Positions 1 through 64,000 of a stretch of DNA of 64,000 nt are shown here, one piece after another (the first letter of the stretch is position 1; the number at the start of each line of letters is the position of its first letter). Under the pieces are notes generated by a model that saw only the letters and a list, made by a program, of their open reading frames with translations, ran no database searches and was not told the DNA's origin. The position numbers and the translations under genes were made by a program. Source of the stretch: a virus (taxonomy: Duplodnaviria; Caudoviricetes); the IMG/VR virus record IMGVR_UViG_3300042892_000699; one strand, given 5' to 3'.

Positions 1-1
1 A

Positions 2-2209
2 ACCTTTGGTCAGGGTTTCCAAGCCATGATCATAATCAAGTTTAACAGTTCAGGTGTTAAACAATGGACTCGTAAGTTAATAGGTCCCTGTGCAGATTTT
101 GCTGCCAGTATTGTAGTTGGTCCAGACGACTACCTATACCTATCAGGAATAACCGTCGCTGCCAACGAAGAAAACAATGAAACTACTAAAATGGTCCTTG
201 CCAAGTATAACACGGACGGTGGAGTGGAATGGCAAAGATTGCTGACCAATACAACCGAGTCGATGTTTGCCGGTGACTTTTTTGTCCAACTGGGCGGCGG
301 CAGCAATCTAGCAGTGAGGAATGGCTATGTAGCAGTGGGCGGTGGATTTGGAGACATAGAAAATTTCCCCGAAATTCAACCTAACGCTCTTGTAGCACAG
401 GTTGACAGTGCTGGAACAATATTCGCAGTGGGCAACTATGAATTTACTCCTTCTGGATTCAGCGGAACATTAGACGCCGACGCCAGCGATATCACAGTGG
501 TTGACGCTGCCAAAACAGACAGTGACTACATCAACGAGTTTACCATAACTGATTTTGATCCAGAATATGATCTTACCAGTGACCTAATTGGTACGCTATA
601 CTACGGTAATGTTGGTGGTGACGACAGATTGACCAACGGTGCTAACGAACTAGTGTTAGAAGCCAACGGTGCATTAACATTACCACAAGGCGGTACAATC
701 ACCGAAGGGTTCGTTACCAGCAATCCAACTATTCAACTTACACCAGCAACGCCAGATGTGGCTAGCCAGAAGTTGGTGATCAAAGGTGGTGGCACATTTT
801 CAACTACAGAAAACGGTATTACGGTAGTTGTCCCCAGCAACACTTGGACAGAGGGTAATGTAGACTATGTGTATGTAGAAGCACCGACCAGAGGTGGACA
901 AACACTCTACTGGTGGATCTATCCAGAGGATGCTGGCCTATCTACTCCTAGTACAGGCACAGTTGTATTAGATGAATTTGGTGAAGGCAATTTTACTTTT
1001 ACCTTGACCAGTGATGCTTATGAATTTAGAGTTCGGGTATCGCCCGAAGAGGATAACTACGATCCTGCGAATGTGGGTGTTCAATCAGTACTGATTAACA
1101 GTGGCTCTCCTACTTTCGAAGGCGATCATCACCTACACTTGACCACAGGTGATTTAACAGAGACCAGTATCTTCTTGGGCACCGACGATCACAATGTTCG
1201 TACTACCACTGACGGTAAGATACAAATTACCACACCTAACGATGTTAATAATGTTTGGGAGTTTGGCACAGATGGGGTACTAACATTCCCAAGTGGTAAT
1301 TTAAGCATTGGTAACGCATTAGGTAGTGACGCTATTGTAGGGAATACTGATGCTATCGTGGGCGTTCTTGCTCAAGGACAGTACGGAACAGTTGGCATAC
1401 AATGGATAGACAACATTGAAAATATAGGTTCAACCAGCACACAAACACAAGTCGCGGGTGTAGTAGTTAACGGCCCACTAGGGTCAACTACTGGCACCGT
1501 TCAAATAGTAACAGGCTTTGTTAATACAGCAACAACAGCAACATTCGCCGAACACACTTGGGAATTTGGTGTAGATGGTGCGCTAACATTGCCTAACGGT
1601 GGACATATTGGTCCGAGTGGCGGTAAAGGCCAAGGTACTACTTATGGCGCCGCAAATGACCATTTAGTAAGTTTAACCAGTTATTATAATAGTGGTCTAT
1701 ATTCCAGTTGTGTTACTGCTTACGCTGATGGTACATTAAACATCACTGCTTATAATGATGGTGGCCCAAATCCGGCTAAAATCTGGACATTTGACAATAC
1801 TGGTACTCTGACATTCCCAGATAACACAGTTCAGACAACAGCGTATAAATCAACATCGGGTAGTTGGACTTTGGCCACAGGTTCTAACACAGTAAGTATC
1901 ACCGTACCTTTAAATGGCAACTATCAAATGTGGGTTAATGGAAATGTTCCAAACGGCATTGTTGAATGGAATGCCACAGTAAATGTTTCAAACCCGAATG
2001 TGCCGGCAATAGGAAGCCAATATGCGTGGTATTATGCCGCAGGAAATGCGTTGGTGCTGACTGCTATACCCGATCAAATTATTGGAACAGTAGGCGTTAT
2101 CAGCACATCTAGTAGTTACGTTGGAAATACTGCTAATGTGTTCACCTTCGGTATTACTAATAACAGCACATCAAGTCAAGTGATTAACTGGGGTTATACA
2201 ACTCTTTGA
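2..2209 (+). CDS. Tail fibre / receptor-binding-like structural protein (5'-truncated by window edge)
   Basis: Frame is open from base 2, so the true start lies upstream. N-terminal propeller-type repeats (KFNSSGVKQWTR, KYNTDGGVEWQR) parallel those of the next large ORF. Repeated W(E/T)FGxDGxLTxP motifs; Thr/Gly/Asn-rich. Confidence 0.6.
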   Translation, partial: TFGQGFQAMIIIKFNSSGVKQWTRKLIGPCADFAASIVVGPDDYLYLSGITVAANEENNETTKMVLAKYNTDGGVEWQRLLTNTTESMFAGDFFVQLGGGSNLAVRNGYVAVGGGFGDIENFPEIQPNALVAQVDSAGTIFAVGNYEFTPSGFSGTLDADASDITVVDAAKTDSDYINEFTITDFDPEYDLTSDLIGTLYYGNVGGDDRLTNGANELVLEANGALTLPQGGTITEGFVTSNPTIQLTPATPDVASQKLVIKGGGTFSTTENGITVVVPSNTWTEGNVDYVYVEAPTRGGQTLYWWIYPEDAGLSTPSTGTVVLDEFGEGNFTFTLTSDAYEFRVRVSPEEDNYDPANVGVQSVLINSGSPTFEGDHHLHLTTGDLTETSIFLGTDDHNVRTTTDGKIQITTPNDVNNVWEFGTDGVLTFPSGNLSIGNALGSDAIVGNTDAIVGVLAQGQYGTVGIQWIDNIENIGSTSTQTQVAGVVVNGPLGSTTGTVQIVTGFVNTATTATFAEHTWEFGVDGALTLPNGGHIGPSGGKGQGTTYGAANDHLVSLTSYYNSGLYSSCVTAYADGTLNITAYNDGGPNPAKIWTFDNTGTLTFPDNTVQTTAYKSTSGSWTLATGSNTVSITVPLNGNYQMWVNGNVPNGIVEWNATVNVSNPNVPAIGSQYAWYYAAGNALVLTAIPDQIIGTVGVISTSSSYVGNTANVFTFGITNNSTSSQVINWGYTTL

Positions 2210-2239
2210 TATATCAATAAATATGAATAGGACACTATA

Positions 2240-2452
2240 ATGGCAATAACATTTCCAACAGAGCCCACACTAGGGCAAGAATTCGTAGGTGACAACTCTG
2301 TGACCTATCAATGGACCGGCAGCATTTGGAGCACCTTAGTTCCTTGGCTAGCAGGTAGAGCACAGTATGTAGCAGAGGGCGGGTTTGCGGATCAAACCTA
2401 CAACGATAACTTAGACAACACCATCGACGGTGGCAACGGAGCAAAACAATGA
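2240..2452 (+). CDS. Small virion structural protein (FPxxPxxGQ-type N-terminus)
   Basis: AGGA SD and upstream TAAATA. MAITFPTEPTLGQ...YQWTGSIW motif typical of phage fibre-associated proteins. Overlaps the next gene by ATGA. Confidence 0.55.
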   Translation: MAITFPTEPTLGQEFVGDNSVTYQWTGSIWSTLVPWLAGRAQYVAEGGFADQTYNDNLDNTIDGGNGAKQ

Positions 2453-5400
2453 CAACAAGAATCAAACTACGCCGTGACATCGCGGCCAACTGGACACAAA
2501 ATAATCCTGTACTGGCCGAGGGTGAACCAGGACTAGAATTAGACACTGGTAAGATCAAGTATGGTAATGGTACCACTCCTTGGAACAGTTTAGACTATAG
2601 TGGAGCCGGAGCCGCAAGTCTCACAGACGAAGGCAATGTTGTGATCACAGCAGGCTCAACAGAGCACTGGATTGCCACACAGCGTAAAGAACAGGGAGAT
2701 ACTACTCCTAGTGCTCTGCGTTATGACAGCCAAGGTAACCTGTACTCATTGACCAGAACCCATGACGACAGCGCCGATTACGGTGTCACAGTTATTACCA
2801 AATACACAGCGGCAGGCAACATAGCCTGGCAAAAAACATTTAGTGATACTTATCCAATGGCCCTAGCAGTGGACAGTTCGGATCGTGCTTACATTACTAT
2901 GGGCGATGGTAATGAACCAGTAGTCACAGTGATCAAGTTTGATATCATAGGTGATATACTGTGGAAAAAATACTACGACATCGGTGAGGTTCCAGCATAC
3001 GGTGCTTACATTGAAGAAAAGAGCACTACCACATTGGCCTTGGCGATTATGATCACCAGCGGCGGCCCCGACCCTACCACGGTGTTGGTACTGGAAATCA
3101 GTGCTGCCAGTGGTTCAGTGCTGTTGAAAAAATCCTTACAACAACCCGGCGATGATTTGGTGGTGGTCACAGGCATTGATGTTGACCCTGATGAGAATGT
3201 GTTTGTCACTGGTTTTTACTATGATGATAACGATGAAGTGAACAAGATGTTCATTGAAAAACTAGACGAAGACCTAGAGCCTGTATGGACTAAGAGTCTA
3301 GAAGCACCTGACAACTATGATATGTACGGTGGCGACTGTGCGAGTGACGCACTGGGCAATATCTACGCAGTGGGTACCTATAATGTTGAAACTACCAACA
3401 GTAATATGAGTGATAGTAACTTTGACGATCAGAGCGCAGGCATATTGACAAAGTTAAATTCTAGTGGTGTAGTAATGTGGACACGCAGACTTGGACCAGG
3501 ACCTTGCGGCAGTTGGATTGCGGGATTGACAGCCACAGCCACAGGCGATGTTTATCTATCATCCTTGACATTTGCCAATAAAACAGGTGTTCTACCTAGA
3601 GAGGTTTATGAAAACGAACGAGAAAATCTTGGACAGAACAAGATGATTGTGGTTCGCTATGACTCACAGGGAGAGGTGATTTGGCAACGCTATGTTGATG
3701 TGGCCAACCTTTACGAAGAGGAACCCGATGGTCCAGACGTTATGCGCGGTCAGGCCATAGCAGTATTTGATGACAAGTTTGCGGTAGATGGATACGGCTA
3801 CAGTTGGAATACCACACCGTTTCGAAATGGTAGTACAGCAGACGAGGAATACGATTACTTTGTGACACAGTTGCCCACAGAAGGCACAACATTGACCATC
3901 GGCAATCTAGGATTTACAGAAAGCCGTGTGCCAGCCCGCTTTGTGACTCACACCACTAGCGACAGTCCTTTGACTCACGCAAATTGGGAAGAAACTGTTA
4001 CAGCAGAAACTTCTACACTGGTAGCAGACACTGATATTAAAATAGCCAACAGCCTAGTACAGAGCGAAACTTACGAGTATACATTTGGTGCTGATGGTAC
4101 ACTGACAATCCCTAACGATGGCGATCTTAAACTAACACAAACACAGGTTGGTTGGCTTTTTGCCCTAGACGCCCGTGAGGGTGGCGACGACATTGAAGGC
4201 GATTGTATCGCAGTTGACTCACAGGGCAACAGTTACATAGCAGGTGAGGAGGATGACAATGACCGCACATTTGTAATGAAGGTCAGTCCTGAAGGCGATA
4301 GACTGTGGAGTATGAACATTGACGAAACTGAAGGCGATAATGATGGTTATACAACTAGCCTCAAAATTCATCCTGTCACAGGCAATATTATGGTGCTGGG
4401 TGGAATTTACGACACTTACACCTACGGCGTGTTGTACACTATAGATCAAGATACCGGTCGTCTTTTAAATGTTACAGAATTCAAAGACAGTGACGCTGAT
4501 GTTAATCTACACACCATTGCCTATACCAACACAGGAGACTATGTGATAGGTGGTAGCAAGAACGGCGAGTTCAGTGACGAGTTTCCTGTAGTTCCGCAAA
4601 CAGGCAGCGGCACTGGTACTATTGTAATTTTAAGAAGTGCTGTTCCTGTTGACAACATCAGTACTAATTGGCAGATTGGCGGAACTGGTATTTCACCGTT
4701 TCAAAGCATTCTCTATGCGGAACGCTACACAGGATTGACTGGCACAGTGCGTCAAGGTTCGGGTGCTACATTCAACATCACTAACAACGGTGATACAACT
4801 TATAGTGTTGCGGCCTACGACCGAGGCACTGACTATCTTGTAGGACACAAGATCAAGATTCTTGGTACAAGTTTAACTGGTGGAGCAACACCGGACAACG
4901 ACATCATTCTCACAGTGGCTACTAATCACCCTATAAACGGTATGACAGTGACCCATACAGGAACAGCCCCCGGAACCACAGTGGCAACTGATAATGAAGT
5001 ATCGGGCACTAACTACGAAGTAGGTTCTGGATTGACATTTGATTTTGAAGGTCCTAGAGATACTAACGACTACAGTAATTTCTGGGATGATACTATCACC
5101 AGCGGTGGCTCAAACTATGTCCAAGGCGACGTTATTACTGTTTTAGGTACAAGTCTGGGTGGTGCCAGCACAGCCAATGATTTAACAGCAACAGTGACCG
5201 GCCTAAATGTCAATGCTGTGACAGGATTAGAGTTTTCAGGCACAGCACAAAGCACAACTTGGAAGATAGAAACAACCGCACAGGTTAATTTTGCCGGCAC
5301 AGGTAGTTGGAGCATTACCTATTCGAGACAAAATGAATGTCTACTGGTTACTCCTAGTTGGCAGCGTACATTTGGCACAGGTACAGACAGTGATGATGAC

Positions 5401-6630
5401 ATAATTGCGCTAACAATAGACAGTGAAGACAACATTATTGCGACGGGCAATGGACGTGGTGAATTGGCAGCGGACGATTTTTACGATCTAGCCGTGGTCT
5501 ACAAGTTCAACAGCACAGGTACATTACAATGGGCTCGCCAACTCAATGCTGATAATGACGATGCTTACGGAGACAGCGTGATAACCATAGGCACAGACAT
5601 CTATGTTGTACACGATGCCGACGGCGGTAATGCTTATGTCAGCAAGTTAGACAGCACGGGCACAGTCAAATGGCAAAGACTCATTGAAGGCGATGACATA
5701 ACTATTGCCCGCACACCAGACGGACATCTATTGGTGGCCACTGAAGACGAGGTCAATGATGTTGACGACGATGTTATTAAAATATTCCTACTAACACCCA
5801 CAGGGGAAACTGTGTGGAAGCGTTGGCTGTCTGCTATTACCAACGACGACACTTGGCTCGGCAGCACCGGCGAATGTTTAGTCACAGACTCCAACAGTTT
5901 TTATATCACAGGACGCTTTGAGACCTACAATCAAGAACTTGACGAGAGTGGTGATGATTGGGCGTGGGCTGCTCGATTGCCTCTAGATGGCACGGGCACA
6001 GGTGAGTATGGACAGTTCCGCTACACAGATGTTAATACAGAGACCAACGATCTCAGCAATTTCAACTATAGTATCGATGTTGTTGATATAGACGATGCGA
6101 ATAACTATGCTGGCGCATTGGCCAACAACAGTGATCCAGTGGTCAGCACTTCGACCGCGGTGACTGTGATTGCTAACAATATCAGCGACTATGAAGTTGA
6201 CGGCTACTATCCACCAATGATTTTAGAAACTGTGCGTGACACAGACGGGGGCAATATTGTGTTCCCCGACGGTAGCAAGCAGAATACTTCAGCCACAGAC
6301 ATTCCACAGAGACTGTTCAATGGTGTAGATTACACCCTGGGTATGGAAGATCGTGGACATCACATTCTCTGTACTGACGACATTGAAAGCATTCGTATTC
6401 CCTACAATGCTCGTGTGGAGTTCCCAATAGGCACAGTGATTACCATTGTGAATCCTCGAGGTGATAGTGTGGTCATCAACACAGAAGGCAGCAGTATACA
6501 AGTGATGATCCCCGGTGATGATAATTACTCAAACGGTGGCACTTTCCTAGTGTCTGAGTACGGTATGGCCACGCTGTTAAAGATTGGCACGGACTCGTGG
6601 GTGTTGGCTGGCAATGTTGGCGCAGATTAA
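2449..6630 (+). CDS. Large tail fibre protein: Mtd_N/hyaluronidase-type N-terminal anchor plus beta-propeller repeats
   Basis: N-terminus RIKLRRDIAANWTQNNPVLAEGEPGLELDTGKIKYGNG matches the Mtd N-terminal motif. Many (K/R)(F/Y/L)xxxGxxxW(Q/T)R propeller blades. C-terminal IPYNARVEFPIGTVITIV fibre-tip motif. Confidence 0.7.
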   Translation: MTTRIKLRRDIAANWTQNNPVLAEGEPGLELDTGKIKYGNGTTPWNSLDYSGAGAASLTDEGNVVITAGSTEHWIATQRKEQGDTTPSALRYDSQGNLYSLTRTHDDSADYGVTVITKYTAAGNIAWQKTFSDTYPMALAVDSSDRAYITMGDGNEPVVTVIKFDIIGDILWKKYYDIGEVPAYGAYIEEKSTTTLALAIMITSGGPDPTTVLVLEISAASGSVLLKKSLQQPGDDLVVVTGIDVDPDENVFVTGFYYDDNDEVNKMFIEKLDEDLEPVWTKSLEAPDNYDMYGGDCASDALGNIYAVGTYNVETTNSNMSDSNFDDQSAGILTKLNSSGVVMWTRRLGPGPCGSWIAGLTATATGDVYLSSLTFANKTGVLPREVYENERENLGQNKMIVVRYDSQGEVIWQRYVDVANLYEEEPDGPDVMRGQAIAVFDDKFAVDGYGYSWNTTPFRNGSTADEEYDYFVTQLPTEGTTLTIGNLGFTESRVPARFVTHTTSDSPLTHANWEETVTAETSTLVADTDIKIANSLVQSETYEYTFGADGTLTIPNDGDLKLTQTQVGWLFALDAREGGDDIEGDCIAVDSQGNSYIAGEEDDNDRTFVMKVSPEGDRLWSMNIDETEGDNDGYTTSLKIHPVTGNIMVLGGIYDTYTYGVLYTIDQDTGRLLNVTEFKDSDADVNLHTIAYTNTGDYVIGGSKNGEFSDEFPVVPQTGSGTGTIVILRSAVPVDNISTNWQIGGTGISPFQSILYAERYTGLTGTVRQGSGATFNITNNGDTTYSVAAYDRGTDYLVGHKIKILGTSLTGGATPDNDIILTVATNHPINGMTVTHTGTAPGTTVATDNEVSGTNYEVGSGLTFDFEGPRDTNDYSNFWDDTITSGGSNYVQGDVITVLGTSLGGASTANDLTATVTGLNVNAVTGLEFSGTAQSTTWKIETTAQVNFAGTGSWSITYSRQNECLLVTPSWQRTFGTGTDSDDDIIALTIDSEDNIIATGNGRGELAADDFYDLAVVYKFNSTGTLQWARQLNADNDDAYGDSVITIGTDIYVVHDADGGNAYVSKLDSTGTVKWQRLIEGDDITIARTPDGHLLVATEDEVNDVDDDVIKIFLLTPTGETVWKRWLSAITNDDTWLGSTGECLVTDSNSFYITGRFETYNQELDESGDDWAWAARLPLDGTGTGEYGQFRYTDVNTETNDLSNFNYSIDVVDIDDANNYAGALANNSDPVVSTSTAVTVIANNISDYEVDGYYPPMILETVRDTDGGNIVFPDGSKQNTSATDIPQRLFNGVDYTLGMEDRGHHILCTDDIESIRIPYNARVEFPIGTVITIVNPRGDSVVINTEGSSIQVMIPGDDNYSNGGTFLVSEYGMATLLKIGTDSWVLAGNVGAD

Positions 6631-6639
6631 GGAACTGAG

Positions 6640-7020
6640 ATGCCCATATCACAAATATTACTAACAGCAGGCAGTGGCGGAAGTCCTGCTCCTGCTATCA
6701 ACATCTACGGTTGGGTATCGTCGATGAATGAAGGATCAACCAATACCGTAACTGTGGGCTACGAAGACTATCCGCCAACTACTATATATTGGCAGATTGT
6801 AAATGATGGCACAGCAAACGCTGACTGGCTCAATGGAACGATCCCCAGTGGCTCTATTGAGATAAGCGGCACCAATACTGATACATTTAGTTGGACCACC
6901 GCAGAGGATCTCACCACTGAAGGCAACCAAAATTATCTGTTACAAGTAGGCACGACTTTGGGCGGCAACAATTTACTCAATGAGACATTGACTATTACTG
7001 ACACAAGTATAGCTGTGTAG
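6640..7020 (+). CDS. Ig/Calx-beta-like small structural protein
   Basis: AGGA SD; SMNEGST...TTAEDLTTEG...TLTITDTS resembles the Calx-beta pattern. Confidence 0.45.
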   Translation: MPISQILLTAGSGGSPAPAINIYGWVSSMNEGSTNTVTVGYEDYPPTTIYWQIVNDGTANADWLNGTIPSGSIEISGTNTDTFSWTTAEDLTTEGNQNYLLQVGTTLGGNNLLNETLTITDTSIAV

Positions 7021-7024
7021 TAGG

Positions 7025-7459
7025 ATGAGCCAGCATAGACTAGACTTACCCCAAGGGCTGGCAGAACTGATACAACATCAGCGTGGACTGGACTACAGAC
7101 GCAGATACGGCGCAGGCTGGCAGAGTATAGGTTATACTGGTCAGCCTTTTCCATGGTTTGACGCTGTATATAGAGCAGTTGAAGCTGAAGCAGGTAGTAT
7201 AGACACTTGGTGGTTTAATGTTAATCTACAGGGCGAAGGCACGGGTTGGCACACGCACAGTCAGTGGGCACGAGTAGGTGTGCTGTATGTACAGGTACCT
7301 GCGGGTCTTATAGAGTTCAAGAAGGGTGAAGCATATTGGACAGAAACGCCTCAAGCAGGAGATTTACTAGTTTTTCCCGGTAATTTAGAGCATAGAGTAA
7401 GGTCTAATACAAGTGAGCAGGTTAGAATAAGTATAGCGTTCAACTTTAAAAGACGTTAA
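7025..7459 (+). CDS. 2OG-Fe(II) oxygenase family protein
   Basis: WFNVN...HTHS...GVLYV...GDLLVFPGNLEHRV...RISIAFN jelly-roll motifs. Confidence 0.75.
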   Translation: MSQHRLDLPQGLAELIQHQRGLDYRRRYGAGWQSIGYTGQPFPWFDAVYRAVEAEAGSIDTWWFNVNLQGEGTGWHTHSQWARVGVLYVQVPAGLIEFKKGEAYWTETPQAGDLLVFPGNLEHRVRSNTSEQVRISIAFNFKRR

Positions 7460-7463
7460 ATAC

Positions 7464-8171
7464 ATGATGACAATAATTTTAATGACCCTACTAATGACAC
7501 ACTTGACTATAGTGTCAGTTACACTATATCTACATCGCAGTCAAAGTCATAGAGGTGTTGAATTTCATCCTGTATTAGCACACGCAATGCGTTTTTGGTT
7601 GTGGTTGACTACAGGTATGACTACCAAGCAATGGGTAGCAGTACATCGTAAGCATCATCAGAACACCGATGTCGAAGGTGATCCACACAGCCCACACGTA
7701 TACGGCATATGGAATTTAGTTTTTGGTGGCGTAAAGTATTACAATCGTGCAGGCAGTGATGCTGACATGGTTATGAAATACGGAATGGGTACTCCAAAAG
7801 ATTGGATTGAACGTAAACTTTATACACCCCATCACCGATTGGGTATTCTCGTAATGTTGGTTATAGACGTGTTGTTATTTGGTTGGTGGGGATTCTTAGT
7901 ATGGGGTGTACAGATGTTGTGGATACCTTTTTTTGCAGCAGGTGTAATAAACGGACTAGCACATTGGTGGGGATATCGCAATACTGACACTAAAGATAAG
8001 AGTAAAAATTTAATGCCATGGGGCATATGGATCGGCGGTGAGGAATTGCACAATAATCACCATGCAGATATCGCAAATCCTAAGTTTAGTCAGAAGTGGT
8101 GGGAATTTGACATAGGTTGGATGTACATTAAAGGGCTAGAGTTTTTGGGTTTAGCCAAGTTAAAAGGGTAA
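7464..8171 (+). CDS. Membrane fatty-acid (delta-9 type) desaturase, auxiliary metabolic gene
   Basis: Three His boxes (HRSQSH, HRKHH, HNNHH), DPHSP and WWEFDIGW motifs, hydrophobic segments. Confidence 0.9.
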   Translation: MMTIILMTLLMTHLTIVSVTLYLHRSQSHRGVEFHPVLAHAMRFWLWLTTGMTTKQWVAVHRKHHQNTDVEGDPHSPHVYGIWNLVFGGVKYYNRAGSDADMVMKYGMGTPKDWIERKLYTPHHRLGILVMLVIDVLLFGWWGFLVWGVQMLWIPFFAAGVINGLAHWWGYRNTDTKDKSKNLMPWGIWIGGEELHNNHHADIANPKFSQKWWEFDIGWMYIKGLEFLGLAKLKG

Positions 8172-8181
8172 ATATTAGATT

Positions 8182-8544
8182 ATGAAACTAGTAGAATTCT
8201 TCGGTAGGTCTATGGACCTCAACACTAACAAAAGAAAAGATCAAACTGATGAAAAATTTGACGATGATCTTTTCTGGTACATCGTTGACCACGATAAACT
8301 GCACAAAGACTACTTCTTTCCTATTGCTAAAAAACTTAAAACTCTAAAAGAGTGTGGCCCAGAAATGGTGCTGGAATTGTTTATGCCCATGGTGGAAAAA
8401 GGTTGCAAAGAATATTACGAGTACAAGGAAATGAAGGGCAAGTTAGGCAAAGTATTTCCCAAAGACCTACGTGAAGAAATGTGCAAGAGACTATACGATC
8501 ACTATCGTGAAGATATTAAAAAAGACAAATACAATCTAGGATAA
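8182..8544 (+). CDS. Hypothetical protein, possibly head-associated
   Basis: Clean ORF directly after a TAAATA motif; N-terminus MKLVEFF resembles a capsid-targeting leader. Confidence 0.5.
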   Translation: MKLVEFFGRSMDLNTNKRKDQTDEKFDDDLFWYIVDHDKLHKDYFFPIAKKLKTLKECGPEMVLELFMPMVEKGCKEYYEYKEMKGKLGKVFPKDLREEMCKRLYDHYREDIKKDKYNLG

Positions 8545-8548
8545 TTTA

Positions 8549-11500
8549 ATGCAGTTGTTCGACCTAATCAGAAATAAAAAACCATTGCTCGAAGGCGGCA
8601 ATGTATCAAGTCAAAGTCCAGGTTGGCAAGGTGCTGCTGATCAAGAAGCAGAAGAAATTGATCTAAAGATTCACGACCGTGATCACATGGTGGCTCAACT
8701 GCGAGAATTATTGTCTGCACAAAACGAATCATTTAAAGCAGCCTACGGCAAATATATTTGGGATCCAAAACTATTGGCATCGGGAAAGATGCTCAGTGGT
8801 AGCAGCTTACAATTCTTTGATGTTAAGGGAATCAATACACAGGACTTCTTAAACAAACTAAAGAAAACAAAAGTTGGCGACATCGACACGCAGATTGACC
8901 AGGATATGGGCGATGAAGTCACTGCTTGGTTAAAGAGTATTATTGGTAAGAAAGTTGGCAACGGCACATTCTTAGGATTTAACAGTTCGTTATCAAGCAT
9001 TTGGTTGCTAGATGATCCGCAGGTTCGTATTCAAGTTGATTATGAATTAGGTCCGTATGACGCTAAAACAAATGCACCAACTGAATGGTTTGCCTACAGT
9101 CATAGTAGTCACTATGATGACATGGCTGCTGGTATTAAAGGTGTATTCCACAAATATATCAACCGTGCTCTAACACATGCACAGTCCAGTGAAAAGTATG
9201 TAGCCCGAGTACTTAAGAAAAGTGTTAAGATTAGTGATGCTCCCGTTACAGACAGCGACTACAGTTTTGCAGTCAGCAGTTCTCAGGGCGGCGGCATGAG
9301 CATAAAGTATAAGCCATACATCGATCCTGCTACAGGACAGCATATGGAAAAAGACGGCATTCCTGTTATGCAACTGCTGGATCCAAAAGACCGCGACTAT
9401 ATTCAAAATTTAGACCAACAGTTCCAGATGAACTTCGGTCGTAAGCGTGGTGTTGCTGATCGAAACTTGCAAGGTAGCTTTGTAGGAACACTACAGCTAA
9501 TGAACAAGTCGTTTGAACCTGAACAAATTGAATCCGTAACTCGTGCATTCCTAGACATTCTATTTGGACCCGGAGCACAGATGATTACTAAAGATGATCC
9601 AGCTCGAGATCGTGATGTTAAGTTTGCCGCAGTAGATGCTATGTTGCTAGGCGGTGGAGGGGTTAAGCCTCTAAACTTACCAAATGCTCAAGGCCTAAGA
9701 CAAGAAGCAGTTAAGATGGCAATGGACTATGCAGACCAGTTCAATGCCAAACGAGGAAATGCACTCAGTACCGAAGTAGCAGAAGATGCCGCAGCAGAAG
9801 TAGCAGCAAAGCCAGACTATGCTCGCCAAGGTATCAAACACCTGTACAACAGACTGCCAGATGGTCGTGTAAGTACAGCAGAAATGAAGAATGCAGATTT
9901 CTTAGAAATTGCCAAGGCAATTGCAGACAATGGTGGCAAACTTGACGGTGTGCCTATCAGTTTGAAAGTAGACGGCGCAGGCATTCGATTCGGTAAAGAT
10001 CAAAGTGGTCGTCCGTTCTTCATGACCAGCAAAGTGACTACTCCATTGTATCAAGATGATGTAGGTTATTTTACCAGCTTTGGTCAAGAAAAAGGTCAGG
10101 ATGCAGAGACATTGGCAAGAACAAAGAATTATGACAATGCACTGGCATTGATTACCGGTAGCAAGTTTATACAATCACTACCTGCAGACACTATTGTACA
10201 AGCAGAAATGATGTATAATCCCATGGCACAACAAACTGACCAAGGACTAAAATTTGTCAATATTCCTTACGATCCTAAAAAGCTAGGCAAGCAGATGACA
10301 CTGGTGCCTTTTGTATTCAAACAATACAGCACAGGAGACGAAAGACCCGATGCTGACAAGATCAAAAAGCGTTTGTTAGCAGCCAGTGATAGCAACATTA
10401 AAATTGTCAGTAATAATCTAGAACAAAAAGGCATTAACGTCAGCAAGATTATTAATCCTATTCTAAACTTAGATCCTAAAGACAAAGCTAATAAGCCTGC
10501 GTTCGATCAAGCTAAACAAGCACTAAGCGATGCTATTATTAATAATCCTAAATTAGCAGGCAAAGATGCGCTAGGCGACAACATGGAAGGTGTTGTTGTT
10601 AATATGCCTAACGGTCAAATATTTAAAGTCACTAGTCAGCAGATGAAGTCGGCTATGGCTGCTAAAATGGCTCAACCGGGTGCAAAACGTCAAGGTCCCC
10701 TAAAGACCGCAGTGGTAGCAGTTGGTAGTTTTGCAGGACATCTAGGACACGAAGACTTGTTTAACGAAACTGTTAAGAAGGCCAACGAATTAGGCGGTGA
10801 TCCTTACCTGTTTATTGGCAATGCAGTGGGTGCAGACGATCCTATCCCAACAGACGTTAAGGTACAGACATGGCATAAACTATATCCGCAGTATGCCAAC
10901 AATATCGGTGCTGTAATGCAGGGTGGAAGTTTAATGCAAAAGGTCAAACACGAATTGATCAGTCCGCAGCCGGGCAAGCCTCCCAAGTATGACAACATTG
11001 TTATCATGGTAGGTGAAGATCGTAAAGACATGCCTATCGCAGGTGCGCTAATGAAGGCTGTTAATAAGTTTCCGGGCTACGAGCATGTTAAGGTCGGTTT
11101 GGAAACTATCCCAAGAACACGACCTATAAGTTTTACTAAACTACGCGATGTTCTAAAAAATCCCAATGCTACTCCGGAACAGCAGTATGCAGTATGGGCG
11201 CAGGGATTTAACGCACAACAATTAGGTAAAGATTGGATACTACATCTTATGGACATCTCAAGAAAAGGTATGGGCATTGTTCAACAGCCCGCAGCAGCAC
11301 CACAACCAGTACCGGTTGCAGAACAAAGATTATTTAACGCATTGATTAGAACACAGAAAACGCCAATGTTTGAAAATGCGCCGACCAGTCAAATGGTTAG
11401 AGACCTAATCAATCCACAAGGACGCGAAGCACAGAAGTATGCTAAGTTCGACAGTGATAGAGAACAGCGTAGAGCCAAGATGGAAAAGGGTGCATTAGCA

Positions 11501-12934
11501 GATCGTAATAGCCGCAAGTATTCTAGCGAGAAAGACGATTGGGGCAATTTAAAGAAAGAAGAATTCAATAGTGAGTACGATGACGAAGCAGGAATGGCGC
11601 AGAGCAATTTACGCACTATGGCTCGTGCGGTTGATGGCTTGTTAAAAACAATCAAGAACAACGACAACTTGCCAGAGTGGGGACAAGAAAAGATTGCCAA
11701 GGCTGAAATGATGTTGGTCAGCGTTTGGGATTATTTGTTAAGTCAAAAAGAATTGGGCATGGATCCTAAGGTTAACGAAAGTCGTGCTCTAGCAGGATTG
11801 AAACAGATTGTTGCAGAACTCAGTAATGAGAAGTTAGGACAGTATAAGAAGGCTGCTGGCGCACAGGCCAGTGCGGCTGACAAGGCAGGCAACACTAAGA
11901 AGGCTGACAAACGCTTCAGCGGCATTGTTAAAGCAACTAAGAAACAGTTTGCCAACGATGAGCAAGGTGTGGCGGAAGGCTTGAATGAATTTGCACCAGG
12001 CAACTTTGATGGCGGCGATGACGAAACTCCAGGTTCGTGGGACAACTTTATTAAAGCGTTTGATCCAGAAATTAGAAGAATGGGATTTGGTATGGACAAG
12101 CGCAGTTCGCACGATGCTAGAATTTATGCACACCCCGAAGCACAAAAAGGTATTATGGTTCGCCAACACCCAGAAAAAGACAATGTTTATTATAAACTGT
12201 TTCAATTCTTTAACAAAGGTGAAGATGAAGTTGGTTTGGCAGATTTGTCGCAAAACGGCGCTGCCAGTGTGTTAGTTAAAGTTGAAGATTTCTTAAACGG
12301 TGAGCAAGGTGTGGCAGAGGGTGCTCCAATTGTAGTAGCACAGGCTCCTATCCACATACGCAATCCTAAAAAGGCTCCACAACCATTTAGAAATAAAGGT
12401 GACATTGTTCCCGACACAAAGCCACCAAGTACTGAAAAGCGTGGAGTTAAAGGTCGTCCAGGCCAAAGACCTATGCCAAAGTATGATGAAGGCTTGGAAG
12501 AAGGATTTGGTTCTAAACTTGCAGGACTAGGTCTTGCCGGAGCAATGGCACTAGGGTCCGCTGGAGCAAACGCTAGAGTCTCAGGAGATCAAGATCCCAA
12601 TGTCAATCGTTTAACAGGCAAACCCAATGTAACACAGGTTGCTCCTAGCGATGTTAAATCAGCGGCATCTGCAGGATTTAATAAAGAGTGGTTGCAAAAA
12701 GCCGCTGATCCTAATAGAACTGGCCGTTATATGATCAGTGTCGAAAAGGCACAAGAACTTTTAAACAAGATGAATGCCGTTGACGAAGCTAAGAAAAAAG
12801 GTGCTGATGGTAAAGCCTGTTGGAAAAATTATCGCTACAACGGTACTGAGAACGGTAAAGACAAGTGTGTGCCAGTAGGTGAAGATGTTGAAAATATTAT
12901 GGGCGCACTGATCGAAAATCTTATTAGAAAATGA
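8549..12934 (+). CDS. Multidomain polyprotein-like internal head protein with Pol-beta-type, ligase-type and HxGH-type nucleotidyltransferase domains followed by short modules
   Basis: LSGSS...GDIDTQ...QVDYE; ISLKVDG...QAEMMY...EGVVV...FKV; VVAVGSFAGHLGH...SFTKLR; then small modules delimited by [LVI]xE and QGVAEG. Confidence 0.6.
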   Translation: MQLFDLIRNKKPLLEGGNVSSQSPGWQGAADQEAEEIDLKIHDRDHMVAQLRELLSAQNESFKAAYGKYIWDPKLLASGKMLSGSSLQFFDVKGINTQDFLNKLKKTKVGDIDTQIDQDMGDEVTAWLKSIIGKKVGNGTFLGFNSSLSSIWLLDDPQVRIQVDYELGPYDAKTNAPTEWFAYSHSSHYDDMAAGIKGVFHKYINRALTHAQSSEKYVARVLKKSVKISDAPVTDSDYSFAVSSSQGGGMSIKYKPYIDPATGQHMEKDGIPVMQLLDPKDRDYIQNLDQQFQMNFGRKRGVADRNLQGSFVGTLQLMNKSFEPEQIESVTRAFLDILFGPGAQMITKDDPARDRDVKFAAVDAMLLGGGGVKPLNLPNAQGLRQEAVKMAMDYADQFNAKRGNALSTEVAEDAAAEVAAKPDYARQGIKHLYNRLPDGRVSTAEMKNADFLEIAKAIADNGGKLDGVPISLKVDGAGIRFGKDQSGRPFFMTSKVTTPLYQDDVGYFTSFGQEKGQDAETLARTKNYDNALALITGSKFIQSLPADTIVQAEMMYNPMAQQTDQGLKFVNIPYDPKKLGKQMTLVPFVFKQYSTGDERPDADKIKKRLLAASDSNIKIVSNNLEQKGINVSKIINPILNLDPKDKANKPAFDQAKQALSDAIINNPKLAGKDALGDNMEGVVVNMPNGQIFKVTSQQMKSAMAAKMAQPGAKRQGPLKTAVVAVGSFAGHLGHEDLFNETVKKANELGGDPYLFIGNAVGADDPIPTDVKVQTWHKLYPQYANNIGAVMQGGSLMQKVKHELISPQPGKPPKYDNIVIMVGEDRKDMPIAGALMKAVNKFPGYEHVKVGLETIPRTRPISFTKLRDVLKNPNATPEQQYAVWAQGFNAQQLGKDWILHLMDISRKGMGIVQQPAAAPQPVPVAEQRLFNALIRTQKTPMFENAPTSQMVRDLINPQGREAQKYAKFDSDREQRRAKMEKGALADRNSRKYSSEKDDWGNLKKEEFNSEYDDEAGMAQSNLRTMARAVDGLLKTIKNNDNLPEWGQEKIAKAEMMLVSVWDYLLSQKELGMDPKVNESRALAGLKQIVAELSNEKLGQYKKAAGAQASAADKAGNTKKADKRFSGIVKATKKQFANDEQGVAEGLNEFAPGNFDGGDDETPGSWDNFIKAFDPEIRRMGFGMDKRSSHDARIYAHPEAQKGIMVRQHPEKDNVYYKLFQFFNKGEDEVGLADLSQNGAASVLVKVEDFLNGEQGVAEGAPIVVAQAPIHIRNPKKAPQPFRNKGDIVPDTKPPSTEKRGVKGRPGQRPMPKYDEGLEEGFGSKLAGLGLAGAMALGSAGANARVSGDQDPNVNRLTGKPNVTQVAPSDVKSAASAGFNKEWLQKAADPNRTGRYMISVEKAQELLNKMNAVDEAKKKGADGKACWKNYRYNGTENGKDKCVPVGEDVENIMGALIENLIRK

Positions 12935-13206
12935 TCAAGCAGTATTACATCACTCACGAAAACATGGTAAAGGACAGTCCGGACGATTGCTATCTTGCAC
13001 CGGAAGATCCTATACACGCCTTAAAGACTGTTAGCTATATGGGCGGGCTAAATGCTACAGAACGACTGCACGAATACAATGCATCCGTAAGAGAATCCAA
13101 TTACGTTAAATCTGGTGCTGTAGATAAGGCTAAATACATGAAAGAGCATGGAATTAAATCTGGTTCTCCCGCATGGTTTGAACTATGGTACGGAAGAAAT
13201 AAATAA
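12931..13206 (+). CDS. Hypothetical protein
   Basis: Clean ORF overlapping the upstream stop (ATGA). Confidence 0.55.
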   Translation: MIKQYYITHENMVKDSPDDCYLAPEDPIHALKTVSYMGGLNATERLHEYNASVRESNYVKSGAVDKAKYMKEHGIKSGSPAWFELWYGRNK

Positions 13207-13210
13207 CATT

Positions 13211-13576
13211 ATGCGCATCAATGAACTAATCACTGAGATGAAAACAGGTAAAATTACCAAGAGACAGCAACAGGCTACTCGTGGTTTAAATACCTACAAG
13301 GACGGTGAAAGAGCCGACAGCACTTATACATCCTATAGATTAGGCATGGCAGTAGCAGGAGCCAACGGAAAAGACCCCATCGAAATGAATGGTAAGAGTT
13401 GGGCGGGTAAAACTAAAACTACTCATCCTTACAGTAAAGAAGAACAAGAAATGCTTAAACAAGCATACAAGGTAGTTGGTGCAAACTATAAAGATGTAAA
13501 TAAAGGTGATATGGAAAGTCGCGAACTGGACAATACATATACCGTAAGCCCTGTAGCAAACTGGATGAAGAAATGA
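13211..13576 (+). CDS. Hypothetical probable internal head protein
   Basis: Likely start is ATG 13211 (MRINELITE), 5 nt after TAAATA, rather than 13148. The leader resembles the T4 capsid-targeting sequence. Confidence 0.55.
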   Translation: MRINELITEMKTGKITKRQQQATRGLNTYKDGERADSTYTSYRLGMAVAGANGKDPIEMNGKSWAGKTKTTHPYSKEEQEMLKQAYKVVGANYKDVNKGDMESRELDNTYTVSPVANWMKK

Positions 13577-15516
13577 ACAACGAATTTAAAAAATCAAAAA
13601 GCAATAACGAAACTCGCTATACATTAGAGTCAATGACAGCAGGTGCAACCGGTTCAGGTAGTGTTGCTACAGCACCGAGCTCGTTAGGCAAAGTCCAAAA
13701 GCGCGGAAATATCTTGGCACAAGAAGCAGGTAAAGACAAAGTTCCTGCAACTACTCCCCGTAATTTTGTTGCTAAGAATGCCAAGTCCAGTGGTGCAGGC
13801 GCACACAAGGATAAGAAAAAAGAACAAAAGCAGGGCGCTGCAAAACATAAAAAGCCCTATATGGAATCTCTACGCACAAAAATTGATCAACTAAAATCAA
13901 AGTTAGCAGAAGCAGGCATGCCATTTCGTGGAGTAGGTGGTGCATTCAATCGCGGCGATGATGAACGACACGACTTAGATCCAACAGAATGGTACATTGT
14001 CAAAGATGGCAAAATGTTCAAAACGTCTGTCTACCCTAATCAAGTACAGTTAGCAATGGCCCAAGGTTATAGTCGTACTAGAGATGAAGCCAAAGCAAAA
14101 GCAGGCAAGCAAGGTGCAGCGGAAGGCGTTAGAGATTTAGGATATGATGCACAATCTCTTATTATGAAACTACGCCGAGATGTAGAAGAAAAAAGATTAC
14201 AACCTACTCCACAAGCAGTATTAGCAGCCGCAAGAGAGTTAGCAGGTGATATGGAGTTTGCTCCTCAACTGTTAGTAAAACAAGTATTAGGGCAAGGTGT
14301 GGCGGAGGCAACAGGCGATGAGAGATTTGACAGCATGATGGGACAGATCACAGGCGGTGCTGGTGCCAGGCAAGGTGTAGATAATTTGAATAAGTCCCTC
14401 ACTGCAAGAACAGGCAGCGACCCCGAGACTGCATTGGCCAAATTTGGTCAGGAATTTATAAAATGGCTTGAAGATCTTTGCCGTGAGTTTGCCAAGCAAG
14501 GTGCAGATAGATTTAATAAATTAAAAAAATTAAGCGAATTCGAAGACGGTGGCGAAACCATGGCGCACTGGTTGATTGATGTTGCTAAACAGACCAAGAC
14601 CTCGGGTATTACACTGGCAGACATACAGGAATTTTCTAGCGAGTTTAATACCCATGGAATGTGGGCCTGGCAAATGTTCCCTATAGCATGGAGTCAGAAC
14701 GAATGGCAAGACTATAAAGATCAATGGACTGGTCCCAATGGTTACATAGCCAATCTGAGACATAGTCCTGAGCAAGGTGTGGCGGAAGGCTCAGGGGCAA
14801 ATAAAACATACCTAGCAATGGCATATCTAAAAGCAGTAGTCATGGCTCCTACTGGAACACCAGAGAATGAAAGAATAAGAAATTGGCAAGAGAAGCTAGA
14901 AGACGAATTTGATATTGAAATGGACACCGCTACTCTTGCTCAAATGCTGCCACAATTTGATAGTATGCTACAGGCAGGCAAACTTGATAAATTACAAAAC
15001 CGAATGGCTTCTCGTGGCGAACTTGAAATAGGCGAGTCTAATCAAGGTGTGGCGGAAGGCGTTGAGGACAGAACAAGTTATCAAGTTGCTAAAATTCTAT
15101 CAAATCGTGGAATCAAATACGATCCTGCACAAGAAAATGAATTAATCAATGCAATAGGCATGGTACTGGTAAAAGAATTAAACATGAGTCCAAAGCAGGC
15201 AAGGAATTTGATCAGTTATGATGAAGACTTTGTTTCCGACACAATGGGCGAGTTGAGAGGTATGGAACAGTCAGTATCCGAAGTTGATGTATATATGGAA
15301 AGTCTTGCCCACTCATTGCAACAGGTCCTGAGTGAAAAAGCAGTGAGCAAGAAGCAACAAAAGTTTATGGGCATGGTTCATGCTGCACAGAAAGGTGAAA
15401 AGCCTGCCAGCAAAGAAGTTGCCAAGACAGCCAAGGACATGGGCAAGAAAGATGCCAGGGACTTTGCATCAACTAAGCACAAAGGTCTTCCTGAAAAGAA
15501 GAAATCAAAAAAGTAA
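13573..15516 (+). CDS. Modular polyprotein-like internal head protein with four QG(V/A)AE(G/A) linkers
   Basis: Lys-rich basic modules; LES/LAE/VAE/LSE candidate cleavage motifs; four copies of the 18-bp repeat in frame. Confidence 0.6.
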   Translation: MNNEFKKSKSNNETRYTLESMTAGATGSGSVATAPSSLGKVQKRGNILAQEAGKDKVPATTPRNFVAKNAKSSGAGAHKDKKKEQKQGAAKHKKPYMESLRTKIDQLKSKLAEAGMPFRGVGGAFNRGDDERHDLDPTEWYIVKDGKMFKTSVYPNQVQLAMAQGYSRTRDEAKAKAGKQGAAEGVRDLGYDAQSLIMKLRRDVEEKRLQPTPQAVLAAARELAGDMEFAPQLLVKQVLGQGVAEATGDERFDSMMGQITGGAGARQGVDNLNKSLTARTGSDPETALAKFGQEFIKWLEDLCREFAKQGADRFNKLKKLSEFEDGGETMAHWLIDVAKQTKTSGITLADIQEFSSEFNTHGMWAWQMFPIAWSQNEWQDYKDQWTGPNGYIANLRHSPEQGVAEGSGANKTYLAMAYLKAVVMAPTGTPENERIRNWQEKLEDEFDIEMDTATLAQMLPQFDSMLQAGKLDKLQNRMASRGELEIGESNQGVAEGVEDRTSYQVAKILSNRGIKYDPAQENELINAIGMVLVKELNMSPKQARNLISYDEDFVSDTMGELRGMEQSVSEVDVYMESLAHSLQQVLSEKAVSKKQQKFMGMVHAAQKGEKPASKEVAKTAKDMGKKDARDFASTKHKGLPEKKKSKK

Positions 15517-15530
15517 TTGAGCAGGAACCG

Positions 15531-15740
15531 GTGGCACCGACAGAGGAGCCTGCTCAACAAACTAAGCCAGTCGGACCACAGCCTAAACTAAGGCCCGATA
15601 TGCCTATTGACTATTGGAAACAACGTTTTCAAACTGCTGACCCAAATCAATATCGTCAATTTAAAAACAAAGATCCAGAAAAGAAAGATCGTATGGCTAT
15701 AGCAGCCTACTACGATGCAAAGCAGCCCACAAAAAAATAA
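15531..15740 (+). CDS. Small ORF, probably a -1 frameshift extension of the 647-aa protein
   Basis: GTG start has no SD and lies inside a hairpin. Frame is open from 15495 and is the -1 frame at A_AAA_AAG (15507-15513). Confidence 0.5.
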   Translation: MAPTEEPAQQTKPVGPQPKLRPDMPIDYWKQRFQTADPNQYRQFKNKDPEKKDRMAIAAYYDAKQPTKK

Positions 15741-15743
15741 AAC

Positions 15744-16373
15744 ATGTTTAAAAGATTTGATGTACCGGTAGTATCAAATCCTGTCTGTAGTGAGCCCATC
15801 TACAATGTTGTTGCAGAAGATTTTAAATTCTATGACAAAGACGGATTTGAATTAAATCAAGCAGAACAGAAATATTACGGGATGATGCACCATCCTATAG
15901 ACCATCCTATACTTAATCATCGCTGCTGGCAAGAACCTTGGTTTGCTCTAGAATATAACGATATAGGTCTAATACTAGATCACTCATTGATCCTGCATCG
16001 TTGCAGATACGAGGACTACGCAGAACATCAACTAAGAAAAATAAAAAAGGATATTCCCGAGGCAGAGTGGTTATTGAAAACTCCACAGAAATGGGGATTT
16101 GATTTTGCATTAGATGCTGTAGATCAAAATGGTAATATATACGAAGTCCTGCACGTAGAGTATGACAACTACGATTACGATAGTTTTGTAAAAGCCATGC
16201 AGTTATTTGATTTCAAAGTTAGACATACTGATTGGCGACATGCTGCCAAACAGGTATTGGTTAAACAGGACGAGTGGTGTCATCTTAAAGGATTTGCTCA
16301 AAATGATTGGAAAGCAAGTTTCCTTTTAGGCTGGAACCGAGCAGAATATACAGAAAAAAGTTTGACCTTGTAA
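15744..16373 (+). CDS. Hypothetical protein
   Basis: 209-aa ORF with normal composition; no motif recognised. Confidence 0.6.
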   Translation: MFKRFDVPVVSNPVCSEPIYNVVAEDFKFYDKDGFELNQAEQKYYGMMHHPIDHPILNHRCWQEPWFALEYNDIGLILDHSLILHRCRYEDYAEHQLRKIKKDIPEAEWLLKTPQKWGFDFALDAVDQNGNIYEVLHVEYDNYDYDSFVKAMQLFDFKVRHTDWRHAAKQVLVKQDEWCHLKGFAQNDWKASFLLGWNRAEYTEKSLTL

Positions 16374-16390
16374 CTGTAACCCTATATACT
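16362..16390 (+). promoter_or_regulatory. sigma70-type promoter
   Basis: TTGACC-N17-TATACT upstream of an AGGAG SD and ATG 16411. Confidence 0.7.
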
Positions 16391-16410
16391 ATATACTTAT
16401 AGGAGACATT

Positions 16411-16680
16411 ATGGGCAAAGCATTTGGCGCACCAGAACAGGCAAAAATTAAACAGATCGTATCCGAAGGTATGACTGTTATGCAGGAAATTCAAGACCTT
16501 ACCGAAGGATTGAATGAAACTATCAAAGCCGTAGCAGAAGAACTAGAGGTAAAACCTAGTGTCATTCGCAAGGCAATCAAAATCGCACAGAAAGATCAAT
16601 GGGATCAAGTGTTCCGTGAGTTCGACGATCTCGAAACTATTGTCGATATTGCAGGCCACGCTAATCGTCGTGAAGACTGA
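16411..16680 (+). CDS. Small dsDNA-binding protein (T4 DsbA/GapR-like)
   Basis: About 90-aa helical pattern (IKAVAEELEVKPSVIRKAIKI) located just before the DNA polymerase. Confidence 0.55.
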   Translation: MGKAFGAPEQAKIKQIVSEGMTVMQEIQDLTEGLNETIKAVAEELEVKPSVIRKAIKIAQKDQWDQVFREFDDLETIVDIAGHANRRED

Positions 16681-16967
16681 TGAACTTTATACGCAATGTA
16701 TATAACTGGGCCAGAAACGATTATCGAGAATGGCCTACTAGATTTTCATTAGAAATCTCAGCATGGTTGATGAGTTTAGGCTGCTCTCTAACACTAGCAG
16801 CAGGTGCAACTGATCCGCTGTTTTTCTATTTGTATCCAATATTCATTTTGCAGTGTGCAATATTTGCATGGGCTTCATGGACTCGTAAAAGTACAGGTAT
16901 GGTAGCCAACTACCTACTGTTAGTCACTATCGATATCATTGGCTACATTAGATTGTTAAATATGTAA
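16680..16967 (+). CDS. Small membrane protein
   Basis: Three hydrophobic segments. Confidence 0.55.
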   Translation: MNFIRNVYNWARNDYREWPTRFSLEISAWLMSLGCSLTLAAGATDPLFFYLYPIFILQCAIFAWASWTRKSTGMVANYLLLVTIDIIGYIRLLNM

Positions 16968-16978
16968 GAGAAAGGTTC

Positions 16979-17030
16979 GATCAGCCATAACTGATCACAA
17001 AGAAGGTTGCCGGCCATAAGCGGTAAGGAG
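16979..17030 (+). promoter_or_regulatory. Twin RNA hairpins in the DNA polymerase leader (candidate translational operator)
   Basis: GATCAG-CCATAA-CTGATC (16979-16996) and TTGCCG-GCCATAAG-CGGTAA (17007-17026); the second runs into the AAGGAG SD. Confidence 0.6.
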
Positions 17031-17036
17031 AACTAT

Positions 17037-19709
17037 ATGAGCTACGTCGATGCCATGTGGGATCGAGACAAGGACATTGTGCATGTCGTTGAGCGTGATC
17101 CGAAGAAAGGCAGAATCTTTCAGGAGTTTCCTGCAAGATACACATTTTATTACCCCGACCAAAGGGGCAAATACAAGTCAATATACGGTGAAAACCTAAG
17201 CAAAGTTGTTACTAGATCCTATAAGGATTTTCAGAAAGAACAACGGATTCACAGCAGTCACAAGCTATACGAATCTGATATCAATACAGTATTCAAAACT
17301 CTAGAAGAAAACTATCTCAATCACGAACCGCCTAAACTAAATGTGGCGTTCTTCGACATTGAGGTGGACTTCGATCCTGAAAGAGGCTACAGCACCCCCG
17401 AGGATGCTTTCATGCCTATTACATCGATCGCTGTTCACCTACAATGGTTAGATACACTGGTCTGCTTTGCTGTTCCCCCAAAGACACTGACAATGGAGCA
17501 GGCAACGGAACTGGTTAAGGACTTTCCTAATACACATCTGTTTGAAACTGAAGCAGAGATGTTAGATGCGTTCTTAGATCTGATTCAAGATGCTGACATT
17601 CTCAGTGGCTGGAACAGTGAAGGTTATGATATTCCATACACCGTTAACAGAGTTATTAAAGCACTGAGCAAAGAAGACACTCGTAGATTCTGTCTGTGGG
17701 GTCAATTTCCCAAGAAGAGAGAGTACGAAAAATATGGAAAAGCGGCTGTTACTTATGATCTGGTTGGTCGTGTTCATCTGGACAGTCTCGAGCTGTACCG
17801 CAAATACACATATGAAGAGCGACACACTTACCGACTGGATGCCATTGGAGAAATGGAAGTAGGCGAGAGCAAGACTCACTATGAAGGTACACTTGATCAG
17901 TTATACAACAATGACTTTCGTAAGTTCATTGAATACAACAGACAGGATACTGCACTGTTAGACAAGTTGGATAAGAAACTAAAGTTTATCGATCTTGCTA
18001 ACACACTGGCACACGAATGTACGGTGCTATTGCAGACCACAATGGGCGCGGTTGCTGTAACTGAACAGGCTATTGTAAACGAAGCTCACCACCGTGGACT
18101 TATTGTGCCTAATCGTGCCAAGCGCGATGAGGATGCAAACAATCAGGCAGCAGGTGCTTATGTTGCATATCCTAAAAAAGGTATCCACGACTGGATTGGA
18201 TCTATTGACATTAACTCATTGTATCCGTCAGCTATTCGTGCGCTCAACATGGGTCCAGAAACTATCATCGGTCAGTTACGTCAGGACAGGACAGATCAAC
18301 ATATCGATGAACAAATGATGGTTCATAAAAAATCATTTGCGGCGGCTTGGGAAGGTATGTTTGGTAGCCTAGAGTACGAAGCAGTTATGCGACAGGACCG
18401 TGCATTTGAAATCACAGTTGATTGGGAAAACGATCAAAGTGATATCATGAGTGCAGCCGAAGCATATAAATTAATCTTTGACAGTAATCAACCTTGGATG
18501 TTAAGCGCCAACGGCACTATCTTTACCTATGAACATGAAGGCATTATTCCCGGACTGTTAAAGCGTTGGTATGCTGAACGTAAAGACATGCAGAAGAAGC
18601 TCAAGGCAGCTATTGAAGCAGGTAACAAGATTGAAGAAGAATACTGGGACAAGCGACAGTTGGTCAAGAAGATTAACTTGAACAGTTTGTATGGTGCTAT
18701 TCTTAATGCAGGTTGCAGATTCTTCGACAAGCGTATTGGTCAGTCAACTACTCTAGTAGGTCGCCAGATTGCCAAGCACATGGCTGGTAAAGTCAATGAA
18801 ATGATTACCGGTGAGTTTGATCACGTAGGTAAGAGTATTATCTACGGTGATACTGACTCGTGCTACTTCTCAGCTTACAATACGCTAAAGACTGACATTA
18901 ACAAGAAGCTGATCCCTTGGGATAGAGATGTTGTTATTCAGTTGTATGATCAAATTGCCGAAGGCGTAAATGCAACATTCCCACAGTTCATGTTGGATGC
19001 ATTTCACTGCCCAAAGAGTCGAGGCGAAGTTATCAAAGGTGGTCGAGAAATTGTTGCGGTTAAAGGCCTGTTCATTACCAAGAAGCGTTATGCAGTATTG
19101 TATTACGATAAAGACGGTAAGAGACAGGACACAGACGGCAAGCCAGGTAAGATCAAAGCTATGGGCCTGGATCTCAAGCGTAGTGATACTCCGGAATTTA
19201 TGCAGAAGTTTCTAGAAGAAGTTCTGACCAAAGTACTAAATGGTGCAGAGGAACAAGAGATTTTGGAAATGATCAGTGCATTCCGAACTGAGTTTAAGGC
19301 CCGTCCAGGTTGGGAGAAGGGTAGTCCCAAACGAGCTAACAACATCACAGAGTATCAAGCCAAGGAAGCTAAACAAGGCAAGGCTAATATGCCAGGGCAT
19401 GTCCGTGCTGCTATTAACTGGAATACGCTAAAACGCATGAACGGTGACAAATACTCAATGGGCATTGTTGACGGCATGAAGGTCATTGTTTGTAAAGTTA
19501 AAGACAATCCATTGGGATACACATCCATTGCTTATCCGGTCGATGAGATGCGATTACCTAAATGGTTCCAAGACCTGCCATTCGATCACAGCGAAATGGA
19601 AACTGCTATCATTAACAACAAACTGGACAACCTCATCGGTGTGCTGGATTGGGATTTAGAATCAACTACCCAAGACAATACCTTTGGCAAATTATTTTCC
19701 TTTGATTGA
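17037..19709 (+). CDS. polB: Family B DNA polymerase (T4 gp43-like) with 3'-5' exonuclease
   Basis: FFDIEVD, GWNSEGYDIPY, YNRQD exonuclease motifs; DINSLYPS, KINLNSLYG, YGDTDS polymerase motifs. Start placed at ATG 17037 after AAGGAG. Confidence 0.95.
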   Translation: MSYVDAMWDRDKDIVHVVERDPKKGRIFQEFPARYTFYYPDQRGKYKSIYGENLSKVVTRSYKDFQKEQRIHSSHKLYESDINTVFKTLEENYLNHEPPKLNVAFFDIEVDFDPERGYSTPEDAFMPITSIAVHLQWLDTLVCFAVPPKTLTMEQATELVKDFPNTHLFETEAEMLDAFLDLIQDADILSGWNSEGYDIPYTVNRVIKALSKEDTRRFCLWGQFPKKREYEKYGKAAVTYDLVGRVHLDSLELYRKYTYEERHTYRLDAIGEMEVGESKTHYEGTLDQLYNNDFRKFIEYNRQDTALLDKLDKKLKFIDLANTLAHECTVLLQTTMGAVAVTEQAIVNEAHHRGLIVPNRAKRDEDANNQAAGAYVAYPKKGIHDWIGSIDINSLYPSAIRALNMGPETIIGQLRQDRTDQHIDEQMMVHKKSFAAAWEGMFGSLEYEAVMRQDRAFEITVDWENDQSDIMSAAEAYKLIFDSNQPWMLSANGTIFTYEHEGIIPGLLKRWYAERKDMQKKLKAAIEAGNKIEEEYWDKRQLVKKINLNSLYGAILNAGCRFFDKRIGQSTTLVGRQIAKHMAGKVNEMITGEFDHVGKSIIYGDTDSCYFSAYNTLKTDINKKLIPWDRDVVIQLYDQIAEGVNATFPQFMLDAFHCPKSRGEVIKGGREIVAVKGLFITKKRYAVLYYDKDGKRQDTDGKPGKIKAMGLDLKRSDTPEFMQKFLEEVLTKVLNGAEEQEILEMISAFRTEFKARPGWEKGSPKRANNITEYQAKEAKQGKANMPGHVRAAINWNTLKRMNGDKYSMGIVDGMKVIVCKVKDNPLGYTSIAYPVDEMRLPKWFQDLPFDHSEMETAIINNKLDNLIGVLDWDLESTTQDNTFGKLFSFD

Positions 19710-19718
19710 AAATAATCA

Positions 19719-19747
19719 TTGACTTTACTCGCAAATCTAAATAAACT
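19719..19747 (+). promoter_or_regulatory. sigma70-type promoter
   Basis: TTGACT-N17-TAAACT upstream of an AAGGA SD and ATG 19765. Confidence 0.55.
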
Positions 19748-19764
19748 AAACAAAAGGAATTAAT

Positions 19765-20499
19765 ATGAAAGACATTCTACAAGACATCGTAAGCCACACA
19801 CATAGCCTGGGCTTCTTAAACATCGTTAAAATTACAGGCGACGATAAAAAGACCACTATCGACAGTATGGCCGATGACCGTACAGTTATTATGTATGGTG
19901 AAACTGCTAGCCCGCAAGCAGACATGACTGGCGTTTTTGGTATGCCGCAAATGAACAAATTAAAGTATTTGCTAGATTGCCCAGAATACAAAGAAGATGC
20001 AAAGATTGAAGTTGTTAAACAAGATCGCAACGGTGAAGAAATTCCAACAGGCCTACACTTTGAAAACAAAGGGGGCGACTTTAAGAATGACTACCGCTTT
20101 ATGAACACTGAAATCATTAACGAAAAGTTAAAGACTGTTAAGTTCCGTGGTGTTAAGTGGGATGTTGAAGTTGCTCCAAGTTTAGCTAGTGTGCAAAGAT
20201 TTGCGTTTCAAGCAGCCGCTAACAATGAGCACACAACTTTCTTGGCTAAGACAGATGGTGACAAGTTGAAGTTTACTTTTGGTGATCAAGCAAGCCACGG
20301 TGGTGAATTTATTTTTGCTACAGGTGTCACCGGCAACCTAAATAAAGGATGGACTTGGCCTGTTGCTCCCGTACTTGCAATTCTTAAAGCATCAGATGTT
20401 AATAATACTATGATGAGTTTAAGCAACGAAGGTGCTCTACAGATTACACTTGACAGCGGTTTAGCTACTTACAAGTATATCATTCCTGCACAGACATGA
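19765..20499 (+). CDS. Probable DNA polymerase sliding clamp (gp45/PCNA-like)
   Basis: 244 aa, next to polB, alternating alpha/beta pattern, C-terminal YKYIIPA resembling a clamp terminal strand. Confidence 0.5.
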   Translation: MKDILQDIVSHTHSLGFLNIVKITGDDKKTTIDSMADDRTVIMYGETASPQADMTGVFGMPQMNKLKYLLDCPEYKEDAKIEVVKQDRNGEEIPTGLHFENKGGDFKNDYRFMNTEIINEKLKTVKFRGVKWDVEVAPSLASVQRFAFQAAANNEHTTFLAKTDGDKLKFTFGDQASHGGEFIFATGVTGNLNKGWTWPVAPVLAILKASDVNNTMMSLSNEGALQITLDSGLATYKYIIPAQT

Positions 20500-20867
20500 T
20501 AAAAGGAATAGCTCATTCAGGTCGATATCTCCAGGTACAAGGAGGTAGTCCAATGAATCCGTACATTTCTTCCGGTGGGCAATCTGCGGGAATGTTGCGC
20601 TATAATACAAATATCAATACCATAGAAGTATACGACGGGCAAGTTTGGAAAGAAGTATCTTCAAACTTTGCCAATGTAGCATTAACTAGTGAGGCAGAAG
20701 CATTACTTGACTGGGCACGAAAAAAGCGTGACGAAGAATTGCAGCTCGAAGTATTGGCTAAAGAACACCCTGCTATTAACATTGCCTTGGGTAATTTAAA
20801 GAAAGCCAAGATACAACTAGATGCTACAATAATATTAAGTAAAGAACATGACGAAACAACAAGTTAA
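20496..20867 (+). CDS. Hypothetical protein
   Basis: Clean ORF overlapping both neighbours. Confidence 0.5.
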   Translation: MIKGIAHSGRYLQVQGGSPMNPYISSGGQSAGMLRYNTNINTIEVYDGQVWKEVSSNFANVALTSEAEALLDWARKKRDEELQLEVLAKEHPAINIALGNLKKAKIQLDATIILSKEHDETTS

Positions 20868-22506
20868 CCTAACACCATTACAGAAAGACTATGCAGTCTA
20901 TTTGCCTGCAATTAGTAGTTTCTACAGTACCTATGTTGCTAAACAACGACTAGGTGAATTCGTACCAACAGATCGTATTCCTGCAGGTTTTGATCGTGGT
21001 ATCGAAGGTATGAACTTTTTAAATCCTGAACAAGGATACTTTACTTACAAATACGGTCTGTACTCTGCGGGTCATGCACAATTAGATCTTACTAAGAGTT
21101 TAGAACAAGAGTCCATGATTCAACAGCGTGATCGTAATAACACTATGATCTTAGGCGACTCAGGTGGATACCAGATTGGTAAGGGTGTTCTTAAGTTTGA
21201 CTGGTTAGACTTTGAAGGCAAGGAAGCTACTAAGACTCGTCAGAAGATTCTCGAGTGGCTCGAAGTCACAGCCGATTGGTCAATGATGCTAGACGTTCCA
21301 ACATGGGCATGTGATCACATTCACAGTCCTAAAACTGGACTAAAGACATTTGATGACTGCTTAGATAAGACTCGATACAATAACGATTACTTTTTGATGA
21401 ACAGAATGGGTCAAACTAAATGGCTCAACGTTCTGCAAGGTAGTGATTGGGACACTGCTGAAAAGTGGTATGCAGGTGTAAAAGAATTTAGCGACCCGGC
21501 AGGTAAGTATGCAGGGCGTGAAGCAGAAGGTTGGGCCTTTGGTGGTGCTAACATGTGCAAGATGGATATTACTCTCAAGCGTTTAATGACACTTAGAGAA
21601 GATGGTTTGCTGAAGGGCAAAAACTGGATCCACTTCTTGGGTACAGCGCAACTTGACTGGAGTTGCTACTTAACTTTAATTCAAAGACAAATCAGGAAAC
21701 ACATCAATGAAGAAATTACCATATCTTTTGACTGCGCCTCACCGTTCATTGCAACAGCGCACGGACTTGTCTACACAAACGCAGTCCACACGCCAAAAAG
21801 GTGGAGTGTTATTATGGACAAGGCACCAGATAACAAAGCACTATCAGGATCAGATATCCCGTTCCCTTTCGAATCGTCAATCGGTCGCAGACTAACAATG
21901 GCTGACATTGCCTACTACGATTTAGGCGTTCGTAAAACAGACGAAGAATTAGGTTTTGGTCCACGTGGTGGAAAAATTGAATTTAACCATTTAGAACCAG
22001 AACACTACCATGTTGTACCTAGACTTAACAAATTAGGTAAGATTCCAAATAGAACAAGTTGGGATAGCTTTGCCTATGCATTGATGATGGGACATAATGT
22101 CGAATGTCATATTGTTGCTGTTCAACGTGCTCAACAATTAATGGACATTGAGATTGCTAAATCTAAAGACAAGCTGACTTGGAAGCAATGGAAGAAAGTC
22201 AAGGGACAGGATATGAGCGATGAGTTTAGTGATTGGGTTCCCCGTAATATCTTATACTTCAACAGCTTTGTTGAAGACTTATTTAATACTGCTACTAAAG
22301 CAGATGCATTTGCAATGATCGAACAAGCTGGTCCATTCCTGCGTAGTTTAGAAGGTGCTCGACTACAAGGCGGTCCTGCTCAAAACAAGTTTAATAACTT
22401 GTTCGAAATTGAAGAAGTTACTAAGGTTGAAGAAATTGATCTTGCTAACCCAGATGACGACGAACTACGAAAACTTGAAGAAGGCACATTAGGAGATATA
22501 GAATGA
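20848..22506 (+). CDS. dpdA: tRNA-guanine transglycosylase-family protein, probably the DNA 7-deazaguanine insertase DpdA
   Basis: TGT motifs LGDSGGYQ, MMLDVP, VLQG, AFGG, IHFLG, SFDCASP; lies in a cluster with QueD-like and QueE genes. Confidence 0.75.
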   Translation: MTKQQVNLTPLQKDYAVYLPAISSFYSTYVAKQRLGEFVPTDRIPAGFDRGIEGMNFLNPEQGYFTYKYGLYSAGHAQLDLTKSLEQESMIQQRDRNNTMILGDSGGYQIGKGVLKFDWLDFEGKEATKTRQKILEWLEVTADWSMMLDVPTWACDHIHSPKTGLKTFDDCLDKTRYNNDYFLMNRMGQTKWLNVLQGSDWDTAEKWYAGVKEFSDPAGKYAGREAEGWAFGGANMCKMDITLKRLMTLREDGLLKGKNWIHFLGTAQLDWSCYLTLIQRQIRKHINEEITISFDCASPFIATAHGLVYTNAVHTPKRWSVIMDKAPDNKALSGSDIPFPFESSIGRRLTMADIAYYDLGVRKTDEELGFGPRGGKIEFNHLEPEHYHVVPRLNKLGKIPNRTSWDSFAYALMMGHNVECHIVAVQRAQQLMDIEIAKSKDKLTWKQWKKVKGQDMSDEFSDWVPRNILYFNSFVEDLFNTATKADAFAMIEQAGPFLRSLEGARLQGGPAQNKFNNLFEIEEVTKVEEIDLANPDDDELRKLEEGTLGDIE

Positions 22507-22706
22507 GACAAGAAATTATTAGCGTATTAAAACACCATTTTAAAGCACACATTTTCAAGCACAAAATGAATGTAGACATTATGTTGAGCAATCCCATGGC
22601 ACTACATGACCATACTGACTTAATGGATGCTATTGAAAAAGAAGTAGCATTGATTGCTGAATATCAAGACAAGTTGGACATAATGGAAAGTTATTTTAAG
22701 GAATAA
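22503..22706 (+). CDS. Hypothetical protein
   Basis: AGGAG SD, overlapping start/stop. Confidence 0.55.
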   Translation: MRQEIISVLKHHFKAHIFKHKMNVDIMLSNPMALHDHTDLMDAIEKEVALIAEYQDKLDIMESYFKE

Positions 22707-22707
22707 T

Positions 22708-22992
22708 ATGGCAACAGGTAAAAAGAAAACAGACATTATTATGTCTGCCGAAATATCAGAGTCTATGGAAATGCCCGGTACTATTGGCAGTGCTAGATTA
22801 ACATTTCCAAATGATCCCACTGTGGTAAAAGGCAGTCATTTAACTGTTACTACATTTCCAGACGGTAAAACTGTTTTAGAATGGGACGATGAGGCATTAC
22901 TCAGAGATGTCCAAAAAGCCTTGACAGAGTACGAGAATTCTGTTAAAGTTAATACTACTAAAACTAAACGTAAGAAGAAAAATGAAGCGTGA
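22708..22992 (+). CDS. Hypothetical protein
   Basis: AAGGA SD, clean ORF. Confidence 0.5.
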   Translation: MATGKKKTDIIMSAEISESMEMPGTIGSARLTFPNDPTVVKGSHLTVTTFPDGKTVLEWDDEALLRDVQKALTEYENSVKVNTTKTKRKKKNEA

Positions 22993-23494
22993 TTACGATA
23001 CAGGTATTAGTGAAGATGTAATTTTCTTTACTGGTACTGAAGTTGAGCACACTCCTGCATACGGCATGAAAACATTGTTTGTTACAGGAGTTCAATCTAG
23101 CGAGCATATTGCACTAAACTTGCAAGGTTGCGAGCATATTTTCTTTGGCGCAAATCATAGTTATAATCCACAAACTTACGAAGAACACAAAGTCTGGGAA
23201 GAAATGATTATGTTCTTCCTTGATAAAGAATACCTGTGTTCATTGGATATTCCAATTCACCAAGTAGAAGAATTCCACGAAGGCGGGCTTTGCGAGCGTG
23301 ATAATTTTATTCCACAAATTCGTGTACCTATTCCTTACATTCGTCTTTGGAACTATAACACTATGTTAAAGATTGACGACAAAGATTTTAAGGCAACTAA
23401 TCCCGGTGTATGGTCCCACAGTCTACACACACTAATGGATCGTAGTAAGTTTACAGACTGGGCACAATATAAAAACGACAAGGTAATAAAATGA
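22982..23494 (+). CDS. Hypothetical protein in the deazaguanine cluster
   Basis: 170-aa enzyme-like alpha/beta pattern (FFTGTEVEHT...HIFFGANHSY...KIDD). Confidence 0.55.
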   Translation: MKRDYDTGISEDVIFFTGTEVEHTPAYGMKTLFVTGVQSSEHIALNLQGCEHIFFGANHSYNPQTYEEHKVWEEMIMFFLDKEYLCSLDIPIHQVEEFHEGGLCERDNFIPQIRVPIPYIRLWNYNTMLKIDDKDFKATNPGVWSHSLHTLMDRSKFTDWAQYKNDKVIK

Positions 23495-23664
23495 TTAACT
23501 CTAAAGTTACAAAACAAGCAAATCAACAAAGTTCAGAAGAAAAATTATTTAAATTGCTCGAAAGCATTGACTGGAAGTTATGGGAAATCTATAATATGAT
23601 GAAAGATAATCTTCCTGAAAAATCGGCACCCGCTAAAAAAACCACAAAGGTTAAAGCACAGTAA
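23491..23664 (+). CDS. Small hypothetical protein (57 aa, not in the ORF track)
   Basis: ATG 23491 overlaps the upstream stop; MINSKVTKQ...KVKAQ ends in TAATG overlapping the next start. Confidence 0.55.
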   Translation: MINSKVTKQANQQSSEEKLFKLLESIDWKLWEIYNMMKDNLPEKSAPAKKTTKVKAQ

Positions 23665-24065
23665 TGAATCAAGAACTTAATATGATTTGGGTCACCTTTC
23701 GTAAGGAGGGTGTTCATATGTATCCGGCTGCGGCTACAGACCCCAAACTTGCCACAGGCAACATGTACGATGTTAGTTTCCTCGGTACTCCGCACCGTCA
23801 CATTTTCCATTTTAAAATCTATATTCAAGTATTTCACGATGATCGTGATATTGAGTTTATTCAGTTTAAGCGTTGGTTAGAGCACTGCTATGCAGATGGT
23901 ACACTCGAACTTAACCACAAATCCTGTGAAATGATAAGCCGTGATCTTCATGGAACCATTTCGGCAAGATATCCAGGTCGTGAGATCTGGATTGACGTAA
24001 GTGAAGACGGCGAGAATGGCTGCTTCATTAAATTTCCTCAACCCTTTAATACTACACAAAGGTAA
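23664..24065 (+). CDS. QueD/PTPS-like T-fold protein with DpdL-type motif
   Basis: LGTPHRHIF (LxxxHRHxF) in place of the QueD C...HGH motif; RDIEF and SCE motifs. Confidence 0.7.
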   Translation: MNQELNMIWVTFRKEGVHMYPAAATDPKLATGNMYDVSFLGTPHRHIFHFKIYIQVFHDDRDIEFIQFKRWLEHCYADGTLELNHKSCEMISRDLHGTISARYPGREIWIDVSEDGENGCFIKFPQPFNTTQR

Positions 24066-24071
24066 AACATT

Positions 24072-24314
24072 ATGGCACAACCTGCCTACATTCAGAAAAC
24101 TCTTCGTATGAAACCCGAAGTTGAAAAGATCTTTGATGATCTCGATGCTTGGTTAGATCATTGCAGATTTAACCTCCTTCCTTATAACCCTTCAGACTTG
24201 TATAGGTCACAGGAATACAGGTATTTTTCTCGTCCTCCTTATCAGGGCGATCGTAAAAACTACCGCAAGGATTATAAGCCTAGAGGCCAAAACAATGACA
24301 ATTTTTCTCGTTGA
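24072..24314 (+). CDS. Hypothetical protein
   Basis: Clean ORF with SD-like AAGG. Confidence 0.5.
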   Translation: MAQPAYIQKTLRMKPEVEKIFDDLDAWLDHCRFNLLPYNPSDLYRSQEYRYFSRPPYQGDRKNYRKDYKPRGQNNDNFSR

Positions 24315-25368
24315 TTTAGAATCTGTCGAGACAAGGTATACGGGTCAATGGAAGACTCATGTACCTGATCTACTTAAAAAGGCAGGACACAATGTTCAAA
24401 TTATCTCTGGTCCCACAGATATTCCTAGTGCTACTACCCCTGGGGCTTTTCTTAATTTTGGCGGCACAAACATCTACAAAGCTCGGCAGGTTGAGCAGAT
24501 GGGTCGGCTATTTTGCGACGGAGCCGTTCATGCAGGTGATCATTTTATATTTACTGATGCTTGGCACCCTGGTATCATCAATCTCAAGTATATGAGTGAG
24601 TTGCTGGGTATTCCAGTAACAACACATGGACTATGGCACGCCGGTAGTTATGACCCTCAAGACTTCCTAGGTCGTCTTGTTGGCAACAGGCCCTGGGTTA
24701 GACACGCCGAAAAGAGTTTCTTCCACGCATTTGATCACAACTATTTTGCAACAAAATTTCATATTGAAATGTTTATGGAAAATTTGTTAGGTATTGATTT
24801 CCGAACAGGTTCTATGCGTTATATGCAGGACAAGCAAATTGTTCGTACAGGGTGGCCCATGGAATATATGGCTGATACCTTAGAGAACTATAACACCAGT
24901 TCCAAGCATGATCTTATCTTGTTCCCACATCGTATTGCTCCAGAGAAACAGGTTGAAATTTTCCGTGACTTGGCTACACACTTACCACAATATGAATTTA
25001 TTGTGTGTCAAGATACGCAGTTGGACAAGCATGAATATCACAAGTTGCTAGGTCGTGCTAAGATTATTTTCAGTGCAAATTTGCAAGAGACACTGGGTAT
25101 TAGTTGCTACGAAGGTGCATTAGTAGATGCTATACCTATGGTGCCGGATAGATTAAGTTATAGTGAAATGTATTATGAAGGATTCAAATATCCTAGTGAG
25201 TGGACTAAGGACTGGAACAGTTACCTAGCACATAGACAAGAATTATGTCATCACATTATTGTTACTATGTCTCATTATGACAAGCGGGTGCCGCAGGTTC
25301 GCAAGCAGGCAGCTGATTTAACAGAACTATTCTTTAGTGCAAATAAATTACTGGAGATGATCAAATGA
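24295..25368 (+). CDS. GT-B (GT4-like) glycosyltransferase
   Basis: HRIAPEKQ and E-x7-E motif ETLGISCYE. Confidence 0.75.
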   Translation: MTIFLVDLESVETRYTGQWKTHVPDLLKKAGHNVQIISGPTDIPSATTPGAFLNFGGTNIYKARQVEQMGRLFCDGAVHAGDHFIFTDAWHPGIINLKYMSELLGIPVTTHGLWHAGSYDPQDFLGRLVGNRPWVRHAEKSFFHAFDHNYFATKFHIEMFMENLLGIDFRTGSMRYMQDKQIVRTGWPMEYMADTLENYNTSSKHDLILFPHRIAPEKQVEIFRDLATHLPQYEFIVCQDTQLDKHEYHKLLGRAKIIFSANLQETLGISCYEGALVDAIPMVPDRLSYSEMYYEGFKYPSEWTKDWNSYLAHRQELCHHIIVTMSHYDKRVPQVRKQAADLTELFFSANKLLEMIK

Positions 25369-25823
25369 AATGGTTTCTAAACTTTTTAGAACGTGTTGGT
25401 CGCAAAAGAATTGTAATGGATAGACAAAATAATGAACCTTACCTCGAACGCTACTACATTTTTCTTAAAGACAGAAAGCATTTCCCCTTTAATGTGTTCA
25501 TTCACAAGTTTCTTAAGTCAGACCCCGATGATGTACATGATCATCCATGGTCTTACGCTACACTTATCTTAAAAGGCGGTTATTATGAATGGACTCCTAA
25601 CTTTGATTCACAAGGTGCCAAGATCAGTGAAACACGGCATTGGCGTGGTCCTGGGCACTGCCGTATTTGCCCTGCTAATAGCTATCACCGTGTTGAGCTT
25701 AAAGAAGGAACAGACTGTTGGACAATGTTCATGCCTGGTCCACAAAAACGAGAATGGGGTTTTCTTGTAAAGAATAAGTGGATCCATAATACAGAATATC
25801 TAGAAGAAAAGGCAGTAAAATGA
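25365..25823 (+). CDS. Cupin-fold protein
   Basis: HKF...HDHPW...ILKGGYYE...YHRVEL...WTMF metal-binding cupin pattern. Confidence 0.65.
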   Translation: MKWFLNFLERVGRKRIVMDRQNNEPYLERYYIFLKDRKHFPFNVFIHKFLKSDPDDVHDHPWSYATLILKGGYYEWTPNFDSQGAKISETRHWRGPGHCRICPANSYHRVELKEGTDCWTMFMPGPQKREWGFLVKNKWIHNTEYLEEKAVK

Positions 25824-25996
25824 AAATTGGAAGTGTCTGGCAATCGGCTGATAGAACAACATTTATTATCAAAAATATAGAAATTATCAACGAGCAAACT
25901 TGGATCTTTTATGTAAACTCAAAGACACAACAAAAATACTCATGCCTAAAAGATGCATTTACTAGCAGATTCCAAGAACAACTCAATAACGGATAA
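25820..25996 (+). CDS. Small hypothetical protein (58 aa, not in the ORF track)
   Basis: ATG overlaps the upstream TGA; MKIGSVWQSAD...QEQLNNG; fills the gap exactly. Confidence 0.55.
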   Translation: MKIGSVWQSADRTTFIIKNIEIINEQTWIFYVNSKTQQKYSCLKDAFTSRFQEQLNNG

Positions 25997-26001
25997 TATA
26001 A

Positions 26002-26277
26002 ATGAACAGTCAAACTAAAGAAGTGATGGACATTCTACAAGAAGAATGTGCTGAAGTAATTCAAGCAGTAAGTAAGATTAGTCGATTCGGTATTGACAAC
26101 TTCAAGCCAGGTAAGTCCAAAACTAATCGAGAACACCTTGAAGAAGAATTAGGCGATATGTTAGCAATGATCGATATTATGTTGGAAAAGAATGTAATAT
26201 CGTTAGAGCACTTAGAAGTTGCAAAAGCTGCTAAGATTGAAAAATTAAAACAATGGTCTAATATTTTTAATACTTAA
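26002..26277 (+). CDS. MazG-like nucleotide pyrophosphohydrolase
   Basis: QEECAEVIQAVSK...LEEELGDMLAM (EExxE...ExGD). Confidence 0.75.
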   Translation: MNSQTKEVMDILQEECAEVIQAVSKISRFGIDNFKPGKSKTNREHLEEELGDMLAMIDIMLEKNVISLEHLEVAKAAKIEKLKQWSNIFNT

Positions 26278-27125
26278 AATTTTGTTATAAGTTGATCTGC
26301 GGACGAAATGCAGGCTTGCATTTTACAAATTTGAGGAGTAGATGGTAGTTCTAAACTACCATCAAATATATTTCCCAAAGGCGAATTATTACAATCGCTT
26401 CCTCGGACCCAACCTTCTCCACTTATATTAATTCTTTCTATACCTGTATTACATAGTTTGCCTGTAAAGACAGGATTAGACTGCACACTCTCTGCAGATC
26501 TTTCTTCAAAAGTTTTGTTAACACTGACATGATTGTTTAAAACCCATTCTTCCCCAAACAAATATATCAACTGGTCTTTGGTATAGTTTAATCTTCCTAG
26601 ATAGTTGCTAGCCTGTACATATAATAATTCTTTTCCAACTTTAATTCCTAGTGAAGATTCGAGCTCATCTATGCGGTTAAGATCTTCATCAAAAAAATCA
26701 GGTCGAATAGGAACACCTAAATGAAATGGTTTATATTTTTTTTGAAATGCTTTTACAATAAATTTAATAAGATTTAAATTTTGCCAAGAGTGGCATGTAA
26801 GATTTAAAAAATCTACATGAGGTTCTATAGCCCACCAATCCATCCAAAGTTTTCCTCCGGCAGTATGTAGTGTAGTATTTCCGCCATTTTCTTTACATAG
26901 TTTTAACAGTGCAGGGAAATCAAAAAATTCCAACGGATCGCCACCATTAAATATCCAGTCAATATGTCTTCCTAATTTTTTATCATAATGGTCTATAAAT
27001 GTGTTTGCTACTGCTAGATATTCATCTACGTGTCTAGGTTTGTCACCTCCCCAAAATGTTTTTGGACAATATTCGCAGCCGCCTGTGCAATAATTATGTA
27101 TCTGCCAGATTACTACTGTTTTCAT
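26274..27125 (-). CDS. Radical SAM protein with Cys-rich (SPASM/Twitch-like) C-terminus
   Basis: CTGGCEYC (CxxxCxxC), FNGGDP, C-terminal C...C...CKMQAC. Confidence 0.8.
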   Translation of the reverse strand: MKTVVIWQIHNYCTGGCEYCPKTFWGGDKPRHVDEYLAVANTFIDHYDKKLGRHIDWIFNGGDPLEFFDFPALLKLCKENGGNTTLHTAGGKLWMDWWAIEPHVDFLNLTCHSWQNLNLIKFIVKAFQKKYKPFHLGVPIRPDFFDEDLNRIDELESSLGIKVGKELLYVQASNYLGRLNYTKDQLIYLFGEEWVLNNHVSVNKTFEERSAESVQSNPVFTGKLCNTGIERINISGEGWVRGSDCNNSPLGNIFDGSLELPSTPQICKMQACISSADQLITKF

Positions 27126-27143
27126 TTATTTTTACCTTTATAG

Positions 27144-27171
27144 TTGACACGCCTAAATAATAATGTATAAT
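27144..27171 (+). promoter_or_regulatory. sigma70-type promoter for queE
   Basis: TTGACA-N16-TATAAT. Confidence 0.7.
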
Positions 27172-27201
27172 TACTTATCACCTCTCTTAAAGGTCTATTA
27201 A

Positions 27202-28050
27202 ATGAGCAAAATTAAAGTATCCGAACTATTCTATTCAATCCAAGGAGAAGGGCGTTATATGGGCGTCCCTTCTGTATTCTTACGTACATATGGCTGCAAC
27301 TTTACCTGTCAAGGTTTTGGTATGCCACGCGGTGAACTGAGCGCAGAAGCAGATAAAATTGCAGAACGTGCTGTTGAATTTGCAGAATACAAATCACTTC
27401 CGCTAGTTAGCACAGGCTGCGACAGTTATGCAAGTTGGCATCCTGCATTTAAAGACCTAAGCCCGATGATCGAAACTGAAGGTCTTGCTAAGGCTGTAGT
27501 TGATACATTGCCGTTTAAAGAATGGCGTGACGAACATCTTGTTATCACGGGTGGTGAGCCGTTGTTGGGGTGGCAAAAGGCCTATCCAGATTTGCTGAAT
27601 CAACCTTGCATGAAAGGTCTTAAAGAAATTACTTTTGAAACTAACGGTACAATGCGTTTAACTGAAAAGTTTAAAGAATATCTAACAGACTGGACATTCG
27701 GCGGAGATGATAGAGAGATTACATTTAGCGTAAGTGCTAAACTGCCGGCAAGCGGCGAGCCCTGGAAAGATGCTATTAAACCCAAAGTTGTTTGCGACTA
27801 TGAGAATTATGGAACAGCATATTTGAAGTTTGTTGTAGAAACAGAACAAGATATCGAAGATGCACTAAGGGCTACAGAAGAATTCCGCGCTGAAGGATTT
27901 ACTGGCCATGTATATTTGATGCCGGTAGGTGGAGTAGAGAGTGTTTACGCATTAAATAATAAAACAGTAGCAATAGCCGCTATGAAAAACGGACTCCGTT
28001 ATAGCGATAGATTGCAAGTTCCATTGTTTAAGAACGAATGGGGTACTTGA
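27202..28050 (+). CDS. queE: 7-carboxy-7-deazaguanine synthase QueE
   Basis: VSELFYSIQGEG...PSVFLRTYGCNFTC...CDS...VITGGEP...FETNG...SAKL...RLQ. Confidence 0.9.
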   Translation: MSKIKVSELFYSIQGEGRYMGVPSVFLRTYGCNFTCQGFGMPRGELSAEADKIAERAVEFAEYKSLPLVSTGCDSYASWHPAFKDLSPMIETEGLAKAVVDTLPFKEWRDEHLVITGGEPLLGWQKAYPDLLNQPCMKGLKEITFETNGTMRLTEKFKEYLTDWTFGGDDREITFSVSAKLPASGEPWKDAIKPKVVCDYENYGTAYLKFVVETEQDIEDALRATEEFRAEGFTGHVYLMPVGGVESVYALNNKTVAIAAMKNGLRYSDRLQVPLFKNEWGT

Positions 28051-28051
28051 T

Positions 28052-28519
28052 ATGAACAAATTTATTAAAAAACTTTTTGGCATTGATAAGATCGAAAAAG
28101 CTATTTCCGATGCCGAGACTAGAATGAGTCAAGCAGTAGACGAAACGGCGGCTCAACAAAGAGAAGCGGAACGAGCAAGACAGGCAGCAGTACAAGCACA
28201 AGAAGAAGAAAGACTTGCGAAGCTTGGACCAAAGGCGCTTGCTACTGAAAAAAAAGAACCTTGGGTGGCGGTACTGGATACTCATGTAAACAAGGACAAT
28301 ATCCGCAATGGTTTTTTTGAGCTTGACTGGAATGAATACTTTGTGTTACAGTTAAAAGAAGCTGGTTACAAAGGCGAAACAGAAGAGGCAGTTGTTGATC
28401 AGTGGTTCCAAGAACTTTGCAAAGGTGTTGGGTCAGAATCTGGCGTTGACATGGATCGTAGAGGTAGTGGATTTATTAACGTAAACAATTTAGGCGACGG
28501 TAAGTCGGAAGTATTTTAA
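28052..28519 (+). CDS. Hypothetical protein
   Basis: Clean ORF with coiled-coil N-terminus. Confidence 0.55.
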   Translation: MNKFIKKLFGIDKIEKAISDAETRMSQAVDETAAQQREAERARQAAVQAQEEERLAKLGPKALATEKKEPWVAVLDTHVNKDNIRNGFFELDWNEYFVLQLKEAGYKGETEEAVVDQWFQELCKGVGSESGVDMDRRGSGFINVNNLGDGKSEVF

Positions 28520-29511
28520 TGTCAAAAACATATATCCTTGTGGATACAGCAAACACGTTCTTTCGGGCACGTCACGTAGTTCGTGGCAGCATCGAAGACA
28601 AAGTAGGTATGAGTATCTCTACTGTATTGAGCAGTGTTCGCAAGGCGTGGCGAGAATTTAATGGTAACCATGTTATCTTTTTCTTAGAGGGGCGTAGCTG
28701 GCGCAAGGACTATTATGCTCCCTATAAGCGGCAGCGTACAGAAGCCCGGGCAGCTCAGAGTCCACGCGAACAAGAAGAGGATCGAGTGTTTTGGGAAACG
28801 TTTGATCAGTTTAAAGATTTTGTTACCAACAAGACTAATTGTACTGTTTTACAACATCCGCAGCTCGAAGCTGATGATTTAATTGCAGGCTGGATTCAAA
28901 GTCATCCAGCTGACAGCCATGTGATTATTTCGACAGACGGCGACTTCGCACAATTAATTGCACCAAATGTAAAACAGTATAACGGAGTAATGCAAGTTAC
29001 TACAACGCACCAGGGCTACTTTGATGAAAAAGGTAAACGTGTAATCGACAAGAAAACACTGTTGCCGAAACCCGAACCTGATCCTATTTGGTTGTTGTTT
29101 GAAAAATGTATGCGTGGCGATACAAGCGACAACATCTTCAGTGCATATCCCGGTGTCCGTGAAAAGGGTACAAAGAACAAAATTGGACTTCGTGAAGCAT
29201 TTGCAGACCGCGATAGCAAAGGCTACAATTGGAACAATATGATGTTGCAGAAGTGGACTGATCACGAAGGTGTCGAGCATCGTGTATTGGATGATTATAA
29301 TCGAAATGTAGTGTTGTGCGATCTTACCGCACAGCCCAATAATATTAAGTTGTTAATTACAGAAACAATCACTGGTGCAACCACTGCAAATAAGAATATT
29401 CCACAAGTCGGTGTACGACTATTAAAATACTGTGCAGAATACGATCTGCCTAAGATTGGCGAGCAGGTTACTAGTTATGCAGAACCTCTTAATGCTCGTT
29501 ACTCAGCATGA
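28519..29511 (+). CDS. rnh: 5'-3' exonuclease / RNase H (T4 Rnh/FEN family)
   Basis: LVDTAN, EADDLIA, STDGDFAQL, GDTSDNI motifs. Confidence 0.85.
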   Translation: MSKTYILVDTANTFFRARHVVRGSIEDKVGMSISTVLSSVRKAWREFNGNHVIFFLEGRSWRKDYYAPYKRQRTEARAAQSPREQEEDRVFWETFDQFKDFVTNKTNCTVLQHPQLEADDLIAGWIQSHPADSHVIISTDGDFAQLIAPNVKQYNGVMQVTTTHQGYFDEKGKRVIDKKTLLPKPEPDPIWLLFEKCMRGDTSDNIFSAYPGVREKGTKNKIGLREAFADRDSKGYNWNNMMLQKWTDHEGVEHRVLDDYNRNVVLCDLTAQPNNIKLLITETITGATTANKNIPQVGVRLLKYCAEYDLPKIGEQVTSYAEPLNARYSA

Positions 29512-29531
29512 ATATCAGCAAGGAAGATAAT

Positions 29532-30005
29532 ATGAATGTAATTTCAAAAGTATTAGTACCAAATAAAGAATGGCTTATTAAGGACGAAGACAAAAAAATA
29601 GGGTCCATTGCTAAACATAAAAAAGGTTACGAATTTTTACGCAAAGGACAAAAGTTTGAATTTAAAAATTTAGATGAACTTAAACAAGAGTTAGGAATTA
29701 CCTTAAGTGATTCTGTTAAAAAATCTAACGAACCAGAATCTGTAACATTTTCCATATATGATTATCCTTGCGGATCTAAACCATACGATCCTATGTATAA
29801 CGTAAAGAAAAAGTTACCGTTATTTGCTAAAAGTGATAAAAGTAAAAGTCAATATTGTGCAGGTTACTATGTTATTAAATTCCGTAAAGGGTGGGTTAAA
29901 AGTTTTTGTCCTAAATTAATTACTCTTGAAAGGTATCCCTTTCATGGGCCTTACAAAACAGAATCCGAAATGAAAGCTGCACTAAACACAGTTAACAAAC
30001 AATGA
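29532..30005 (+). CDS. Hypothetical protein
   Basis: AAGGA SD favours ATG 29532 over 29508. Confidence 0.5.
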   Translation: MNVISKVLVPNKEWLIKDEDKKIGSIAKHKKGYEFLRKGQKFEFKNLDELKQELGITLSDSVKKSNEPESVTFSIYDYPCGSKPYDPMYNVKKKLPLFAKSDKSKSQYCAGYYVIKFRKGWVKSFCPKLITLERYPFHGPYKTESEMKAALNTVNKQ

Positions 30006-30223
30006 AACAACTCAATACATTACCGATTGAAGACTTTTTAAATAAAGCTAGAATTGCAATTAAAAGTAATCAAAATTCAGTTACTTTAAGCATAAAAGAG
30101 GTTACAGATTTGCAAAATAGTCTTAGTATTGTAATGACTAGGCTTGCAGGCGAGTTAGATGTAATAGCAAAAAATCAAAATAATGATGTAATCCAGATTA
30201 AAATGGATGGTGGTAAATTTTAA
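30002..30223 (+). CDS. Hypothetical protein
   Basis: Overlapping start/stop. Confidence 0.5.
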   Translation: MKQLNTLPIEDFLNKARIAIKSNQNSVTLSIKEVTDLQNSLSIVMTRLAGELDVIAKNQNNDVIQIKMDGGKF

Positions 30224-30264
30224 ATACCCTGCTAAATATATACGCACTTTTCGGAGACGTATGT

Positions 30265-30564
30265 ATGAGCAGACCAAAACCAAATATTTTATTAGAGATT
30301 ACAAATAAAAAGAATTACAAAACTGATCAGGTTTTGGAAGCTGATGCTATCTGGGCTGTATTCTACAAAGACAAACCTATCAATTTAAAAACCAGCAGTG
30401 TAGTAGCACAACAACTAGGTCCAAAGTATAAAAAAGTAAGTTTTTCAAATAGTGGACATGCGTTTAATCTATCCGAAAAACTAAACAAAACTTTCAATAC
30501 AACAGACTTTTCCGTGTATAAGTTGACTACCGGAGAAAAAGTCGAAAATGAATCCGAAGCATGA
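30265..30564 (+). CDS. Hypothetical protein
   Basis: GGAG SD; TAAATA motifs at 30221 and 30233. Confidence 0.55.
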   Translation: MSRPKPNILLEITNKKNYKTDQVLEADAIWAVFYKDKPINLKTSSVVAQQLGPKYKKVSFSNSGHAFNLSEKLNKTFNTTDFSVYKLTTGEKVENESEA

Positions 30565-30937
30565 AATAACCAAAGCTGTCCTGGAGTCATTAGGATTGCC
30601 CGCCGACGAACAAAGGATCAAAAAAACTATTCCTACCTGGTGGGTTAACACCAGAAACAAGCTCAAAGGTGGGCTACGCCTAACTGAGCAAGGGTTCGAA
30701 TGTCTCCAGAAAGCAGATATTAAATGTTATGAGATAAAATTTGAAGAACCCATTTTATTCACTAATGAATTAGCCATTTGGATAGATCAAAATATTGATT
30801 GCCCGTTTTACTTAACTGCTCGAAAAATATGGGTTTTTGGTGAGAAAACCGCAGTACAATTAGTGTTGTTTTCTGGCAACATAGCTAAATTTCATAGAGC
30901 CCAAAAAAGATTTACAGAAAAACAGAAAACATCTTGA
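30548..30937 (+). CDS. Hypothetical protein
   Basis: Clean ORF. Confidence 0.5.
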   Translation: MNPKHEITKAVLESLGLPADEQRIKKTIPTWWVNTRNKLKGGLRLTEQGFECLQKADIKCYEIKFEEPILFTNELAIWIDQNIDCPFYLTARKIWVFGEKTAVQLVLFSGNIAKFHRAQKRFTEKQKTS

Positions 30938-30962
30938 CAAGACCGCAGATCTTTGCTACAAT
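30934..30962 (+). promoter_or_regulatory. sigma70-type promoter for the MoxR ATPase
   Basis: TTGACA-N17-TACAAT. Confidence 0.75.
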
Positions 30963-31012
30963 AGTGACACTGTAAACAATTTACTTTAACAGTTTTTTAA
31001 AGAAAGCGCACT

Positions 31013-32095
31013 ATGTCAAAAGAAATTTCCGCAAATCGCACAGTTGGTCCAAACGAAGCTAAGGCAGCTATCCGTAAATGCTTGAAAAAGCAACGTCCGG
31101 TTTTTATGTGGGGTCCCCCCGGTATTGGTAAATCCGATATTGTTAAACAACTAGGCGATGAGTCAGATCGCGAAGTCATCGACGTTCGTTTGAGTTTATG
31201 GGAACCTACTGACATTAAAGGTATTCCGTATTACAATTCTACTTCCAATACAATGACTTGGGCACCTCCTGCAGAACTGCCTACAGATCCAGAGTCTACT
31301 GCTATTCTGTTTTTGGATGAATTGAACTCTGCGGCTCCTGCTACACAGGCAGCGGCTTTCCAGTTAGTATTGAATCGTCGTGTTGGTACTTATCAATTGC
31401 CAAAAGGTGTTAGCATTGTTGCCGCAGGTAACCGTGAAACTGACAAGGGTGTTACTTATCGTATGCCTGCTCCGTTGGCTAACCGTTTCCTGCATTTGGA
31501 ACTCCGTACAGATTTTGAAGACTGGCATCAGTGGGCAGTTAACAATAGAATTCACGAACAGGTTGTCGGTTATATTGGTTTTGCCAAGCAGGACTTGTAT
31601 GACTTTGATCCAAAGTCTAGCTCACGCTCATTTGCTACTCCTCGCTCGTGGTCATTTGTATCCGAATTGTTGGAGGAAGATGATGTTCCAGAAAACACAT
31701 TAACTGATTTGATTGCAGGTGCTATCGGTGAGGGCCTTGCTGTTAAATTTATGGCACACCGCAAGGTTGCTAAACAGATGCCGAAACCAGAAGATATCTT
31801 AGCAGGTAAGATTAAGAAATCGGATATCAAAGAAATCTCTGCTATGTATTCGTTGACTATTAGCCTGTGCTACGAGCTCCAAGAAGCTGATAAAAAGAAA
31901 GCTAAGAACTGGGATGAAATGGCAGACAACTTCTTTGGATTCATGATGGATAACTTCCCAACTGAATTAGTTGTTATGGGTGCAAAGGTTGCGTTGACTA
32001 ACTATCAACTGCCGTTTGATGCTAGCAAATTGAAGAACTTTGACAAGTTCCACGATAAGTACGGCAAGTACATTATCCAGGCAATGGAAGGTTAA
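31013..32095 (+). CDS. MoxR-family AAA+ ATPase
   Basis: Walker A GPPGIGKS, Walker B ILFLDELN, AAGNR sensor, PLANRF arginine finger, ATPRSW. Confidence 0.9.
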   Translation: MSKEISANRTVGPNEAKAAIRKCLKKQRPVFMWGPPGIGKSDIVKQLGDESDREVIDVRLSLWEPTDIKGIPYYNSTSNTMTWAPPAELPTDPESTAILFLDELNSAAPATQAAAFQLVLNRRVGTYQLPKGVSIVAAGNRETDKGVTYRMPAPLANRFLHLELRTDFEDWHQWAVNNRIHEQVVGYIGFAKQDLYDFDPKSSSRSFATPRSWSFVSELLEEDDVPENTLTDLIAGAIGEGLAVKFMAHRKVAKQMPKPEDILAGKIKKSDIKEISAMYSLTISLCYELQEADKKKAKNWDEMADNFFGFMMDNFPTELVVMGAKVALTNYQLPFDASKLKNFDKFHDKYGKYIIQAMEG

Positions 32096-32099
32096 AATT

Positions 32100-32118
32100 G
32101 GCCCTTAGGGGCCTTTTT
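32100..32118 (+). terminator. Rho-independent terminator
   Basis: GGCCC-TTAG-GGGCC followed by TTTTT, just after the ATPase stop. Confidence 0.75.
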
Positions 32119-32120
32119 AC

Positions 32121-32149
32121 TTGCTCTTTTGATAAATTGAATGTATAAT
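32121..32149 (+). promoter_or_regulatory. sigma70-type promoter for the VWA/metallopeptidase gene
   Basis: TTGCTC-N17-TATAAT, then AGGAG SD. Confidence 0.65.
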
Positions 32150-32175
32150 AGTACTATCGCAACTAGGAGTAATAA

Positions 32176-33444
32176 ATGTCCGCAGTAATGAAACAAGAAA
32201 AACAAAAGAAACAAGATTGGTTAGGTAAAACTTTTAGCGAAAGTGAAAAAGCTAAAATTCTCGATAAACTAATTACCGCACGAGTTGGGCTCTTGCTCCG
32301 CCATCCGTTTTTTGGTAATCTTGCTACCCGAATGAAAATGGTAGAGGCTAGCGACTGGTGTCAAACCCTTGCAACAGATGGTCGCAATTTTTATTTTAAT
32401 TTAGGATTTGTAAATAAACTTACTCCTAAGGAAGCAGAGTTTGGCTTTGCACACGAGGTCCTCCATAATGTATTTGATCATATGGGTCGGCGAGACGGGC
32501 GCGACCCTCAACTGTCAAACATTGCCGCAGACTATGCCGCTAACCAAATTCTTAAAGACGAACGTATCGGTACAGTTCCTAGCTTTATTAAGATTTTCCA
32601 GGACGACAAATATCGCGGATGGAGTTACGAGCAGATTTATCAGGACCTTTACGACAAGGCTGAAAAGATTGATATTTCCCAATTAGGGGAATTGCTCGAC
32701 GAACACCTAGATGGTGAGGGTGAAGATGGGGAAGGTGAAGGCAAAGATGGAGAAGAAATTGACGGAAGTAGTAAGGGCCGGCCACGTTTGACTGCAGAAG
32801 AAAAGAAACAAATCCGTGATGAGATCAAAGAAGCTATGGTAGCGGCTGCTCAATCAGCAGGTGCAGGTAAAGTGCCTGCAGGTATTGCTAGAATGATCAA
32901 AGACTTTACTGAGCCAAAGATGGACTGGCGACAACTGTTGCGCATGAATATCCAAAGTATTCTTAAAAGCAATTTTAGCTTTGCTCGCCCTAACCGCAAG
33001 AGTCAACAATGTGGCGCTATCTTGCCAGGTATGATGAATGAAGAAACTATTGACGTATCTGTAGCAATCGATATGTCTGGTAGTATTTCAGATGCTATGG
33101 CTAAAGATTTCTTGTCAGAAGTCAAAGGTATTATGGATGAGTACAAGGACTTTAAATTAGATTTGTGGTGTTTTGATACTAACGTATACGGTTACAAACA
33201 ATTTACCGGAGATACTGCTGATGATATTAACGAGTACGATTGCCAAGGTGGCGGTGGTACTGATTTTGATGCAAACTGGGAATTCATGAAGTACAATGAT
33301 ATTCAACCCAAGAAGTTTATTATGTTTACTGACGGTTATCCCTGCGGTAGCTGGGGAGATGAAGATTATTGTGATACTATCTTTATTATTCACGGTAACG
33401 ATGCCATAATTTCTCCATTCGGCCAGACCGCGCATTATAAATAA
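32176..33444 (+). CDS. DUF2201-type metallopeptidase plus VWA domain protein (MoxR partner)
   Basis: TLATDG...AHEVLH (HExxH), acidic linker, VAIDMSGSI MIDAS, GGGGTDF, MFTDG. Confidence 0.85.
   Translation: MSAVMKQEKQKKQDWLGKTFSESEKAKILDKLITARVGLLLRHPFFGNLATRMKMVEASDWCQTLATDGRNFYFNLGFVNKLTPKEAEFGFAHEVLHNVFDHMGRRDGRDPQLSNIAADYAANQILKDERIGTVPSFIKIFQDDKYRGWSYEQIYQDLYDKAEKIDISQLGELLDEHLDGEGEDGEGEGKDGEEIDGSSKGRPRLTAEEKKQIRDEIKEAMVAAAQSAGAGKVPAGIARMIKDFTEPKMDWRQLLRMNIQSILKSNFSFARPNRKSQQCGAILPGMMNEETIDVSVAIDMSGSISDAMAKDFLSEVKGIMDEYKDFKLDLWCFDTNVYGYKQFTGDTADDINEYDCQGGGGTDFDANWEFMKYNDIQPKKFIMFTDGYPCGSWGDEDYCDTIFIIHGNDAIISPFGQTAHYK
33436..33443 (+). promoter_or_regulatory. T4-type late promoter TATAAATA
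   Basis: Perfect TATAAATA 13 nt upstream of ATG 33457. TAAATA cores also at 2218, 7457, 8169, 13200, 30233 (+) and 40665, 60848, 61318 (-). Confidence 0.6.
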
Positions 33445-33456
33445 TATAGGTAGATT

Positions 33457-33747
33457 ATGGCATTAAATAGAGGAACGGTAAATGCTTTAAATGTTCTAGG
33501 ATTTAGAAAACTATCTTTTATTCCAGAACATTTTTCCAAAATCTCTATTGATTCAAAGTTTGATACCAAAATTATAGAACAATGGATCGAATATAATTTA
33601 AATAGCAGATACGCTATACAAGGAAAATATAGTTTAGATGCAAATAGGAAAATGATTTCTGTTATTGAAATAGGAATCGAGGATCCTAAAGAACTAACTA
33701 TGTTATCATTAGGATGTCAACATTTACATAAAAAAGGAATTAATTAA
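33457..33747 (+). CDS. Hypothetical protein
   Basis: Clean ORF after the late promoter motif. Confidence 0.5.
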   Translation: MALNRGTVNALNVLGFRKLSFIPEHFSKISIDSKFDTKIIEQWIEYNLNSRYAIQGKYSLDANRKMISVIEIGIEDPKELTMLSLGCQHLHKKGIN

Positions 33748-33990
33748 ATGGAAAATCAAGAAACAGTTCAAGACGCTAGTCAAGTAACTCCAGAGGCTGC
33801 GCCACCGCAACAACCAGATCTTACAATCACTGATCTAACAAATATCCGTGCGATCATTGATGTTGCAGTTCGTAGAGGGGCATTTGGAGCTTCGGAAGCG
33901 TCCGGAGTAGGCACAGTATTTGATAAACTAAACGCATTCTTAAATGCTGTTGCACCTCCTAAGTCAGACGACAAAGCACCAAAACAATAA
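33748..33990 (+). CDS. Hypothetical protein
   Basis: AAGGA SD. Confidence 0.55.
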   Translation: MENQETVQDASQVTPEAAPPQQPDLTITDLTNIRAIIDVAVRRGAFGASEASGVGTVFDKLNAFLNAVAPPKSDDKAPKQ

Positions 33991-34002
33991 AAGGAGATTC
34001 AC

Positions 34003-34608
34003 ATGAAACATGTGGGAAAAATGAAAAATAATGCTGCTCGAGTAGCAGTAGTTTATAGGACTGTTCCGGGAGAGCCCAACAACGCATTAGTAGTTGGGAC
34101 TAGTGGCTTGCCAGATGCTAATCACGATGCTTTGATGAGCGTTATTCAAAGTGAATCCGGTCAACAAGCAAACGAGTTAGCTGACATCTTAGCAACACGC
34201 CGATTCCCAGACGGTGATGTAATGCTAAGTTGGTTACACGCCCGTGGACAACTTAAAAAAGTTCCCACTAATCTCGTGTTAATGACTCCCAATACTCAAA
34301 CACAAATTCCATTGAATGAACTCAATGAAATGATTGCAACTCAGAAAGGAATCACTGTTGAGGATTTGGCTGTTAGTGATGGTCAGAAAAAATCTACCGT
34401 TACTAAAAAAGAAGCCAAGGAAGAAATTATTGTCGATGATATTATTGTCGACACTGCTCCTACAATTGCAGAAGCACCAGTTACTGCATCTGACTTGCGG
34501 TCAATGGCAGACAAACTTTCTAAGCAGGCAGCAGAGATGCGCCGCAAAGCAGACGAAATGTCTCCGCCAGTTAAGAAGACGGCTAAGGCAACAAAAGCCG
34601 AAGCTTAA
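34003..34608 (+). CDS. Hypothetical protein
   Basis: AAGGAG SD; low-complexity charged C-terminus. Confidence 0.55.
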   Translation: MKHVGKMKNNAARVAVVYRTVPGEPNNALVVGTSGLPDANHDALMSVIQSESGQQANELADILATRRFPDGDVMLSWLHARGQLKKVPTNLVLMTPNTQTQIPLNELNEMIATQKGITVEDLAVSDGQKKSTVTKKEAKEEIIVDDIIVDTAPTIAEAPVTASDLRSMADKLSKQAAEMRRKADEMSPPVKKTAKATKAEA

Positions 34609-35084
34609 TGATTAACTGTTTAGTTGCAGTTGAACGAAACCAGGGCATAGGATTTAATGGTCAAATGCCCTGGCCTCACCTTAGGGGTGATATGCAGTGG
34701 TTTAAACAAATGACAACTAATCAAGTTGTTATTATGGGTTCAACCACATATGATAGTTTGGGTAAATCTTTACCTAATAGAATTAATGTAGTGATAAGCA
34801 GAAAGAGAGTGCTAGGTGATCACACCTTTGACGACTGCGGTGCTGCCTTAGATTTTTGTTCTGTAGAATACCCTGATAAGGAAATTTTCATTATCGGCGG
34901 AAGTGCCGTTTATGAACAATATCTCGATATTATTGACAGATTTTATATTACCGAAATAGATGCAGACTATGAGTGTGATAAGTTTTTTGACCTTACCTAT
35001 GTAAAAGAACACTTTACAAAGGTTAAAGAACACGCTATACTTAATGACCCGATAAAATATACAATAAAAGAATACAACTTATGA
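34608..35084 (+). CDS. folA: Dihydrofolate reductase
   Basis: GIGFNGQMPW, DMQWFK, VIMG, LPNRINVVISR, IIGGS, YITEID. Confidence 0.93.
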   Translation: MINCLVAVERNQGIGFNGQMPWPHLRGDMQWFKQMTTNQVVIMGSTTYDSLGKSLPNRINVVISRKRVLGDHTFDDCGAALDFCSVEYPDKEIFIIGGSAVYEQYLDIIDRFYITEIDADYECDKFFDLTYVKEHFTKVKEHAILNDPIKYTIKEYNL

Positions 35085-35965
35085 CACATCCAGAACAAGC
35101 ATATCTCAATGCACTTAAAGACATTTTAGCAACAGGTGAACAGCGACCCGATAGAACTGGAGTCGGGACTATTAGTAAGTTCGGTGTACAATTGCGATTT
35201 GATCTGCAGAAAGGATTTCCTGCTGTTACTACTAAGAAGCTAGCATGGCGTGCCTGTGTTAGCGAACTGCTTTGGTTTATTGAAGGCAGTGGTGATGAGA
35301 ATCGCTTAAAGGAAATCCTACACGGTGAGCGTTATACCGATAAGAAAACTATATGGTCAGATAATGCCACAGCACCTTACTGGACAAACAAACGACTCCA
35401 GCGGCATGCAGGTGATCTCGGTCGTGTCTACGGCGTGCAATGGCGAAAGTGGCGTGCTCCGTTAGTTCGTATTAACAAAGTTGTCCTACAAAATTGCGAC
35501 CAGTTGCTTAATTTAATTGACGGCTTAAAGAAAGACCCTTACGGTCGTAGACATATCATTACTGCATGGAATCCAGGCGAACTAGAACTAATGGCATTAC
35601 CTCCGTGCCATATGATGAGTCAATTCTACGTAAGCAACGGGAAACTAAGTTGTTCAATGTATCAACGTAGTGCAGACATGTTCCTCGGAGTACCGTTTAA
35701 CATTGCCAGCTATGCACTGTTCACACATATGATTGCACAAGCCTGTGAATTAGAAGTCGGCGAACTTATTATTACCCTAGGTGACGCTCATATCTACACC
35801 AATCATGTTGATCAGGTTAACGAGCAATTAGCACGTAAGCCATTACCGTTGCCAGAGTTAAAACTAAACCCTGCTGTCAAAAACATCACAGGGTTTACAA
35901 TGGACGATATTGAATTGGTAAATTATACTAGTCACGATGCTATTAAAGCACCAATGGCTGTTTAA
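35081..35965 (+). CDS. thyA: Thymidylate synthase
   Basis: DRTGVGT, FPAVTTKK, GRVYGVQWR, MALPPCH, YQRSADMFLGVPFNIASY, DAHIY. Confidence 0.96.
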   Translation: MTHPEQAYLNALKDILATGEQRPDRTGVGTISKFGVQLRFDLQKGFPAVTTKKLAWRACVSELLWFIEGSGDENRLKEILHGERYTDKKTIWSDNATAPYWTNKRLQRHAGDLGRVYGVQWRKWRAPLVRINKVVLQNCDQLLNLIDGLKKDPYGRRHIITAWNPGELELMALPPCHMMSQFYVSNGKLSCSMYQRSADMFLGVPFNIASYALFTHMIAQACELEVGELIITLGDAHIYTNHVDQVNEQLARKPLPLPELKLNPAVKNITGFTMDDIELVNYTSHDAIKAPMAV

Positions 35966-37230
35966 ACTTTAATTTCTATTACACCAAAAGAGCCTTCGAA
36001 ATCTTCGAGGGCTTTTCCTATTACAGCATCCGAACTGTCATGATCCTGTTTCTTAGTAGCATATCCCTGTTTATATCCACTGGTAACTAATAGGTCGCCC
36101 TTCTTAACGGGGCCACAAATCTTGCAAGGAACACGACCTTTTAAGGCAATATAGGGGTGAGTTTCGTCGGTTCCTGCCTCGGAATTCATCATATATGCCG
36201 GATTTTTACTCACTACTCCTGCAACCGTTGTCGTTGCCTGTAATGTAGCAAGAGTAACTTCTTTTTCTCCGCCTAACATTAGTACAGTTCCAAATTCATA
36301 TGCCGCATCTGCGGCATAGCGTTCAGCAATGTCAGCATAATATGCACTGGTTGCAACGCCTTTAAAAATATCAGCTTTAACACTTTTATCAAATGGATTA
36401 TAATAAAACGATGAAGTAGTGTAGATTGCGTCTGTTTTGGTATAAGTTGTGCCAGTTGTAAACGGAATAGGAAATGTACCTACACTCGGCGGAATATCTG
36501 TAACAAGTCCGATTGCAGTGGTTGCAGTATTTGCATTAACTGCATGCCTTGCACTTCCCCAAAAGTAAATTCCCTGAGACGCTGATTCACCTGTTGAGTA
36601 GTTTGCACCTCTTAAAGTAATACCTTTACTGATCGTTGATGTAGAACCTGAATCATAGATAGGATATTTTGGTAGTGGTGGTTGATCTGCTTGAGTTACT
36701 GTATATGTTTCTGCAGAAACCATAGCAACTACTTCATCATTTGCTCCTACAATAGCTTTAATATTGTATTTTGGTGTACCAGTATCTTCTTGTGCGTATT
36801 CGACATCGCCTTTCCATTGAGCTCTGGTGTCGGCGCCGCTAGGAGGACCTATTAAAACAAAATTCTCACCATTGTAGGCATAAAGTTGTTCTTCTCTACT
36901 ATCAAACCATAGATCGCCTGATTCGTAGATTTTAGTATTGTTAGGATTTTCAGTATTAACATCTAAATTGGAAATGCTTTTCCAATTTGCGCCATCAAAC
37001 ACATTGAGTCTTTTGTTTGCAGTATCATACCAAAGTTGACCATCAATCGGTTTAGATGGAGGAATAGTATTTGAAAAATTCTCAAGCAATTTTAAAAAGT
37101 TTTCATTTTGCCATTCACCGTAACCTGCATAGTTTCTTCCAACAAAAATTAAATCAGTTGTGAGATCCAACGAAGCATCTTGTACTATCGTAATCTGTGT
37201 TCCATCTGTTTTATTGAGAATGTAAGGCAT
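35962..37230 (-). CDS. Tail fibre with C-terminal peptidase-G2/intramolecular-chaperone-like domain
   Basis: Shared N-terminal GRNYAGYG...NFLKLLENF...GQLWYDT anchor; C-terminal ADIAERY...GTV...GVVS...IALKGRVPC...IGKALE. Confidence 0.65.
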   Translation of the reverse strand: MPYILNKTDGTQITIVQDASLDLTTDLIFVGRNYAGYGEWQNENFLKLLENFSNTIPPSKPIDGQLWYDTANKRLNVFDGANWKSISNLDVNTENPNNTKIYESGDLWFDSREEQLYAYNGENFVLIGPPSGADTRAQWKGDVEYAQEDTGTPKYNIKAIVGANDEVVAMVSAETYTVTQADQPPLPKYPIYDSGSTSTISKGITLRGANYSTGESASQGIYFWGSARHAVNANTATTAIGLVTDIPPSVGTFPIPFTTGTTYTKTDAIYTTSSFYYNPFDKSVKADIFKGVATSAYYADIAERYAADAAYEFGTVLMLGGEKEVTLATLQATTTVAGVVSKNPAYMMNSEAGTDETHPYIALKGRVPCKICGPVKKGDLLVTSGYKQGYATKKQDHDSSDAVIGKALEDFEGSFGVIEIKV

Positions 37231-37232
37231 AA

Positions 37233-38201
37233 TTATTCCTGATATGTAATGTTATTGTTAAAAGTGGTAAAAGAATTATAATATGCATCTACAGTATCCC
37301 AGCGAGCAAGTCCTCCTACATTTGTTAATGTAAAGTGTCTAACAGAAAGAAGAGCATTGTAATTACACAGCACTTTAGCCTGAGATCCTATAACATAGGT
37401 TGCGGTACTAAACAAATTAGGCAATGCTTTTAATCTTAAAGCATTGTTTCCATCATTGATGTTTGTTAGATTTGTTCCAGTTGTGCCAGTTTTTGTATCA
37501 CCGTATGTGGTAATATCAAATGCAGTTGTTAAATTCTTATCATAAACTGTATTACCCCTTACATATAAATTTCCTTTTACATCAAGGTCATCTAAAATTG
37601 TAATACCGTTAACAACATTAGTTGCTGTTGTCTGTCCAAAGTACACTGTTGAGCTAGAAGCACTCATTGTAAAGGATGCAGTAGTCACTAACGCAGTCGG
37701 AGCACCGTAAGAATACAGCACTGAAACATTTTGTTTTTGGTTAAACGTATTCTCTAAAATATTTACAGGAGGAACCATAACTCCCATTTTACCATTTTGT
37801 AGATCTACTCTAGGATCAACAAGGAACCATTGATTTAAAGGATATCCTTGCCAGATTTTAAATTCACCATTAGTGCTATTGTACCACAAATCTCCTGTAC
37901 TTGTTGTTACGGGTTGCGTACCACTGATAGTTGCGCCGTATGTAGGATTAAACTCTACACCATCATAGACTGTTAATTTACTGTTAATTGTGTCGTACCA
38001 CAACTGACCAACTTGTGCTTGTAAAGGTTGATTAGGAGAAGCAAAATTAGTCAACAGTTTTACAAAATTATTGTTTACATACTGTCCGTACTTGTTAACA
38101 TTCTTACCTATTAAATCTAAACTAGTGGTGATAGAATCTACATCTCCATCTGCCATGGTTAACAATACTGTACCGTCACTTCTATATATGATATATGCCA
38201 T
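37233..38201 (-). CDS. Tail fibre/baseplate-attached protein (paralogous N-terminus)
   Basis: GKNVNKYG...NFVKLLTNF...GQLWYDT. Confidence 0.6.
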   Translation of the reverse strand: MAYIIYRSDGTVLLTMADGDVDSITTSLDLIGKNVNKYGQYVNNNFVKLLTNFASPNQPLQAQVGQLWYDTINSKLTVYDGVEFNPTYGATISGTQPVTTSTGDLWYNSTNGEFKIWQGYPLNQWFLVDPRVDLQNGKMGVMVPPVNILENTFNQKQNVSVLYSYGAPTALVTTASFTMSASSSTVYFGQTTATNVVNGITILDDLDVKGNLYVRGNTVYDKNLTTAFDITTYGDTKTGTTGTNLTNINDGNNALRLKALPNLFSTATYVIGSQAKVLCNYNALLSVRHFTLTNVGGLARWDTVDAYYNSFTTFNNNITYQE

Positions 38202-38205
38202 GTTA

Positions 38206-40026
38206 TTATGTCTTTATAATATAGTTCATTGTAACTGGTACAATGTTTGTAGTGGTAGTAGCATATCTCAAATCCGGAACACTAAAGCTACCACTTGCTC
38301 CACCAAATGTATAACCAATTACACCAAATAAATCTCCCTGTAACACGGTAGATGTAGACCCGCCATTGCATAAAATCCATGTAGGCTGACCGTCTGGCTT
38401 AACCGCTGAGGGAGGTGTTGAAGTTGGCCACGGAATAATCATCCCTGGCTGCATTACCATGTCGTAAACATCTGATAAGAAATCTGCCTTGCTGATTTGT
38501 CTTACACCTTGCTCTATAGTTGTAGATGTTGCGGTGTCAACTACTAACAACGTCTGAGTAGCAGTGGTCGATGTAACTGTTGACTGTGCTGTAATTAAAG
38601 CTGTGGTAGCAGTAGTATTAAGAGCTACATTACCTAATCCATTAAATGATACAGATCCGGTTGTTGCAAACTGTCCAATAACACTAAATTGTCGAGAAGC
38701 TTCTAATTGAACAGCCTGTGAAGCAACTCCGTATATTGTAAGTGTAGATCCAGTTGAACCAATTTGTGATGTATAAATTCTACGAAATGCTCTAGTTGGA
38801 GATCCTAATTCATATGAATTGTTTTCTGCTGGTTGTAAAATAGTGCCGCTTCCGCCGGGCTGACCTATTGTAATTAGCCCAACCATTGAAGAAGTTGTTA
38901 CTACAGTTAATGTGTTTGCTTCTAAAGTTCTTCCAAACGACCCGCCACCGGAAACATCTAGAGCAGAATCGGTATTAGAAGTAATTGTTACATCATCTGA
39001 AAACTTACCGCTACCTGTAACATCTAATGTTTTGGTAGGAATAGGATTATTAACTCCCACAAATCCTGCAGACGTGAGCTTTAAATAAGACTTGTCAAAG
39101 AAACTATCAGAAATACCTATCTTCATTCCAGAAGAGCTAGTGTTAGCGTAGGTAACAAATGCCTCAGATGCAGTACTATATATTTTAATAGCTTTTGCAG
39201 TTGTATCTTTTTTAATTTGAATACCGCCAGATGACTCAACTACAAAGGTACCTGTATGAATCTGAGGTGCAAGTATAGATTTATTTCTTAATACATCAGA
39301 TGCTTTAACGGTTACACCCGAACTGAGATATAAAGATGCAGCACTTTCTGCTACTCCGTTGTATCTTGTAGGAATTCTGGAAGTTAAATTTGTTCCTGCC
39401 TTAATAACAGTAAAACCATCAATAACACTTCTAGGAGTAAATTCATTATAAGAGATAATTTCAACTACTTTGCCGTTTGCCCAGTTTAAAATAACAGGAT
39501 ACTCTACTTTATTAGCAACGGTACTAGTATTAGTTTCAATGACTCTAACTTCTGCTCCGGACTTTGAAGTACCAGATAAGCTACTAGGACCAACAAGAGT
39601 CCATCCATCGGCATCACGTATGTTTAATTGATTCGAAACCGTATCAACCCAGATGTCTCCAATTGTTACTCCAGAACTATAACTTAAACTAGGATCAGAA
39701 TTTTGTTGATAGATTCCGCTAGCAGCTGGCCATCGATTACTTGTAATGTCACCATTATTAACTCTTAAAACTTTTCTGTTAGGATTGCTAGTATCATACC
39801 ATAGTTGTCCCTTAATTGAATTAATAGGAGGGTTAGGTCCTGCAAAATTTTCCAACAATTTTAAAAAATTTTGTGTAGTATCAAGACCGTAATTAGTATA
39901 TCCTGGCCCGACTAGATCAAGACTGGTACTATAATTGTTCTTTCCAGGACCTAATGTTGTTCCTAATACCTGCACTGTGCCAGTGTTTGTAGGGTCTGAG
40001 AATCGAAGTGTATATGAATTAGCCAT
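38206..40026 (-). CDS. Short tail fibre with C-terminal tail-collar domain
   Basis: Same N-terminal anchor; PGMIIPW...WILCNG...LFGVIGYTFGG...FSVPDLR collar motif. Confidence 0.75.
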   Translation of the reverse strand: MANSYTLRFSDPTNTGTVQVLGTTLGPGKNNYSTSLDLVGPGYTNYGLDTTQNFLKLLENFAGPNPPINSIKGQLWYDTSNPNRKVLRVNNGDITSNRWPAASGIYQQNSDPSLSYSSGVTIGDIWVDTVSNQLNIRDADGWTLVGPSSLSGTSKSGAEVRVIETNTSTVANKVEYPVILNWANGKVVEIISYNEFTPRSVIDGFTVIKAGTNLTSRIPTRYNGVAESAASLYLSSGVTVKASDVLRNKSILAPQIHTGTFVVESSGGIQIKKDTTAKAIKIYSTASEAFVTYANTSSSGMKIGISDSFFDKSYLKLTSAGFVGVNNPIPTKTLDVTGSGKFSDDVTITSNTDSALDVSGGGSFGRTLEANTLTVVTTSSMVGLITIGQPGGSGTILQPAENNSYELGSPTRAFRRIYTSQIGSTGSTLTIYGVASQAVQLEASRQFSVIGQFATTGSVSFNGLGNVALNTTATTALITAQSTVTSTTATQTLLVVDTATSTTIEQGVRQISKADFLSDVYDMVMQPGMIIPWPTSTPPSAVKPDGQPTWILCNGGSTSTVLQGDLFGVIGYTFGGASGSFSVPDLRYATTTTNIVPVTMNYIIKT

Positions 40027-40029
40027 GTT

Positions 40030-40659
40030 TTAAACTCCGGTGCTCAAACTTTGGATCCTAATTGTATAATCTACCTGAATCATCCTGTTTAATGATTTCT
40101 GAACAGGGTGGAAGATAACATGTGTTAATAACATTCCTGTATTCGGACCTTCTGGATTAAAGGATCTCAATCCTAATTCATCAAACACAAAATTAGATTC
40201 AGTGTTTGTTTCTGTATCAAATGCGGCTTGACCGCTCGGCTCACCAAAATCAAGCAAACAACTTACTAGCACGTCAGTATAAACTGTGCCAGCAATGTGT
40301 CTAGTTTCCATAAAATTACGTGCAGGATCTAACGAGTATGAACTTTTCGAATCAACAGTTTTATAATAAGTTTGATTATATAGGCTAGCACTTGTTCCTA
40401 CACTGTTAGGTGTAAGGTAAGTAATGATTCCTGTACTATCAACTCTGCTTCCTCCGTTGCCGAACACCATCTCGGCAATGGGTCCTTCGCCTTGATTTGC
40501 TATACTCTGTGCCAATGCTATGGAAAAATTCTCATAATGAATAGCGTTTCTTTTATTAATAAAGACTTCTTGAGAGATAGGATCGTAGATTTTAATATGA
40601 CCCTGGATGCCTATTGCTCCAGCTTCATTCGGTAAATTGTTCATGTTTCTGTTATCCAT
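40030..40659 (-). CDS. Virion structural (tail/baseplate) protein
   Basis: Within the tail operon; TAAATA 5 nt before the start. Confidence 0.5.
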   Translation of the reverse strand: MDNRNMNNLPNEAGAIGIQGHIKIYDPISQEVFINKRNAIHYENFSIALAQSIANQGEGPIAEMVFGNGGSRVDSTGIITYLTPNSVGTSASLYNQTYYKTVDSKSSYSLDPARNFMETRHIAGTVYTDVLVSCLLDFGEPSGQAAFDTETNTESNFVFDELGLRSFNPEGPNTGMLLTHVIFHPVQKSLNRMIQVDYTIRIQSLSTGV

Positions 40660-40691
40660 AATGATATTTATCCATCTAAATTATAAGCGGT

Positions 40692-42359
40692 TTATCTTCC
40701 GTATCGGTAGATTTTAGTTCTAGGCCATATGTGCCCTGTACTAGATCGATTACCTTGATTAACTTTGGGACCAACCATACCTTGATCTAGGCGTTCTTTA
40801 TTGTAGTATAGGAATCTATTTGTAGACCCTTGCAAGTCTGTATAGTCACCTATACCGCCTGTAGTAGCAGTAATTTGCCCTATTTTAGCTTTATTTCTAA
40901 TGTAATCCCTAGCCTGTGATTGTTTCATAGTAGGCCATTGCTCTGCAAGACAGGCTAGAACTCCAGCAACTTGTGGGCTAGACATACTGGTTCCAGATTT
41001 TTTAGTCACTCTATACGCAGAGTTTCTACTATCTCCAGTTGTAACTTCAGTAGTTGAGTTTACTCCGCCAATAATCCAACTTCCCGGAGCATACAGATCT
41101 ACCCTAGGTCCGCAATTACTGTAAATCATTTTTGTTTCAGCTGTATTTGCGTCTACACCTCCTACACAAATTGATCCGGTTGCTGCTCCTAATGGGCCTC
41201 TGTTATAGTAATAAGTAAACACATCACCCTGAACAATGTAATTATTATAGTCATCACCAGTGTCAACTGTGAAGTTAGAAATTTTTGTATAATCGTTTCC
41301 TGCGGCTCCGACAACGATAATCCCTTCGTTCATCGCATCTATTAAATCTTCCTCGTATGCAACGCTTCTTATTGGAAATGCTACGTTTCCTGCACTTATA
41401 ACCAATCCATAATTGGTTAATTCTGATTCTGTAAAAGGACCACTAAACTCTGTGCCTTGAAATCTAACAATAGTAATTTCAGAAATAGGCACTTCAATAG
41501 ATACTCCATAACTGTGATTAGTAACCGTAGGATTACGTCTACCTGTGGCAGGATTAATAGGCTTAGTTCTATGCCACTCTCTGATATAATCTATTGTCCG
41601 TGCCCCTGTATTAGATGGATTTGTTGAATACGGACTTATATTATAAATGTTTGCATCTCTTGCCCATCCGTAGGTGTTACCACATGCTGTAGAAGCAACA
41701 TGTGTTCCGTGATCACCGTCTACTGTTCTGTCAGATATTCCGTCAAGATTGTTATCTGGGTATGAAGGATCGATATATGGAGTATAAGCATATGTGCCGG
41801 CTGAGGTTCCTAAAACAGCCGGATTATGTTGTAGCCAGTTATATTGCACTACTCTAGTCCCACCCGTGCCGTCTGCATTAACTGCAAACTCGGGATGTAG
41901 GGGATTAAAATGCCCGTCTACTATAACCACATCAACATATTTTCCGCTTGAAGTTGTATTAACTGTTCCGGATACACTAGTAGTTCCGTTTATTCCCCAT
42001 CCACTTCTTTGTACTCCCTCAACAGATCGTAATATTCCCCAGTTTCTATGAGACGAACTGTAAGAATTAGACTTGTTCCATAGCGTACTAGTTTGTGTCC
42101 AAAATGGTTTAAACTTTAAACCTTGTTCCTCGAGAGTTAATTCAACATGTAATACTCTGGGATCGTTTTTAATAAGCTCAACTTCAGATGCATATAACTT
42201 ATAGTGAGTATTCCTACTAGTCGGTCTTCTATCTTTTATTGGAATAGGACGGTGAGGAATAAATTTTGCGCCGCCAGAAGTCTCCATATCATCATAGAAA
42301 GATTCAAGATCTTCTTTATTTTTTAAAGTTATAATGTACTCTCTAGCGTTAGAACTCAT
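40692..42359 (-). CDS. Subtilisin-like serine protease (S8) with N-terminal prodomain
   Basis: Catalytic triad motifs DVVIVDG, HGTHVAS, SGTSMSSPQVAG; oxyanion AAGND. Confidence 0.9.
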   Translation of the reverse strand: MSSNAREYIITLKNKEDLESFYDDMETSGGAKFIPHRPIPIKDRRPTSRNTHYKLYASEVELIKNDPRVLHVELTLEEQGLKFKPFWTQTSTLWNKSNSYSSSHRNWGILRSVEGVQRSGWGINGTTSVSGTVNTTSSGKYVDVVIVDGHFNPLHPEFAVNADGTGGTRVVQYNWLQHNPAVLGTSAGTYAYTPYIDPSYPDNNLDGISDRTVDGDHGTHVASTACGNTYGWARDANIYNISPYSTNPSNTGARTIDYIREWHRTKPINPATGRRNPTVTNHSYGVSIEVPISEITIVRFQGTEFSGPFTESELTNYGLVISAGNVAFPIRSVAYEEDLIDAMNEGIIVVGAAGNDYTKISNFTVDTGDDYNNYIVQGDVFTYYYNRGPLGAATGSICVGGVDANTAETKMIYSNCGPRVDLYAPGSWIIGGVNSTTEVTTGDSRNSAYRVTKKSGTSMSSPQVAGVLACLAEQWPTMKQSQARDYIRNKAKIGQITATTGGIGDYTDLQGSTNRFLYYNKERLDQGMVGPKVNQGNRSSTGHIWPRTKIYRYGR

Positions 42360-42360
42360 A

Positions 42361-43077
42361 TTAAGACTCCAATTGTAATAAAGTTAATGTAACATCGATT
42401 GCTCTGGATACTGTGTCTTTATTTGTTACAGCTAGATAAACCGTAGTAGTTGTAGCCACATCATTATTAAACCCTATAACTCCAGGAGTTATTAATTGAG
42501 TTAAAGAGGATGCAGTTGTAATAACTTCCGCAATAACTCCGCTGCCTGGCAACGGATCATTGCCTTCAGTCCTTGCTGCATCATTGGTTCTACTTGTACT
42601 GTCTGAGTAAATTCGAACCCATGCAGCATGAGAAGTTTGTACCTTTGACAACATATAAGTTTTAAAACCAGTTGCTTCTGCATTTCCACTAGCATTAGCA
42701 GCAAGAGCTGCCGTTGTTCCTGTGGTCAATACTCTTGAAGATAGGCCAACTCCGCCACCACCTGACACAGTTCCCCACCCGTAATTATAGTTTTGGTCTG
42801 AAAGTTTAATCAGTGCCTGCCCAATAGATCCACCATCTGGTAGACCCGGTCCAGTTGGTCCAGTTGGGCCTGGGACCACACTCGAACCTGCTGGTCCAGT
42901 CGGTCCTTTAGGACCCGCAGGCCCTGTGGGACCAGTAAATTCGGCGGCACCTATTTCTGTAACAACTTGATCAACTAAGTCAGTGTAACGGATTCTTCTC
43001 GGTAGTATCTCATCAACTATTACAAAACTTGTAACAGTTGTACCTGAAGTTATAAATGGTAATTGATTAATTTTCAT
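42361..43077 (-). CDS. Collagen-like fibre protein
   Basis: Gly-X-Y run GPTGPAGPKGPTGPAG...GPTGPTGPG (about 42845-42935). Confidence 0.7.
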   Translation of the reverse strand: MKINQLPFITSGTTVTSFVIVDEILPRRIRYTDLVDQVVTEIGAAEFTGPTGPAGPKGPTGPAGSSVVPGPTGPTGPGLPDGGSIGQALIKLSDQNYNYGWGTVSGGGGVGLSSRVLTTGTTAALAANASGNAEATGFKTYMLSKVQTSHAAWVRIYSDSTSRTNDAARTEGNDPLPGSGVIAEVITTASSLTQLITPGVIGFNNDVATTTTVYLAVTNKDTVSRAIDVTLTLLQLES

Positions 43078-43080
43078 CTT

Positions 43081-46000
43081 TTAATATCCCTCTATCGGAT
43101 TGTTATTGTCGTCTGTCAATTCAAAATTATTATTGTCTGTTAGAGTAGGATCTCCACCATAATAATAATAATCAGGTAATTCTGTTGTTTTCTGTTGTAT
43201 AAACATAGCCTGCGGTGTTACAGCAGTCAATAACGAAGATTTAATTACCCACTCATTAGCAGATACTTCTTCAATCGGTTGCCAGAACTGACCAGTTCTT
43301 TGTTCAATTTCTAATCTCACTCCGGAAACAAATCCCTCAATATTTAATTTTAATTCATGATTGTTAGTCAACGAATTATAAACTACAGTAAATTCAGAAT
43401 CCAGTGTTACTAAACTTGTTGAAGTCGTATCATAGGCTCTTCTAGAATCATGTACCAAGGTACTTGTTTTGCGAAGTGTCCTTCCACCGTACTTAATAGT
43501 TACCTGATTAGTTGCATCAGTCGATGTAGAAAGAGTAATTCCGTCACACACAAACTGGTATGGGCCCACGTCAGTGGAATAACTGGAAGTGCTAATAACA
43601 AATGTGTATGTGTTGAACGAGTTAGTTACAGTACTTAATACTCGAGCATTTGTTGTGCTGGTAGTAATATGATATTGCTTCTTAATTACATCACTGTAGG
43701 GAACTTGTTGTTGTGTACTTTGATCCATTAGTTTAGTTCCAACTTCAGAAAACAATGCGGGTGCTGTGCCGTGAGTGCTTCTTCGTAAATTGCTTAATGT
43801 ATTACTGGCTTTTTCAAAGAACTCAATACGTTCGCTGTCAACAAATACTACTCCTGGAATATTTCTAATAGGATTAGGAGGAATCAATCTGCTAGAATCT
43901 TCAACGTGAATTTCAGTATCAGTGAGCGTTAACTCTTTAGTTAAACGTGTACTGTAAAAATCTGATAATCGAGTATATGATGTTCTATCAAAAATATCTT
44001 TAAAAATTCTATAACCTAAAGTAACGTTATTTCTTAATGGTGAATTAATAGAGGTAATCATAATGTCGTTTGACGTATTGACAAATATCCATTCACTAAG
44101 TTGAATAGTTCGTTGATCTGGAAGAAGTCCAAAGTCATATCCAGGTATTAACGGTGCTCCGTCTACATAGACCCAGACATACTCTGCACTAATAACAGGT
44201 AAGCTAAGAGTAAATCTACGCATAGAATTACCCGAGAAACGTTCTGTTCTAATCAACATGCCATCATGGTCTGTAAACGTAGTTACTTTTACAGATCCGG
44301 ATGTAAGAGGAGTTGATAAAATAACCGTGTTACCAGACACTATATAATCATAATCAATAAGGCTTTCGATTGCAATTGCATCACCGTTTACAAGTAATCC
44401 GGTAGGGAAAGTAATTGTACTGTTACTTACGGATAGCGTATAATCAAAGCCCGATCTTAGTAAGAAGCCATTTAAGTAAACATGCACTGTTTCAATAGAA
44501 TATGTACCTGATGGTCTAGGCTTATTGTCAATATTGAATGTAAGTTGAGTTCCATCAAATTTATAATAAGTCACATCAGGAGGAGAAAGTCTTCTTCTGC
44601 CTGCTCCAGCCAATGCTTCATATTCTACTAATACTTGAGCACTAATCGGTTCTATATTAGCAATAGGCTTTGTTAAATTCAACACAGTAGTAGTTGTAGT
44701 AATGTTGAAATATTCTGTCCAAACTCCGTTAAACTCAGGATAGTTAGTTTCAAAAAACCATGCTTGAATCACGTTAGTACCAGCAGGAATATTGTAAACT
44801 GTAACTGCCGCTCTATTATTTTCAATACCAGTAGGAGATACCATATAACCATATGATGAAGTTGATAGTGTTTCAAAAATTTGAGTACCATTAACTGTTA
44901 CATAAACAGAACGAACATCGTCTATACTAGCTAAACTAGGAATTAATACAGATGATTGATCACTAACTGATACTAGGTTACTATCTAAAAGATAATCGCC
45001 TCCCATGGTCATTAATGTATAACCTGCTCTACCAGTTGTTGTCTGAGGAGCAATGTACAAAGTTCGATCATAGATAAAGAACTGATTTCTTGCTGTAAAG
45101 TTATACGGTTCTTTATTAGGATCAAAACTTCCTTGTCCTGCATACTGCCAGTTTCCGCCCTCCGAAGTACTATAGAATACATGACTGGTATTGTTTTGTA
45201 TAGAAGTATACGGCACCTGAACGGCATTAGCGCCATTTTGATTAGAAATACCTGTTATAAATCCGCCATTTGGAACAGAAGATGAAGCGTTTAAAGGATC
45301 ATACTCGCGCCATGTGTTTTCATAAATCATTTCTACATACTGATTCACTCCATCAGAATATAATCCGAGTTCATACTGGTACGCAGGTAACACTCCAGGT
45401 TCATCTCTTTTCTGGTAATGACTACCTTGAAAGCGCAATCTCCAGTAATTAAATTGAGTAGTTGTTCCTGAAATCGTACCGGTATCGAACCATAGCCCAG
45501 GAAGTTGTCCGTTTTCTAATAGTTGTCCGCTTTCTCCTATTGCCTGCCATAAGTCGCAGAACATCACCATAATTGATGGATTTTCAAGAGCGTCGATATT
45601 TAAAGGCGTGTACTCAGTATCTCCTCCGCCAAACGTTACATAACCATTTGTGCCAACGTACACTTCAGTGTACACTGTACCAAACATGTTCCAATTAAAC
45701 CCTAGCGAATAGGGTCCAGTAAATTCATCGTCACCGGCAGAGGCTCCGATAGGTGCCCCAGAAACGCCGATTGGCGTAGCAAGAGAAGAGCTAAAATAAG
45801 GACCTATTGTACCAGGATCAGGTGGAGTATCTAATCTATCAAAAATTAATCCTTTATATTCTACCTGAACACCTACGGATTCTGTAACAGGATGTGGCAA
45901 TGTAGTAACAGAAACTCTACCGCTGACTACAGGAACAGCGCCTGAAATTACTAGAGGAGATGAGTTATTTTCTTGTGTATAGACATTAATACTAACACTA

Positions 46001-49000
46001 TCAAATGTCTGTCCTTTAACATGCTCTTCGGGAGCATACCCTAATTGAGCATTTAAGAAGCCGCTGCCATTGACTGTTAAGTCTGTAGGATTTACTCCTA
46101 GTGCTCCAACAAAGTTGCCAGCACTGTCCCAGGATCCTGCTGTAAGTTCTGTGTCAACTCCGTTAACATTAAAATTATCTTTCCAAAATTCTAATTTTGG
46201 ATATCCGTAAATATCAACATCAATATGATGACCACTTAGGCCTAGCCCACGAATAGTAAGAGCAAGTGTTCCGCTAGAAGTAGCAGTTGTTTCAACATAT
46301 TCAGCCAATGAACTTGTTTGCAACGGCAAAGTAGAATAATCTAAGTAAACAGATGATGTTGAAACATCTTGAATAGAAATTAAAGTATCATAATAAACTG
46401 TTGTAGTGTTTATGATATCATCAGCAAAAGAATATATCTTATAAGTTGATGTAACTTCGTAGTCTCTTAACATTGATGGAATACGAACTGTTGTGCCTGC
46501 TGGAGCAGAACGCACAGTCGATGTCGACAACACACTAGACCAGTGTGTGCCCGTTCCGATTGCAGTAAATCTATCTGTACCAACTCCAGTTACTTGATAT
46601 CTACCGTCGAAGCCAGTAAGTGTTCCGCCTTCGCCTCCATTAATTCCCCAAATTTCTGCGTAGTCTCCTACTCTAATATCGCCGCCGAAATCTTCAACTG
46701 TGTAGAATACTAAAGTTCCTCTGGTAGTTAGGCTGTCAGACCAAACACGTTTAATTTGAAATTCATAATTACTAACTTCAATCGAGTTGGCGCCAGTGTT
46801 AACAGAAACAACTACAGTATCTGTCCTTAGATAATTTAAGGCAGTGTTCGTTAAGATAATTTTCTGCCCTGGAGAAATTCCTTCAGTGGTACTTAATACT
46901 AGTGTACCTGTATTGTAAAGCGCATCTGCTACTAATTTTGCAGAAGCATAGTAATCAGTTAAGTCAGACCATGCAGAATTGTTGTCGTATGCTCCGTGGC
47001 CCCAAGGTGGAGAATAATCAAATCTTAAACCTTGCAGTTGAGTCTCACCAAATTCTGCACCAGACATTAATAGAGGCAATTCTAGTCCAGGCATGCTGTC
47101 TGTAGGTTCGTAATAATTATGAATTCTATCAACTGCTGTATAAAGGTTGATATTTTTATTATATGTAATTTTAAATATCTGTCCTTCACCAGGAACATAG
47201 TTTAAAAATACAAACCTAGAATATTTCTTAGTGTAATTATTATATGTTTCTGTATAATATTCAATAGTATAGTCAGTAGCAAGCACCAACTTACCATCTA
47301 CTAATGGAGTAATATTAGACTTGTTAGGTTCAGCTAACCAGCTAAGTACAAACTTATTTGCATCTCCTGAACAGACGAACGTTTCAGTTACTGTAGTATC
47401 ACCTAATTCGTAGCCTGTACCAACTCTGTCAAATTTAATACCAACAGTGTTTTTTCTAATTGTGTCATTACCCATTACAACTGATACAGTTGCAGTTGAT
47501 GTCACGTACTGGCCGCCGCCAGTAATTGTAACTAGAGGAGGAGTAACATATCCAGAACCAGGATGAGTAACTAGAACTTTATATAGTTCACCGTTTCTAA
47601 TATAGGCTTCTGCTTTAGCGCCGGCGCCGCTATCTCCTAGAGCAGTAGTAATTTGGACGTTAGGTCGTTGAGTGTACCCTGCACCTTTATTTCCAACTTC
47701 AATAGATTTAACATAATATTTGTAGTTGTCATTCCAAGACTTTCTAGGATACTCATCTAGCAATGTATTACCTAACTGCACAACTTCAAACTTTCCAGTA
47801 GAAGAGTTATAATAAGAAGGCAAATCAAAATCTGTCAAATATACAGATCCTTGGTCAACGTTATTATTATAGATAGATGTGTAAGATCTAATCTTTGTTC
47901 TATAAGGTTTTACTTCTTTAATATAATCTTCAAAGTATTGTTCATTTTCCAATTGATAAACAGATCTTTGATCTAAACTGCCTATGTTGTTTTTGACATT
48001 AATGAAAGAAGTTTTAAATGCCCAATCGAGCAACTTCTGTTCAGTTAGTGCATATTTGACTGCCTTAAAGAATAATAGATTCCAGTTGATTTTTAAATCT
48101 CTAACAAAGATATCGTCTTTAAGTGCTGTTAAAATATAGAATAGCTCTAGATCAGGAATTTGATCATACAGAGTTTCCTCTAATGTTGCAACATCATAGG
48201 CATAGTTACTGTCCGAGTAGTTCCAAATAGTGTCCAGAATTTGAACAGTTCCATTTTGTCTATAAATGATATCGTAAGACGTTGAAAAATCACCTATTTC
48301 AGTGTCGGTTAACTTTTCTAAAATAATGTAATTACCATCTCCGGCATTTTTAATTTTTACGTAATCACCAGGTACTGTGTCATTTAGTGTTGCTACTTCA
48401 TATGTATCATTAACAACATATTTGTAATCTTTAAATCCGTCATAAGTAGACTTTACCCAATCAGCATATTTCCAGTACAATGGAGTATTATATGTTTGAG
48501 TTTTAATTCTTAACCATGTTTTGTACAAATAGTCGTAGATATGTTTTGTCCAGCGATTTCCGTATTCAGTGTTAACCTGTACAATCACTGTATGTGGTCT
48601 GACTACTACTACAGGACTTTCTTCAACGTAATTTGATCCAGGTGCAGTAACAACAGCATTAATTACTCGACCATTTACATCAATTTCTGTTTCAATAACT
48701 GCACCGATACCTGTTGTAGCGTTAACATTAACTTTTGGAGGTAATGCATATCCGAAGCCAGGATCTGTAACTACTGCACTAATTACTTTGCCGTTCAAAG
48801 TGAAACATTCAATGTATGCTTGTTTAAAAGTTGATGTATCGACCTCAGTTAACTCTTCTAGATCTTCAACAATTAAATCATACTCCCTATCTAATGCATC
48901 TGGAATTTCTTCCTTACGTTCTAAATTAGAAAAAGAATAATTACCTGTAATTCTACTGTCAATTAATACAGAATTAGCAAACTCAACAATATTTCTTAAT

Positions 49001-52000
49001 GCTTGCAGTCTGTCTTTGAACAGAGTCTGTTGAGGTCTAATTCCAATTCCGTATTTGTTTCTATATGACAAATTGATGTCGGGTACTAGATTTCCTAATG
49101 CATCACGACCCAATAGACTGTCAAATAGTTTTTTATTCAACATTGTATTTGGCATACTTGATGCTGAACCTTCTTCTAACAACAACCATTCTGTATGTCT
49201 AGGGATAGAATTTTTTATTTCATCTGTAGAAATATTTGCATTAATATAATTTCCTATTAGCATAGGTTGAATATTTGCAAAAGCAACCGAGTCAGAAGAT
49301 AAAATTTCAGCAAATTTCAAACCATTCGATACTGGATCCGCAATCAAACTCGAAACTTGATATGCACTGATTCTTCTATTTTTAGCATCAGGAATTAATA
49401 CTTTATTCTTAACCCAGAAGAAAAAGACATTTTCAAATGAATTTGTTACAGTGTTCCAAACTTGCTTAACAGAAACAATACTGTTATCAGGATACTTAGG
49501 CTGACCACTGATACCATTAGTTAATCCTTCCGAAGTATCTGCTTGTGATGCCCATTCGGTAGGTAGTAAATTAGATTTGACCCATTCATAAACATCAATA
49601 GTTGCACCCGGGAATAGTTTACCCCAGTTATTTTTTCTAAAGATGTCATCGCCCTGTTCGTACCATACATACTTAGCGGTACTTAGATCCCACCACAATT
49701 CGCCAACGTGTTCGTCAATCCAGTTAGTTTCAGAATCGTTGATTGTACCAATAGTACCTATAGAATATGTTGCAGGATCGGAAGCAGACTTATATTTTAA
49801 CTCTTGTTCGGCAATTCCTGCAATTTTTCCTTTTAAAGGATCAATTACATCTAAGTATTCAATTACTTCTTCATTTACAGAATCAATTAAAACAATTCTC
49901 TTTACAGTATCAATTTCAACTAGGTCTGGTTGCTCTCTCAGTAACGACCAGCTATTTTTTGTGTTGTCAATCTTATTGAACTGAAAGAATGTAGAGCCGT
50001 CTGCTTCAGATGCAGAAACATACCACGGGGCTCCTACATAAACTGCATCATTTGTTGCAACAACAGATGTTCCATAACGACTACCTTCAATAAAGTCAGC
50101 ATCGTTTAATTCTTCAGCCTGAATAAAATAATCACCCAGGTTGTTATAAACATAGACTGCACCAGCATCTGAAATAGGAGATATAAAACGTGTAGTTCCC
50201 TGGTCAAATGTAGTTTCACCAAATCGAGTTCCTTCATCAAATCCGTAAATCTTAGATCTATTTTTTCCTAAAGAACTAACTGTTAATACTGTTTCGTTCT
50301 TGCTCAATGAAATAGCCTGACCAAATTTAAGATCGTTAGTAAGAACAGGATTGTCAATAACTTGACGAAGTATATATGTACCTGTAGATGTTAAGTTAGT
50401 AGCCGTGTAAACTGCAACTTTACCAAAACCTTCACCGATCAGTTTTGTATTAACTGACGAGATGAACATAAATTTGCCAGAAGCAGATACGTATACATCG
50501 TCGCCAAATATATCAGTTGTTCCAAACGGTGAAACAATAGTTTGCTTCCAGTTTAAACTATTGTCAAAAATTTGAACAATACCCGAAGTGGAAGATGTAG
50601 TGTAGCCAGGAGCACTGATAGCAATAAATTTGCCAGCATAATCTCCTGCAATCTTATGTCCCCATTGCATTTGAGAATTTTGTGTAATTCCTTCAGGTCT
50701 TAAAGATATGCCATCTTCTAAGTTAGAAGATAAGTGTTGTGTAATGCTAACAAGATTTGTTGCAGAAGTAGTTGTACTTAGGTAATAGGCATATACATGA
50801 CCAGTTCCTGTATTGTTCACGCCATCCCCTGGAGCACTAACAAGAAGTGTTGAAGAACTAGTAGAAACAACTTGATTTAAGTATATAGAATGACCAAATC
50901 TAGCATAGCTAGAAGTTGAATAAGTTACTGTGTCGTTGTAGTTAGGTCTTACTAAAACTTTCTGTGTTATTTCTTCATTAACTAAAGGTCTCTTTGAACT
51001 AATCTTTACAAGACCTTCAGAAACAAAAGACTTTGCATATCCACTGCCTGTGCTGAATAATATAGCACTTGTACCAGTAGAACGTACATTTGTTGCTTCA
51101 GGAGCTCCTGTAAAAATTAATTCTTTACTGTTGTCATAATTTAAAGAATAACCAAATCCAGTAGATAAAGATACGTCACAGTATATTTTATCGTTACTGT
51201 TCATTATATATTCAAACTGCTTGTCTAATGTTAGTCTGTTCTTTTCTAATACCGAAACTCGGCCAGTACTGTCGTAACTAGGAAAATCCCATGTAGGAGC
51301 AGAAACGATAACCAACGGAATATCATCCGAAGCATAGATTGAGAAACCTAACTGCTGTGCAATAGGAGATGCAGATGAATTAATTCCTATACCTGTATCA
51401 TAATTTTTTATCTTTTGATAGACTGCCCACTTGTCAGGTGCATTGTCAATCCATATTTTTTCACCTGTTTTAAGTTTACGTAGGTCAGGAACATTTTTTA
51501 ATTCTTCAAAATTCTGATAACGAACATCATCAAATTTAAACAATGCGCCGAACGCTAATAAGTCATCATTAACAATAGTTGTTAAACCAGATGCAACAGT
51601 AAATTGATTTAGTTCTGGAATTTCAGTAACAATGTAGACACCATTCACTTGATCATTAAATTTAACAACTGAAACAATATCACCCACTGCAAGACTGTGA
51701 TGTATGTCAGTAGTAAAGGTAATAGCGGTTGCTGGCGCACTTACATACACTCCAGAAACTTTTGCAGTTTGTCTAGAATATCTATAAACATCCCAGTCAC
51801 CATTCTCTAAGAACCCCATCCAAATAGTGTCGCCTTCTTGAATAGAAGAATTGTTTGCAATGTCTAATAAACTATTTTTATTATATGCTGTAGATGTAAC
51901 GTCATCTAATCTAACATATCCAACAGTGGTTAAATCAATATTTGTATCTTCATAGCCTGTGCTATTGTATACTTTAAATGTCTGTGCAGGATTGTATCCC

Positions 52001-55000
52001 GATGGAGAAATTAATAAATTTGTAGAAGATGTATAGTTAATTAAATTGCTGGCATTTGAAGGCATCTCAGAAATAAATTTAACAACATAAGGATTTTCAA
52101 TTGCTGTACCTTCTTCTAGTTTAAATTCAATTTCTTTATATGTTTCAAATCCGCCAAAATGTCCTACTCTAAAAGCCCAATCTTCATTAAAAGAAACGTC
52201 ACCTTTACGTGCAAAGGTTCCTGCTTTTACAATTTTATCAATTGCATTTCGAGTACCTTTTTCACGAATAAATCCTTGATAGAACTTATACTGTGCTGTA
52301 GCATTAGTAAAAATATTATTTAGATATGTACGAGGAGTATAACCAATTAAATGCTGTGCTAACTGTTGCTGTCCATAATCAAAGTTATCAATATCTAGGC
52401 TATAGAAATCTTCAAACTGATTAATCTTATAATCAAAGTTAGGTAACAGATCGGGTGTAGGTTTGTTAGATAGTTTAACCCATTTATTGAAATCAAAAGT
52501 TTCATCTCCGTTTACACGCACTGAAGATTCGTAATAGGCACCGTTGTATCTAACAACTTTTCCAGGAAGATAGATGCCAAATGATTTCCAGTCTGAGATT
52601 TCAACAGCATCGTAAATGAACCCGGGACTGAATAAATCACCATTCCAGTTTGCAGTTCTAAAACCGGTAATCTTAACTCTACGTTGACGATATCCAGATT
52701 CAATGTCATAGATAGTATCGTTGAAGATAGTAGTGTTATTAAACACAATTGCATGTTCTTTCTGAACAGAATTTAGTGTTGCAAAGAAAATACCTTCTTC
52801 TGTATTAAGTGTATTAATTGTACAAACACCATCTTGCCTACTAAGATTAAAATTACTAATAGGAAAAGATTTCCCATCTGCTTTTAACAAACTGTACTCG
52901 TAATTTCCTGAGGCAATATTATCTACAATAGAGTCTACAAATTTATATCTTAATGTGTTAGCAAAAGGACTTAGAGTAATTAAATTTCCATCGGCCCAGT
53001 TTTGTGTGGTCCAAAATAAGAATTCTTTTCCTGTAAATTGCCAGTCTAAAATTTCTTTTAGATCAGTACTGTATTGATCAAATAAGAATCCTTGTTTTTC
53101 TAAGTATGCTCCGTAACCTACAATTAAGTCATATACTTCTTGAATAGTGTTATACTCAGTCCCATAAGGAACTTCAGTTACTGCTGTTTCAAATTTTGTT
53201 GCCTGTTGTGCTGTTGCGCCCCCGGTCATAGGCAACGAAGACATCTGTTGAAAATAAGTTTCATCAAATGTACTGGTAGCAACATGTCCTATTTTAACTC
53301 GATAAAAACGACTATTGTATCGAACAATTTGTCCTTGCTTATAATATCGAGATGTGTTAGTTTCAACTGATGTAAGATCTGTTTCGCTTATTCCTGTGGT
53401 TCCATTATTAGTAACAGAAGTCCATTCTGTAAACGGAGAAGACACTCCGCCTACTGTAACTGCTCCCGAAGTTGCAGTCTTAATGGGTTTTAAAATTTCA
53501 AAATACGGATTACTTCTGTCATAGCCCTTGACAACAAATTTGCCATTTGACTTTTGAACAATGATTCCCGAGATATTAGCAGACTTAACAGGATTACTAA
53601 TATTTAAAATAAATGCACAGTCTTCAGGGGGTAAAACTGCACCCTGGCTTGTTGACACAGGGTCAATACTGTCAATGATAATTTGCAATTTTTCTTTGCT
53701 TGCAAATCCGCCTAATTTGTGAAATAGGTTGAAATCTAAGTAAGAAAGATCTTGCTGAAACTTAGCTACATATCCTAAATCAGTTTGTTTTCCTTTTTCA
53801 ATTATTAACGAACCAACTCCAGAAATTTGATAATCACCTTCAACTAATAATTTTTTAGGATTTAAGTATAAGTCGCCCGCATAGACTAATTGATTAGATT
53901 GATTAAATGTTGTTCTGCTGACATCATACATAGACGATGTATAGTTACAAGGTTCTAACAATGCCGCCATTGCATTAACTGCAAACGGCCAATAACTACT
54001 GCGATGCCAGGCGGTTTCTGCAGGATTGCGGTCGCCAAATGCCCATGTAAATTTTTTATCAGAGTAAGCATTCTCTGAAACTAAAAACTGATCAGGTGCT
54101 TTTAAATTACCACTGGTATCAACAGGGATGATTGTTAATAACTGCGAACGAGCATACTCTGTTTTGTATGTACCAGTTCCTCTTACATAACCATTCTTCA
54201 AATCGGTCCACATGAGTGTATTTGAAGAAGTATACGGCGCAGGCCCATACTCAATTGCCCACCAAGTAGGTTTAGTTGTAAATCCTAACATTTCCCATGG
54301 GTGGCTATGAGGGCGGTCTGTGTCATAGAAATATTGATATATTCCTCTCCAATATCCAGGAACAGTGTTAAAAAAGACAGAGTCTATGCTACCTTTATAA
54401 TTCCAGGTAAACGAATTGTTTTCATCAAATGTAGAATTTGCAGAAACATCGACATTATACATTCCTGCCCAACGCATATAATCTTTTCTTAAAATTCTAT
54501 TTGCATCATCTAACGTATACTTAGAATTTCTAAATGCACCGGGTATTGTAGATTTTACATCAAATATTTCAGTATTATAGATTACTTTAATGTTATTATA
54601 AACACGCTTTTCAAATTCAAGAATAATTTCATCTCGATAATCGCCATACGCCTGCATTACACTGCCGTCGTGACCCCTAATCATAGAAACATTGCCGCTA
54701 GTATAAGAAGTATCTATATATAATTCAGGTTCATATTTTGGATACAGTCCTAGCTTAGACGGTGTTGGTGGTACAAAACAACCCAGTGTATCGAGATAAG
54801 TTACAATCTTAATCACATCGTCTTTAACTAAAGAAGAAATTACAGTAACGGTACCGTCGATACTATCTATCTCGTAATCTTTTCCATAGATTAATTGTAC
54901 ATCGTTTAGATATATTAAAATAGATTTAAAACTTAGTATTGTTGGATCAAATTCTATCCCTAATGGATACACATAACTTGGAATAATTCCTACTGTATAT

Positions 55001-57279
55001 TCTTTTACAGTGTTATCAGCACCATAAGGAAGCATATCTGATCTATAGTATGCAGACTTATTGTCTTTATGGTTGTTGATAAGTTTTAAAACATAGTCAA
55101 GCGCATCAGCAGGTGTTAGTTGACTGTCAACTGAAACTGACAATCTTAACAGATTCATCTTAAACTGATTATACTGTTCTGCACCAAATCGCAATGCATC
55201 TACGACATTGTGTTCTTTTTTACCCAAGAACATCATAGCAAATGCAATAGGATTAGAGTTAATAACTAATCTTGTTCCGTATTTTGTATAATCTGAAACA
55301 TCTCTTAAATTGCTAGTTCCAGGAAATTTTCCCGTGAACTCAGCTGCAGACGAAACCATAGTTGACAAGTGGTCTTCCAACTCACTCAATGTCATGTCTG
55401 AAACATCGCTGTTTAGCGGATTGTTTGTTAAACTTAGAGGAGTTTCATAATAACCATTTTCGTTAGGTGTTTGTTCAGTAGTAATTTTTAATTGAACAAC
55501 ATCGTTAACCGAAAGAGTTCTATTAAATGTAACAGAAATATCACTGCCTGTATTAACTGTGGATGTAGTTTGTACATTGTTGATATAGGAAACAATTGAT
55601 GAAGGTGTGCTATATGGTCTATCTAAAGAAGTTATAAAAATTGTATTGGTGTTTTCTTCAACTACCTGTGTTTCAATAATAGGTATTTGATATGACTCAG
55701 CATTTTTCCAAACATTAACCAATGATGTTGTTCCGTCTGCATTATTAGATTTAATATATCCAATACCAGTTTTAACAAAAGAACTTACATTATCTACAGT
55801 TGAAGAAATTACATCTGTCATGAAATAGTTACTAAACAGATAACTACCTATTCCTACACTATTTTGATATCGAAGTGCAAATCCTAGAACAGAATCAGGT
55901 GTACCTGTTCCTACAGCATAACCAAATAATTTACTTCCTGCAAAGTCATTTATATTTGCAGACTGTGTATAACTAACGCCGTCTGCGTCAAACAAGTCAA
56001 ACAGGGGGGCTTGATTTAAAACTGTTCGTTGCTGAGATAATACCCACACTTGTTGGGATGTAGAATAGTAAAAACTCTTTCCTGAATTAACTATTCCGTA
56101 ATTAACTGAGATAGAATTTAAGTCTTCAAGGGTATCTACTAATGTTAGATGTAAAACAGGAGATTCACTATTTGTATAAGCTACCTGATAAATTTTTCCT
56201 CTAACATTTTCATTTAAGTCAGCATTAAAGATAATCCGTTGCCCGTGTTCAAGCAATACGCCATCAATGTAGTAACCAAAAGACCCGTCTACTGTTTCAA
56301 ATGCATTTTGTGTATCTGTATCAATTAAGTCAATATTTTGAATACCGGTTACACCAAAGTTATAAAGTTGCAGGTTAGGCTTAAATTCTACAATAGGTCT
56401 TTTTGCTTTAGCAGTTACTGGATATAATGCTGTTTGATTATTAATCTCAGCAGTAACTCTAATAACTTCTTTGTGCGTCCATCTATTGTAACGAGACCAA
56501 GGATTTAAATCTTGACTAGATTTATTGATTGTGATATATTCAGGAGTTATAGGAAGTTTTTTATCTCCATCAAACGGAAAATCATCAAACACTGTACTGT
56601 CAAAAGTTTCGTTATATCCTTGTGCTAGGGATTCGTTAACTTCTAACTTGTCAAAATCAACCAACTTGATTGCTTCGCCGACGCCTTCAACAATATATTC
56701 CTTACCTTGAATAATAGTTCCTGTTGTGCCAACTGTGGAAGTAGAGAATACCAACTTCATACCATTAGACACACTATAACCATTATCCATTAGATAATTA
56801 GGTTGACCTAACATTGATACTACTAGATTAGTTCCAGTATTATCAATTAAAATAGGTTCTGGTCCTGTAGGTAACCAGTAATATTCACTGTAATTAACTA
56901 ACTTGTCCCAATCTATTAACGGATCGTAAGAATAAAAATTAGATCTAAAAAGTCTGTCTAAGTCTTCAGTACGGCCACCCTGAATAGAAAGTTCGTTAAT
57001 AATATCATCATACCCAATGACATCGGTAATATTAGAAATAGAATCTCTTAAAACTAATGCAGGTTCTAACTGATAATTTTTACGAAGAGGCAAATCTTCT
57101 TTTAGATAAACATCATTTGCCGGATCATAGTTAGGAGTAACTTTAGACCCTATAAATCCATCAATCCTCTCTAACTGTGGAGTTTGAATTAATTGATCAA
57201 TAGTACTAGATAAAAATTTATCGTTCTTATTTGATCTTAAGTATTCCGGTAATAAATTTACTGATTTTTTATCCGCCAT
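43081..57279 (-). CDS. Giant (4732 aa) baseplate wedge/structural protein with FG-GAP-like propeller, NIDO-like and CBM5/12-like segments
   Basis: N-terminus SVNLLPEYLR...FLSSTIDQLI typical of the wedge subunit following gp6. FGYS/FGHS/FGQA/YGTS + xxAP repeats. DDEFTGPYSLGF...VYVGTNGYVTFG segment. Confidence 0.6.
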   Translation of the reverse strand: MADKKSVNLLPEYLRSNKNDKFLSSTIDQLIQTPQLERIDGFIGSKVTPNYDPANDVYLKEDLPLRKNYQLEPALVLRDSISNITDVIGYDDIINELSIQGGRTEDLDRLFRSNFYSYDPLIDWDKLVNYSEYYWLPTGPEPILIDNTGTNLVVSMLGQPNYLMDNGYSVSNGMKLVFSTSTVGTTGTIIQGKEYIVEGVGEAIKLVDFDKLEVNESLAQGYNETFDSTVFDDFPFDGDKKLPITPEYITINKSSQDLNPWSRYNRWTHKEVIRVTAEINNQTALYPVTAKAKRPIVEFKPNLQLYNFGVTGIQNIDLIDTDTQNAFETVDGSFGYYIDGVLLEHGQRIIFNADLNENVRGKIYQVAYTNSESPVLHLTLVDTLEDLNSISVNYGIVNSGKSFYYSTSQQVWVLSQQRTVLNQAPLFDLFDADGVSYTQSANINDFAGSKLFGYAVGTGTPDSVLGFALRYQNSVGIGSYLFSNYFMTDVISSTVDNVSSFVKTGIGYIKSNNADGTTSLVNVWKNAESYQIPIIETQVVEENTNTIFITSLDRPYSTPSSIVSYINNVQTTSTVNTGSDISVTFNRTLSVNDVVQLKITTEQTPNENGYYETPLSLTNNPLNSDVSDMTLSELEDHLSTMVSSAAEFTGKFPGTSNLRDVSDYTKYGTRLVINSNPIAFAMMFLGKKEHNVVDALRFGAEQYNQFKMNLLRLSVSVDSQLTPADALDYVLKLINNHKDNKSAYYRSDMLPYGADNTVKEYTVGIIPSYVYPLGIEFDPTILSFKSILIYLNDVQLIYGKDYEIDSIDGTVTVISSLVKDDVIKIVTYLDTLGCFVPPTPSKLGLYPKYEPELYIDTSYTSGNVSMIRGHDGSVMQAYGDYRDEIILEFEKRVYNNIKVIYNTEIFDVKSTIPGAFRNSKYTLDDANRILRKDYMRWAGMYNVDVSANSTFDENNSFTWNYKGSIDSVFFNTVPGYWRGIYQYFYDTDRPHSHPWEMLGFTTKPTWWAIEYGPAPYTSSNTLMWTDLKNGYVRGTGTYKTEYARSQLLTIIPVDTSGNLKAPDQFLVSENAYSDKKFTWAFGDRNPAETAWHRSSYWPFAVNAMAALLEPCNYTSSMYDVSRTTFNQSNQLVYAGDLYLNPKKLLVEGDYQISGVGSLIIEKGKQTDLGYVAKFQQDLSYLDFNLFHKLGGFASKEKLQIIIDSIDPVSTSQGAVLPPEDCAFILNISNPVKSANISGIIVQKSNGKFVVKGYDRSNPYFEILKPIKTATSGAVTVGGVSSPFTEWTSVTNNGTTGISETDLTSVETNTSRYYKQGQIVRYNSRFYRVKIGHVATSTFDETYFQQMSSLPMTGGATAQQATKFETAVTEVPYGTEYNTIQEVYDLIVGYGAYLEKQGFLFDQYSTDLKEILDWQFTGKEFLFWTTQNWADGNLITLSPFANTLRYKFVDSIVDNIASGNYEYSLLKADGKSFPISNFNLSRQDGVCTINTLNTEEGIFFATLNSVQKEHAIVFNNTTIFNDTIYDIESGYRQRRVKITGFRTANWNGDLFSPGFIYDAVEISDWKSFGIYLPGKVVRYNGAYYESSVRVNGDETFDFNKWVKLSNKPTPDLLPNFDYKINQFEDFYSLDIDNFDYGQQQLAQHLIGYTPRTYLNNIFTNATAQYKFYQGFIREKGTRNAIDKIVKAGTFARKGDVSFNEDWAFRVGHFGGFETYKEIEFKLEEGTAIENPYVVKFISEMPSNASNLINYTSSTNLLISPSGYNPAQTFKVYNSTGYEDTNIDLTTVGYVRLDDVTSTAYNKNSLLDIANNSSIQEGDTIWMGFLENGDWDVYRYSRQTAKVSGVYVSAPATAITFTTDIHHSLAVGDIVSVVKFNDQVNGVYIVTEIPELNQFTVASGLTTIVNDDLLAFGALFKFDDVRYQNFEELKNVPDLRKLKTGEKIWIDNAPDKWAVYQKIKNYDTGIGINSSASPIAQQLGFSIYASDDIPLVIVSAPTWDFPSYDSTGRVSVLEKNRLTLDKQFEYIMNSNDKIYCDVSLSTGFGYSLNYDNSKELIFTGAPEATNVRSTGTSAILFSTGSGYAKSFVSEGLVKISSKRPLVNEEITQKVLVRPNYNDTVTYSTSSYARFGHSIYLNQVVSTSSSTLLVSAPGDGVNNTGTGHVYAYYLSTTTSATNLVSITQHLSSNLEDGISLRPEGITQNSQMQWGHKIAGDYAGKFIAISAPGYTTSSTSGIVQIFDNSLNWKQTIVSPFGTTDIFGDDVYVSASGKFMFISSVNTKLIGEGFGKVAVYTATNLTSTGTYILRQVIDNPVLTNDLKFGQAISLSKNETVLTVSSLGKNRSKIYGFDEGTRFGETTFDQGTTRFISPISDAGAVYVYNNLGDYFIQAEELNDADFIEGSRYGTSVVATNDAVYVGAPWYVSASEADGSTFFQFNKIDNTKNSWSLLREQPDLVEIDTVKRIVLIDSVNEEVIEYLDVIDPLKGKIAGIAEQELKYKSASDPATYSIGTIGTINDSETNWIDEHVGELWWDLSTAKYVWYEQGDDIFRKNNWGKLFPGATIDVYEWVKSNLLPTEWASQADTSEGLTNGISGQPKYPDNSIVSVKQVWNTVTNSFENVFFFWVKNKVLIPDAKNRRISAYQVSSLIADPVSNGLKFAEILSSDSVAFANIQPMLIGNYINANISTDEIKNSIPRHTEWLLLEEGSASSMPNTMLNKKLFDSLLGRDALGNLVPDINLSYRNKYGIGIRPQQTLFKDRLQALRNIVEFANSVLIDSRITGNYSFSNLERKEEIPDALDREYDLIVEDLEELTEVDTSTFKQAYIECFTLNGKVISAVVTDPGFGYALPPKVNVNATTGIGAVIETEIDVNGRVINAVVTAPGSNYVEESPVVVVRPHTVIVQVNTEYGNRWTKHIYDYLYKTWLRIKTQTYNTPLYWKYADWVKSTYDGFKDYKYVVNDTYEVATLNDTVPGDYVKIKNAGDGNYIILEKLTDTEIGDFSTSYDIIYRQNGTVQILDTIWNYSDSNYAYDVATLEETLYDQIPDLELFYILTALKDDIFVRDLKINWNLLFFKAVKYALTEQKLLDWAFKTSFINVKNNIGSLDQRSVYQLENEQYFEDYIKEVKPYRTKIRSYTSIYNNNVDQGSVYLTDFDLPSYYNSSTGKFEVVQLGNTLLDEYPRKSWNDNYKYYVKSIEVGNKGAGYTQRPNVQITTALGDSGAGAKAEAYIRNGELYKVLVTHPGSGYVTPPLVTITGGGQYVTSTATVSVVMGNDTIRKNTVGIKFDRVGTGYELGDTTVTETFVCSGDANKFVLSWLAEPNKSNITPLVDGKLVLATDYTIEYYTETYNNYTKKYSRFVFLNYVPGEGQIFKITYNKNINLYTAVDRIHNYYEPTDSMPGLELPLLMSGAEFGETQLQGLRFDYSPPWGHGAYDNNSAWSDLTDYYASAKLVADALYNTGTLVLSTTEGISPGQKIILTNTALNYLRTDTVVVSVNTGANSIEVSNYEFQIKRVWSDSLTTRGTLVFYTVEDFGGDIRVGDYAEIWGINGGEGGTLTGFDGRYQVTGVGTDRFTAIGTGTHWSSVLSTSTVRSAPAGTTVRIPSMLRDYEVTSTYKIYSFADDIINTTTVYYDTLISIQDVSTSSVYLDYSTLPLQTSSLAEYVETTATSSGTLALTIRGLGLSGHHIDVDIYGYPKLEFWKDNFNVNGVDTELTAGSWDSAGNFVGALGVNPTDLTVNGSGFLNAQLGYAPEEHVKGQTFDSVSINVYTQENNSSPLVISGAVPVVSGRVSVTTLPHPVTESVGVQVEYKGLIFDRLDTPPDPGTIGPYFSSSLATPIGVSGAPIGASAGDDEFTGPYSLGFNWNMFGTVYTEVYVGTNGYVTFGGGDTEYTPLNIDALENPSIMVMFCDLWQAIGESGQLLENGQLPGLWFDTGTISGTTTQFNYWRLRFQGSHYQKRDEPGVLPAYQYELGLYSDGVNQYVEMIYENTWREYDPLNASSSVPNGGFITGISNQNGANAVQVPYTSIQNNTSHVFYSTSEGGNWQYAGQGSFDPNKEPYNFTARNQFFIYDRTLYIAPQTTTGRAGYTLMTMGGDYLLDSNLVSVSDQSSVLIPSLASIDDVRSVYVTVNGTQIFETLSTSSYGYMVSPTGIENNRAAVTVYNIPAGTNVIQAWFFETNYPEFNGVWTEYFNITTTTTVLNLTKPIANIEPISAQVLVEYEALAGAGRRRLSPPDVTYYKFDGTQLTFNIDNKPRPSGTYSIETVHVYLNGFLLRSGFDYTLSVSNSTITFPTGLLVNGDAIAIESLIDYDYIVSGNTVILSTPLTSGSVKVTTFTDHDGMLIRTERFSGNSMRRFTLSLPVISAEYVWVYVDGAPLIPGYDFGLLPDQRTIQLSEWIFVNTSNDIMITSINSPLRNNVTLGYRIFKDIFDRTSYTRLSDFYSTRLTKELTLTDTEIHVEDSSRLIPPNPIRNIPGVVFVDSERIEFFEKASNTLSNLRRSTHGTAPALFSEVGTKLMDQSTQQQVPYSDVIKKQYHITTSTTNARVLSTVTNSFNTYTFVISTSSYSTDVGPYQFVCDGITLSTSTDATNQVTIKYGGRTLRKTSTLVHDSRRAYDTTSTSLVTLDSEFTVVYNSLTNNHELKLNIEGFVSGVRLEIEQRTGQFWQPIEEVSANEWVIKSSLLTAVTPQAMFIQQKTTELPDYYYYGGDPTLTDNNNFELTDDNNNPIEGY

Positions 57280-57280
57280 T

Positions 57281-60200
57281 TCATGTTCCGCTAGTTGTTA
57301 CGATTGAAGATGATGCTTTCAATTGTGATGCTGTGATGCCGTCGATAATTTCAATGTCATTAATAGTTACGCCGCTGATAAAAATTTCATCAGACTGACA
57401 TGCAACTTCGTATAGACTTCCAAAACTAGTATCATTTTTTGGTACAATTACAAAGTTACTAATATCAGGTGTCAAGCTGTTCATGACATACGCAGACAAT
57501 TCACTAAAATAAAACGTTTGACCAAATTCCCAGTTTTCTAAAGCAAAAAATTCATTGATTGCTGTTAATATTCTTGTTTTAATATCATTGTCTGTAGTTG
57601 CTTTATTAGAATTCTTAACAGCTTTAAAAACTGCCCGTAAATTAGAATCTGCTTTACTACCAAACAATACTTTATATTTTACAGGGTGAAAAATAATTTC
57701 ATCGCTGATTGCCTTAATAGGTTCTAATTTTTCTCTATAATTTTGTTCTAGACTTTGACTTGTAGGAGCAAACGGTTCTCTAGTTGTGTTTCCTGCAATC
57801 CAACTTCTAAACTCATTATCATATGACAATGTTAAAACATACACGTCAATTAAATTTGTCTTGCTAGGATCAATTCTTTTTTCATCACCGCTATTATGTA
57901 CATACTGGAATTTTAAATCAGAGCGGCCAACTCTTCCATAGTATTCGTCTGTGAATAAAAGAGAGTTAGTCCCCGAAGACCAGTACTTAACTACATCTTC
58001 GTCTGGTGAATAGAAATAAAACAAATCGCCGTTTTCAATAGGTTGGTTTAATTGTAACTGATTATATTTGTAAGTATTCCAACTTGTTTCAGATTCGATT
58101 GAATCTCTAATATCAGTTGACAGATTGTATCTTAGCCCGTCTGCTTGTTTTTTAAAATAGATATAATTATCGCCAACAAGTTTTGTAAATGCTTCCGGAT
58201 CTGCTATATAACCAGTATTATTATAATCATAAAAACTAACACGAACTTTTTTAGGATCGACATAACCGTCTGACTCTATAACAGCTCCGTCAATTTGCCA
58301 TGAGTAATCTAAACCTAACTGTCCCGAAATGTTAGAACTTTGACTCCAAATTCCAGATTCATTTTTAAAGATTTTATTAGTTGCAGTGTTTAGATAAAAG
58401 TCGCCCGAACTACCTATTGATGATGTAGGATTGGATCCGCCACCGTACCACGTAACTGATTCAACGGGTTGAGTATTAACTGACAACACATCAATTTTAT
58501 CTTTAATAACAGTATTAGATACAAAATCGTAGTTAACTGACGTATCGTCTATGAAAAACCCTGTTTCATTTTCACTTTCAAAAATGTGATTTAATGTTCT
58601 AAACTTAACTCTATATTTCTTTCCTGTCCAAATAAATGCAATAATCCAGCTAGAGTCTAATCCTAGATCTTCGACATTATTTTGTGTTGCAAGATTAAAT
58701 GCATTCGTTGTATTCAAATTTGAATTTAAGATGATGCTCCAGGTTCTTGAACCTGCATCAATAGTTAGACCAAAATTTCTCTGCGTCATGCAAATGTTTG
58801 CAATTTCATTTTCGATAGAAAAACTTAAAATACTACTGTATTTCGGAAGAACTTCAACAGGTATAGCACTCAAGGCCACTGTTCCGTTTCCAGGAACCCG
58901 TGTTGAGAAAATAACAGGACCTGTTCCGTCATCCAGTGTGCCCGATCCTGAATTAGCACCATCACCTATAACTTGACTAACTCCTGCCCAGAAATAAGTT
59001 TTTCCATTTGTAGGAATTACATTGTTAGCAGGAATAGATTTTAAATTATTGTTTTCGTCAAAGTATTTTTCAGATGGTGCAACAAATTTTACAGATGCTC
59101 CTGCTTCAACATATTTTAAATTGCTGTCTGAATACAAACCAACAGACTGAGGGCCAGATGAATTTTTAAAATAACCTCTGCTTTGTCCAGGTGTTTTATT
59201 AACTTCAACCCATGTCAAACTTAGAGAAGTTATACTTGCTCTTTCATAGTTGTCAAAGTAAAAAGATCTTAAATTAGGTTGTGCAACAATAGGTGCTAAC
59301 TGATTTTTAATAACCGATAGCACTTGATTTCTACTAGAAAACTCAAATTCAAAAAATTCTTCTTTTAGTTCTTTATATAATAAACCGTCAGTGGCAAAAA
59401 TATTTGTATTACTATAACGTCCGCTAACATCTGCAATATCAAAATATTTGCTTAGTCCACTTGAAATTCTATTGATACTCTTAACTTTAAGAATATCAGA
59501 TCCTGCGGTTAAAGGCCCGATGTTATAATCTTCGCCTGTGATCATTCTATTTTGAAGATAGTATGCTTGAGGCGCCTTTGTTTGTATGCTAGAATTTGAC
59601 TCTGGTCCGGCACTATTTGTAACAGTGTACTGCAAACTCATAGTAACTTGCAGAGTATGGCTTTGACCCGAAGCACTAACATAAGGAATTGAAATAACAA
59701 CTCCGCTCATTTGCTCAGGTTTAACAACATAATTAAGACCGTTACTCTGTCTATAAAATAGTCTAAAGTCACCCTTGGGTAAGTCTCCGAATACTCCGTC
59801 GGCAAAGTTTAAATCAATCTGATCTTCATCTCTTGTAGATATAGCGTATATAGTTCTTAGATCTTGATTCAAACTGTTATAAACAACATTGTTGCCTATT
59901 AAGCTAGGAACACCAGTCCATAATGTATCAAATCCACCATTCTTATCTAATTGCCATAACCAAACATCAGTGTTGTTAATGTCGGGTGTATTGACTCCTA
60001 CAATTTCGTTAGGAACAGGATTATCAAGGCCGAATTTAGCCATGCTTAGTGTACCTTGACGGAAGTGAGCAAAGAATCCTGTGTTTACACTGGATGATCC
60101 TTGATTATCATTTTTATAAATGATGCTAAAGGCACCTGCTGGTTCCGGAGCTTCTTCATAGATGTATGTTTTTCGCGAGAATGTACAGGGTACAATCTCG

Positions 60201-60826
60201 AAACTCATAGGCGTGCCGTTGATGTTTTTGCTAAAATTATAGATAGGAACATCTGTGTTTGCACTATTGATACGATACTGTTCTGTGCTAATACCGCTGA
60301 TTGTATCTCTATCTGCTGGATTTCCAAAATTAGAAGTCATAGCAGAGTTCATAATATTAATGAACTGCTGGTACCAGTCTGGGTTAGTAGGATCGTTCCA
60401 ACCTATTGTAGTGTTTGCTAAATTTGTACCGTTAGAATCATAAACATTGTCGGATGTTTGTACCGCAGTTACTTTTAAGAAGCCGTTAGCAGGCATATTT
60501 CTTGCAGGATTATAACTAACCAATTGAGCTAAACGTAGAATACTATCTCGGCGCTGTGCAGTTTCTAAGAAGTTTTCACGAGCATTTAAATCAATGCGGA
60601 AACTTAGATTCTGACCTAGATAAGCAATGAGATCGATAAGAGCAACGTACTCACTGCTGTCAATAAAATCGTTAAATTCTTCAGGATAATTTTCCTGAAG
60701 ATAAGAAATCATAGTGCGGCGGAGTGTTTCAAAATCGTAACTTTTGAAGTCAGCGTTTCTGAAAGACTGGTAGATTTTTTTCCAATCTTCACTTACTAAT
60801 ATTTTTGAATTTGTTGCTGGAATCAT
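57281..60826 (-). CDS. Baseplate wedge subunit (T4 gp6-like)
   Basis: DFETLRRTMISYL...DFIDSSEYVALIDLIAY...ENFLETAQRRDSILRLA...RMITGEDY. Confidence 0.8.
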   Translation of the reverse strand: MIPATNSKILVSEDWKKIYQSFRNADFKSYDFETLRRTMISYLQENYPEEFNDFIDSSEYVALIDLIAYLGQNLSFRIDLNARENFLETAQRRDSILRLAQLVSYNPARNMPANGFLKVTAVQTSDNVYDSNGTNLANTTIGWNDPTNPDWYQQFINIMNSAMTSNFGNPADRDTISGISTEQYRINSANTDVPIYNFSKNINGTPMSFEIVPCTFSRKTYIYEEAPEPAGAFSIIYKNDNQGSSSVNTGFFAHFRQGTLSMAKFGLDNPVPNEIVGVNTPDINNTDVWLWQLDKNGGFDTLWTGVPSLIGNNVVYNSLNQDLRTIYAISTRDEDQIDLNFADGVFGDLPKGDFRLFYRQSNGLNYVVKPEQMSGVVISIPYVSASGQSHTLQVTMSLQYTVTNSAGPESNSSIQTKAPQAYYLQNRMITGEDYNIGPLTAGSDILKVKSINRISSGLSKYFDIADVSGRYSNTNIFATDGLLYKELKEEFFEFEFSSRNQVLSVIKNQLAPIVAQPNLRSFYFDNYERASITSLSLTWVEVNKTPGQSRGYFKNSSGPQSVGLYSDSNLKYVEAGASVKFVAPSEKYFDENNNLKSIPANNVIPTNGKTYFWAGVSQVIGDGANSGSGTLDDGTGPVIFSTRVPGNGTVALSAIPVEVLPKYSSILSFSIENEIANICMTQRNFGLTIDAGSRTWSIILNSNLNTTNAFNLATQNNVEDLGLDSSWIIAFIWTGKKYRVKFRTLNHIFESENETGFFIDDTSVNYDFVSNTVIKDKIDVLSVNTQPVESVTWYGGGSNPTSSIGSSGDFYLNTATNKIFKNESGIWSQSSNISGQLGLDYSWQIDGAVIESDGYVDPKKVRVSFYDYNNTGYIADPEAFTKLVGDNYIYFKKQADGLRYNLSTDIRDSIESETSWNTYKYNQLQLNQPIENGDLFYFYSPDEDVVKYWSSGTNSLLFTDEYYGRVGRSDLKFQYVHNSGDEKRIDPSKTNLIDVYVLTLSYDNEFRSWIAGNTTREPFAPTSQSLEQNYREKLEPIKAISDEIIFHPVKYKVLFGSKADSNLRAVFKAVKNSNKATTDNDIKTRILTAINEFFALENWEFGQTFYFSELSAYVMNSLTPDISNFVIVPKNDTSFGSLYEVACQSDEIFISGVTINDIEIIDGITASQLKASSSIVTTSGT

Positions 60827-60875
60827 GATTTTTACTATTCGATACCGTATTTATTTGAAAAATTATCAGGGTATA

Positions 60876-61313
60876 TTATTGTGCTGTTAGCCCTAGCTTC
60901 TGATCAAACACTAACTTCATCGTAGTTGATTCGTCTGTGTTCCTCATGGCTAAAGTAATTTCAACAAGATACCCCTGCTCATATTCACTGATATCTATCT
61001 GAATTGGATAAGCTCTAGGATCAAAGCTACAGATAGCCTCTATGTCTTGTTGTAATAGTTCTCTGACGTGTTCGGTTAACGGTTCCATTATTAAGTCCCA
61101 GACAATGGTTCCGAACGTAGGATTCATAACCCTACTTCCTTTACGTGTGTTAAAATGATTTAAGATGTCTTGTTTGATTAAATCAAAGTCGTACAACTTA
61201 GATCCGTAGTTTGTAGAATCTACCGTACTGAAGCCGCGATAAAACTGACTTAGTCGGTTAGTATGCTGACTATTGTAATTAGAAACGTTAATTTCAAGGT
61301 TCTTGTAAGGCAT
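60876..61313 (-). CDS. Baseplate wedge subunit (T4 gp25-like)
   Basis: LIKQDILNHFNTRKGSRVMNPTFGT...DPR gp25 motif. Confidence 0.85.
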   Translation of the reverse strand: MPYKNLEINVSNYNSQHTNRLSQFYRGFSTVDSTNYGSKLYDFDLIKQDILNHFNTRKGSRVMNPTFGTIVWDLIMEPLTEHVRELLQQDIEAICSFDPRAYPIQIDISEYEQGYLVEITLAMRNTDESTTMKLVFDQKLGLTAQ

Positions 61314-61323
61314 ACTATATTTA

Positions 61324-63612
61324 TTAGCCGCCAGAACCAGTCTTTATAGGGTTCCCAGAACCATCAGTTACAATGCCGCCTGTGCCAGATTGTACAGTTG
61401 CTCCTTGCAATTGCCCTAAGAAACACTCGTAATAACCCTTCTTTTTAGCTTTAATATCGGCTGTGTTAAATCCAACAGACTTACAGGCAGCTTCAAAATA
61501 GTTAGGATCTGTTTGTGCAACTTTGCATCTGTCAAGCATATACTTGACACTGACTTCGGCTGCTATAGCAGGATTAGAAAGCAAGGACGGATTGCCTAAA
61601 AGATCCTGTCCTACCATAGTTCCGTATTTAGAATAGTTTGCTCGACCAGTTAATTGAATGTAGCCGCGTCCAATATATTTTCCGCCGTCGCCGGCTTGTG
61701 TATTGCCTAGACCTTTACCTTTGGCAGTTGTATAACCGTATAGAAACTCAGGTAAACTATTATTAGGATTGCCTGCATATTGTTGAGCAAGAGCTTTATC
61801 GCCTTTAAACACACTAGGGAATACTTGTAACAATCTATCTGCTGAATAATTAAACCCTTCATTAACTAACTTCCATCGACATTCACCGCCTGCGATACCT
61901 AACAAAGATGCTACTGCATACGGACTTGTTAAACCATATTTTGCGCAGGCTGCTTTAAGAGCTGCAATACCCGGAGCCGAAGAACTAGCATTGATATCTT
62001 TAGCATACTCTGGACTACATGTTCCTGCTACTACTTCTTCTTGGTTTGCAGGCTCTTGACTTCCTGTGGCAGGATTTGGTGCTACACCGCCTGCACTCCT
62101 GTCTGCAAGAGTTGCATCAGTTGCCGCAGGTGTAAATTTAGAAGGGTTAATATTTTCGTGCTGATCCCACGGCTCATGTGTAGGAACTCGTTGCATAATA
62201 CTCTTAATGCTATTCCCCTTATAGAATACACTATTTGCCCAACCAGCGGCGGCACTTCTATTAGGTAATGTAAACAATGGTAGGTCTGGTGGTGTTTCTG
62301 CAGTATCTGCAGGTGTAGGTGCGGCGGCGGATGGACCGTTTAAGTGAATTGCCGAACCGGATGCTATAATATTTCCATTAGCTCCCAGGTTTAATTGCCC
62401 CGCTGTGCCTATGCTAATAGTGCCCTCTGCCCCAAAATTTATTGTTGCACCTGCACTGGATTTAATATCGTTTGCTACATTAAGATTGTAAGAATTTGCA
62501 ATGCTTACTTTTGTAAGACCGCCAATAGTTTCATCGTGGGTACCTCTAACAGATATCTTTTGATCTTGATCAACTGTTAGATAATTGTATCCTGTGATAT
62601 TAGTTTCCATGTTCTTGCCGGCACGCACATGAATATTACGACCTGCTTCTATGTTAATATCACGGTCGGCTCGGAAGTTAAAATCTTGTTCACTGTGAAT
62701 GCTAACGCTGTCTGCTGCATATATATCAATCTTACCATTGCTGGTCATTTCAATCCATGCTGTACCTTTACTATTAGCAATGTAGATTAGGTCTTGACTG
62801 TTGTGCATCAAGATTTGATGTCCAGTTCTTGTACGCAATCTAACTAATTCATTTTGTCCATTAACATCCCCGTCATCCATAACAAAGGTAGTTCCTCCGA
62901 GTCTGCTTACAGGTGCTTGAGCATTACCTTCATAACCAATTCTACCTCGACGGGCTCCGGGACTATCATCTAATGGACCAGGTGTGCTAATGCCAAATAC
63001 TCCGCTAGGTACTTCTCGGCGAGCACTACTCGACGTAACACCGCGAATTGTATCTAGCAATAATCCTTGTTGTAATAACCTATCGGCAAAAGGATGCACA
63101 GGTTTTGCAAAACGATCAGGATTAGGGTTTTCTAATTTTTTAGAACTCTTGTGAAACTCTGCAACTGGCAGATAATCAGTTCCGTACTTTCTTCTTTGTT
63201 CATCTGTTAGTGCAGTTTGCTTTGTGGCTGCAATTCCCGGAGTCATGTGATTCTGGAATATGTCTTGTACGCATCCAAAAAAGTAACCTTGATTAGGGTC
63301 TCCGTCTATGAACAGGACCATAACTGTTGTTCCAACATCCGGCGGAACCATCCACATTCCGTAACTTTTTTGTACATCATTAAAGTCACTGCTGTTAGTA
63401 CCTTCGTATCTAATAGATGTTGTTCCTGCAAAGGGACTTAGATATCTAACTACATAAGTTTCGCCCTTTTCTTTAGTGGAACTGGGCATGCCTTTTAAAA
63501 GTGCAACTTCAAGACAGCCCATGTATGTAGGGTCAAGGTGGTTTGTTACTTCTGCTAGGAAAGGACCTGGGGAAGGCAACGGTGACCGCGATCTGGTTTC
63601 AAAAGACGCCAT
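61324..63612 (-). CDS. Baseplate hub/spike (T4 gp5-like) with C-terminal GH19 lysozyme/chitinase domain
   Basis: N-terminal OB motif GMWMVPPDVGTTVMV; LRTRTGHQI and beta-helix repeats; C-terminal GEC...EGFNYS...YIGRGYIQLTGRANY. Confidence 0.8.
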   Translation of the reverse strand: MASFETRSRSPLPSPGPFLAEVTNHLDPTYMGCLEVALLKGMPSSTKEKGETYVVRYLSPFAGTTSIRYEGTNSSDFNDVQKSYGMWMVPPDVGTTVMVLFIDGDPNQGYFFGCVQDIFQNHMTPGIAATKQTALTDEQRRKYGTDYLPVAEFHKSSKKLENPNPDRFAKPVHPFADRLLQQGLLLDTIRGVTSSSARREVPSGVFGISTPGPLDDSPGARRGRIGYEGNAQAPVSRLGGTTFVMDDGDVNGQNELVRLRTRTGHQILMHNSQDLIYIANSKGTAWIEMTSNGKIDIYAADSVSIHSEQDFNFRADRDINIEAGRNIHVRAGKNMETNITGYNYLTVDQDQKISVRGTHDETIGGLTKVSIANSYNLNVANDIKSSAGATINFGAEGTISIGTAGQLNLGANGNIIASGSAIHLNGPSAAAPTPADTAETPPDLPLFTLPNRSAAAGWANSVFYKGNSIKSIMQRVPTHEPWDQHENINPSKFTPAATDATLADRSAGGVAPNPATGSQEPANQEEVVAGTCSPEYAKDINASSSAPGIAALKAACAKYGLTSPYAVASLLGIAGGECRWKLVNEGFNYSADRLLQVFPSVFKGDKALAQQYAGNPNNSLPEFLYGYTTAKGKGLGNTQAGDGGKYIGRGYIQLTGRANYSKYGTMVGQDLLGNPSLLSNPAIAAEVSVKYMLDRCKVAQTDPNYFEAACKSVGFNTADIKAKKKGYYECFLGQLQGATVQSGTGGIVTDGSGNPIKTGSGG

Positions 63613-63616
63613 ATTC

Positions 63617-64000
63617 TTATCCCAATGTATTCCTATTAATTAATTTGTCTAACGGACTGTTGCCAGCTGAAATACTGCCAAATTTACTTGTAACGGAATC
63701 AACTAGTCCTTGACCCGGAACTAACGATTGTCCAGTAACATTTGCAATCTGTGATCTTGCAGTTAAGACTTTGTCAGCTGATATATTTGTATCAATGCTA
63801 TTTAATCTTCCTGTGAACCCAGACAAAGGATTATACTGTGCAGCAAATTCTTTGACAGCAGATAAATTCGGACTAGGTGCAACTGAGTATGGAGACGTTG
63901 CAGGCAAATTAGAAATTTTTGCAGATGGAATATAATCTAATACAACACCAGAATCAACTGCTTGACTTAGATTAACATCGGCAGGAGCTTTACTGATCAT
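63617..64000 (-). CDS. C-terminal part of an upstream tail/baseplate gene (truncated by window edge)
   Basis: ORF runs to the window end and sits directly upstream of the gp5-like gene. Confidence 0.4.
   Translation of the reverse strand: MISKAPADVNLSQAVDSGVVLDYIPSAKISNLPATSPYSVAPSPNLSAVKEFAAQYNPLSGFTGRLNSIDTNISADKVLTARSQIANVTGQSLVPGQGLVDSVTSKFGSISAGNSPLDKLINRNTLG

What the first reader, a model, noticed from the sequence alone, without database searches (positions are those of the whole stretch)
8549..11270. Three unrelated nucleotidyltransferase folds fused in one probable virion-packaged protein
Seen in tandem in the 1461-aa ORF: (a) a Pol-beta-superfamily signature LSGSS...GDIDTQ...QVDYE (about 8795-9045); (b) ligase/capping-type motifs KVDG (9965-9976), AEMMY, EGVVV (10586) and FKV; (c) a Rossmann HxGH motif HLGH (10739-10750) with SFTKLR. 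Established: these are three independent NMP-transfer chemistries, found in CD-NTases/tailing enzymes, RNA/DNA ligases and NMNAT/cytidylyltransferases. Inference: the protein is cut at [LVI]xE sites and injected as a nucleotide-handling kit. Possible roles are RNA repair against anticodon nucleases, NAD+ regeneration against NADase defences, or decoy signal synthesis.
Basis: partly seen in the sequence, partly recalled or inferred. Interest (0 to 1): 0.75.

Follow-up and report, generated by a model that had tools for sequence, protein, structure and literature searches.

The report
Capsid-targeted three-nucleotidyltransferase phage polyprotein
An uncultured giant T4-related phage encodes one 1461-residue protein joining a polymerase-X-like enzyme, an RNA-ligase-like enzyme and an NMNAT-like enzyme behind a T4-style head-loading tag, so it is probably packed into the capsid, cut at conserved sites and injected with the DNA; its substrates are unknown.

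Summary
Observation confirmed. ORF 8549-12934 (+) holds three different nucleotidyltransferase folds, each with its catalytic motifs invariant across relatives and confident AlphaFold2 models:
- D1 (aa 16-412): Pol-beta superfamily, closest to polymerase-X palm and thumb and to TUTases.
- D2 (about 430-706): covalent KxDG nucleotidyltransferase, closest to RNA ligases.
- D3 (about 718-909): HxGH Rossmann enzyme, closest to NMNAT, PPAT and FAD synthetase.

Interpretation partly supported. In 143 of 143 full-length relatives a variable leader ends in (L/I/V)-x-E directly before an invariant GGN, and leaderless relatives start MGGN. The same motif sits in the D1/D2 linker in 145 of 149 and after D3 in 116 of 149. 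It is never found between D2 and D3. The expected products are therefore D1, a fused D2-D3 enzyme and small C-terminal cassettes, not three separate enzymes. A D3 homologue with the same kind of leader was detected in purified cyanophage S-SZBM1 virions (PMC9146016).

Neither packaging nor cutting has been measured for this protein, and its substrates are unknown. I favour nucleic-acid end repair with adenylyl transfer or NAD+ supply. This scan found the same family earlier on at least six other genomes, with the same reading. It is a new variant of T4-type capsid-targeted cargo.

The parts
8549..12934 (+). Whole ORF, 1461 aa (P0001): cargo polyprotein
   Evidence: 776 or more long relatives at 50-97% identity over aa 1-940
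8549..8593 (+). Leader aa 1-15, ending LLE15 before the invariant GGN: capsid-targeting-like propeptide with predicted prohead-protease site
   Evidence: h-x-E directly before GGN in 143 of 143 relatives, with variable leader sequence and length; leaderless relatives start MGGN
8594..9784 (+). D1, aa 16-412: Pol-beta-superfamily nucleotidyltransferase with polymerase-X-like palm and thumb plus a C-terminal helical part. Catalytic G84 S85 (8798-8803), D111/D113 (8879-8887), D164/E166 (9038-9046)
9776..9784 (+). VAE410-412 in the D1/D2 linker: predicted cleavage site
   Evidence: [LIV]xE in this otherwise variable linker in 145 of 149 relatives; the split-gene form D1 | D2-D3 in L010 breaks at the same place
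9836..10666 (+). D2, aa about 430-706: RNA-ligase-like covalent nucleotidyltransferase. Motif I K473-G476 (9965-9976), III E553 (10205-10207), IV E680 G681 (10586-10591), V K693 (10625-10627)
10700..11275 (+). D3, aa about 718-909: HxGH Rossmann nucleotidylyltransferase of NMNAT/PPAT/FAD-synthetase type. HLGH 731-734 (10739-10750), ISFTKLR 860-866 (11126-11146)
11315..11323 (+). VAE923-925 after D3: predicted cleavage site
   Evidence: 116 of 149 relatives
11324..12931 (+). C-terminal cassette array, aa 926-1461. Predicted cuts after VAE1090 (11810-11818), QGVAE1143 (11963-11977) and QGVAE1257 (12305-12319). No Pfam family found. Close relatives carry lysozyme, LysM, PG-binding, cell-wall hydrolase or sigma-70 region 4 modules here
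8182..8544 (+). Upstream 120-aa ORF (P0154), linked: its homologue is fused in front of the h-x-E GGN site in relatives P0008 and P0015
13573..15516 (+). Neighbouring 647-aa cassette polyprotein (P0152) with four QG(V/A)AE sites

Best explanation
The gene encodes a capsid-targeted cargo polyprotein of a T4-related giant phage. Inferred steps: the 15-residue leader takes the protein into the prohead core, and the T4-type (S77) prohead protease then cuts after (L/I/V)-x-E. This removes the leader at LLE15 and exposes an N-terminal GGN. It releases D1, a polymerase-X-like nucleotidyltransferase (aa 16-412), at VAE412. It releases one two-domain enzyme (aa 413-925, an RNA-ligase-like adenylyltransferase fused to an NMNAT-like HxGH nucleotidyltransferase) at VAE925. 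It cuts the tail into small cassettes at VAE and QGVAE sites. The pieces are ejected with the DNA. Shown here: the three folds with intact, invariant catalytic motifs; the position and conservation of the sites; and the gene linkage of D1, D2 and D3 in split forms. Most speculative step: the enzymes act together on nucleic-acid ends early in infection. D1 would add or fill in nucleotides at 3' ends and D2 would seal. D3 would make an adenylylated cofactor, most likely NAD+ from NMN, that keeps such reactions or the cell's NAD+ pool running under host defence.
For: Folds and catalytic residues:
- Searches show the invariant motifs, and searches give pLDDT 92.1 and 94.5.
- D1 scores VIA Z 6-7 against TUT7, OAS2, Pol mu, Trf4 and Pol beta.
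- D1 aligns 160 residues, TM 0.67 by the match, with a 173-aa polymerase-X palm-thumb cluster.
- D2 scores Z 9.3 to Naegleria RNA ligase, 8.5 to T4 Rnl2 and 8.0 to REL1, and Foldseek E about 1e-4 to archaeal RNA ligase and T4 Rnl1.
- D3 scores Z 12.2, 12.0 and 12.0 to NadM and archaeal NMNAT and 11.4 to PPAT.

Processing:
- P0001 has only five [VIL][AST]E tripeptides, all VAE (0.45 expected). All lie outside the three folds.
- In relatives the sites pile up at query positions 10-19, 400-420 and 910-945.
- h-x-E precedes GGN in 143 of 143 relatives. The D1/D2 linker has a site in 145 of 149, the stretch after D3 in 116 of 149, and the D2/D3 junction in 0 of 149. Site density is 2.97 per 100 aa in linkers against 0.55 inside folds.
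- Linker sequences and lengths vary while the site is kept.
- Leaderless D1 proteins begin MGGN.
- QGVAE occurs in the largest number of distinct sequence contexts among the 300 most recurrent pentamers in relatives.

Packaging:
- The leader resembles the T4 capsid-targeting sequence, whose processing residues are 8 and 10. Alt is trimmed at both ends by gp21 (PMC9026906).
- Peptidase_S77 is present in 4 of 4 isolate phages that carry homologues.
- S-SZBM1_140 was found in CsCl-purified virions (PMC9146016). It is a D3 homologue (hhalign probability 96%, E 4.5e-9). It has the leader MRFRQFIIE|A and a TVAE site after the domain.
- NMNAT-like proteins were reported in other cyanophage virion proteomes (PMC9602691; PMC10665884).
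- C-terminal modules in close relatives are peptidoglycan hydrolases, peptidoglycan-binding domains and a sigma-70 region 4, in most cases with VAE-type sites nearby.

Functional linkage:
- D1, D2 and a cytidylyltransferase are adjacent separate genes in Xanthomonas phage X1.
- L010 has D1 | D2-D3 as adjacent genes.
Against: - There are no proteomic, N-terminal or expression data for this protein or this phage.
- The prohead protease, capsid and portal genes are not in the window, and no whole genome is held. Whether this phage's protease cuts VAE or QGVAE could not be checked.
- The gene lies between a tail-fibre gene with metabolic genes and the DNA polymerase, not among head genes.
- The T4 late-promoter consensus is absent nearby: one TATAAATA in 64 kb against 6.5 expected.
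- Leaderless homologues in Vibrio and Xanthomonas phages sit among early or replication genes. The enzymes therefore also work without packaging.
- The 149 relatives are not independent, since many are over 80% identical.
- D1's structural matches are only middling (Z below 8), and no helix-hairpin-helix DNA-binding domain was found.
- D3 cannot be told apart from PPAT or FMN adenylyltransferase (Z values tied; the only sequence hits are to FAD synthetase).
- No end-healing kinase or phosphatase is present, which an RNA repair pathway of the T4 type would need.
Confidence: 0.6

Rival explanations
1. It is a cytoplasmic, unpackaged multifunctional enzyme used during phage DNA replication, repair or nucleotide metabolism. 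On this reading the h-x-E motifs are linker features, or sites for another protease, and the leader is not a targeting signal.
For: Leaderless D1 (MGGN) and separate D2 and cytidylyltransferase genes lie next to primase-helicase in Xanthomonas phage X1, and among early-type genes near a tRNA nucleotidyltransferase in Vibrio phage SRILMA. The window gene lies upstream of the DNA polymerase, not among head genes.
Against: h-x-E precedes GGN in 143 of 143 relatives although the leaders vary. Sites are enriched about five-fold in linkers and are absent from the D2/D3 junction. The C-terminal cassettes include peptidoglycan hydrolases. A D3 homologue with the same leader was found in virions.
Confidence: 0.2
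2. The main role is NAD+ supply. D3 is an NMN adenylyltransferase delivered with the DNA to rebuild NAD+ against NAD+-depleting defences, and D1 and D2 are accessory.
For: D3's best structural matches are NadM-type and archaeal NMNATs (Z 12.2, 12.0, 12.0). Cyanophage homologues are annotated NMNAT and found in virions, and their authors proposed NAD+ regulation (PMC9602691). Phage NAD+ reconstitution pathways are known (Osterman et al. 2024, seen as a reference).
Against: PPAT, NadD and FAD synthetase score within about 1-1.5 Z units, and the only sequence matches are to FAD synthetase. NMNAT alone cannot rebuild NAD+ from ADP-ribose and nicotinamide, and the ORFs scanned with Pfam or PHROGs include no Nampt, though several smaller ORFs were not scanned. 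This reading does not explain why D3 is always fused to a ligase-like domain (0 of 149 with a site between them).
Confidence: 0.2
3. It is an injected tRNA/RNA repair kit against anticodon nucleases or 3'-end-trimming toxins. D1 would rebuild RNA 3' ends and D2 would reseal cleaved tRNA, as T4 Rnl1 does with Pnkp.
For: D2 resembles RNA ligases more than DNA ligases. D1 resembles terminal uridylyl- and adenylyltransferases.
Against: No kinase, phosphatase or 2H phosphoesterase domain is present to heal 2',3'-cyclic phosphate and 5'-OH ends. The tRNA-repair ligases Rnl1 and Trl1 score lower (Z 7.4) than the nick-sealing Rnl5 and Rnl2 (9.3, 8.5).
Confidence: 0.2
4. D1 is a cGAS/CD-NTase-like synthase that makes decoy or interfering nucleotide signals.
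For: OAS2 (Z 7.0) and a cGAS-like receptor (Z 5.7) appear among D1's structural matches.
Against: These matches are tied with, or below, TUTases and polymerase X. The ESM Atlas fold search returns polymerase-X palm-thumb clusters and no CD-NTase family. The constant partnership with a ligase-like domain points to polynucleotide ends.
Confidence: 0.05

Closest known systems
Phage T4 internal head proteins IPI-III and the packaged ADP-ribosyltransferase Alt (capsid-targeting sequence, gp21 processing, ejection)
   Same: A short N-terminal leader ends in (L/I)-x-E and is removed by a T4-type prohead protease. Alt is an enzyme trimmed at both ends and injected with the DNA (PMC9026906). Isolate phages that carry homologues of this family have the S77 protease.
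   Different: The cargo is a chain of three nucleotidyltransferase folds plus cassettes, with internal cut sites, rather than one small protein or one ADP-ribosyltransferase. Packaging has not been measured here.
Virion-associated NMNAT-like or 'cytidylyltransferase' proteins of T4-like cyanophages (S-SZBM1_140, S-SCSM1 ORF91, S-CBWM1, S-CREM2 ORF154)
   Same: S-SZBM1_140 is homologous to D3 (hhalign probability 96%). It has a CTS-like leader and a TVAE site after the domain. It was detected in purified virions (PMC9146016). The other three are virion-proteome reports that I did not compare with D3 (PMC9602691, PMC10665884).
   Different: Those are single-enzyme proteins of about 290-360 aa, with the partner gene (DUF6267) separate. 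Here D3 is fused to an RNA-ligase-like domain and sits downstream of a polymerase-X-like domain.
Polyvalent proteins of phages and conjugative elements (Iyer et al. 2017, PMC5512222)
   Same: Several disparate catalytic domains sit in one polypeptide that is predicted to be injected with the DNA in the earliest phase of infection. Peptidoglycan-attacking modules are part of the repertoire.
   Different: The Pol-beta NTases described there are minimal firmicute versions fused to ArdC-N. The paper mentions RNA ligases only as separate phage enzymes, never linked to polyvalent proteins. No MuF, zincin peptidase or ArdC hub domain is present here. Processing here would be by the prohead protease.
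Nick-sealing RNA ligases (Naegleria Rnl5, T4 Rnl2, trypanosome REL1) and T4 Rnl1
   Same: D2 has the nucleotidyltransferase fold and motifs I, III, IIIa, IV and V with the catalytic lysine.
   Different: No sequence-level match to any ligase family in Pfam, NCBIfam or the PDB. D2 lacks their accessory N- or C-terminal domains. An HxGH nucleotidyltransferase follows instead.
Family X DNA polymerases (Pol beta, mu, lambda; ASFV Pol X) and bacterial LigD-type end joining
   Same: D1 aligns with palm and thumb: 159 of 176 residues of ASFV Pol X and TM 0.67 on a 173-aa Pol X cluster. It has the GS, DxD and third-carboxylate motifs. Its pairing with a ligase recalls gap filling plus sealing.
   Different: The scores are weak (Z 5.7-6.9). 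There is a 25-residue insertion between GS and DxD, no helix-hairpin-helix or 8-kDa domain, and an extra beta-rich insert and helical tail. Polymerase activity is untested.
NadM and archaeal NMN adenylyltransferases and phage NAD+ reconstitution (NARP2)
   Same: D3 gives their best structural match (Z about 12) and has the HxGH and ISxTxxR motifs.
   Different: The substrate cannot be assigned. No Nudix domain is present. No Nampt partner was found among the ORFs scanned.

Membership tests
Pol-beta-superfamily nucleotidyltransferases (D1) | hG[GS] motif, then [DE]x[DE] on the next strand, then a third carboxylate on a later strand | tested here: met
   G84 S85, D111 D113 and D164/E166 are invariant in 43 sequences. 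In the model GS precedes helix 84-90, DxD lies on strand 111-117 and D164 on strand 160-168. The GS-to-DxD spacing of 25 residues is unusually long.
Pol-beta-superfamily nucleotidyltransferases (D1) | Alpha-beta-alpha-beta-alpha-beta core fold | tested here: met
   VIA Z 7.1 to TUT7, 7.0 to OAS2, 6.9 to Pol mu, 6.7 to Trf4 and 6.5 to Pol beta over model residues about 38-177 or 22-312. Foldseek gives probability up to 0.96 but E about 0.02. The scores are middling, but among matches to the catalytic core (residues about 22-315) the superfamily is consistent.
Family X DNA polymerases (D1) | Palm plus thumb architecture | tested here: inconclusive
   The ESM Atlas fold search aligns 160 residues, TM 0.67 by the match, with a Pol X palm-thumb cluster. 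ASFV Pol X aligns over 159 of 176 residues at Z 5.7. Language-model neighbours carry DNA_pol_B_palm or thumb in only 17-19% of members.
Family X DNA polymerases (D1) | Helix-hairpin-helix or 8-kDa DNA-binding domains | tested here: not met
   No HHH_5, HHH_8 or related Pfam match in P0001 at E up to 1. D1 is therefore not filed as a Pol X member, only as Pol-X-like.
Covalent nucleotidyltransferases: ATP-dependent ligases and capping enzymes (D2) | Motifs I (KxDG), III, IIIa, IV (EG) and V (K) in order | tested here: met
   K473 D475 G476, E553, F569/Y574, E680 G681 and K693 are invariant in 40 sequences. Motifs IV and V lie on adjacent strands, 252-256 and 262-266, of the model.
Covalent nucleotidyltransferases: ATP-dependent ligases and capping enzymes (D2) | Ligase nucleotidyltransferase fold | tested here: met
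   Z 9.3 to Naegleria RNA ligase (188 aligned), 8.5 to T4 Rnl2, 8.0 to REL1, 7.4 to T4 Rnl1 and 7.3 to a DNA ligase. Foldseek E 9e-5 to 1e-3 to RNA ligases.
A named RNA ligase family (Rnl1 to Rnl5) (D2) | Family-specific accessory domain and sequence membership | tested here: inconclusive
   No Pfam, NCBIfam or PDB sequence match. Structural scores for the different Rnl families lie within 2 Z units.
HxGH (HIGH) nucleotidylyltransferases (D3) | HxGH after strand 1, ISxTxxR at a late helix, Rossmann-like fold | tested here: met
   H731 G733 H734 and R866 are invariant and T863 nearly so. The model shows strand 291-297, then the motif, then helix 303-318, with ISFTKLR at helix 433-441. Z is 10-12 to NMNAT, PPAT, NadD and FAD synthetase. 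Sequence support: phrog_3041 at E 4e-9 and FAD_syn in 22 of 35 members.
NMN adenylyltransferase (D3) | Substrate specificity for NMN or NaMN | not testable with these tools
   The top structural matches are NMNATs, but they are tied with PPAT. This needs an enzyme assay.
T4-type capsid-targeted, prohead-protease-processed head cargo | N-terminal leader ending in (L/I/V)-x-E | tested here: met
   LLE15 precedes GGN. The pattern holds in 143 of 143 relatives, with P3 = L 68, I 64, V 11. Leaderless forms start MGGN.
T4-type capsid-targeted, prohead-protease-processed head cargo | S77 (gp21-type) prohead protease in the same genome | not testable with these tools
   No whole genome is held and there is none in the window. 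It is present in 4 of 4 isolate phages with homologues. Four metagenomic fragments gave nothing.
T4-type capsid-targeted, prohead-protease-processed head cargo | Protein physically present and processed in virions | not testable with these tools
   Only indirect: the D3 homologue S-SZBM1_140 was detected in purified virions (PMC9146016).
Polyvalent proteins (Iyer et al. 2017) | Two or more disparate catalytic domains in one phage polypeptide, with hub domains (MuF, zincin peptidase, ArdC-N) or virion-gene context | tested here: inconclusive
   Three disparate catalytic domains are present. No hub domain was found. A tail-fibre gene lies upstream in the same tightly packed gene run.

The most novel reading that the evidence does not exclude
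The phage delivers, inside its capsid, a ready-made nucleic-acid break-repair machine. A polymerase-X-like enzyme fills or tails 3' ends, possibly with ribonucleotides. A nick-sealing RNA-ligase-type enzyme, permanently fused to an NMNAT-like adenylyltransferase, seals them. Together they would mend restriction, CRISPR or nicking damage to the incoming genome, or damage to host RNAs, before any phage gene is expressed, and independently of host NAD+ and dNTP pools. This would be a virion-borne counterpart of LigD-type end joining.
Probability: 0.15. Interest if true: 0.85.

Novelty: new variant of a known kind. Interest (0 to 1): 0.6.

Why it matters
Injected phage proteins act before any phage gene is transcribed, so they decide the first minutes of the contest with host defence. 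The enzymes named as packaged in the papers read here are mainly an ADP-ribosyltransferase (T4 Alt), RNA polymerases, DNA-protecting proteins and wall hydrolases. A widespread family in uncultured giant T4-related phages (over 2500 relatives, none characterised) appears to load a polymerase-X-like enzyme and a ligase-NMNAT-like enzyme into the head. That would add nucleic-acid repair or cofactor synthesis to the injected repertoire. It would also give a function to the NMNAT-like proteins that keep turning up in cyanophage virion proteomes. D1 and D2 have no Pfam family, so they are also new enzyme families to characterise. The cut-site grammar gives precise, testable predictions of the mature N-termini.

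Tried and rejected
- Sequence searches on D1 and D2 found no family. Pfam and NCBIfam gave nothing significant. Profile searches against PDB sequences gave nothing for D1 and only chance hits for D2.
- Megablast of the gene against isolate phages found nothing.
- No whole genome is held for the window.
- Peptidase_S77 was not found in four metagenomic relatives' contigs, which are only 10-26% complete. It was not found in the window by tblastn.
- I tested a link between D1 and 7-deazaguanine DNA modification, suggested by the radical-SAM neighbour in Campylobacter phage CP21 and by an earlier scan note of a 7-deazaguanine cluster in this window. The TGT/DpdA family was found in 0 of 4 isolate phages with homologues, so the idea was dropped.
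- The T4 late-promoter consensus TATAAATA occurs once in 64 kb, against 6.5 expected. The sigma-70 and terminator scans were at background. Expression timing therefore stays unknown.
- A complex prediction of D1 with D2-D3 gave no verdict (score 0.00, controls not run). It says nothing either way.
- hhalign of the annotated X1 cytidylyltransferase against the D3 profile was not significant. That gene is linked by position and superfamily annotation only.
- Xanthomonas X1 gene 2 and the S-SZBM1 genes 139 and 142 could not be assigned.
Full report
**Setting.** The window is a piece of an uncultured T4-related giant myophage.
- Its family-B DNA polymerase (17007-19709) is closest, at 43-51% identity, to those of jumbo phages such as Sinorhizobium phage Phosso, Agrobacterium phage Atu_ph07 and Cronobacter phage GAP32.
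- The window also holds a T4-type baseplate wedge gene, a 4732-aa ORF, a tail-fibre gene with an Mtd_N domain, a 2OG-Fe(II) oxygenase and a fatty-acid desaturase.
- The exact protein is on record on a 207,946-base contig, and relatives sit on contigs of 245-393 kb.
- No whole genome is held. Megablast finds no isolate relative of the gene.

The ORF runs from 8549 to 12934 on the + strand and encodes 1461 aa.
- An exhaustive HMMER search found 2527 relatives. They include many 900-2100-aa proteins covering aa 1-915 at 45-97% identity, and stand-alone D1, D2, D3 and D2+D3 proteins.
- In domain alignments the motif residues are invariant: G84 S85, D111 D113, D164 E166 in D1; K473 D475 G476, E553, E680 G681, K693 in D2; H731 G733 H734 and R866 in D3.
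- The AlphaFold2 models are confident (pLDDT 92.1 for aa 1-420 and 94.5 for aa 430-935). They place each motif on the canonical element of its fold.

**What the three folds are.**
- D1 matches only Pol-beta-superfamily enzymes, at middling scores. VIA gives Z 7.1 for TUT7, 7.0 for OAS2, 6.9 for Pol mu and 6.5 for Pol beta, and aligns 159 of 176 residues of ASFV Pol X. Foldseek gives E about 0.02.
- A fold search of the ESM Atlas aligns 160 residues of D1 with a 173-aa polymerase-X palm-thumb cluster (TM 0.67 by the match). Its other named neighbour is DUF6267. Language-model neighbours are viral nucleotidyltransferases.
- No helix-hairpin-helix domain is present, so D1 is polymerase-X-like, not a member of that family.
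- D2 matches RNA ligases: Naegleria Rnl5 at Z 9.3, T4 Rnl2 at 8.5, REL1 at 8.0 and T4 Rnl1 at 7.4. Foldseek gives E about 1e-4 to archaeal RNA ligase and Rnl1. D2 has no sequence-level family.
- D3 matches NadM and archaeal NMNAT (Z about 12), PPAT (11.4), NadD and FAD synthetase. Weak sequence hits go to FAD synthetase and to the PHROG family named cytidyltransferase. Its substrate cannot be assigned.

**The cut-site grammar.**
- P0001 has only five [VIL][AST]E tripeptides. All are VAE (0.45 expected) and all lie outside the three folds: at 410-412, 923-925, 1088-1090, 1141-1143 and 1255-1257.
- In 148 full-length relatives such sites pile up at three places of the core: query positions 10-19, 400-420 and 910-945.
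- With the broader (L/I/V)-x-E motif in 149 full-length sequences, every one of the 143 with at least three residues before the invariant GGN has the motif directly before it.
- 145 of 149 have the motif in the D1/D2 linker and 116 of 149 have it after D3. None has it at the D2/D3 junction.
- Site density is 2.97 per 100 aa in linkers against 0.55 inside folds.
- The linkers vary in length and sequence while the site is kept.
- Stand-alone D1 proteins either carry such a leader or begin MGGN. The mature enzyme therefore seems to start at GGN in every case.
- A split form, with D1 and D2-D3 as adjacent genes (L010), matches the predicted products.
- These relatives are not independent samples, but they reach down to about 40% identity.

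**Is it packaged?** The leader looks like the T4 capsid-targeting sequence. That sequence is 10 residues long, with processing determinants at positions 8 and 10. T4 Alt is an injected enzyme trimmed by gp21 at both ends (PMC9026906).
- All four isolate phages that carry homologues encode a Peptidase_S77 prohead protease.
- The strongest outside evidence is proteomic. The cytidylyltransferase S-SZBM1_140 was detected in CsCl-purified cyanophage virions (PMC9146016).
- I showed that S-SZBM1_140 is a D3 homologue (hhalign probability 96%, E 4.5e-9). It begins MRFRQFIIE|A and has a TVAE site after the domain.
- NMNAT-like proteins were also reported in the virion proteomes of S-SCSM1 and S-CBWM1, and a cytidylyltransferase in that of S-CREM2 (PMC9602691; PMC10665884).
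- In close relatives of P0001 the variable C-terminal part carries LysM plus lysozyme, PG_binding plus a cell-wall hydrolase, or sigma-70 region 4. Most of these have VAE-type sites nearby. This fits cargo that acts at entry.
- Against this, nothing has been measured for this protein, and its own phage's protease and head genes are out of reach.
- The gene lies between tail-fibre and metabolic genes and the polymerase. No late promoter could be recognised.

**The C-terminal cassettes.**
- QGVAE occurs in the largest number of distinct sequence contexts among the 300 most recurrent pentamers in relatives (32 contexts).
- It occurs twice in P0001, and the neighbouring 647-aa ORF P0152 has four QG(V/A)AE sites. 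The DNA encoding them is almost identical.
- An earlier follow-up on this genome (e1-5409847) had already described these linkers as cassette joints and probable protease sites. I reached the same motif independently before reading it.

**Functional linkage and wider family.**
- In Xanthomonas phage X1, D1, an unassigned KxDG-containing gene, D2 and a cytidylyltransferase are four adjacent genes.
- Other architectures join D2 to DUF6267, D2 to CTP_transf_like, and CTP_transf_like to D1. D1 is also joined to Amidoligase_2. The 2100-aa forms add a second NTP_transf_2, Amidoligase_2 and DUF6934.
- In cyanophage S-SZBM1 the virion cytidylyltransferase sits next to a DUF6267 gene.
- D1, D2, D3 and DUF6267 thus form one recurring gene set.

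**How it most likely works.**
- Shown: three intact nucleotidyltransferase folds, the conserved sites, and the linkage of the parts.
- Inferred: head loading by the leader, cutting into D1, D2-D3 and cassettes, and ejection with the DNA.
- Speculative: D1 extends or fills 3' ends and D2 seals them. This resembles polymerase X with a ligase, or LigD-type end joining. D3 would make NAD+ or another adenylylated cofactor.
- Rivals are a purely cytoplasmic enzyme, NAD+ supply as the main role, tRNA repair (weakened by the lack of any end-healing domain), and decoy signal synthesis (little support).

**Comparison and novelty.**
- The concept is known from T4 CTS cargo and from polyvalent proteins (PMC5512222).
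- Virion-borne NMNAT-like proteins have been noticed in cyanophage proteomes.
- I did not find the fused polymerase-X-like, RNA-ligase-like and HxGH core, or its cut-site grammar, in the papers read or in Pfam.
- The scan itself found this family before on at least six other genomes, with the same reading.
- I class it as a new variant of a known kind.

Noticed in passing
window 11963-11980, 12305-12322, 14110-14127, 14293-14310, 14773-14790, 15043-15060: The QG(V/A)AEG linkers of P0001 and the neighbouring P0152 are encoded by nearly the same 18 bases (CAAGGTGTGGCGGAAGGC and close variants). This suggests recombination at the linkers. An earlier finding, e1-5409847, already covers it.
   Followed up: partly
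window 8182-8544 (+): The 120-aa upstream ORF ends ...RLYDHYREDIKKDKYNLG. In relatives P0008 and P0015 the homologous segment is fused in frame ahead of the h-x-E GGN site, so gene fission and fusion happen at the cut site.
   Followed up: partly
L018 7478-8671 (-) (cyanophage S-SZBM1 gene 141); P0101 aa 300-650: DUF6267 carries a KWDG motif that aligns weakly with D2's motif I. It is fused to D2 in a jumbo-phage protein, lies next to the virion cytidylyltransferase in S-SZBM1, and is the nearest named fold to D1 in the ESM Atlas (TM 0.46). Its fold and role are unresolved.
   Followed up: partly
L001 4987-5991 (+) (Xanthomonas phage X1): A 334-aa gene between the D1 and D2 homologues contains GKKVDG but matches neither profile nor any Pfam family.
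   Followed up: partly
L007 9995-16402 (+); P0030: Relatives of about 2100 aa extend the three-enzyme core with a second NTP_transf_2 domain, Amidoligase_2 and DUF6934.
   Followed up: partly
window 12320-12931 (+); L012 4029-5867 (+): The last cassette has a small Cys-containing module (CWKNY...CVPVGE). It recurs in a 613-aa protein of Synechococcus phage BUCT-ZZ01 encoded two genes downstream of the large terminase. A second module, aa 1076-1147, is 67% identical to part of that protein.
   Followed up: partly
window 26274-27125 (-), 27202-28050 (+), 28519-29511 (+), 35081-35965 (+): Two weak radical-SAM ORFs, a 5'-3' exonuclease and a thymidylate synthase. Another first-reader note places a 7-deazaguanine modification cluster at 20848-28050.
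   Followed up: no
window 40692-42359 (-): A 555-aa ORF matches phrog_9158 (unknown function, E 2e-105) and, more weakly, a PHROG family labelled protease (E 4e-25). It is not the S77 prohead protease.
   Followed up: no
whole window: The T4 late-promoter consensus TATAAATA occurs once (33436), against 6.5 expected from shuffles. This phage may use a different late promoter.
   Followed up: partly

Follow-up and report, generated by a model that had tools for sequence, protein, structure and literature searches.

An integron depends on an IntI tyrosine recombinase and on attC sites, which form hairpins and lie between separate genes. The PeSL elements of T4-type phages are roughly 50-70 bp long, and the His boxes of gp37 are further tail-fibre adhesin motifs for recombination, beside those of gp38. 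PeSLs flank small non-essential genes in hyperplastic regions, and the insertions, deletions and replacements that distinguish close relatives end at them; mini-circles belong to this system, and the vector of gene exchange has been proposed to be recombination between nearby repeats (PMC2839356, PMC4122927). In the T-even adhesins, short in-frame glycine-rich motifs of gp38 delimit variable segments whose swapping by homologous recombination has also been proposed (PMC3157838). The internal proteins IPI-III of T4, Alt and other head proteins processed by gp21 (PMC9026906, PMC3012670, PMC5694885) are diverse, fast-evolving small cargo, each beginning with a short leader whose last residues are aliphatic-x-Glu; the T4 capsid-targeting sequence and its processing by gp21 are established (PMC9026906, PMC5694885). 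Polyvalent proteins are long and carry many unrelated domains; their predicted fate is delivery together with the DNA and cleavage into functional units (PMC5512222).

The window analysed here, a 64,000-nt stretch of phage DNA with T4-type baseplate genes and a family B DNA polymerase, holds two long polyprotein genes. The reading that we consider the most probable, though by no means secure, is that they encode cargo polyproteins of a lake-water T4-like myovirus: cassettes swapped at a linker whose VAE|G motif (the bar marks the candidate cut) would be cleaved by the prohead protease, to yield capsid cargo. Each polyprotein has a conserved N-terminal part, whose short leader is similar to the prohead-targeting propeptides of T4, and then a variable series of unrelated cassettes (60-160 aa) with (E/K)QGVAE|G between them. 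If this is right, one gene loads the capsid with many small proteins. We have found no published description of such a linker-bounded system of in-frame cassettes.

Two polyprotein genes and their linkers

In gene 1 the N-terminal body is large and conserved (modules P, Q, R and S; R, residues 684-912, is cytidylyltransferase/NMNAT-like), and two linker-bounded C-terminal cassettes come after it. Gene 2 has the order a, b, c, d, e, f-g. Module a is N-terminal or nearly so in homologues and ends at KLAE|A; cassette b lies at or near the C-terminal end in several relatives.

8549-12934, + strand: polyprotein gene 1, 1461 aa (phrog_19290, phrog_3041, phrog_26930)
8549-8596, + strand: gene 1 N-terminal leader MQLFDLIRNKKPLLE|G, candidate prohead-targeting and cleavage peptide
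11978-12319, + strand: cassette T, 114 aa, residues 1144-1257
13573-15516, + strand: polyprotein gene 2, 647 aa
13573-13914, + strand: module a, residues 1-114, weak DUF7230 match
13915-14124, + strand: cassette b, residues 115-184
14125-14307, + strand: cassette c, 61 aa
14308-14787, + strand: cassette d, 160 aa
14788-15057, + strand: cassette e, 90 aa
15058-15513, + strand: terminal modules f and g, g (residues 583-647) being a weak DUF3008 match

A scan of the whole window for CAAGGTGTGGCGGAAGGC finds six matches at 0-3 mismatches, all on the + strand, against a mean of 0.02 in shuffled sequence; no shuffle reaches six.

11963-11980, + strand: linker copy 1, exact 18-mer, EQGVAE|G
12305-12322, + strand: linker copy 2, 3 mismatches, EQGVAE|G
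14110-14127, + strand: linker copy 3, 2 mismatches, KQGAAE|G
14293-14310, + strand: linker copy 4, 3 mismatches, GQGVAE|A
14773-14790, + strand: linker copy 5, exact 18-mer
15043-15060, + strand: linker copy 6, exact 18-mer
12488-12505, + strand: degenerate linker, EGLEE|G, 6 mismatches

The first-pass annotation had described six in-frame copies in two genes, three of them exact, with spacers in multiples of three and unrelated modules between them, and all of this is reproduced. The six copies are in frame as QG[VA]AE[GA], and the copies at 11963, 14773 and 15043 have no mismatch; those at 11963 and 14773, in different genes, share the reported exact run of 23 bp. Spacings within each gene are 342, 183, 480 and 270 bp, each divisible by 3, and the modules between linkers, when compared, show no significant similarity to one another. 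The Ala codon GCG was rightly called uncommon: it makes up 5% of Ala codons in the two ORFs, linkers excluded, and GTG 7% of Val codons. The 'degenerate relics' placed at 14371 and 14497, with 8-9 mismatches, are rejected as boundaries because cassette d, which contains both, moves as one block. A copy with four mismatches at position 6668 is out of frame and probably due to chance.

Exchange of cassettes at the linker

Gain, loss and reordering of modules were expected to break at the repeat, and to a large extent they do. Of the points where DNA matches at 90% identity or above stop internally, 36% are in a linker (null 0.95%). Within polyprotein ORFs 66% of these breakpoints fall in a linker, as against 5.1% expected (the highest shuffle reaches 8.3%), and about one third lie outside any recognisable linker. 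The ends of protein HSPs are most frequent at the Gln and Glu of the linker, module order is permuted among related architectures, and single lake samples hold alternative cassette forms together.

The closest comparison is with L121, a relative 95-99% identical to the window, which is without cassette T and retains one linker copy: window positions 11001-11979 align with L121 2994-3972 and 12306-12477 with L121 3957-4128, the high-identity match stopping at 11979, inside linker copy 1. L121 also has an insertion of ~800 bp at the degenerate linker at 12488 (window 12477/12497, L121 4128/4925). Its match stops again at 14126, inside linker copy 3, and cassette c is swapped for 916 bp of other sequence; both forms of cassette c, the window's and the L121 type, are present together in run X9. 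L075 and L044 contain cassette c too, 96-97% identical; neither has anything else in common with the window at 90% identity or more. Cassette d is present in L126 at 100% identity over 504 bp, again with no other stretch of at least 90% in common, and L126 holds cassette e as well, at 86.7% identity. The variant linker copy 4 (GQGVAE|A) travels together with cassette d, the position of which varies widely among database proteins. L123 is without cassette e, and one linker remains. In L135-L145 cassette e is 96-99% identical and lies between the divergent linkers LVQE|G and HGVEE|G; its breakpoints between canonical and divergent linkers are a few nucleotides outside the 18-mer, so that full 18-mer identity is not strictly required. 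In run X1 the cassette e contig has a depth of 125, against ~19 for its neighbours.

These breakpoints, single-repeat deletions, replacements and permutations, together with the fixed synonymous sites, strongly support, at the level of sequence comparison, the earlier proposal that the linker is a recombination joint. The pattern is what ordinary homologous recombination between short direct repeats would give, and its closest known analogues are the PeSLs of T4-type phages and the glycine-rich motifs of gp38. The ~20 nt of linker DNA acts as a short direct repeat for homologous recombination or copy-choice; exchange there deletes, inserts, replaces, duplicates and reorders whole cassettes in frame, among members of the lineage as well as between the window and loci with which it has little else in common.

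Possible proteolytic processing and packaging

The V-A-E|G of the linker may be a site for a prohead protease of the gp21 type, an enzyme that cleaves behind Glu where P3 is aliphatic. Cleavage during maturation would then free many small capsid-loaded proteins, which would probably enter the host with the DNA. A role as protease site is plausible, as is delivery with the DNA, on indirect evidence: a T4-like phage, a gp21-type protease in relatives, T4-like leaders and homologues of modules in the virion of another phage. The window has no head genes, which is why the phage's own prohead protease is not seen. Among the five jumbo contigs that carry the linker, three have genes for Peptidase_S77 (gp21) and Gp23. 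The other two, one of them 99% complete, have no Pfam match to gp21, gp23, the T4 portal, the HK97 capsid or the S78 protease. Two neighbouring genes are stand-alone:

13211-13576, + strand: 121-aa gene (W122), leader MRINELITE|M
15531-15740, + strand: 69-aa gene

The leaders of both polyproteins, like that of W122, end in aliphatic-x-Glu. That of gene 1 (...KKPLLE|G) resembles the T4 gp23 N-terminus ...ELLNKWKPLLEGEG, as a short-motif resemblance only; that of gene 2, in module a, has 19 residues (MNNEFK...Y(T/V)LE|S) and is conserved in homologues. The W122 family is a neighbour of polyprotein genes wherever this was checked (L121, L122, L128, L131, L134) and has homologues in four of the five jumbo contigs. 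Its N-termini are MRAxEFIxE, to be compared with the capsid-targeting sequence MKTYQEFIAE of T4 IPII/IPIII and with MAKINELLRE in T4 gp24 (T4 sequences checked). Homologues of the 69-aa gene form the C-terminal module of linker-bearing polyproteins (L155, L100, L042), and the cyanomyophage counterpart of module g is a small stand-alone gene, g being 73% identical to ORF93 of the cyanophage S-SCSM1. Mass spectrometry of the S-SCSM1 virion has found this DUF3008 protein and NMNAT-like homologues (PMC9602691).

The best-surviving alternative, although we think it unlikely, is that the linker is a flexible interdomain spacer and recombination joint and nothing else, the polyproteins acting uncut, whether in the virion or not. 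The two jumbo contigs without a detectable gp21-type protease would suit it, and so would the deviations from the T4 consensus: P3 is Val, where T4 has Leu/Ile, and Ala in one window linker (QGAAE). That V.EG is only 2-fold enriched in polyproteins outside canonical linkers also speaks against a protease site. A bare spacer, however, has no need of an invariant Glu with a small residue after it, and V-x-E|G persists in divergent linkers whose DNA differs. The spacer reading would also leave aside the leaders like cleaved T4 ones on the same and neighbouring genes, and the L-A-E|N of the jumbo-contig gp23 propeptide, at a position matched by eye to the T4 cleavage site. Cleavage by a prohead protease remains the reading that we prefer.

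Conservation of the linker in DNA

In IMG/VR more than 120 contigs carry the 18-mer without a mismatch, many of them in 2-4 copies; its codon-favoured synonym occurs in 12, always singly. Prokaryote genomes (596 Gb) yield 56 matches, of which 55 are single, a number judged near chance, and the one triple match lies on a short MAG contig. Five jumbo genomes have 2-6 copies each, always on one strand, in 1-3 loci, and none in the reversed control. Loci L001-L120 were found via the 18-mer itself. At loci found by protein homology it is present, exact, at 18 of 29 QGVAEG sites (62%), against 0.0009 (0.09%) expected from codon usage. In these linkers GCG stands at 97% (background 7%) and GTG at 93% (background 16%); CAA, GGT, GAA and GGC are fixed at 76-100%, well above codon usage, and the Glu codon before the linker is GAG in 25 of 27 (background 21%). 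The edges of conservation are sharp, at about -2 to +17, the conserved unit being ~20 nt, AG-CAAGGTGTGGCGGAAGGC. Module pairs of 30-85% amino acid identity use the same codon for a conserved residue in 74-86% of cases within linkers and in 53-66% elsewhere, in agreement with the first impression that synonymous positions are held fixed.

The synonymous sites of the linker stay nearly unchanged while flanking modules diverge, and their conservation would most simply be both by-product and driver of cassette traffic: only cassettes flanked by the common sequence could enter other arrays, and every exchange would re-homogenise the linker. Selection at the level of RNA or translation, with recombination at the repeat as a side effect, strikes us as improbable. 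It would act through a ribosome pause at module boundaries, owing to the rare GTG and GCG and to AAGG repeats that resemble SD sites, or through a weak G-quadruplex of two tiers (GG-TGT-GG-C-GG-AA-GG). In its favour, the four GG runs that can be read from the 18-mer depend on precisely these two rare codons, the motif is on the coding strand only, and the edges of conservation are sharp. Yet the common codons are fixed as well, which neither a pause nor G runs would need, and by our own estimate, from a standard energy rule, a two-tier quadruplex is marginally stable at best.

The source of the exchange

For the cassette traffic the phage's own recombination machinery should suffice, with no dedicated enzyme. 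More doubtful still than selection on RNA is a homing-type endonuclease or site-specific recombinase that recognises the ~20 bp site and mobilises cassettes, as in a true integron. The length of the conserved element is that of a typical homing-endonuclease site, and the site is spread over phages that may be of different families. However, neither an IntI-type tyrosine recombinase nor any other recombinase family was found among the 39 window ORFs scanned (Pfam and/or PHROGs), the 18-mer has no inverted-repeat or dyad symmetry, and no reverse-strand copy is present in the window. A nuclease cutting every linker would cut its own genome, and where a cassette is lost exactly one repeat stays behind, as is characteristic of plain homologous or copy-choice events. 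It is for want of integrase, dyad symmetry and opposite-strand copies that the 'integron-like' part of the first-pass interpretation fails as a mechanism, while the recombination joint stands. (A phrog match to 'HNH endonuclease' at 32176-33444 is by Pfam a DUF2201 metallopeptidase/VWA protein.)

The earlier suggestion to look for the junctions in metagenomes has been followed: Logan contigs from other lake samples bridge those at 11963, 12305, 14110, 14293 and 14773 with no or few differences; 15043 is unbridged among the Logan matches listed. Although the data are all metagenomic contigs and some Logan 'joints' with sides under 30 nt are repeat artefacts, chimeric assembly at a shared short repeat is hardly credible as the source of the shuffling, since independent contigs from several samples bridge five of the six junctions, independent contigs repeatedly show one and the same variant architecture (L121/L122, L127-L130, L135-L145), and an 18-23 bp repeat is shorter than the k-mers normally used for final assemblies.

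Comparison with known systems

The locus resembles an integron in its ordered unrelated cassettes, bounded by a recurring site and varying in content between relatives; unlike attC, the linker is a direct repeat within coding sequence, and the cassettes are joined into one reading frame. Polyvalent proteins (PMC5512222) are likewise long and of many domains, but their processing is proposed to occur through embedded metallopeptidase domains, and no repeated DNA-conserved linker has been described for them. Pfam and PHROGs detect neither polyvalent signature domains nor an embedded peptidase here, giving only the cytidylyltransferase-like match and the weak ones to DUF7230 and DUF3008. Segments of gp38 (PMC3157838) belong to a single fold of a receptor-binding protein, whereas here the modules are unrelated and autonomous and the motif may serve as a protease site as well.

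As at PeSLs (PMC2839356, PMC4122927), differences between close relatives end at short repeats; a PeSL is an intergenic promoter with a terminator hairpin, whereas the linker is ~20 bp, coding, in frame, hairpin-free and also a peptide motif. With the T4 internal proteins, also of T4-type phages, the likeness lies in the cargo, the leaders and the expected processing by a prohead protease cutting after Glu. In T4 each cargo protein has its own gene and one leader; here many modules are fused, with a repeated internal candidate site that is conserved in nucleotide sequence across many phages.

Linker copies in the window

At up to three mismatches, the window contains six copies of the 18-mer CAAGGTGTGGCGGAAGGC and no more, all on the + strand, against an average of 0.02 in dinucleotide-preserving shuffles:

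11963 (+), linker copy in the 1461-aa polyprotein gene (8549-12934)
12305 (+), linker copy in the same gene
14110 (+), linker copy in the 647-aa polyprotein gene (13573-15516)
14293 (+), linker copy in the same gene
14773 (+), linker copy in the same gene
15043 (+), linker copy in the same gene

Every copy is in frame and encodes QG[VA]AE[GA]; linker-to-linker distances are 342, 183, 480 and 270 bp. Copies 11963 and 14773 have an exact 23-bp run in common, and no significant similarity was found when the inter-linker segments were compared with one another. The first-pass annotation was therefore right about six in-frame copies in two genes, about 23 identical bp between copies of different genes and about mutually unrelated modules between the repeats. 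It erred in seeing degenerate relics at 14371 and 14497: these sites have 8-9 mismatches, lie inside one block that moves whole, and are rejected as boundaries. At 6668 a further copy, with four mismatches, lies out of frame. The linker is a real feature, statistically overwhelming and widespread.

Cassette exchange at the linker

Related loci from other contigs show the cassettes shuffled at the linker. In one of these (L121), which is 95-99% identical upstream of 11979, window segment 11981-12304 is missing exactly between two linkers, with one copy left; 14791-15042 is missing in like manner in another (L123). L121 also has the 165-bp cassette c swapped for 916 bp between the same two linkers, and an insertion of ~800 bp at a degenerate linker, EGLEE↓G (12488; the arrow marks the candidate cleavage point after Glu). 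In a third locus (L126), cassette d is 100% identical over 504 bp, and cassette e recurs in a different ORF at 86.7% identity; beyond these two cassettes, no similarity was seen over the 6 kb compared.

Over all loci compared, linker copies contain 36% of the points at which DNA matches of ≥90% identity end internally, against 0.95% of random positions. Within the polyprotein ORFs, which make up 17.5% of the sequence yet hold 53% of all breakpoints, 66% of such ends fall in a linker, against 5.1% (the top shuffle reaching 8.3%). Ends of protein HSPs peak on the left at the linker Gln and on the right at Glu or Gly. The order of modules in the window (slashes marking linkers) is a b / c / d / e / f g. 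Among relatives the orders a f / b / d / ? / ? / b, c / d / f g and a c / b occur. Module gain, loss and changes of order in related loci thus largely break at the repeat, and its designation as a recombination joint stands.

Cassettes c, d and e are each also found alone within otherwise different arrays, and an independent protein database yields 1861 matching proteins, most of them through one cassette, whose position varies. The 173 non-redundant polyprotein ORFs resolve into 606 modules belonging to 455 families, with a median length of 81 aa for internal modules. Module a lies at or near the N-terminus in every occurrence; module g is C-terminal, or nearly so, in most. The window form and L121-like forms are both present among contigs of single lake samples. 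The summed depth of cassette e is several-fold above that of its neighbours, as expected with its presence in many genomes. Contig joints of 11980 to 14770/14771 were discarded as recombination junctions: their sides of 18-21 nt are merely the shared repeat.

Two further observations concern relatives of these arrays. A stand-alone 69-aa gene at 15531-15740 (+) has homologues that serve as the final module in linker-bearing polyproteins of three loci (L155, L100, L042), suggesting gene fusion or fission at the 3' end of the array. Some polyproteins sharing cassette d (proteins P0055, P0057 and P0078) have sigma-70 region 4 domains as well (PF04545, PF08281); several homologues bear the JGI name 'chorismate mutase', which is a database label only.

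The full 18-mer is not strictly required for exchange. Loci L135-L145 have a cassette e that shares 96-99% identity with the window copy and that is flanked by the differently encoded LVQE↓G and HGVEE↓G. It follows that the V-x-E↓G peptide pattern is conserved in its own right, and that some exchange junctions lie a few nucleotides beyond the canonical repeat.

Conservation of the linker at DNA level

More than 120 IMG/VR contigs (a lower bound) contain the exact 18-mer, often in 2-4 copies each, against 12 contigs with a single copy each for CAAGGTGTTGCAGAAGGT, a synonymous 18-mer in which Val, Ala and the last Gly have commoner codons. Loci bearing the 18-mer range in GC content from 34 to 52%. 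A search of 596 Gb of prokaryotic genomes gave 56 matches to the real 18-mer, of which 55 are single and many come from high-GC actinomycetes, a number judged to be near chance level; the only triple match is in a short MAG contig. That 8.9-kb contig (L246, CAILDT010000116.1; binned as 'uncultured Bacteroidetes'), with three exact linker copies, is probably a phage fragment, and its binning is possibly a hint at the host.

Codon usage was analyzed in loci ascertained through protein homology rather than through the 18-mer itself, at non-redundant QGVAEG sites (n=29). The exact 18-mer is present at 18 of these 29 sites, when a fraction of 0.0009 is predicted from how these ORFs use codons overall. 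In the homology-found loci GCG stands at 97% in linkers (7% background) and GTG at 93% (16% background), and the bias reaches one codon 5' of the linker, the preceding Glu being GAG in 25/27 cases against a background of 21%. At conserved residues of module pairs with 30-85% amino acid identity, codon identity in the homology-ascertained loci is 74-86% for linkers and 53-66% elsewhere; the same comparison over the whole locus set gives 88-91% and 48-62%. Thus the synonymous positions of the repeat are nearly frozen, their conservation having been noticed in the window. The linker is more conserved than codon usage or the divergence of adjacent codons would predict. Its peptide variants are single-base changes from the consensus (GAA or AAA for CAA where residue 1 is Glu or Lys), which suggests that linker copies are related by descent and are not convergent.

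Origin of the conservation

The simplest account of the nucleotide conservation would be ongoing recombination at the repeat, joined to a transmission bias favouring cassettes that have the common sequence. Deletion leaving exactly one copy of a repeat is a classic outcome of homologous or copy-choice recombination. We tentatively entertain a wider proposal, as a possibility falling short of a probability: that the linker is a dual-code element under second-order selection. Its peptide would be a prohead-protease site, making many injected proteins from one gene, and its exact DNA would offer shared 'docking' homology for the in-frame trade of single effector cassettes among lake phages, possibly of different families, amounting to a community-wide, recombinase-free exchange inside reading frames. 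The frozen codons might instead reflect selection on the linker at the RNA level, which we consider unlikely. Action of a dedicated enzyme at the linker is more improbable still, no integrase or recombinase families having been found among the window ORFs scanned.

Genomic setting

The window is a piece of a T4-like myovirus genome. It encodes a baseplate wedge gene (phrog_10646), a gp25-like gene, a gp5-like hub-lysozyme, family B DNA polymerase, an exonuclease, thymidylate synthase and DHFR; it contains no head genes. Searched by megablast against 50,697 GenBank phage records, the region gave zero matches, so that there is no cultured close relative among those records; many lake-water metagenomes contain the stretch. 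Across the whole window there is one T4 late-promoter motif (TATAAATA) against ~6.5 expected from shuffles, and expression timing is therefore not inferable from it. Other features of the window are:

2449-6630 (+), fibre-like protein of 1393 aa with an N-terminal Mtd_N domain and beta-propeller (SBBP) repeats
7025-8171 (+), 2OG-Fe(II) oxygenase and fatty-acid desaturase-like gene, 5' of the first polyprotein gene, with one 120-aa ORF intervening
16411-16680 (+), 89-aa protein with 87-100% identity among many loci that diverge elsewhere and in which its neighbours are far less conserved
31013-33444 (+), MoxR-like ATPase (phrog_1297), then a DUF2201 metallopeptidase and VWA-like protein; the PHROGs label 'HNH endonuclease' for this second gene lacks Pfam support
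43081-57279 (-), single 4732-aa ORF between fibre-like genes and a gp6-like baseplate wedge gene; its product is presumed to be a giant fibre or to attach to the baseplate

Proposed processing and packaging

The 10-residue capsid-targeting sequence of T4 IPIII steers cargo into the prohead, and its processing is governed by residues 8 and 10 (PMC9026906, PMC5694885). The T4 N-termini (read from NC_000866) are MKTYQEFIAE↓A for IPII and IPIII, MAKINELLRE↓S for gp24 and ...ELLNKWKPLLEGEG for gp23. The 121-aa gene directly 5' of the 647-aa polyprotein gene starts with MRINELITE↓M; its family, with N-termini MRAxEFIxE, adjoins polyprotein genes in the loci checked. The N-terminal leader of the 1461-aa protein reads ...IRNKKPLLE↓GG, and the family of the 647-aa protein has a conserved 19-residue leader ending in Y(T/V)LE↓S. 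We infer, with good motive, that the window polyproteins would be cleaved by a prohead protease and delivered into the host. A point that does not fit is P3 of the linker, which is Val (Ala in one window copy) where the T4 preference is Leu/Ile.

A scan of five related jumbo contigs showed the linker in each, and three of them encode Peptidase_S77 (the T4-type prohead protease family) and Gp23. In the gp23 homologues of these three, the by-eye counterpart of T4 L-T-E↓A is L-A-E↓N or L-K-E↓N (T4 gp23 being cut at ...FLTE↓A). The two others (G002 and G005, one of them 99% complete) gave no match to T4 head families, HK97-type capsid or S78 protease; a search of both for the T4 portal likewise gave none, and is uninformative since its controls were also blank. 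The 99%-complete contig does encode a homologue of the small gene with the leader. Module g, at the C-terminus, shares 73% identity with ORF93 of cyanophage S-SCSM1, and phrog_3041 is common to S-SCSM1 ORF91 and the cytidylyltransferase-like domain of the 1461-aa protein; ORF93 and ORF91 were both found in purified virions by mass spectrometry (PMC9602691). A single-sequence AlphaFold2 model of the 647-aa protein has a mean pLDDT of 37.5 and is thus silent on linker exposure, and for cassette d the ESM Atlas yielded no usable match.

Comparison with known systems

We found no published description of the linker (the QGVAEG string leads to one unrelated fungal proteomics paper, DUF3008 to none). 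If our reading holds, large aquatic phages diversify host-delivered proteins by swapping whole modules at a short sequence that is recombination joint and processing site at once. The 18-mer would then be a concrete and easily searched marker for hundreds of candidate injected effectors, and the arrays would offer a rule, taken from nature, for packing foreign proteins as cleavable strings into T4-type capsids.

The first-pass annotation spoke of an integron-like array: the analogy fits the array-like outcome, but not the mechanism, the scanned window ORFs having yielded neither integrase nor recombinase. Polyvalent proteins resemble the window's in having many domains on one delivered chain (delivery here being inferred) but differ in the linker, the polyvalent-protein paper describing none of this kind. 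The closest functional precedent is the T4 internal proteins with their capsid-targeting system. The closest mechanistic precedents are likewise from T4-type phages: modular shuffling mediated by promoter-early stem-loops (PeSLs), with mini-circles (PMC2839356, PMC4122927), and recombination at conserved motifs of the gp38 adhesin (PMC3157838). The arrays would extend such repeat-mediated shuffling from intergenic and intra-domain sites to in-frame arrays of autonomous modules.

Follow-up and report, generated by a model that had tools for sequence, protein, structure and literature searches.

A 7-deazaguanine DNA-modification module with a conserved glycosyltransferase partner in an uncultured giant phage

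On balance, we favor the view that, in an uncultured giant phage, a gene module would exchange the guanine of the viral DNA for a 7-deazaguanine derivative, most likely adding a sugar to this base. The module lies in a 64-kb stretch of DNA (hereafter the window, meaning the whole stretch that was analyzed). A preliminary description had proposed a 7-deazaguanine DNA-modification cluster at this site; folds, motifs and gene content bear this out and show it to be of the QueC-free, DpdL type. All six genes named in that description are present on the plus strand between positions 20848 and 28050 (Table 1). They were described as a co-oriented run, which is only partly the case, since a radical SAM gene at 26274-27125 lies on the minus strand inside the span. 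Two small ORFs between the named genes, orf170 and orf80, did not appear in the preliminary description.

Gene content and pathway enzymes

Table 1. Features of the module, with positions in the window
Feature	Position	Strand	Basis
DpdA-type DNA guanine transglycosylase, TGT fold, 552 aa, unclassified subfamily	20848..22506	+	GDSGGYQ motif, AF2/Foldseek
orf170, conserved module protein	22982..23494	+	Found in 71/80 related loci
DpdL-like QueD paralogue, 133 aa, predicted 7-carboxy-7-deazaguanine decarboxylase	23664..24065	+	LGTPHRHIF fits LxxxHRHxF
orf80, short clade-specific ORF with a basic product, lying between DpdL and glycosyltransferase	24072..24314	+	In 78/80 related loci
GT-B (GT4-like) glycosyltransferase, 357 aa	24295..25368	+	AF2 pLDDT 96.4, pTM 0.92
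Small 3-His cupin, 152 aa, HDHPW motif	25365..25823	+	phrog_4786 'cysteine dioxygenase', E 2e-40
MazG-like nucleoside triphosphate pyrophosphohydrolase	26002..26277	+	Pfam PF03819, 29.2 bits (cut-off 22)
Radical SAM protein, 283 aa, accessory insert outside core	26274..27125	-	In only 9/80 related loci
QueE-like 7-carboxy-7-deazaguanine synthase	27202..28050	+	phrog_2076 'QueE-like radical SAM', E 2e-52, full length

The order polB, clamp, DpdA, orf170, DpdL, orf80, glycosyltransferase, cupin, QueE and exonuclease recurred across 80 IMG/VR loci, and thus the arrangement is not due to chance. Three genes fall outside the core as additions specific to this clade, namely the cupin, orf80 and the radical SAM gene on the minus strand. 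No homolog of orf80 (predicted pI 9.3) was found in the other lineages compared. The radical SAM protein bears CxxxCxxC at residues 13-20, matches Pfam Radical_SAM below the cut-off (E 3.6e-4) and partly resembles the STM4011 family in its C-terminus (E 1.7e-6). Family and atlas searches with orf170 gave no match; its sole homolog beyond the clade was ACP17 gp122, located immediately upstream of ACP17 DpdA3 (HMM E 5e-23).

The 552-aa DpdA had no match in Pfam (including the TGT models), PHROG, NCBIfam or PADLOC searches, nor to three other phage DpdA-type proteins with which it was compared. Its AF2 model (pLDDT 79, pTM 0.80) was nevertheless of the TGT fold: each of the top 50 PDB matches in Foldseek was the tRNA-guanine transglycosylase of Zymomonas mobilis (E about 1e-7, prob 1.0). 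Three aspartates are invariant, D104 (in GDSGGYQ), D149 and D295 (in SFDCASP).

The preliminary description had given LxxxHRHxF as the DpdL signature, in agreement with the published account (PMC10516641). The protein carrying it here matched phrog_17812 (E 1e-32) and was 31-68% identical to the DpdL proteins of phages phiST, ACP17, PA5oct and Phosso. Residues H18, H44, H46, F48, H58, E64, SCE (87-89) and E114 are invariant over 20 homologs, including phiST CGPG_00067. Five NCBIfam QueE models matched the QueE protein (E 1e-10 to 1e-13), all under their curated cut-offs, and it was 28-31% identical to QueE of PA5oct, X1 and ACP17. The MazG-like protein matched phrog_4856 (E 8e-23) and was present in 26 of the 80 related loci. 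As previously noted for this window, FolE, canonical QueD and QueC are not encoded in it: none was detected by tblastn over the 64 kb with queries from phages and relatives, including an X1 QueC-like protein, and none of these families occurred among the other large ORFs scanned. In the relatives, FolE was present in 9/10 records, QueD in 2/5 fragments and QueC in 0/5 fragments.

Of the known systems, Cellulophaga phage phiST (Cui, Hutinet et al., NAR 2023, PMC10516641) clusters QueE, an LxxxHRHxF DpdL, a TGT-superfamily transglycosylase and a MazG-like gene that adjoins dpdL, and, as in relatives of the window phage, has FolE and QueD without QueC. The two DpdL proteins are about 31-33% identical. 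However, phiST lacks the glycosyltransferase, the cupin and orf170, and sequence similarity of its 259-aa DpdA3 to the 552-aa protein was undetectable. The bacterial Dpd system (DpdA/DpdB/DpdC), which is described as placing dPreQ0 and dADG in DNA from genes in genomic islands, likewise uses a TGT-family DpdA for insertion of a 7-deazaguanine into DNA. In contrast, no match to DpdB, DpdC or a PADLOC Dpd model was found here, and the conserved partner is a glycosyltransferase.

The glycosyltransferase and its neighborhood

The closest structures to the glycosyltransferase model were retaining GT4/GT5 enzymes, such as SPS (Z 26.2) and BshA (Z 23.6), with a Foldseek probability of 1.0. Among 56 diverse homologs, E273 of the E-x7-E motif is invariant and E265 is conserved in at least 90%. 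Many cleft residues (R14, K62, H115, D120, R213 and K218) are likewise invariant or nearly so. T4 alpha-glucosyltransferase (Z 18.3) and the HY126 arabinosyl-5-hydroxycytosine glycosyltransferase (Z 19.4) are also phage-encoded GT-B proteins that add sugars to modified bases, but they act on hydroxyl-bearing pyrimidines, have lower Z scores than generic GT4 enzymes (up to 26.2) and rank no nearer to the window protein than dozens of other enzymes. Sequence similarity to either was not found.

A tie between the glycosyltransferase and the deazaguanine pathway had been suggested, and it held up: in many independent lineages, both phage and bacterial, the gene adjoins DpdL and/or a DpdA-type gene. 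Among these are PA5oct, Phosso, ACP17, Xanthomonas phage X1, Burkholderia phage BCSR5 and metagenomic lineages. Each of the 17 phage records that encode a full-length glycosyltransferase homolog also encodes DpdL. In four of seven informative representatives (≤36% identity), DpdL lay directly upstream of the glycosyltransferase, and the stop codon of the one often overlapped the start codon of the other. DpdA and/or DpdL adjoined the gene in 33 of the 36 family members sampled for the tree. A close named example is Pseudomonas jumbo phage PA5oct (Wroclawvirus), whose gp168-gp166-gp162 region shares the local order: polB, a clamp-like gene, a DpdA-like protein (gp168, 43% identity), glycosyltransferase (43%), DpdL (50%), QueE and exonuclease; homologs of the cupin, orf170 and MazG were not found in this region, and gp166-168 carry only hypothetical annotations. 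Among bacteria, the glycosyltransferase is combined with a DpdA-like gene and a Vut_1/YhhQ-family transporter gene in 16 alphaproteobacterial loci (14/14 transporter genes matched PF02592, best E 2e-7). The bacterial loci also have a nuclease-like gene, a HEPN gene or a resolvase alongside.

An unlikely, though credible, alternative is that the module is a plain phiST-type dDG/dCDG system with a sugar-free base, and that the glycosyltransferase acts on a protein, envelope precursor or metabolite and is located nearby for regulatory or historical reasons. Indeed, phiST makes plain dDG with FolE, QueD, QueE, DpdL, DpdA3 and MazG and no glycosyltransferase, and RHph_I1_18 and Ahp1 are also DpdL phages without it; thus, the glycosyltransferase is dispensable for insertion as such. 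Moreover, its nearest structures are small-molecule GT4 enzymes (BshA, MshA, GlgM, SPS), and three sampled family members (L101, L148 and L145) occur outside deazaguanine contexts. On the other hand, adjacency to DpdL or DpdA over phage families and bacteria, and with DpdA types that vary among PA5oct, Phosso, ACP17, X1 and BCSR5, is difficult to account for unless the genes share a function. The frequent overlap with the DpdL stop codon also speaks against this alternative, as do the bacterial loci, where the set shrinks to three genes: DpdA, the glycosyltransferase and a YhhQ-like transporter.

Two further readings were considered. The protein might be a pteridine glycosyltransferase, unrelated to DNA, whose acceptor is a pterin produced through FolE and the T-fold protein, comparable to cyanobacterial BGluT. 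BGluT (5zer) was among the structural matches (Z 20.7), the PTPS/QueD paralog is the commonest neighbor of the gene, and FolE often follows directly. We regard this as extremely unlikely, as about 20 other GT4 enzymes are at least as close, the 16 bacterial loci place the gene beside a DpdA-like gene and a transporter but have neither FolE nor a T-fold gene in the vicinity, and every phage lineage examined pairs it with QueE and a DNA transglycosylase. It is just as improbable that the GT-fold protein is a non-catalytic DpdA accessory, a DNA- or base-handling subunit comparable to DpdB, which helps bacterial DpdA. The DpdA proteins accompanying the glycosyltransferase are 400-552 aa long, compared with 259 aa for DpdA3 of the glycosyltransferase-free phiST, which would fit such a role, but the (near-)invariance of the E-x7-E motif and cleft residues suggests a working enzyme.

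The cupin

The preliminary description had also suggested a role for the cupin, in which it would hydroxylate the inserted deazaguanine and the glycosyltransferase would then form an O-glycoside, as in base J or glucosyl-hmC. There is a recent precedent for direct glycosylation of a hydroxylated base, arabinosyl-5-hydroxycytosine (PMC13326640). In the window the start of the cupin gene overlaps the glycosyltransferase stop (25365-25368), and 72 of the 80 close loci retain the cupin. Nevertheless, this part of the proposal was not supported, and we consider it quite improbable. The complete records of PA5oct, Phosso, ACP17, X1 and RHph_I1_18 lacked the cupin, and so did the close relative L103 (glycosyltransferase 75% identical) and L108-L110, whose modules are otherwise intact. 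Therefore, the glycosyltransferase must have a cupin-independent acceptor. Homologs (phrog_4786) occurred in 103 phage records, mostly of Mycobacterium, Gordonia, Burkholderia and Xylella phages, with no DpdL- or DpdA552-bearing record among the matches listed. The conserved residues are H47, H58, H60 and H108, and we place this 152-aa 3-His cupin with the thiol dioxygenases and not with the 2-oxoglutarate hydroxylases, which also argues against the proposed role. Of the two genes, the glycosyltransferase is thus linked to the pathway, whereas such a link is not supported for the cupin, which is probably an optional passenger of the module.

Proposed pathway and product

The folds, motifs, gene content and conserved neighborhoods are observed; from them we infer every chemical step, the acceptor atom, the sugar and the order of glycosylation and insertion. 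FolE and QueD, presumably encoded outside the window as suggested by relatives, would supply the early steps, and QueE would provide CDG. Since QueC is absent, preQ0 would not be made. Instead, the DpdL-like T-fold protein would convert CDG to 7-deazaguanine, by analogy with phiST, whose DNA carries dDG. The TGT-fold DpdA would then insert this deazaguanine into DNA in place of G, the MazG-like protein would trim a competing nucleotide pool, and the GT4-like enzyme would transfer a sugar from a host NDP-sugar to the deazaguanine.

Glycosylation might occur on the free base prior to insertion or on the base already in DNA, as with T4 glucosyltransferases acting on hmC. A counterpart for the former is HuiG of Kutzneria albida huimycin biosynthesis (PMC7439116; also a preprint), here compared by description only, a glycosyltransferase adjacent to FolE, QueD and QueE that acts on a free 7-deazapurine base at its 2-amino group. 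HuiG uses O6-methyl-preQ0 as acceptor and belongs to a secondary metabolite pathway that lacks an enzyme for DNA insertion; still, it shows that sugar transfer to a 7-deazaguanine-derived base is chemically feasible. As 7-deazaguanine has no hydroxyl group, N2, C7, C8 or a CDG carboxylate are the candidate acceptor sites. A hydroxymethyl-pyrimidine acceptor was also considered, but DHFR and canonical ThyA argue against it.

We found no description in the literature of a sugar-bearing 7-deazaguanine product from such a module. PA5oct DNA is resistant at G-containing restriction sites, and a modified G is suspected (PMC12191111). Expression of ACP17 dpdL and dpdA minus the intervening glycosyltransferase gave no dDG (PMC10516641). 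Because the glycosyltransferase accompanies the deazaguanine genes in numerous phages and in some bacteria, a sugar may be present on the final base.

The gene run and the phage that carries it

All genes named in the preliminary description were found on the plus strand between 20848 and 28050, coding for DpdA552 (a 552-aa DpdA-like protein), DpdL, a glycosyltransferase (GT), a cupin, a MazG-like protein and QueE. These six genes are real, and the conserved small ORFs orf170 and orf80 lie within the same run. One gene had been overlooked, a minus-strand radical SAM gene. Only 9 of the 80 related loci share it at this position, and it looks like an accessory insert. The further statement that FolE, canonical QueD and QueC are not in the window also held: none was found there, and FolE and QueD queries from relatives and from other phages gave no match within the 64 kb. 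The statement that LxxxHRHxF marks DpdL agrees with the paper that defined this protein, in which the motif stands in place of the CxxxHGH of QueD (PMC10516641). In single-sequence scans with Pfam, NCBIfam and PADLOC, no match was obtained for DpdA552, DpdL, GT, the cupin, orf170 or orf80, and orf170 had no usable match in the protein atlas.

The phage is a large myovirus, and the window encodes baseplate wedge and hub, tail-fibre and endolysin proteins. A megablast search with the cluster as query detected no near-identical match in a collection of 50,697 phage records. The identical GT protein was present on 53 metagenomic contigs, the longest of which is 376 kb, and at least 594 related loci were found in IMG/VR. 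Thus, the phage belongs to an abundant clade of uncultured giant phages. Over the cluster region its nearest cultured relative is Pseudomonas phage PA5oct. Features of the window and of related loci, including several observed alongside the cluster, are listed in the table.

Features of the window and of selected related loci
Location	Coordinates	Strand	Feature	Remarks
Window	7464-8171	+	Fatty-acid-desaturase-family protein	PF00487, E 1e-11; among tail-fibre genes; unusual in phage
Window	8549-12934	+	1461-aa protein	Residues 684-912 match a cytidyltransferase-annotated PHROG (E 4e-9)
Window	17007-19709		Family-B DNA polymerase	Single gene; exonuclease gene also present in window
Window	20848-22506	+	DpdA552	552 aa
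Window	22982-23494	+	orf170	
Window	23664-24065	+	DpdL	133 aa
Window	24072-24314	+	orf80	
Window	24295-25368	+	GT	357 aa
Window	25365-25823	+	Cupin	152 aa
Window	26002-26277	+	MazG-like	
Window	26274-27125	-	Radical SAM	283 aa; CxxxCxxC at residues 13-20; Cys-rich, STM4011-like C-terminus; between MazG and QueE
Window	27202-28050	+	QueE	
Window	31013-33444	+	AAA ATPase (AAA_3/AAA_5), then DUF2201 metallopeptidase-like protein with VWA-like domain	Resembles a MoxR-type pair
Window	34608-35965	+	Dihydrofolate reductase, then directly full-length canonical thymidylate synthase	PF00186, E 2e-40; PF00303, 351 bits
Window	43081-57279	-	One 4732-aa ORF	Amid baseplate/tail genes
PA5oct (L001)	2605-7831		Family-B DNA polymerase, split into two genes	Homing-endonuclease gene between them
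Rhizobium phage RHph_I1_18 (L096)	6402-7226		Macro-domain ('Appr-1-p processing') gene	Immediately follows dpdL
Metagenomic phage contig L101	8001-9083		Divergent GT	
Metagenomic phage contig L148	8001-9053		Divergent GT	
Magnetospirillum aberrantis SpK (L123)	6324-12053		CoiA-nuclease-like 519-aa protein, GT, DpdL, DpdA-like, PTPS	

DpdL, the upstream enzymes and a divergent DpdA

The signature of the window DpdL reads L40-GTP-H44-R45-H46-I-F48, with L40, H44, H46 and F48 identical in all of 20 homologues and R45 in at least 90% of them. A tblastn search of the whole phage database aligned the protein with phiST CGPG_00067, the founding member, at 31% identity over 88% of the query (E 2e-5; E 6.6e-10 in a small database), and every motif residue was kept in this alignment. 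When compared with six QueD sequences by hhalign, only the C-terminal 42 columns aligned (probability 62%, E 8e-5); no Pfam PTPS match was found, and an hmmsearch of the PDB with a DpdL profile returned no PTPS/QueD structure. For phiST DpdL, a T-fold relationship has been reported with an HHpred probability of 99.9% (PMC10516641). By analogy with phiST, the predicted activity of the window DpdL is that of a decarboxylase.

QueE matched the PHROG QueE-like family over its full length (E 2e-52). Its scores against five NCBIfam QueE models (E 1e-10 to 1e-13) were far under the curated cut-offs, and that against Pfam Radical_SAM (26.4 bits) was below the cut-off of 29.5. The MazG-like protein passed the Pfam PF03819 cut-off (29.2 bits; cut-off 22). 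From the set FolE, QueD, QueE and DpdA, the window contains QueE and DpdA only. Among records of relatives, FolE was present in 9 of 10 and QueD in 2 of 5 fragments, and QueC was found in none of 5. FolE is located between GT and the cupin in many relatives; in one that has the arrangement of the window (L045), it lies ~62 kb upstream of GT, and a gene in such a position would fall outside the window. Judged from the genes present in the window and its relatives, the content matches the QueC-free DpdL pathway, which gives 2'-deoxy-7-deazaguanosine (dDG) in phiST DNA (PMC10516641). In RHph_I1_18, which has DpdL and lacks GT, the macro-domain gene behind dpdL hints at a further pathway variant.

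The AF2 model of DpdA552 (pLDDT 79, pTM 0.80) has a TGT-type TIM-barrel fold: the top 50 Foldseek matches in the PDB were all Zymomonas mobilis TGT (prob 1.0, E ~1e-7, target-normalised TM 0.46-0.53). Three Asp residues are invariant in 25 homologues, D104 (GDSGGYQ), D149 (MLDVP) and D295 (SFDCASP), which probably correspond to D102, D156 and the nucleophile D280 of the Z. mobilis enzyme. At the sequence level, no match to Pfam TGT (PF01702) was detected even at E ≤10, nor to NCBIfam TGT models, PHROG or PADLOC, and phmmer against the PDB gave nothing useful. BLASTP against ACP17 gp123 (DpdA3) yielded E 0.44, and hhalign of the DpdA552 profile showed no significant relation to phiST DpdA3 (8% probability) or to the TGT-like protein of Xanthomonas phage X1 (0.8%). 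Given the predicted TGT fold and the lack of detectable similarity to these proteins, we regard DpdA552 as a member of an unclassified DpdA subfamily, where the comparison covered ACP17 and phiST DpdA3, the X1 TGT-like protein and PADLOC. Its predicted activity is the exchange of G for 7-deazaguanine in DNA.

A glycosyltransferase conserved with deazaguanine genes

GT is modeled with high confidence (pLDDT 96.4) as a GT-B fold of two Rossmann-like domains (Foldseek prob 1.0). Over its whole length it is similar, with Z 20-26, to a number of glycosyltransferases including PimB', and the nearest structures are retaining GT4/GT5 enzymes: sucrose-phosphate synthase (Z 26.2), BshA (Z 23.6), glycogen synthase, PglA and LmbT. 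The C-terminal domain contains an E-x7-E motif (E265-TLGISCY-E273), with E273 invariant and E265 present in at least 90% of 56 homologues (27-54% identity). The family comprises 1131 clusters at 50% identity (E ≤1e-3). Neither Pfam Glycos_transf_1 nor Glyco_transf_4 was matched at E ≤10, and phmmer found no match in the PDB; among precomputed matches, there is a weak one to PF13439 for L152, a distant relative. Known GTs of DNA bases ranked under many generic GT4 enzymes (T4 AGT, Z 18.3; HY126 GT, Z 19.4).

A full-length GT homologue occurs in 17 records of the phage database, and DpdL is present in each of them. The gene order is DpdA, GT, DpdL in PA5oct; DpdL and an overlapping GT, followed by FolE and QueE, in Phosso; and DpdA3, GT, DpdL, QueE in ACP17, where GT is thus placed between dpdA and dpdL. 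In X1 and BCSR5, GT is followed by a TGT-like gene, with DpdL and QueE alongside. Across these cultured lineages the type of DpdA varies and GT with DpdL is constant; the GT and DpdL genes are more tightly coupled than those of DpdA552 and GT. A complex prediction for DpdA552 and GT (score 0.13, mark 0.32) counts neither for nor against binding. Among seven informative distant representatives of GT (≤36% identity), DpdL was directly upstream in four and not in three, two of which form a separate DUF4494-linked group beside polymerases and other GTs. Partial matches in PhiXhv, Ep026 and Ep032 were rejected as family members, as they lie beside GlmS and a BshB-like deacetylase, a different GT4 context.

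The divergent GT branch on L101 and L148 (26-31% identity) is in each case preceded by a DUF4494 gene beside DNA polymerase and is near a PD-(D/E)XK nuclease, and L101 carries four further glycosyltransferases. No deazaguanine genes were found there, and this branch may be another DNA glycosylation system.

A scan of bacterial and archaeal genomes, for which a GT alignment narrower than the 56-sequence set was used, yielded 40 loci, some of them phage contigs binned into MAGs. In isolates of Magnetospirillum, Aurantimonas, Pelagibacterium, Devosia, Ochrobactrum, Azospirillum, Shimia and Sulfitobacter, GT is located beside a DpdA552 homologue. Upstream of the run in M. aberrantis SpK, a HEPN_LA2681 protein and a two-component system are encoded; PADLOC models did not match this chromosomal run, which may represent a restriction-modification-like use of deazaguanine/GT chemistry. 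In 16 alphaproteobacterial loci (L111, L113-L118, L124, L129, L130, L132-L137), the set is reduced to a DpdA-like protein, a small membrane protein and GT, with no DpdL, QueE or FolE nearby. All 14 membrane proteins tested matched Pfam Vut_1, the YhhQ family (best E 2e-7), which is tied to preQ0 uptake in the literature. In Pelagibacterium mangrovi, the triad is preceded by a serine resolvase and two unknown genes. These triads are possibly salvage-fed DNA modification islands. FolE and a T-fold protein in the phage clusters could also be read as the source of a pteridine acceptor for GT, and a pteridine glycoside is unlikely as the product because the bacterial triads do without FolE and T-fold genes.

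In a tree of 36 GTs, DpdA and/or DpdL adjoined GT in 33. Together, we take the conserved neighborhoods in phages, in bacteria and across this tree as strong evidence that GT acts in the deazaguanine pathway. Against this reading, DpdL occurs without a window-type GT in phiST, RHph_I1_18 and Ahp1, and some GT family members sit outside deazaguanine contexts.

The preliminary description had proposed that the cupin hydroxylates, and GT glycosylates, the deazaguanine inserted by DpdA. The association with deazaguanine genes that it suggested examining was borne out for GT by the gene neighborhoods and was not for the cupin. The cupin matched phrog_4786 ('cysteine dioxygenase', E 2e-40) and no Pfam model, and four His residues (H47, H58, H60 and H108) show at least 95% conservation across 54 sequences, a set we take to be typical of 3-His cupins. 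It is kept in 72 of 80 close-clade loci, and the other eight end within ~3.8 kb downstream of GT. However, it is absent from L103, a close relative whose GT is 75% identical and whose DpdA, orf170, DpdL, orf80, GT, FolE and QueE form an uninterrupted run. L108-L110 lack it too, and it had no match in the PA5oct, Phosso, ACP17, X1 and RHph_I1_18 records, each of which is complete. Homologues were found in 103 phage records, mostly of Mycobacterium, Gordonia, Burkholderia and Xylella phages, and no DpdL or DpdA552 record was among the matches listed. As the cupin is missing from intact modules, the GT acceptor must exist without it. The cupin is probably not part of the pathway, and a clade-specific extra step by it is possible.

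A proposed sugar-bearing deazaguanine in DNA

The module is a deazaguanine system of the DpdL/DpdA type to which a conserved sugar transferase has been added. In the mechanism we propose, GTP would be converted by FolE, QueD and QueE to 7-carboxy-7-deazaguanine (CDG), DpdL would take off its carboxyl group as in phiST, the TGT-fold DpdA would exchange the resulting base into DNA, and GT would attach a sugar. The latter would come from a host NDP-sugar; the cluster has no sugar-nucleotide genes. We lean, if only slightly, towards this mechanism as a whole. Another acceptor for GT would be a hydroxymethyl-pyrimidine; it is unlikely here because the window has dihydrofolate reductase adjoining a full-length canonical ThyA.

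PA5oct DNA has been reported to resist restriction enzymes whose sites contain G, and a modified G is suspected (PMC12191111). When dpdL and dpdA of ACP17 were expressed in E. coli, no dDG was formed, and the authors suggested that further enzymes may be needed (PMC10516641). Both observations fit the proposed mechanism.

It is possible that the free base is glycosylated before insertion. The tight coupling of DpdL with GT, the likeness of GT to small-molecule GT4 enzymes and its acidic pI (6.3) point in this direction, and there is a precedent in the huimycin pathway, in which HuiG adds GlcNAc to the 2-amino group of a free 7-deazapurine (PMC7439116). It is also possible that the sugar is added in DNA, after insertion, for which the T4 glucosyltransferases and the arabinosyl-5-hydroxycytosine system are precedents.

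In a literature search, we found no publication linking a glycosyltransferase with deazaguanine in DNA. The sugar-modified DNA bases known to us are all pyrimidines (glucosyl-hmC, arabinosyl-hmC, arabinosyl-5-hydroxyC, base J and glycosylated hmU derivatives), and the DNA deazaguanines we know of carry only small groups at position 7. Our broader proposal, which we offer tentatively and hold to be slightly the less probable outcome, is that a glycosylated 7-deazaguanine occurs in the DNA of this phage, PA5oct, ACP17, Phosso, X1 and thousands of uncultured relatives; that it would be the first sugar-bearing purine in any DNA, the product of a GT4-like enzyme acting together with DpdL and a DpdA of a new subfamily; and that the pairing of DpdA with GT, supplied by a YhhQ-type importer, would give some alphaproteobacterial chromosomes an epigenetic label of self and non-self. 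The cultured phages PA5oct, ACP17, Phosso and X1 make the question directly testable.

If true, the proposal would suggest the reason why ACP17 dpdA and dpdL yielded no product in E. coli, as well as the identity of the modified G in PA5oct, a therapy candidate. It would also bear on nanopore and other sequencing artefacts in very abundant uncultured giant phages, on enzymatic DNA labeling and on how these phages evade restriction, CRISPR and END-nuclease defenses. Such a glycosylated deazapurine would add a new class to the known DNA bases.
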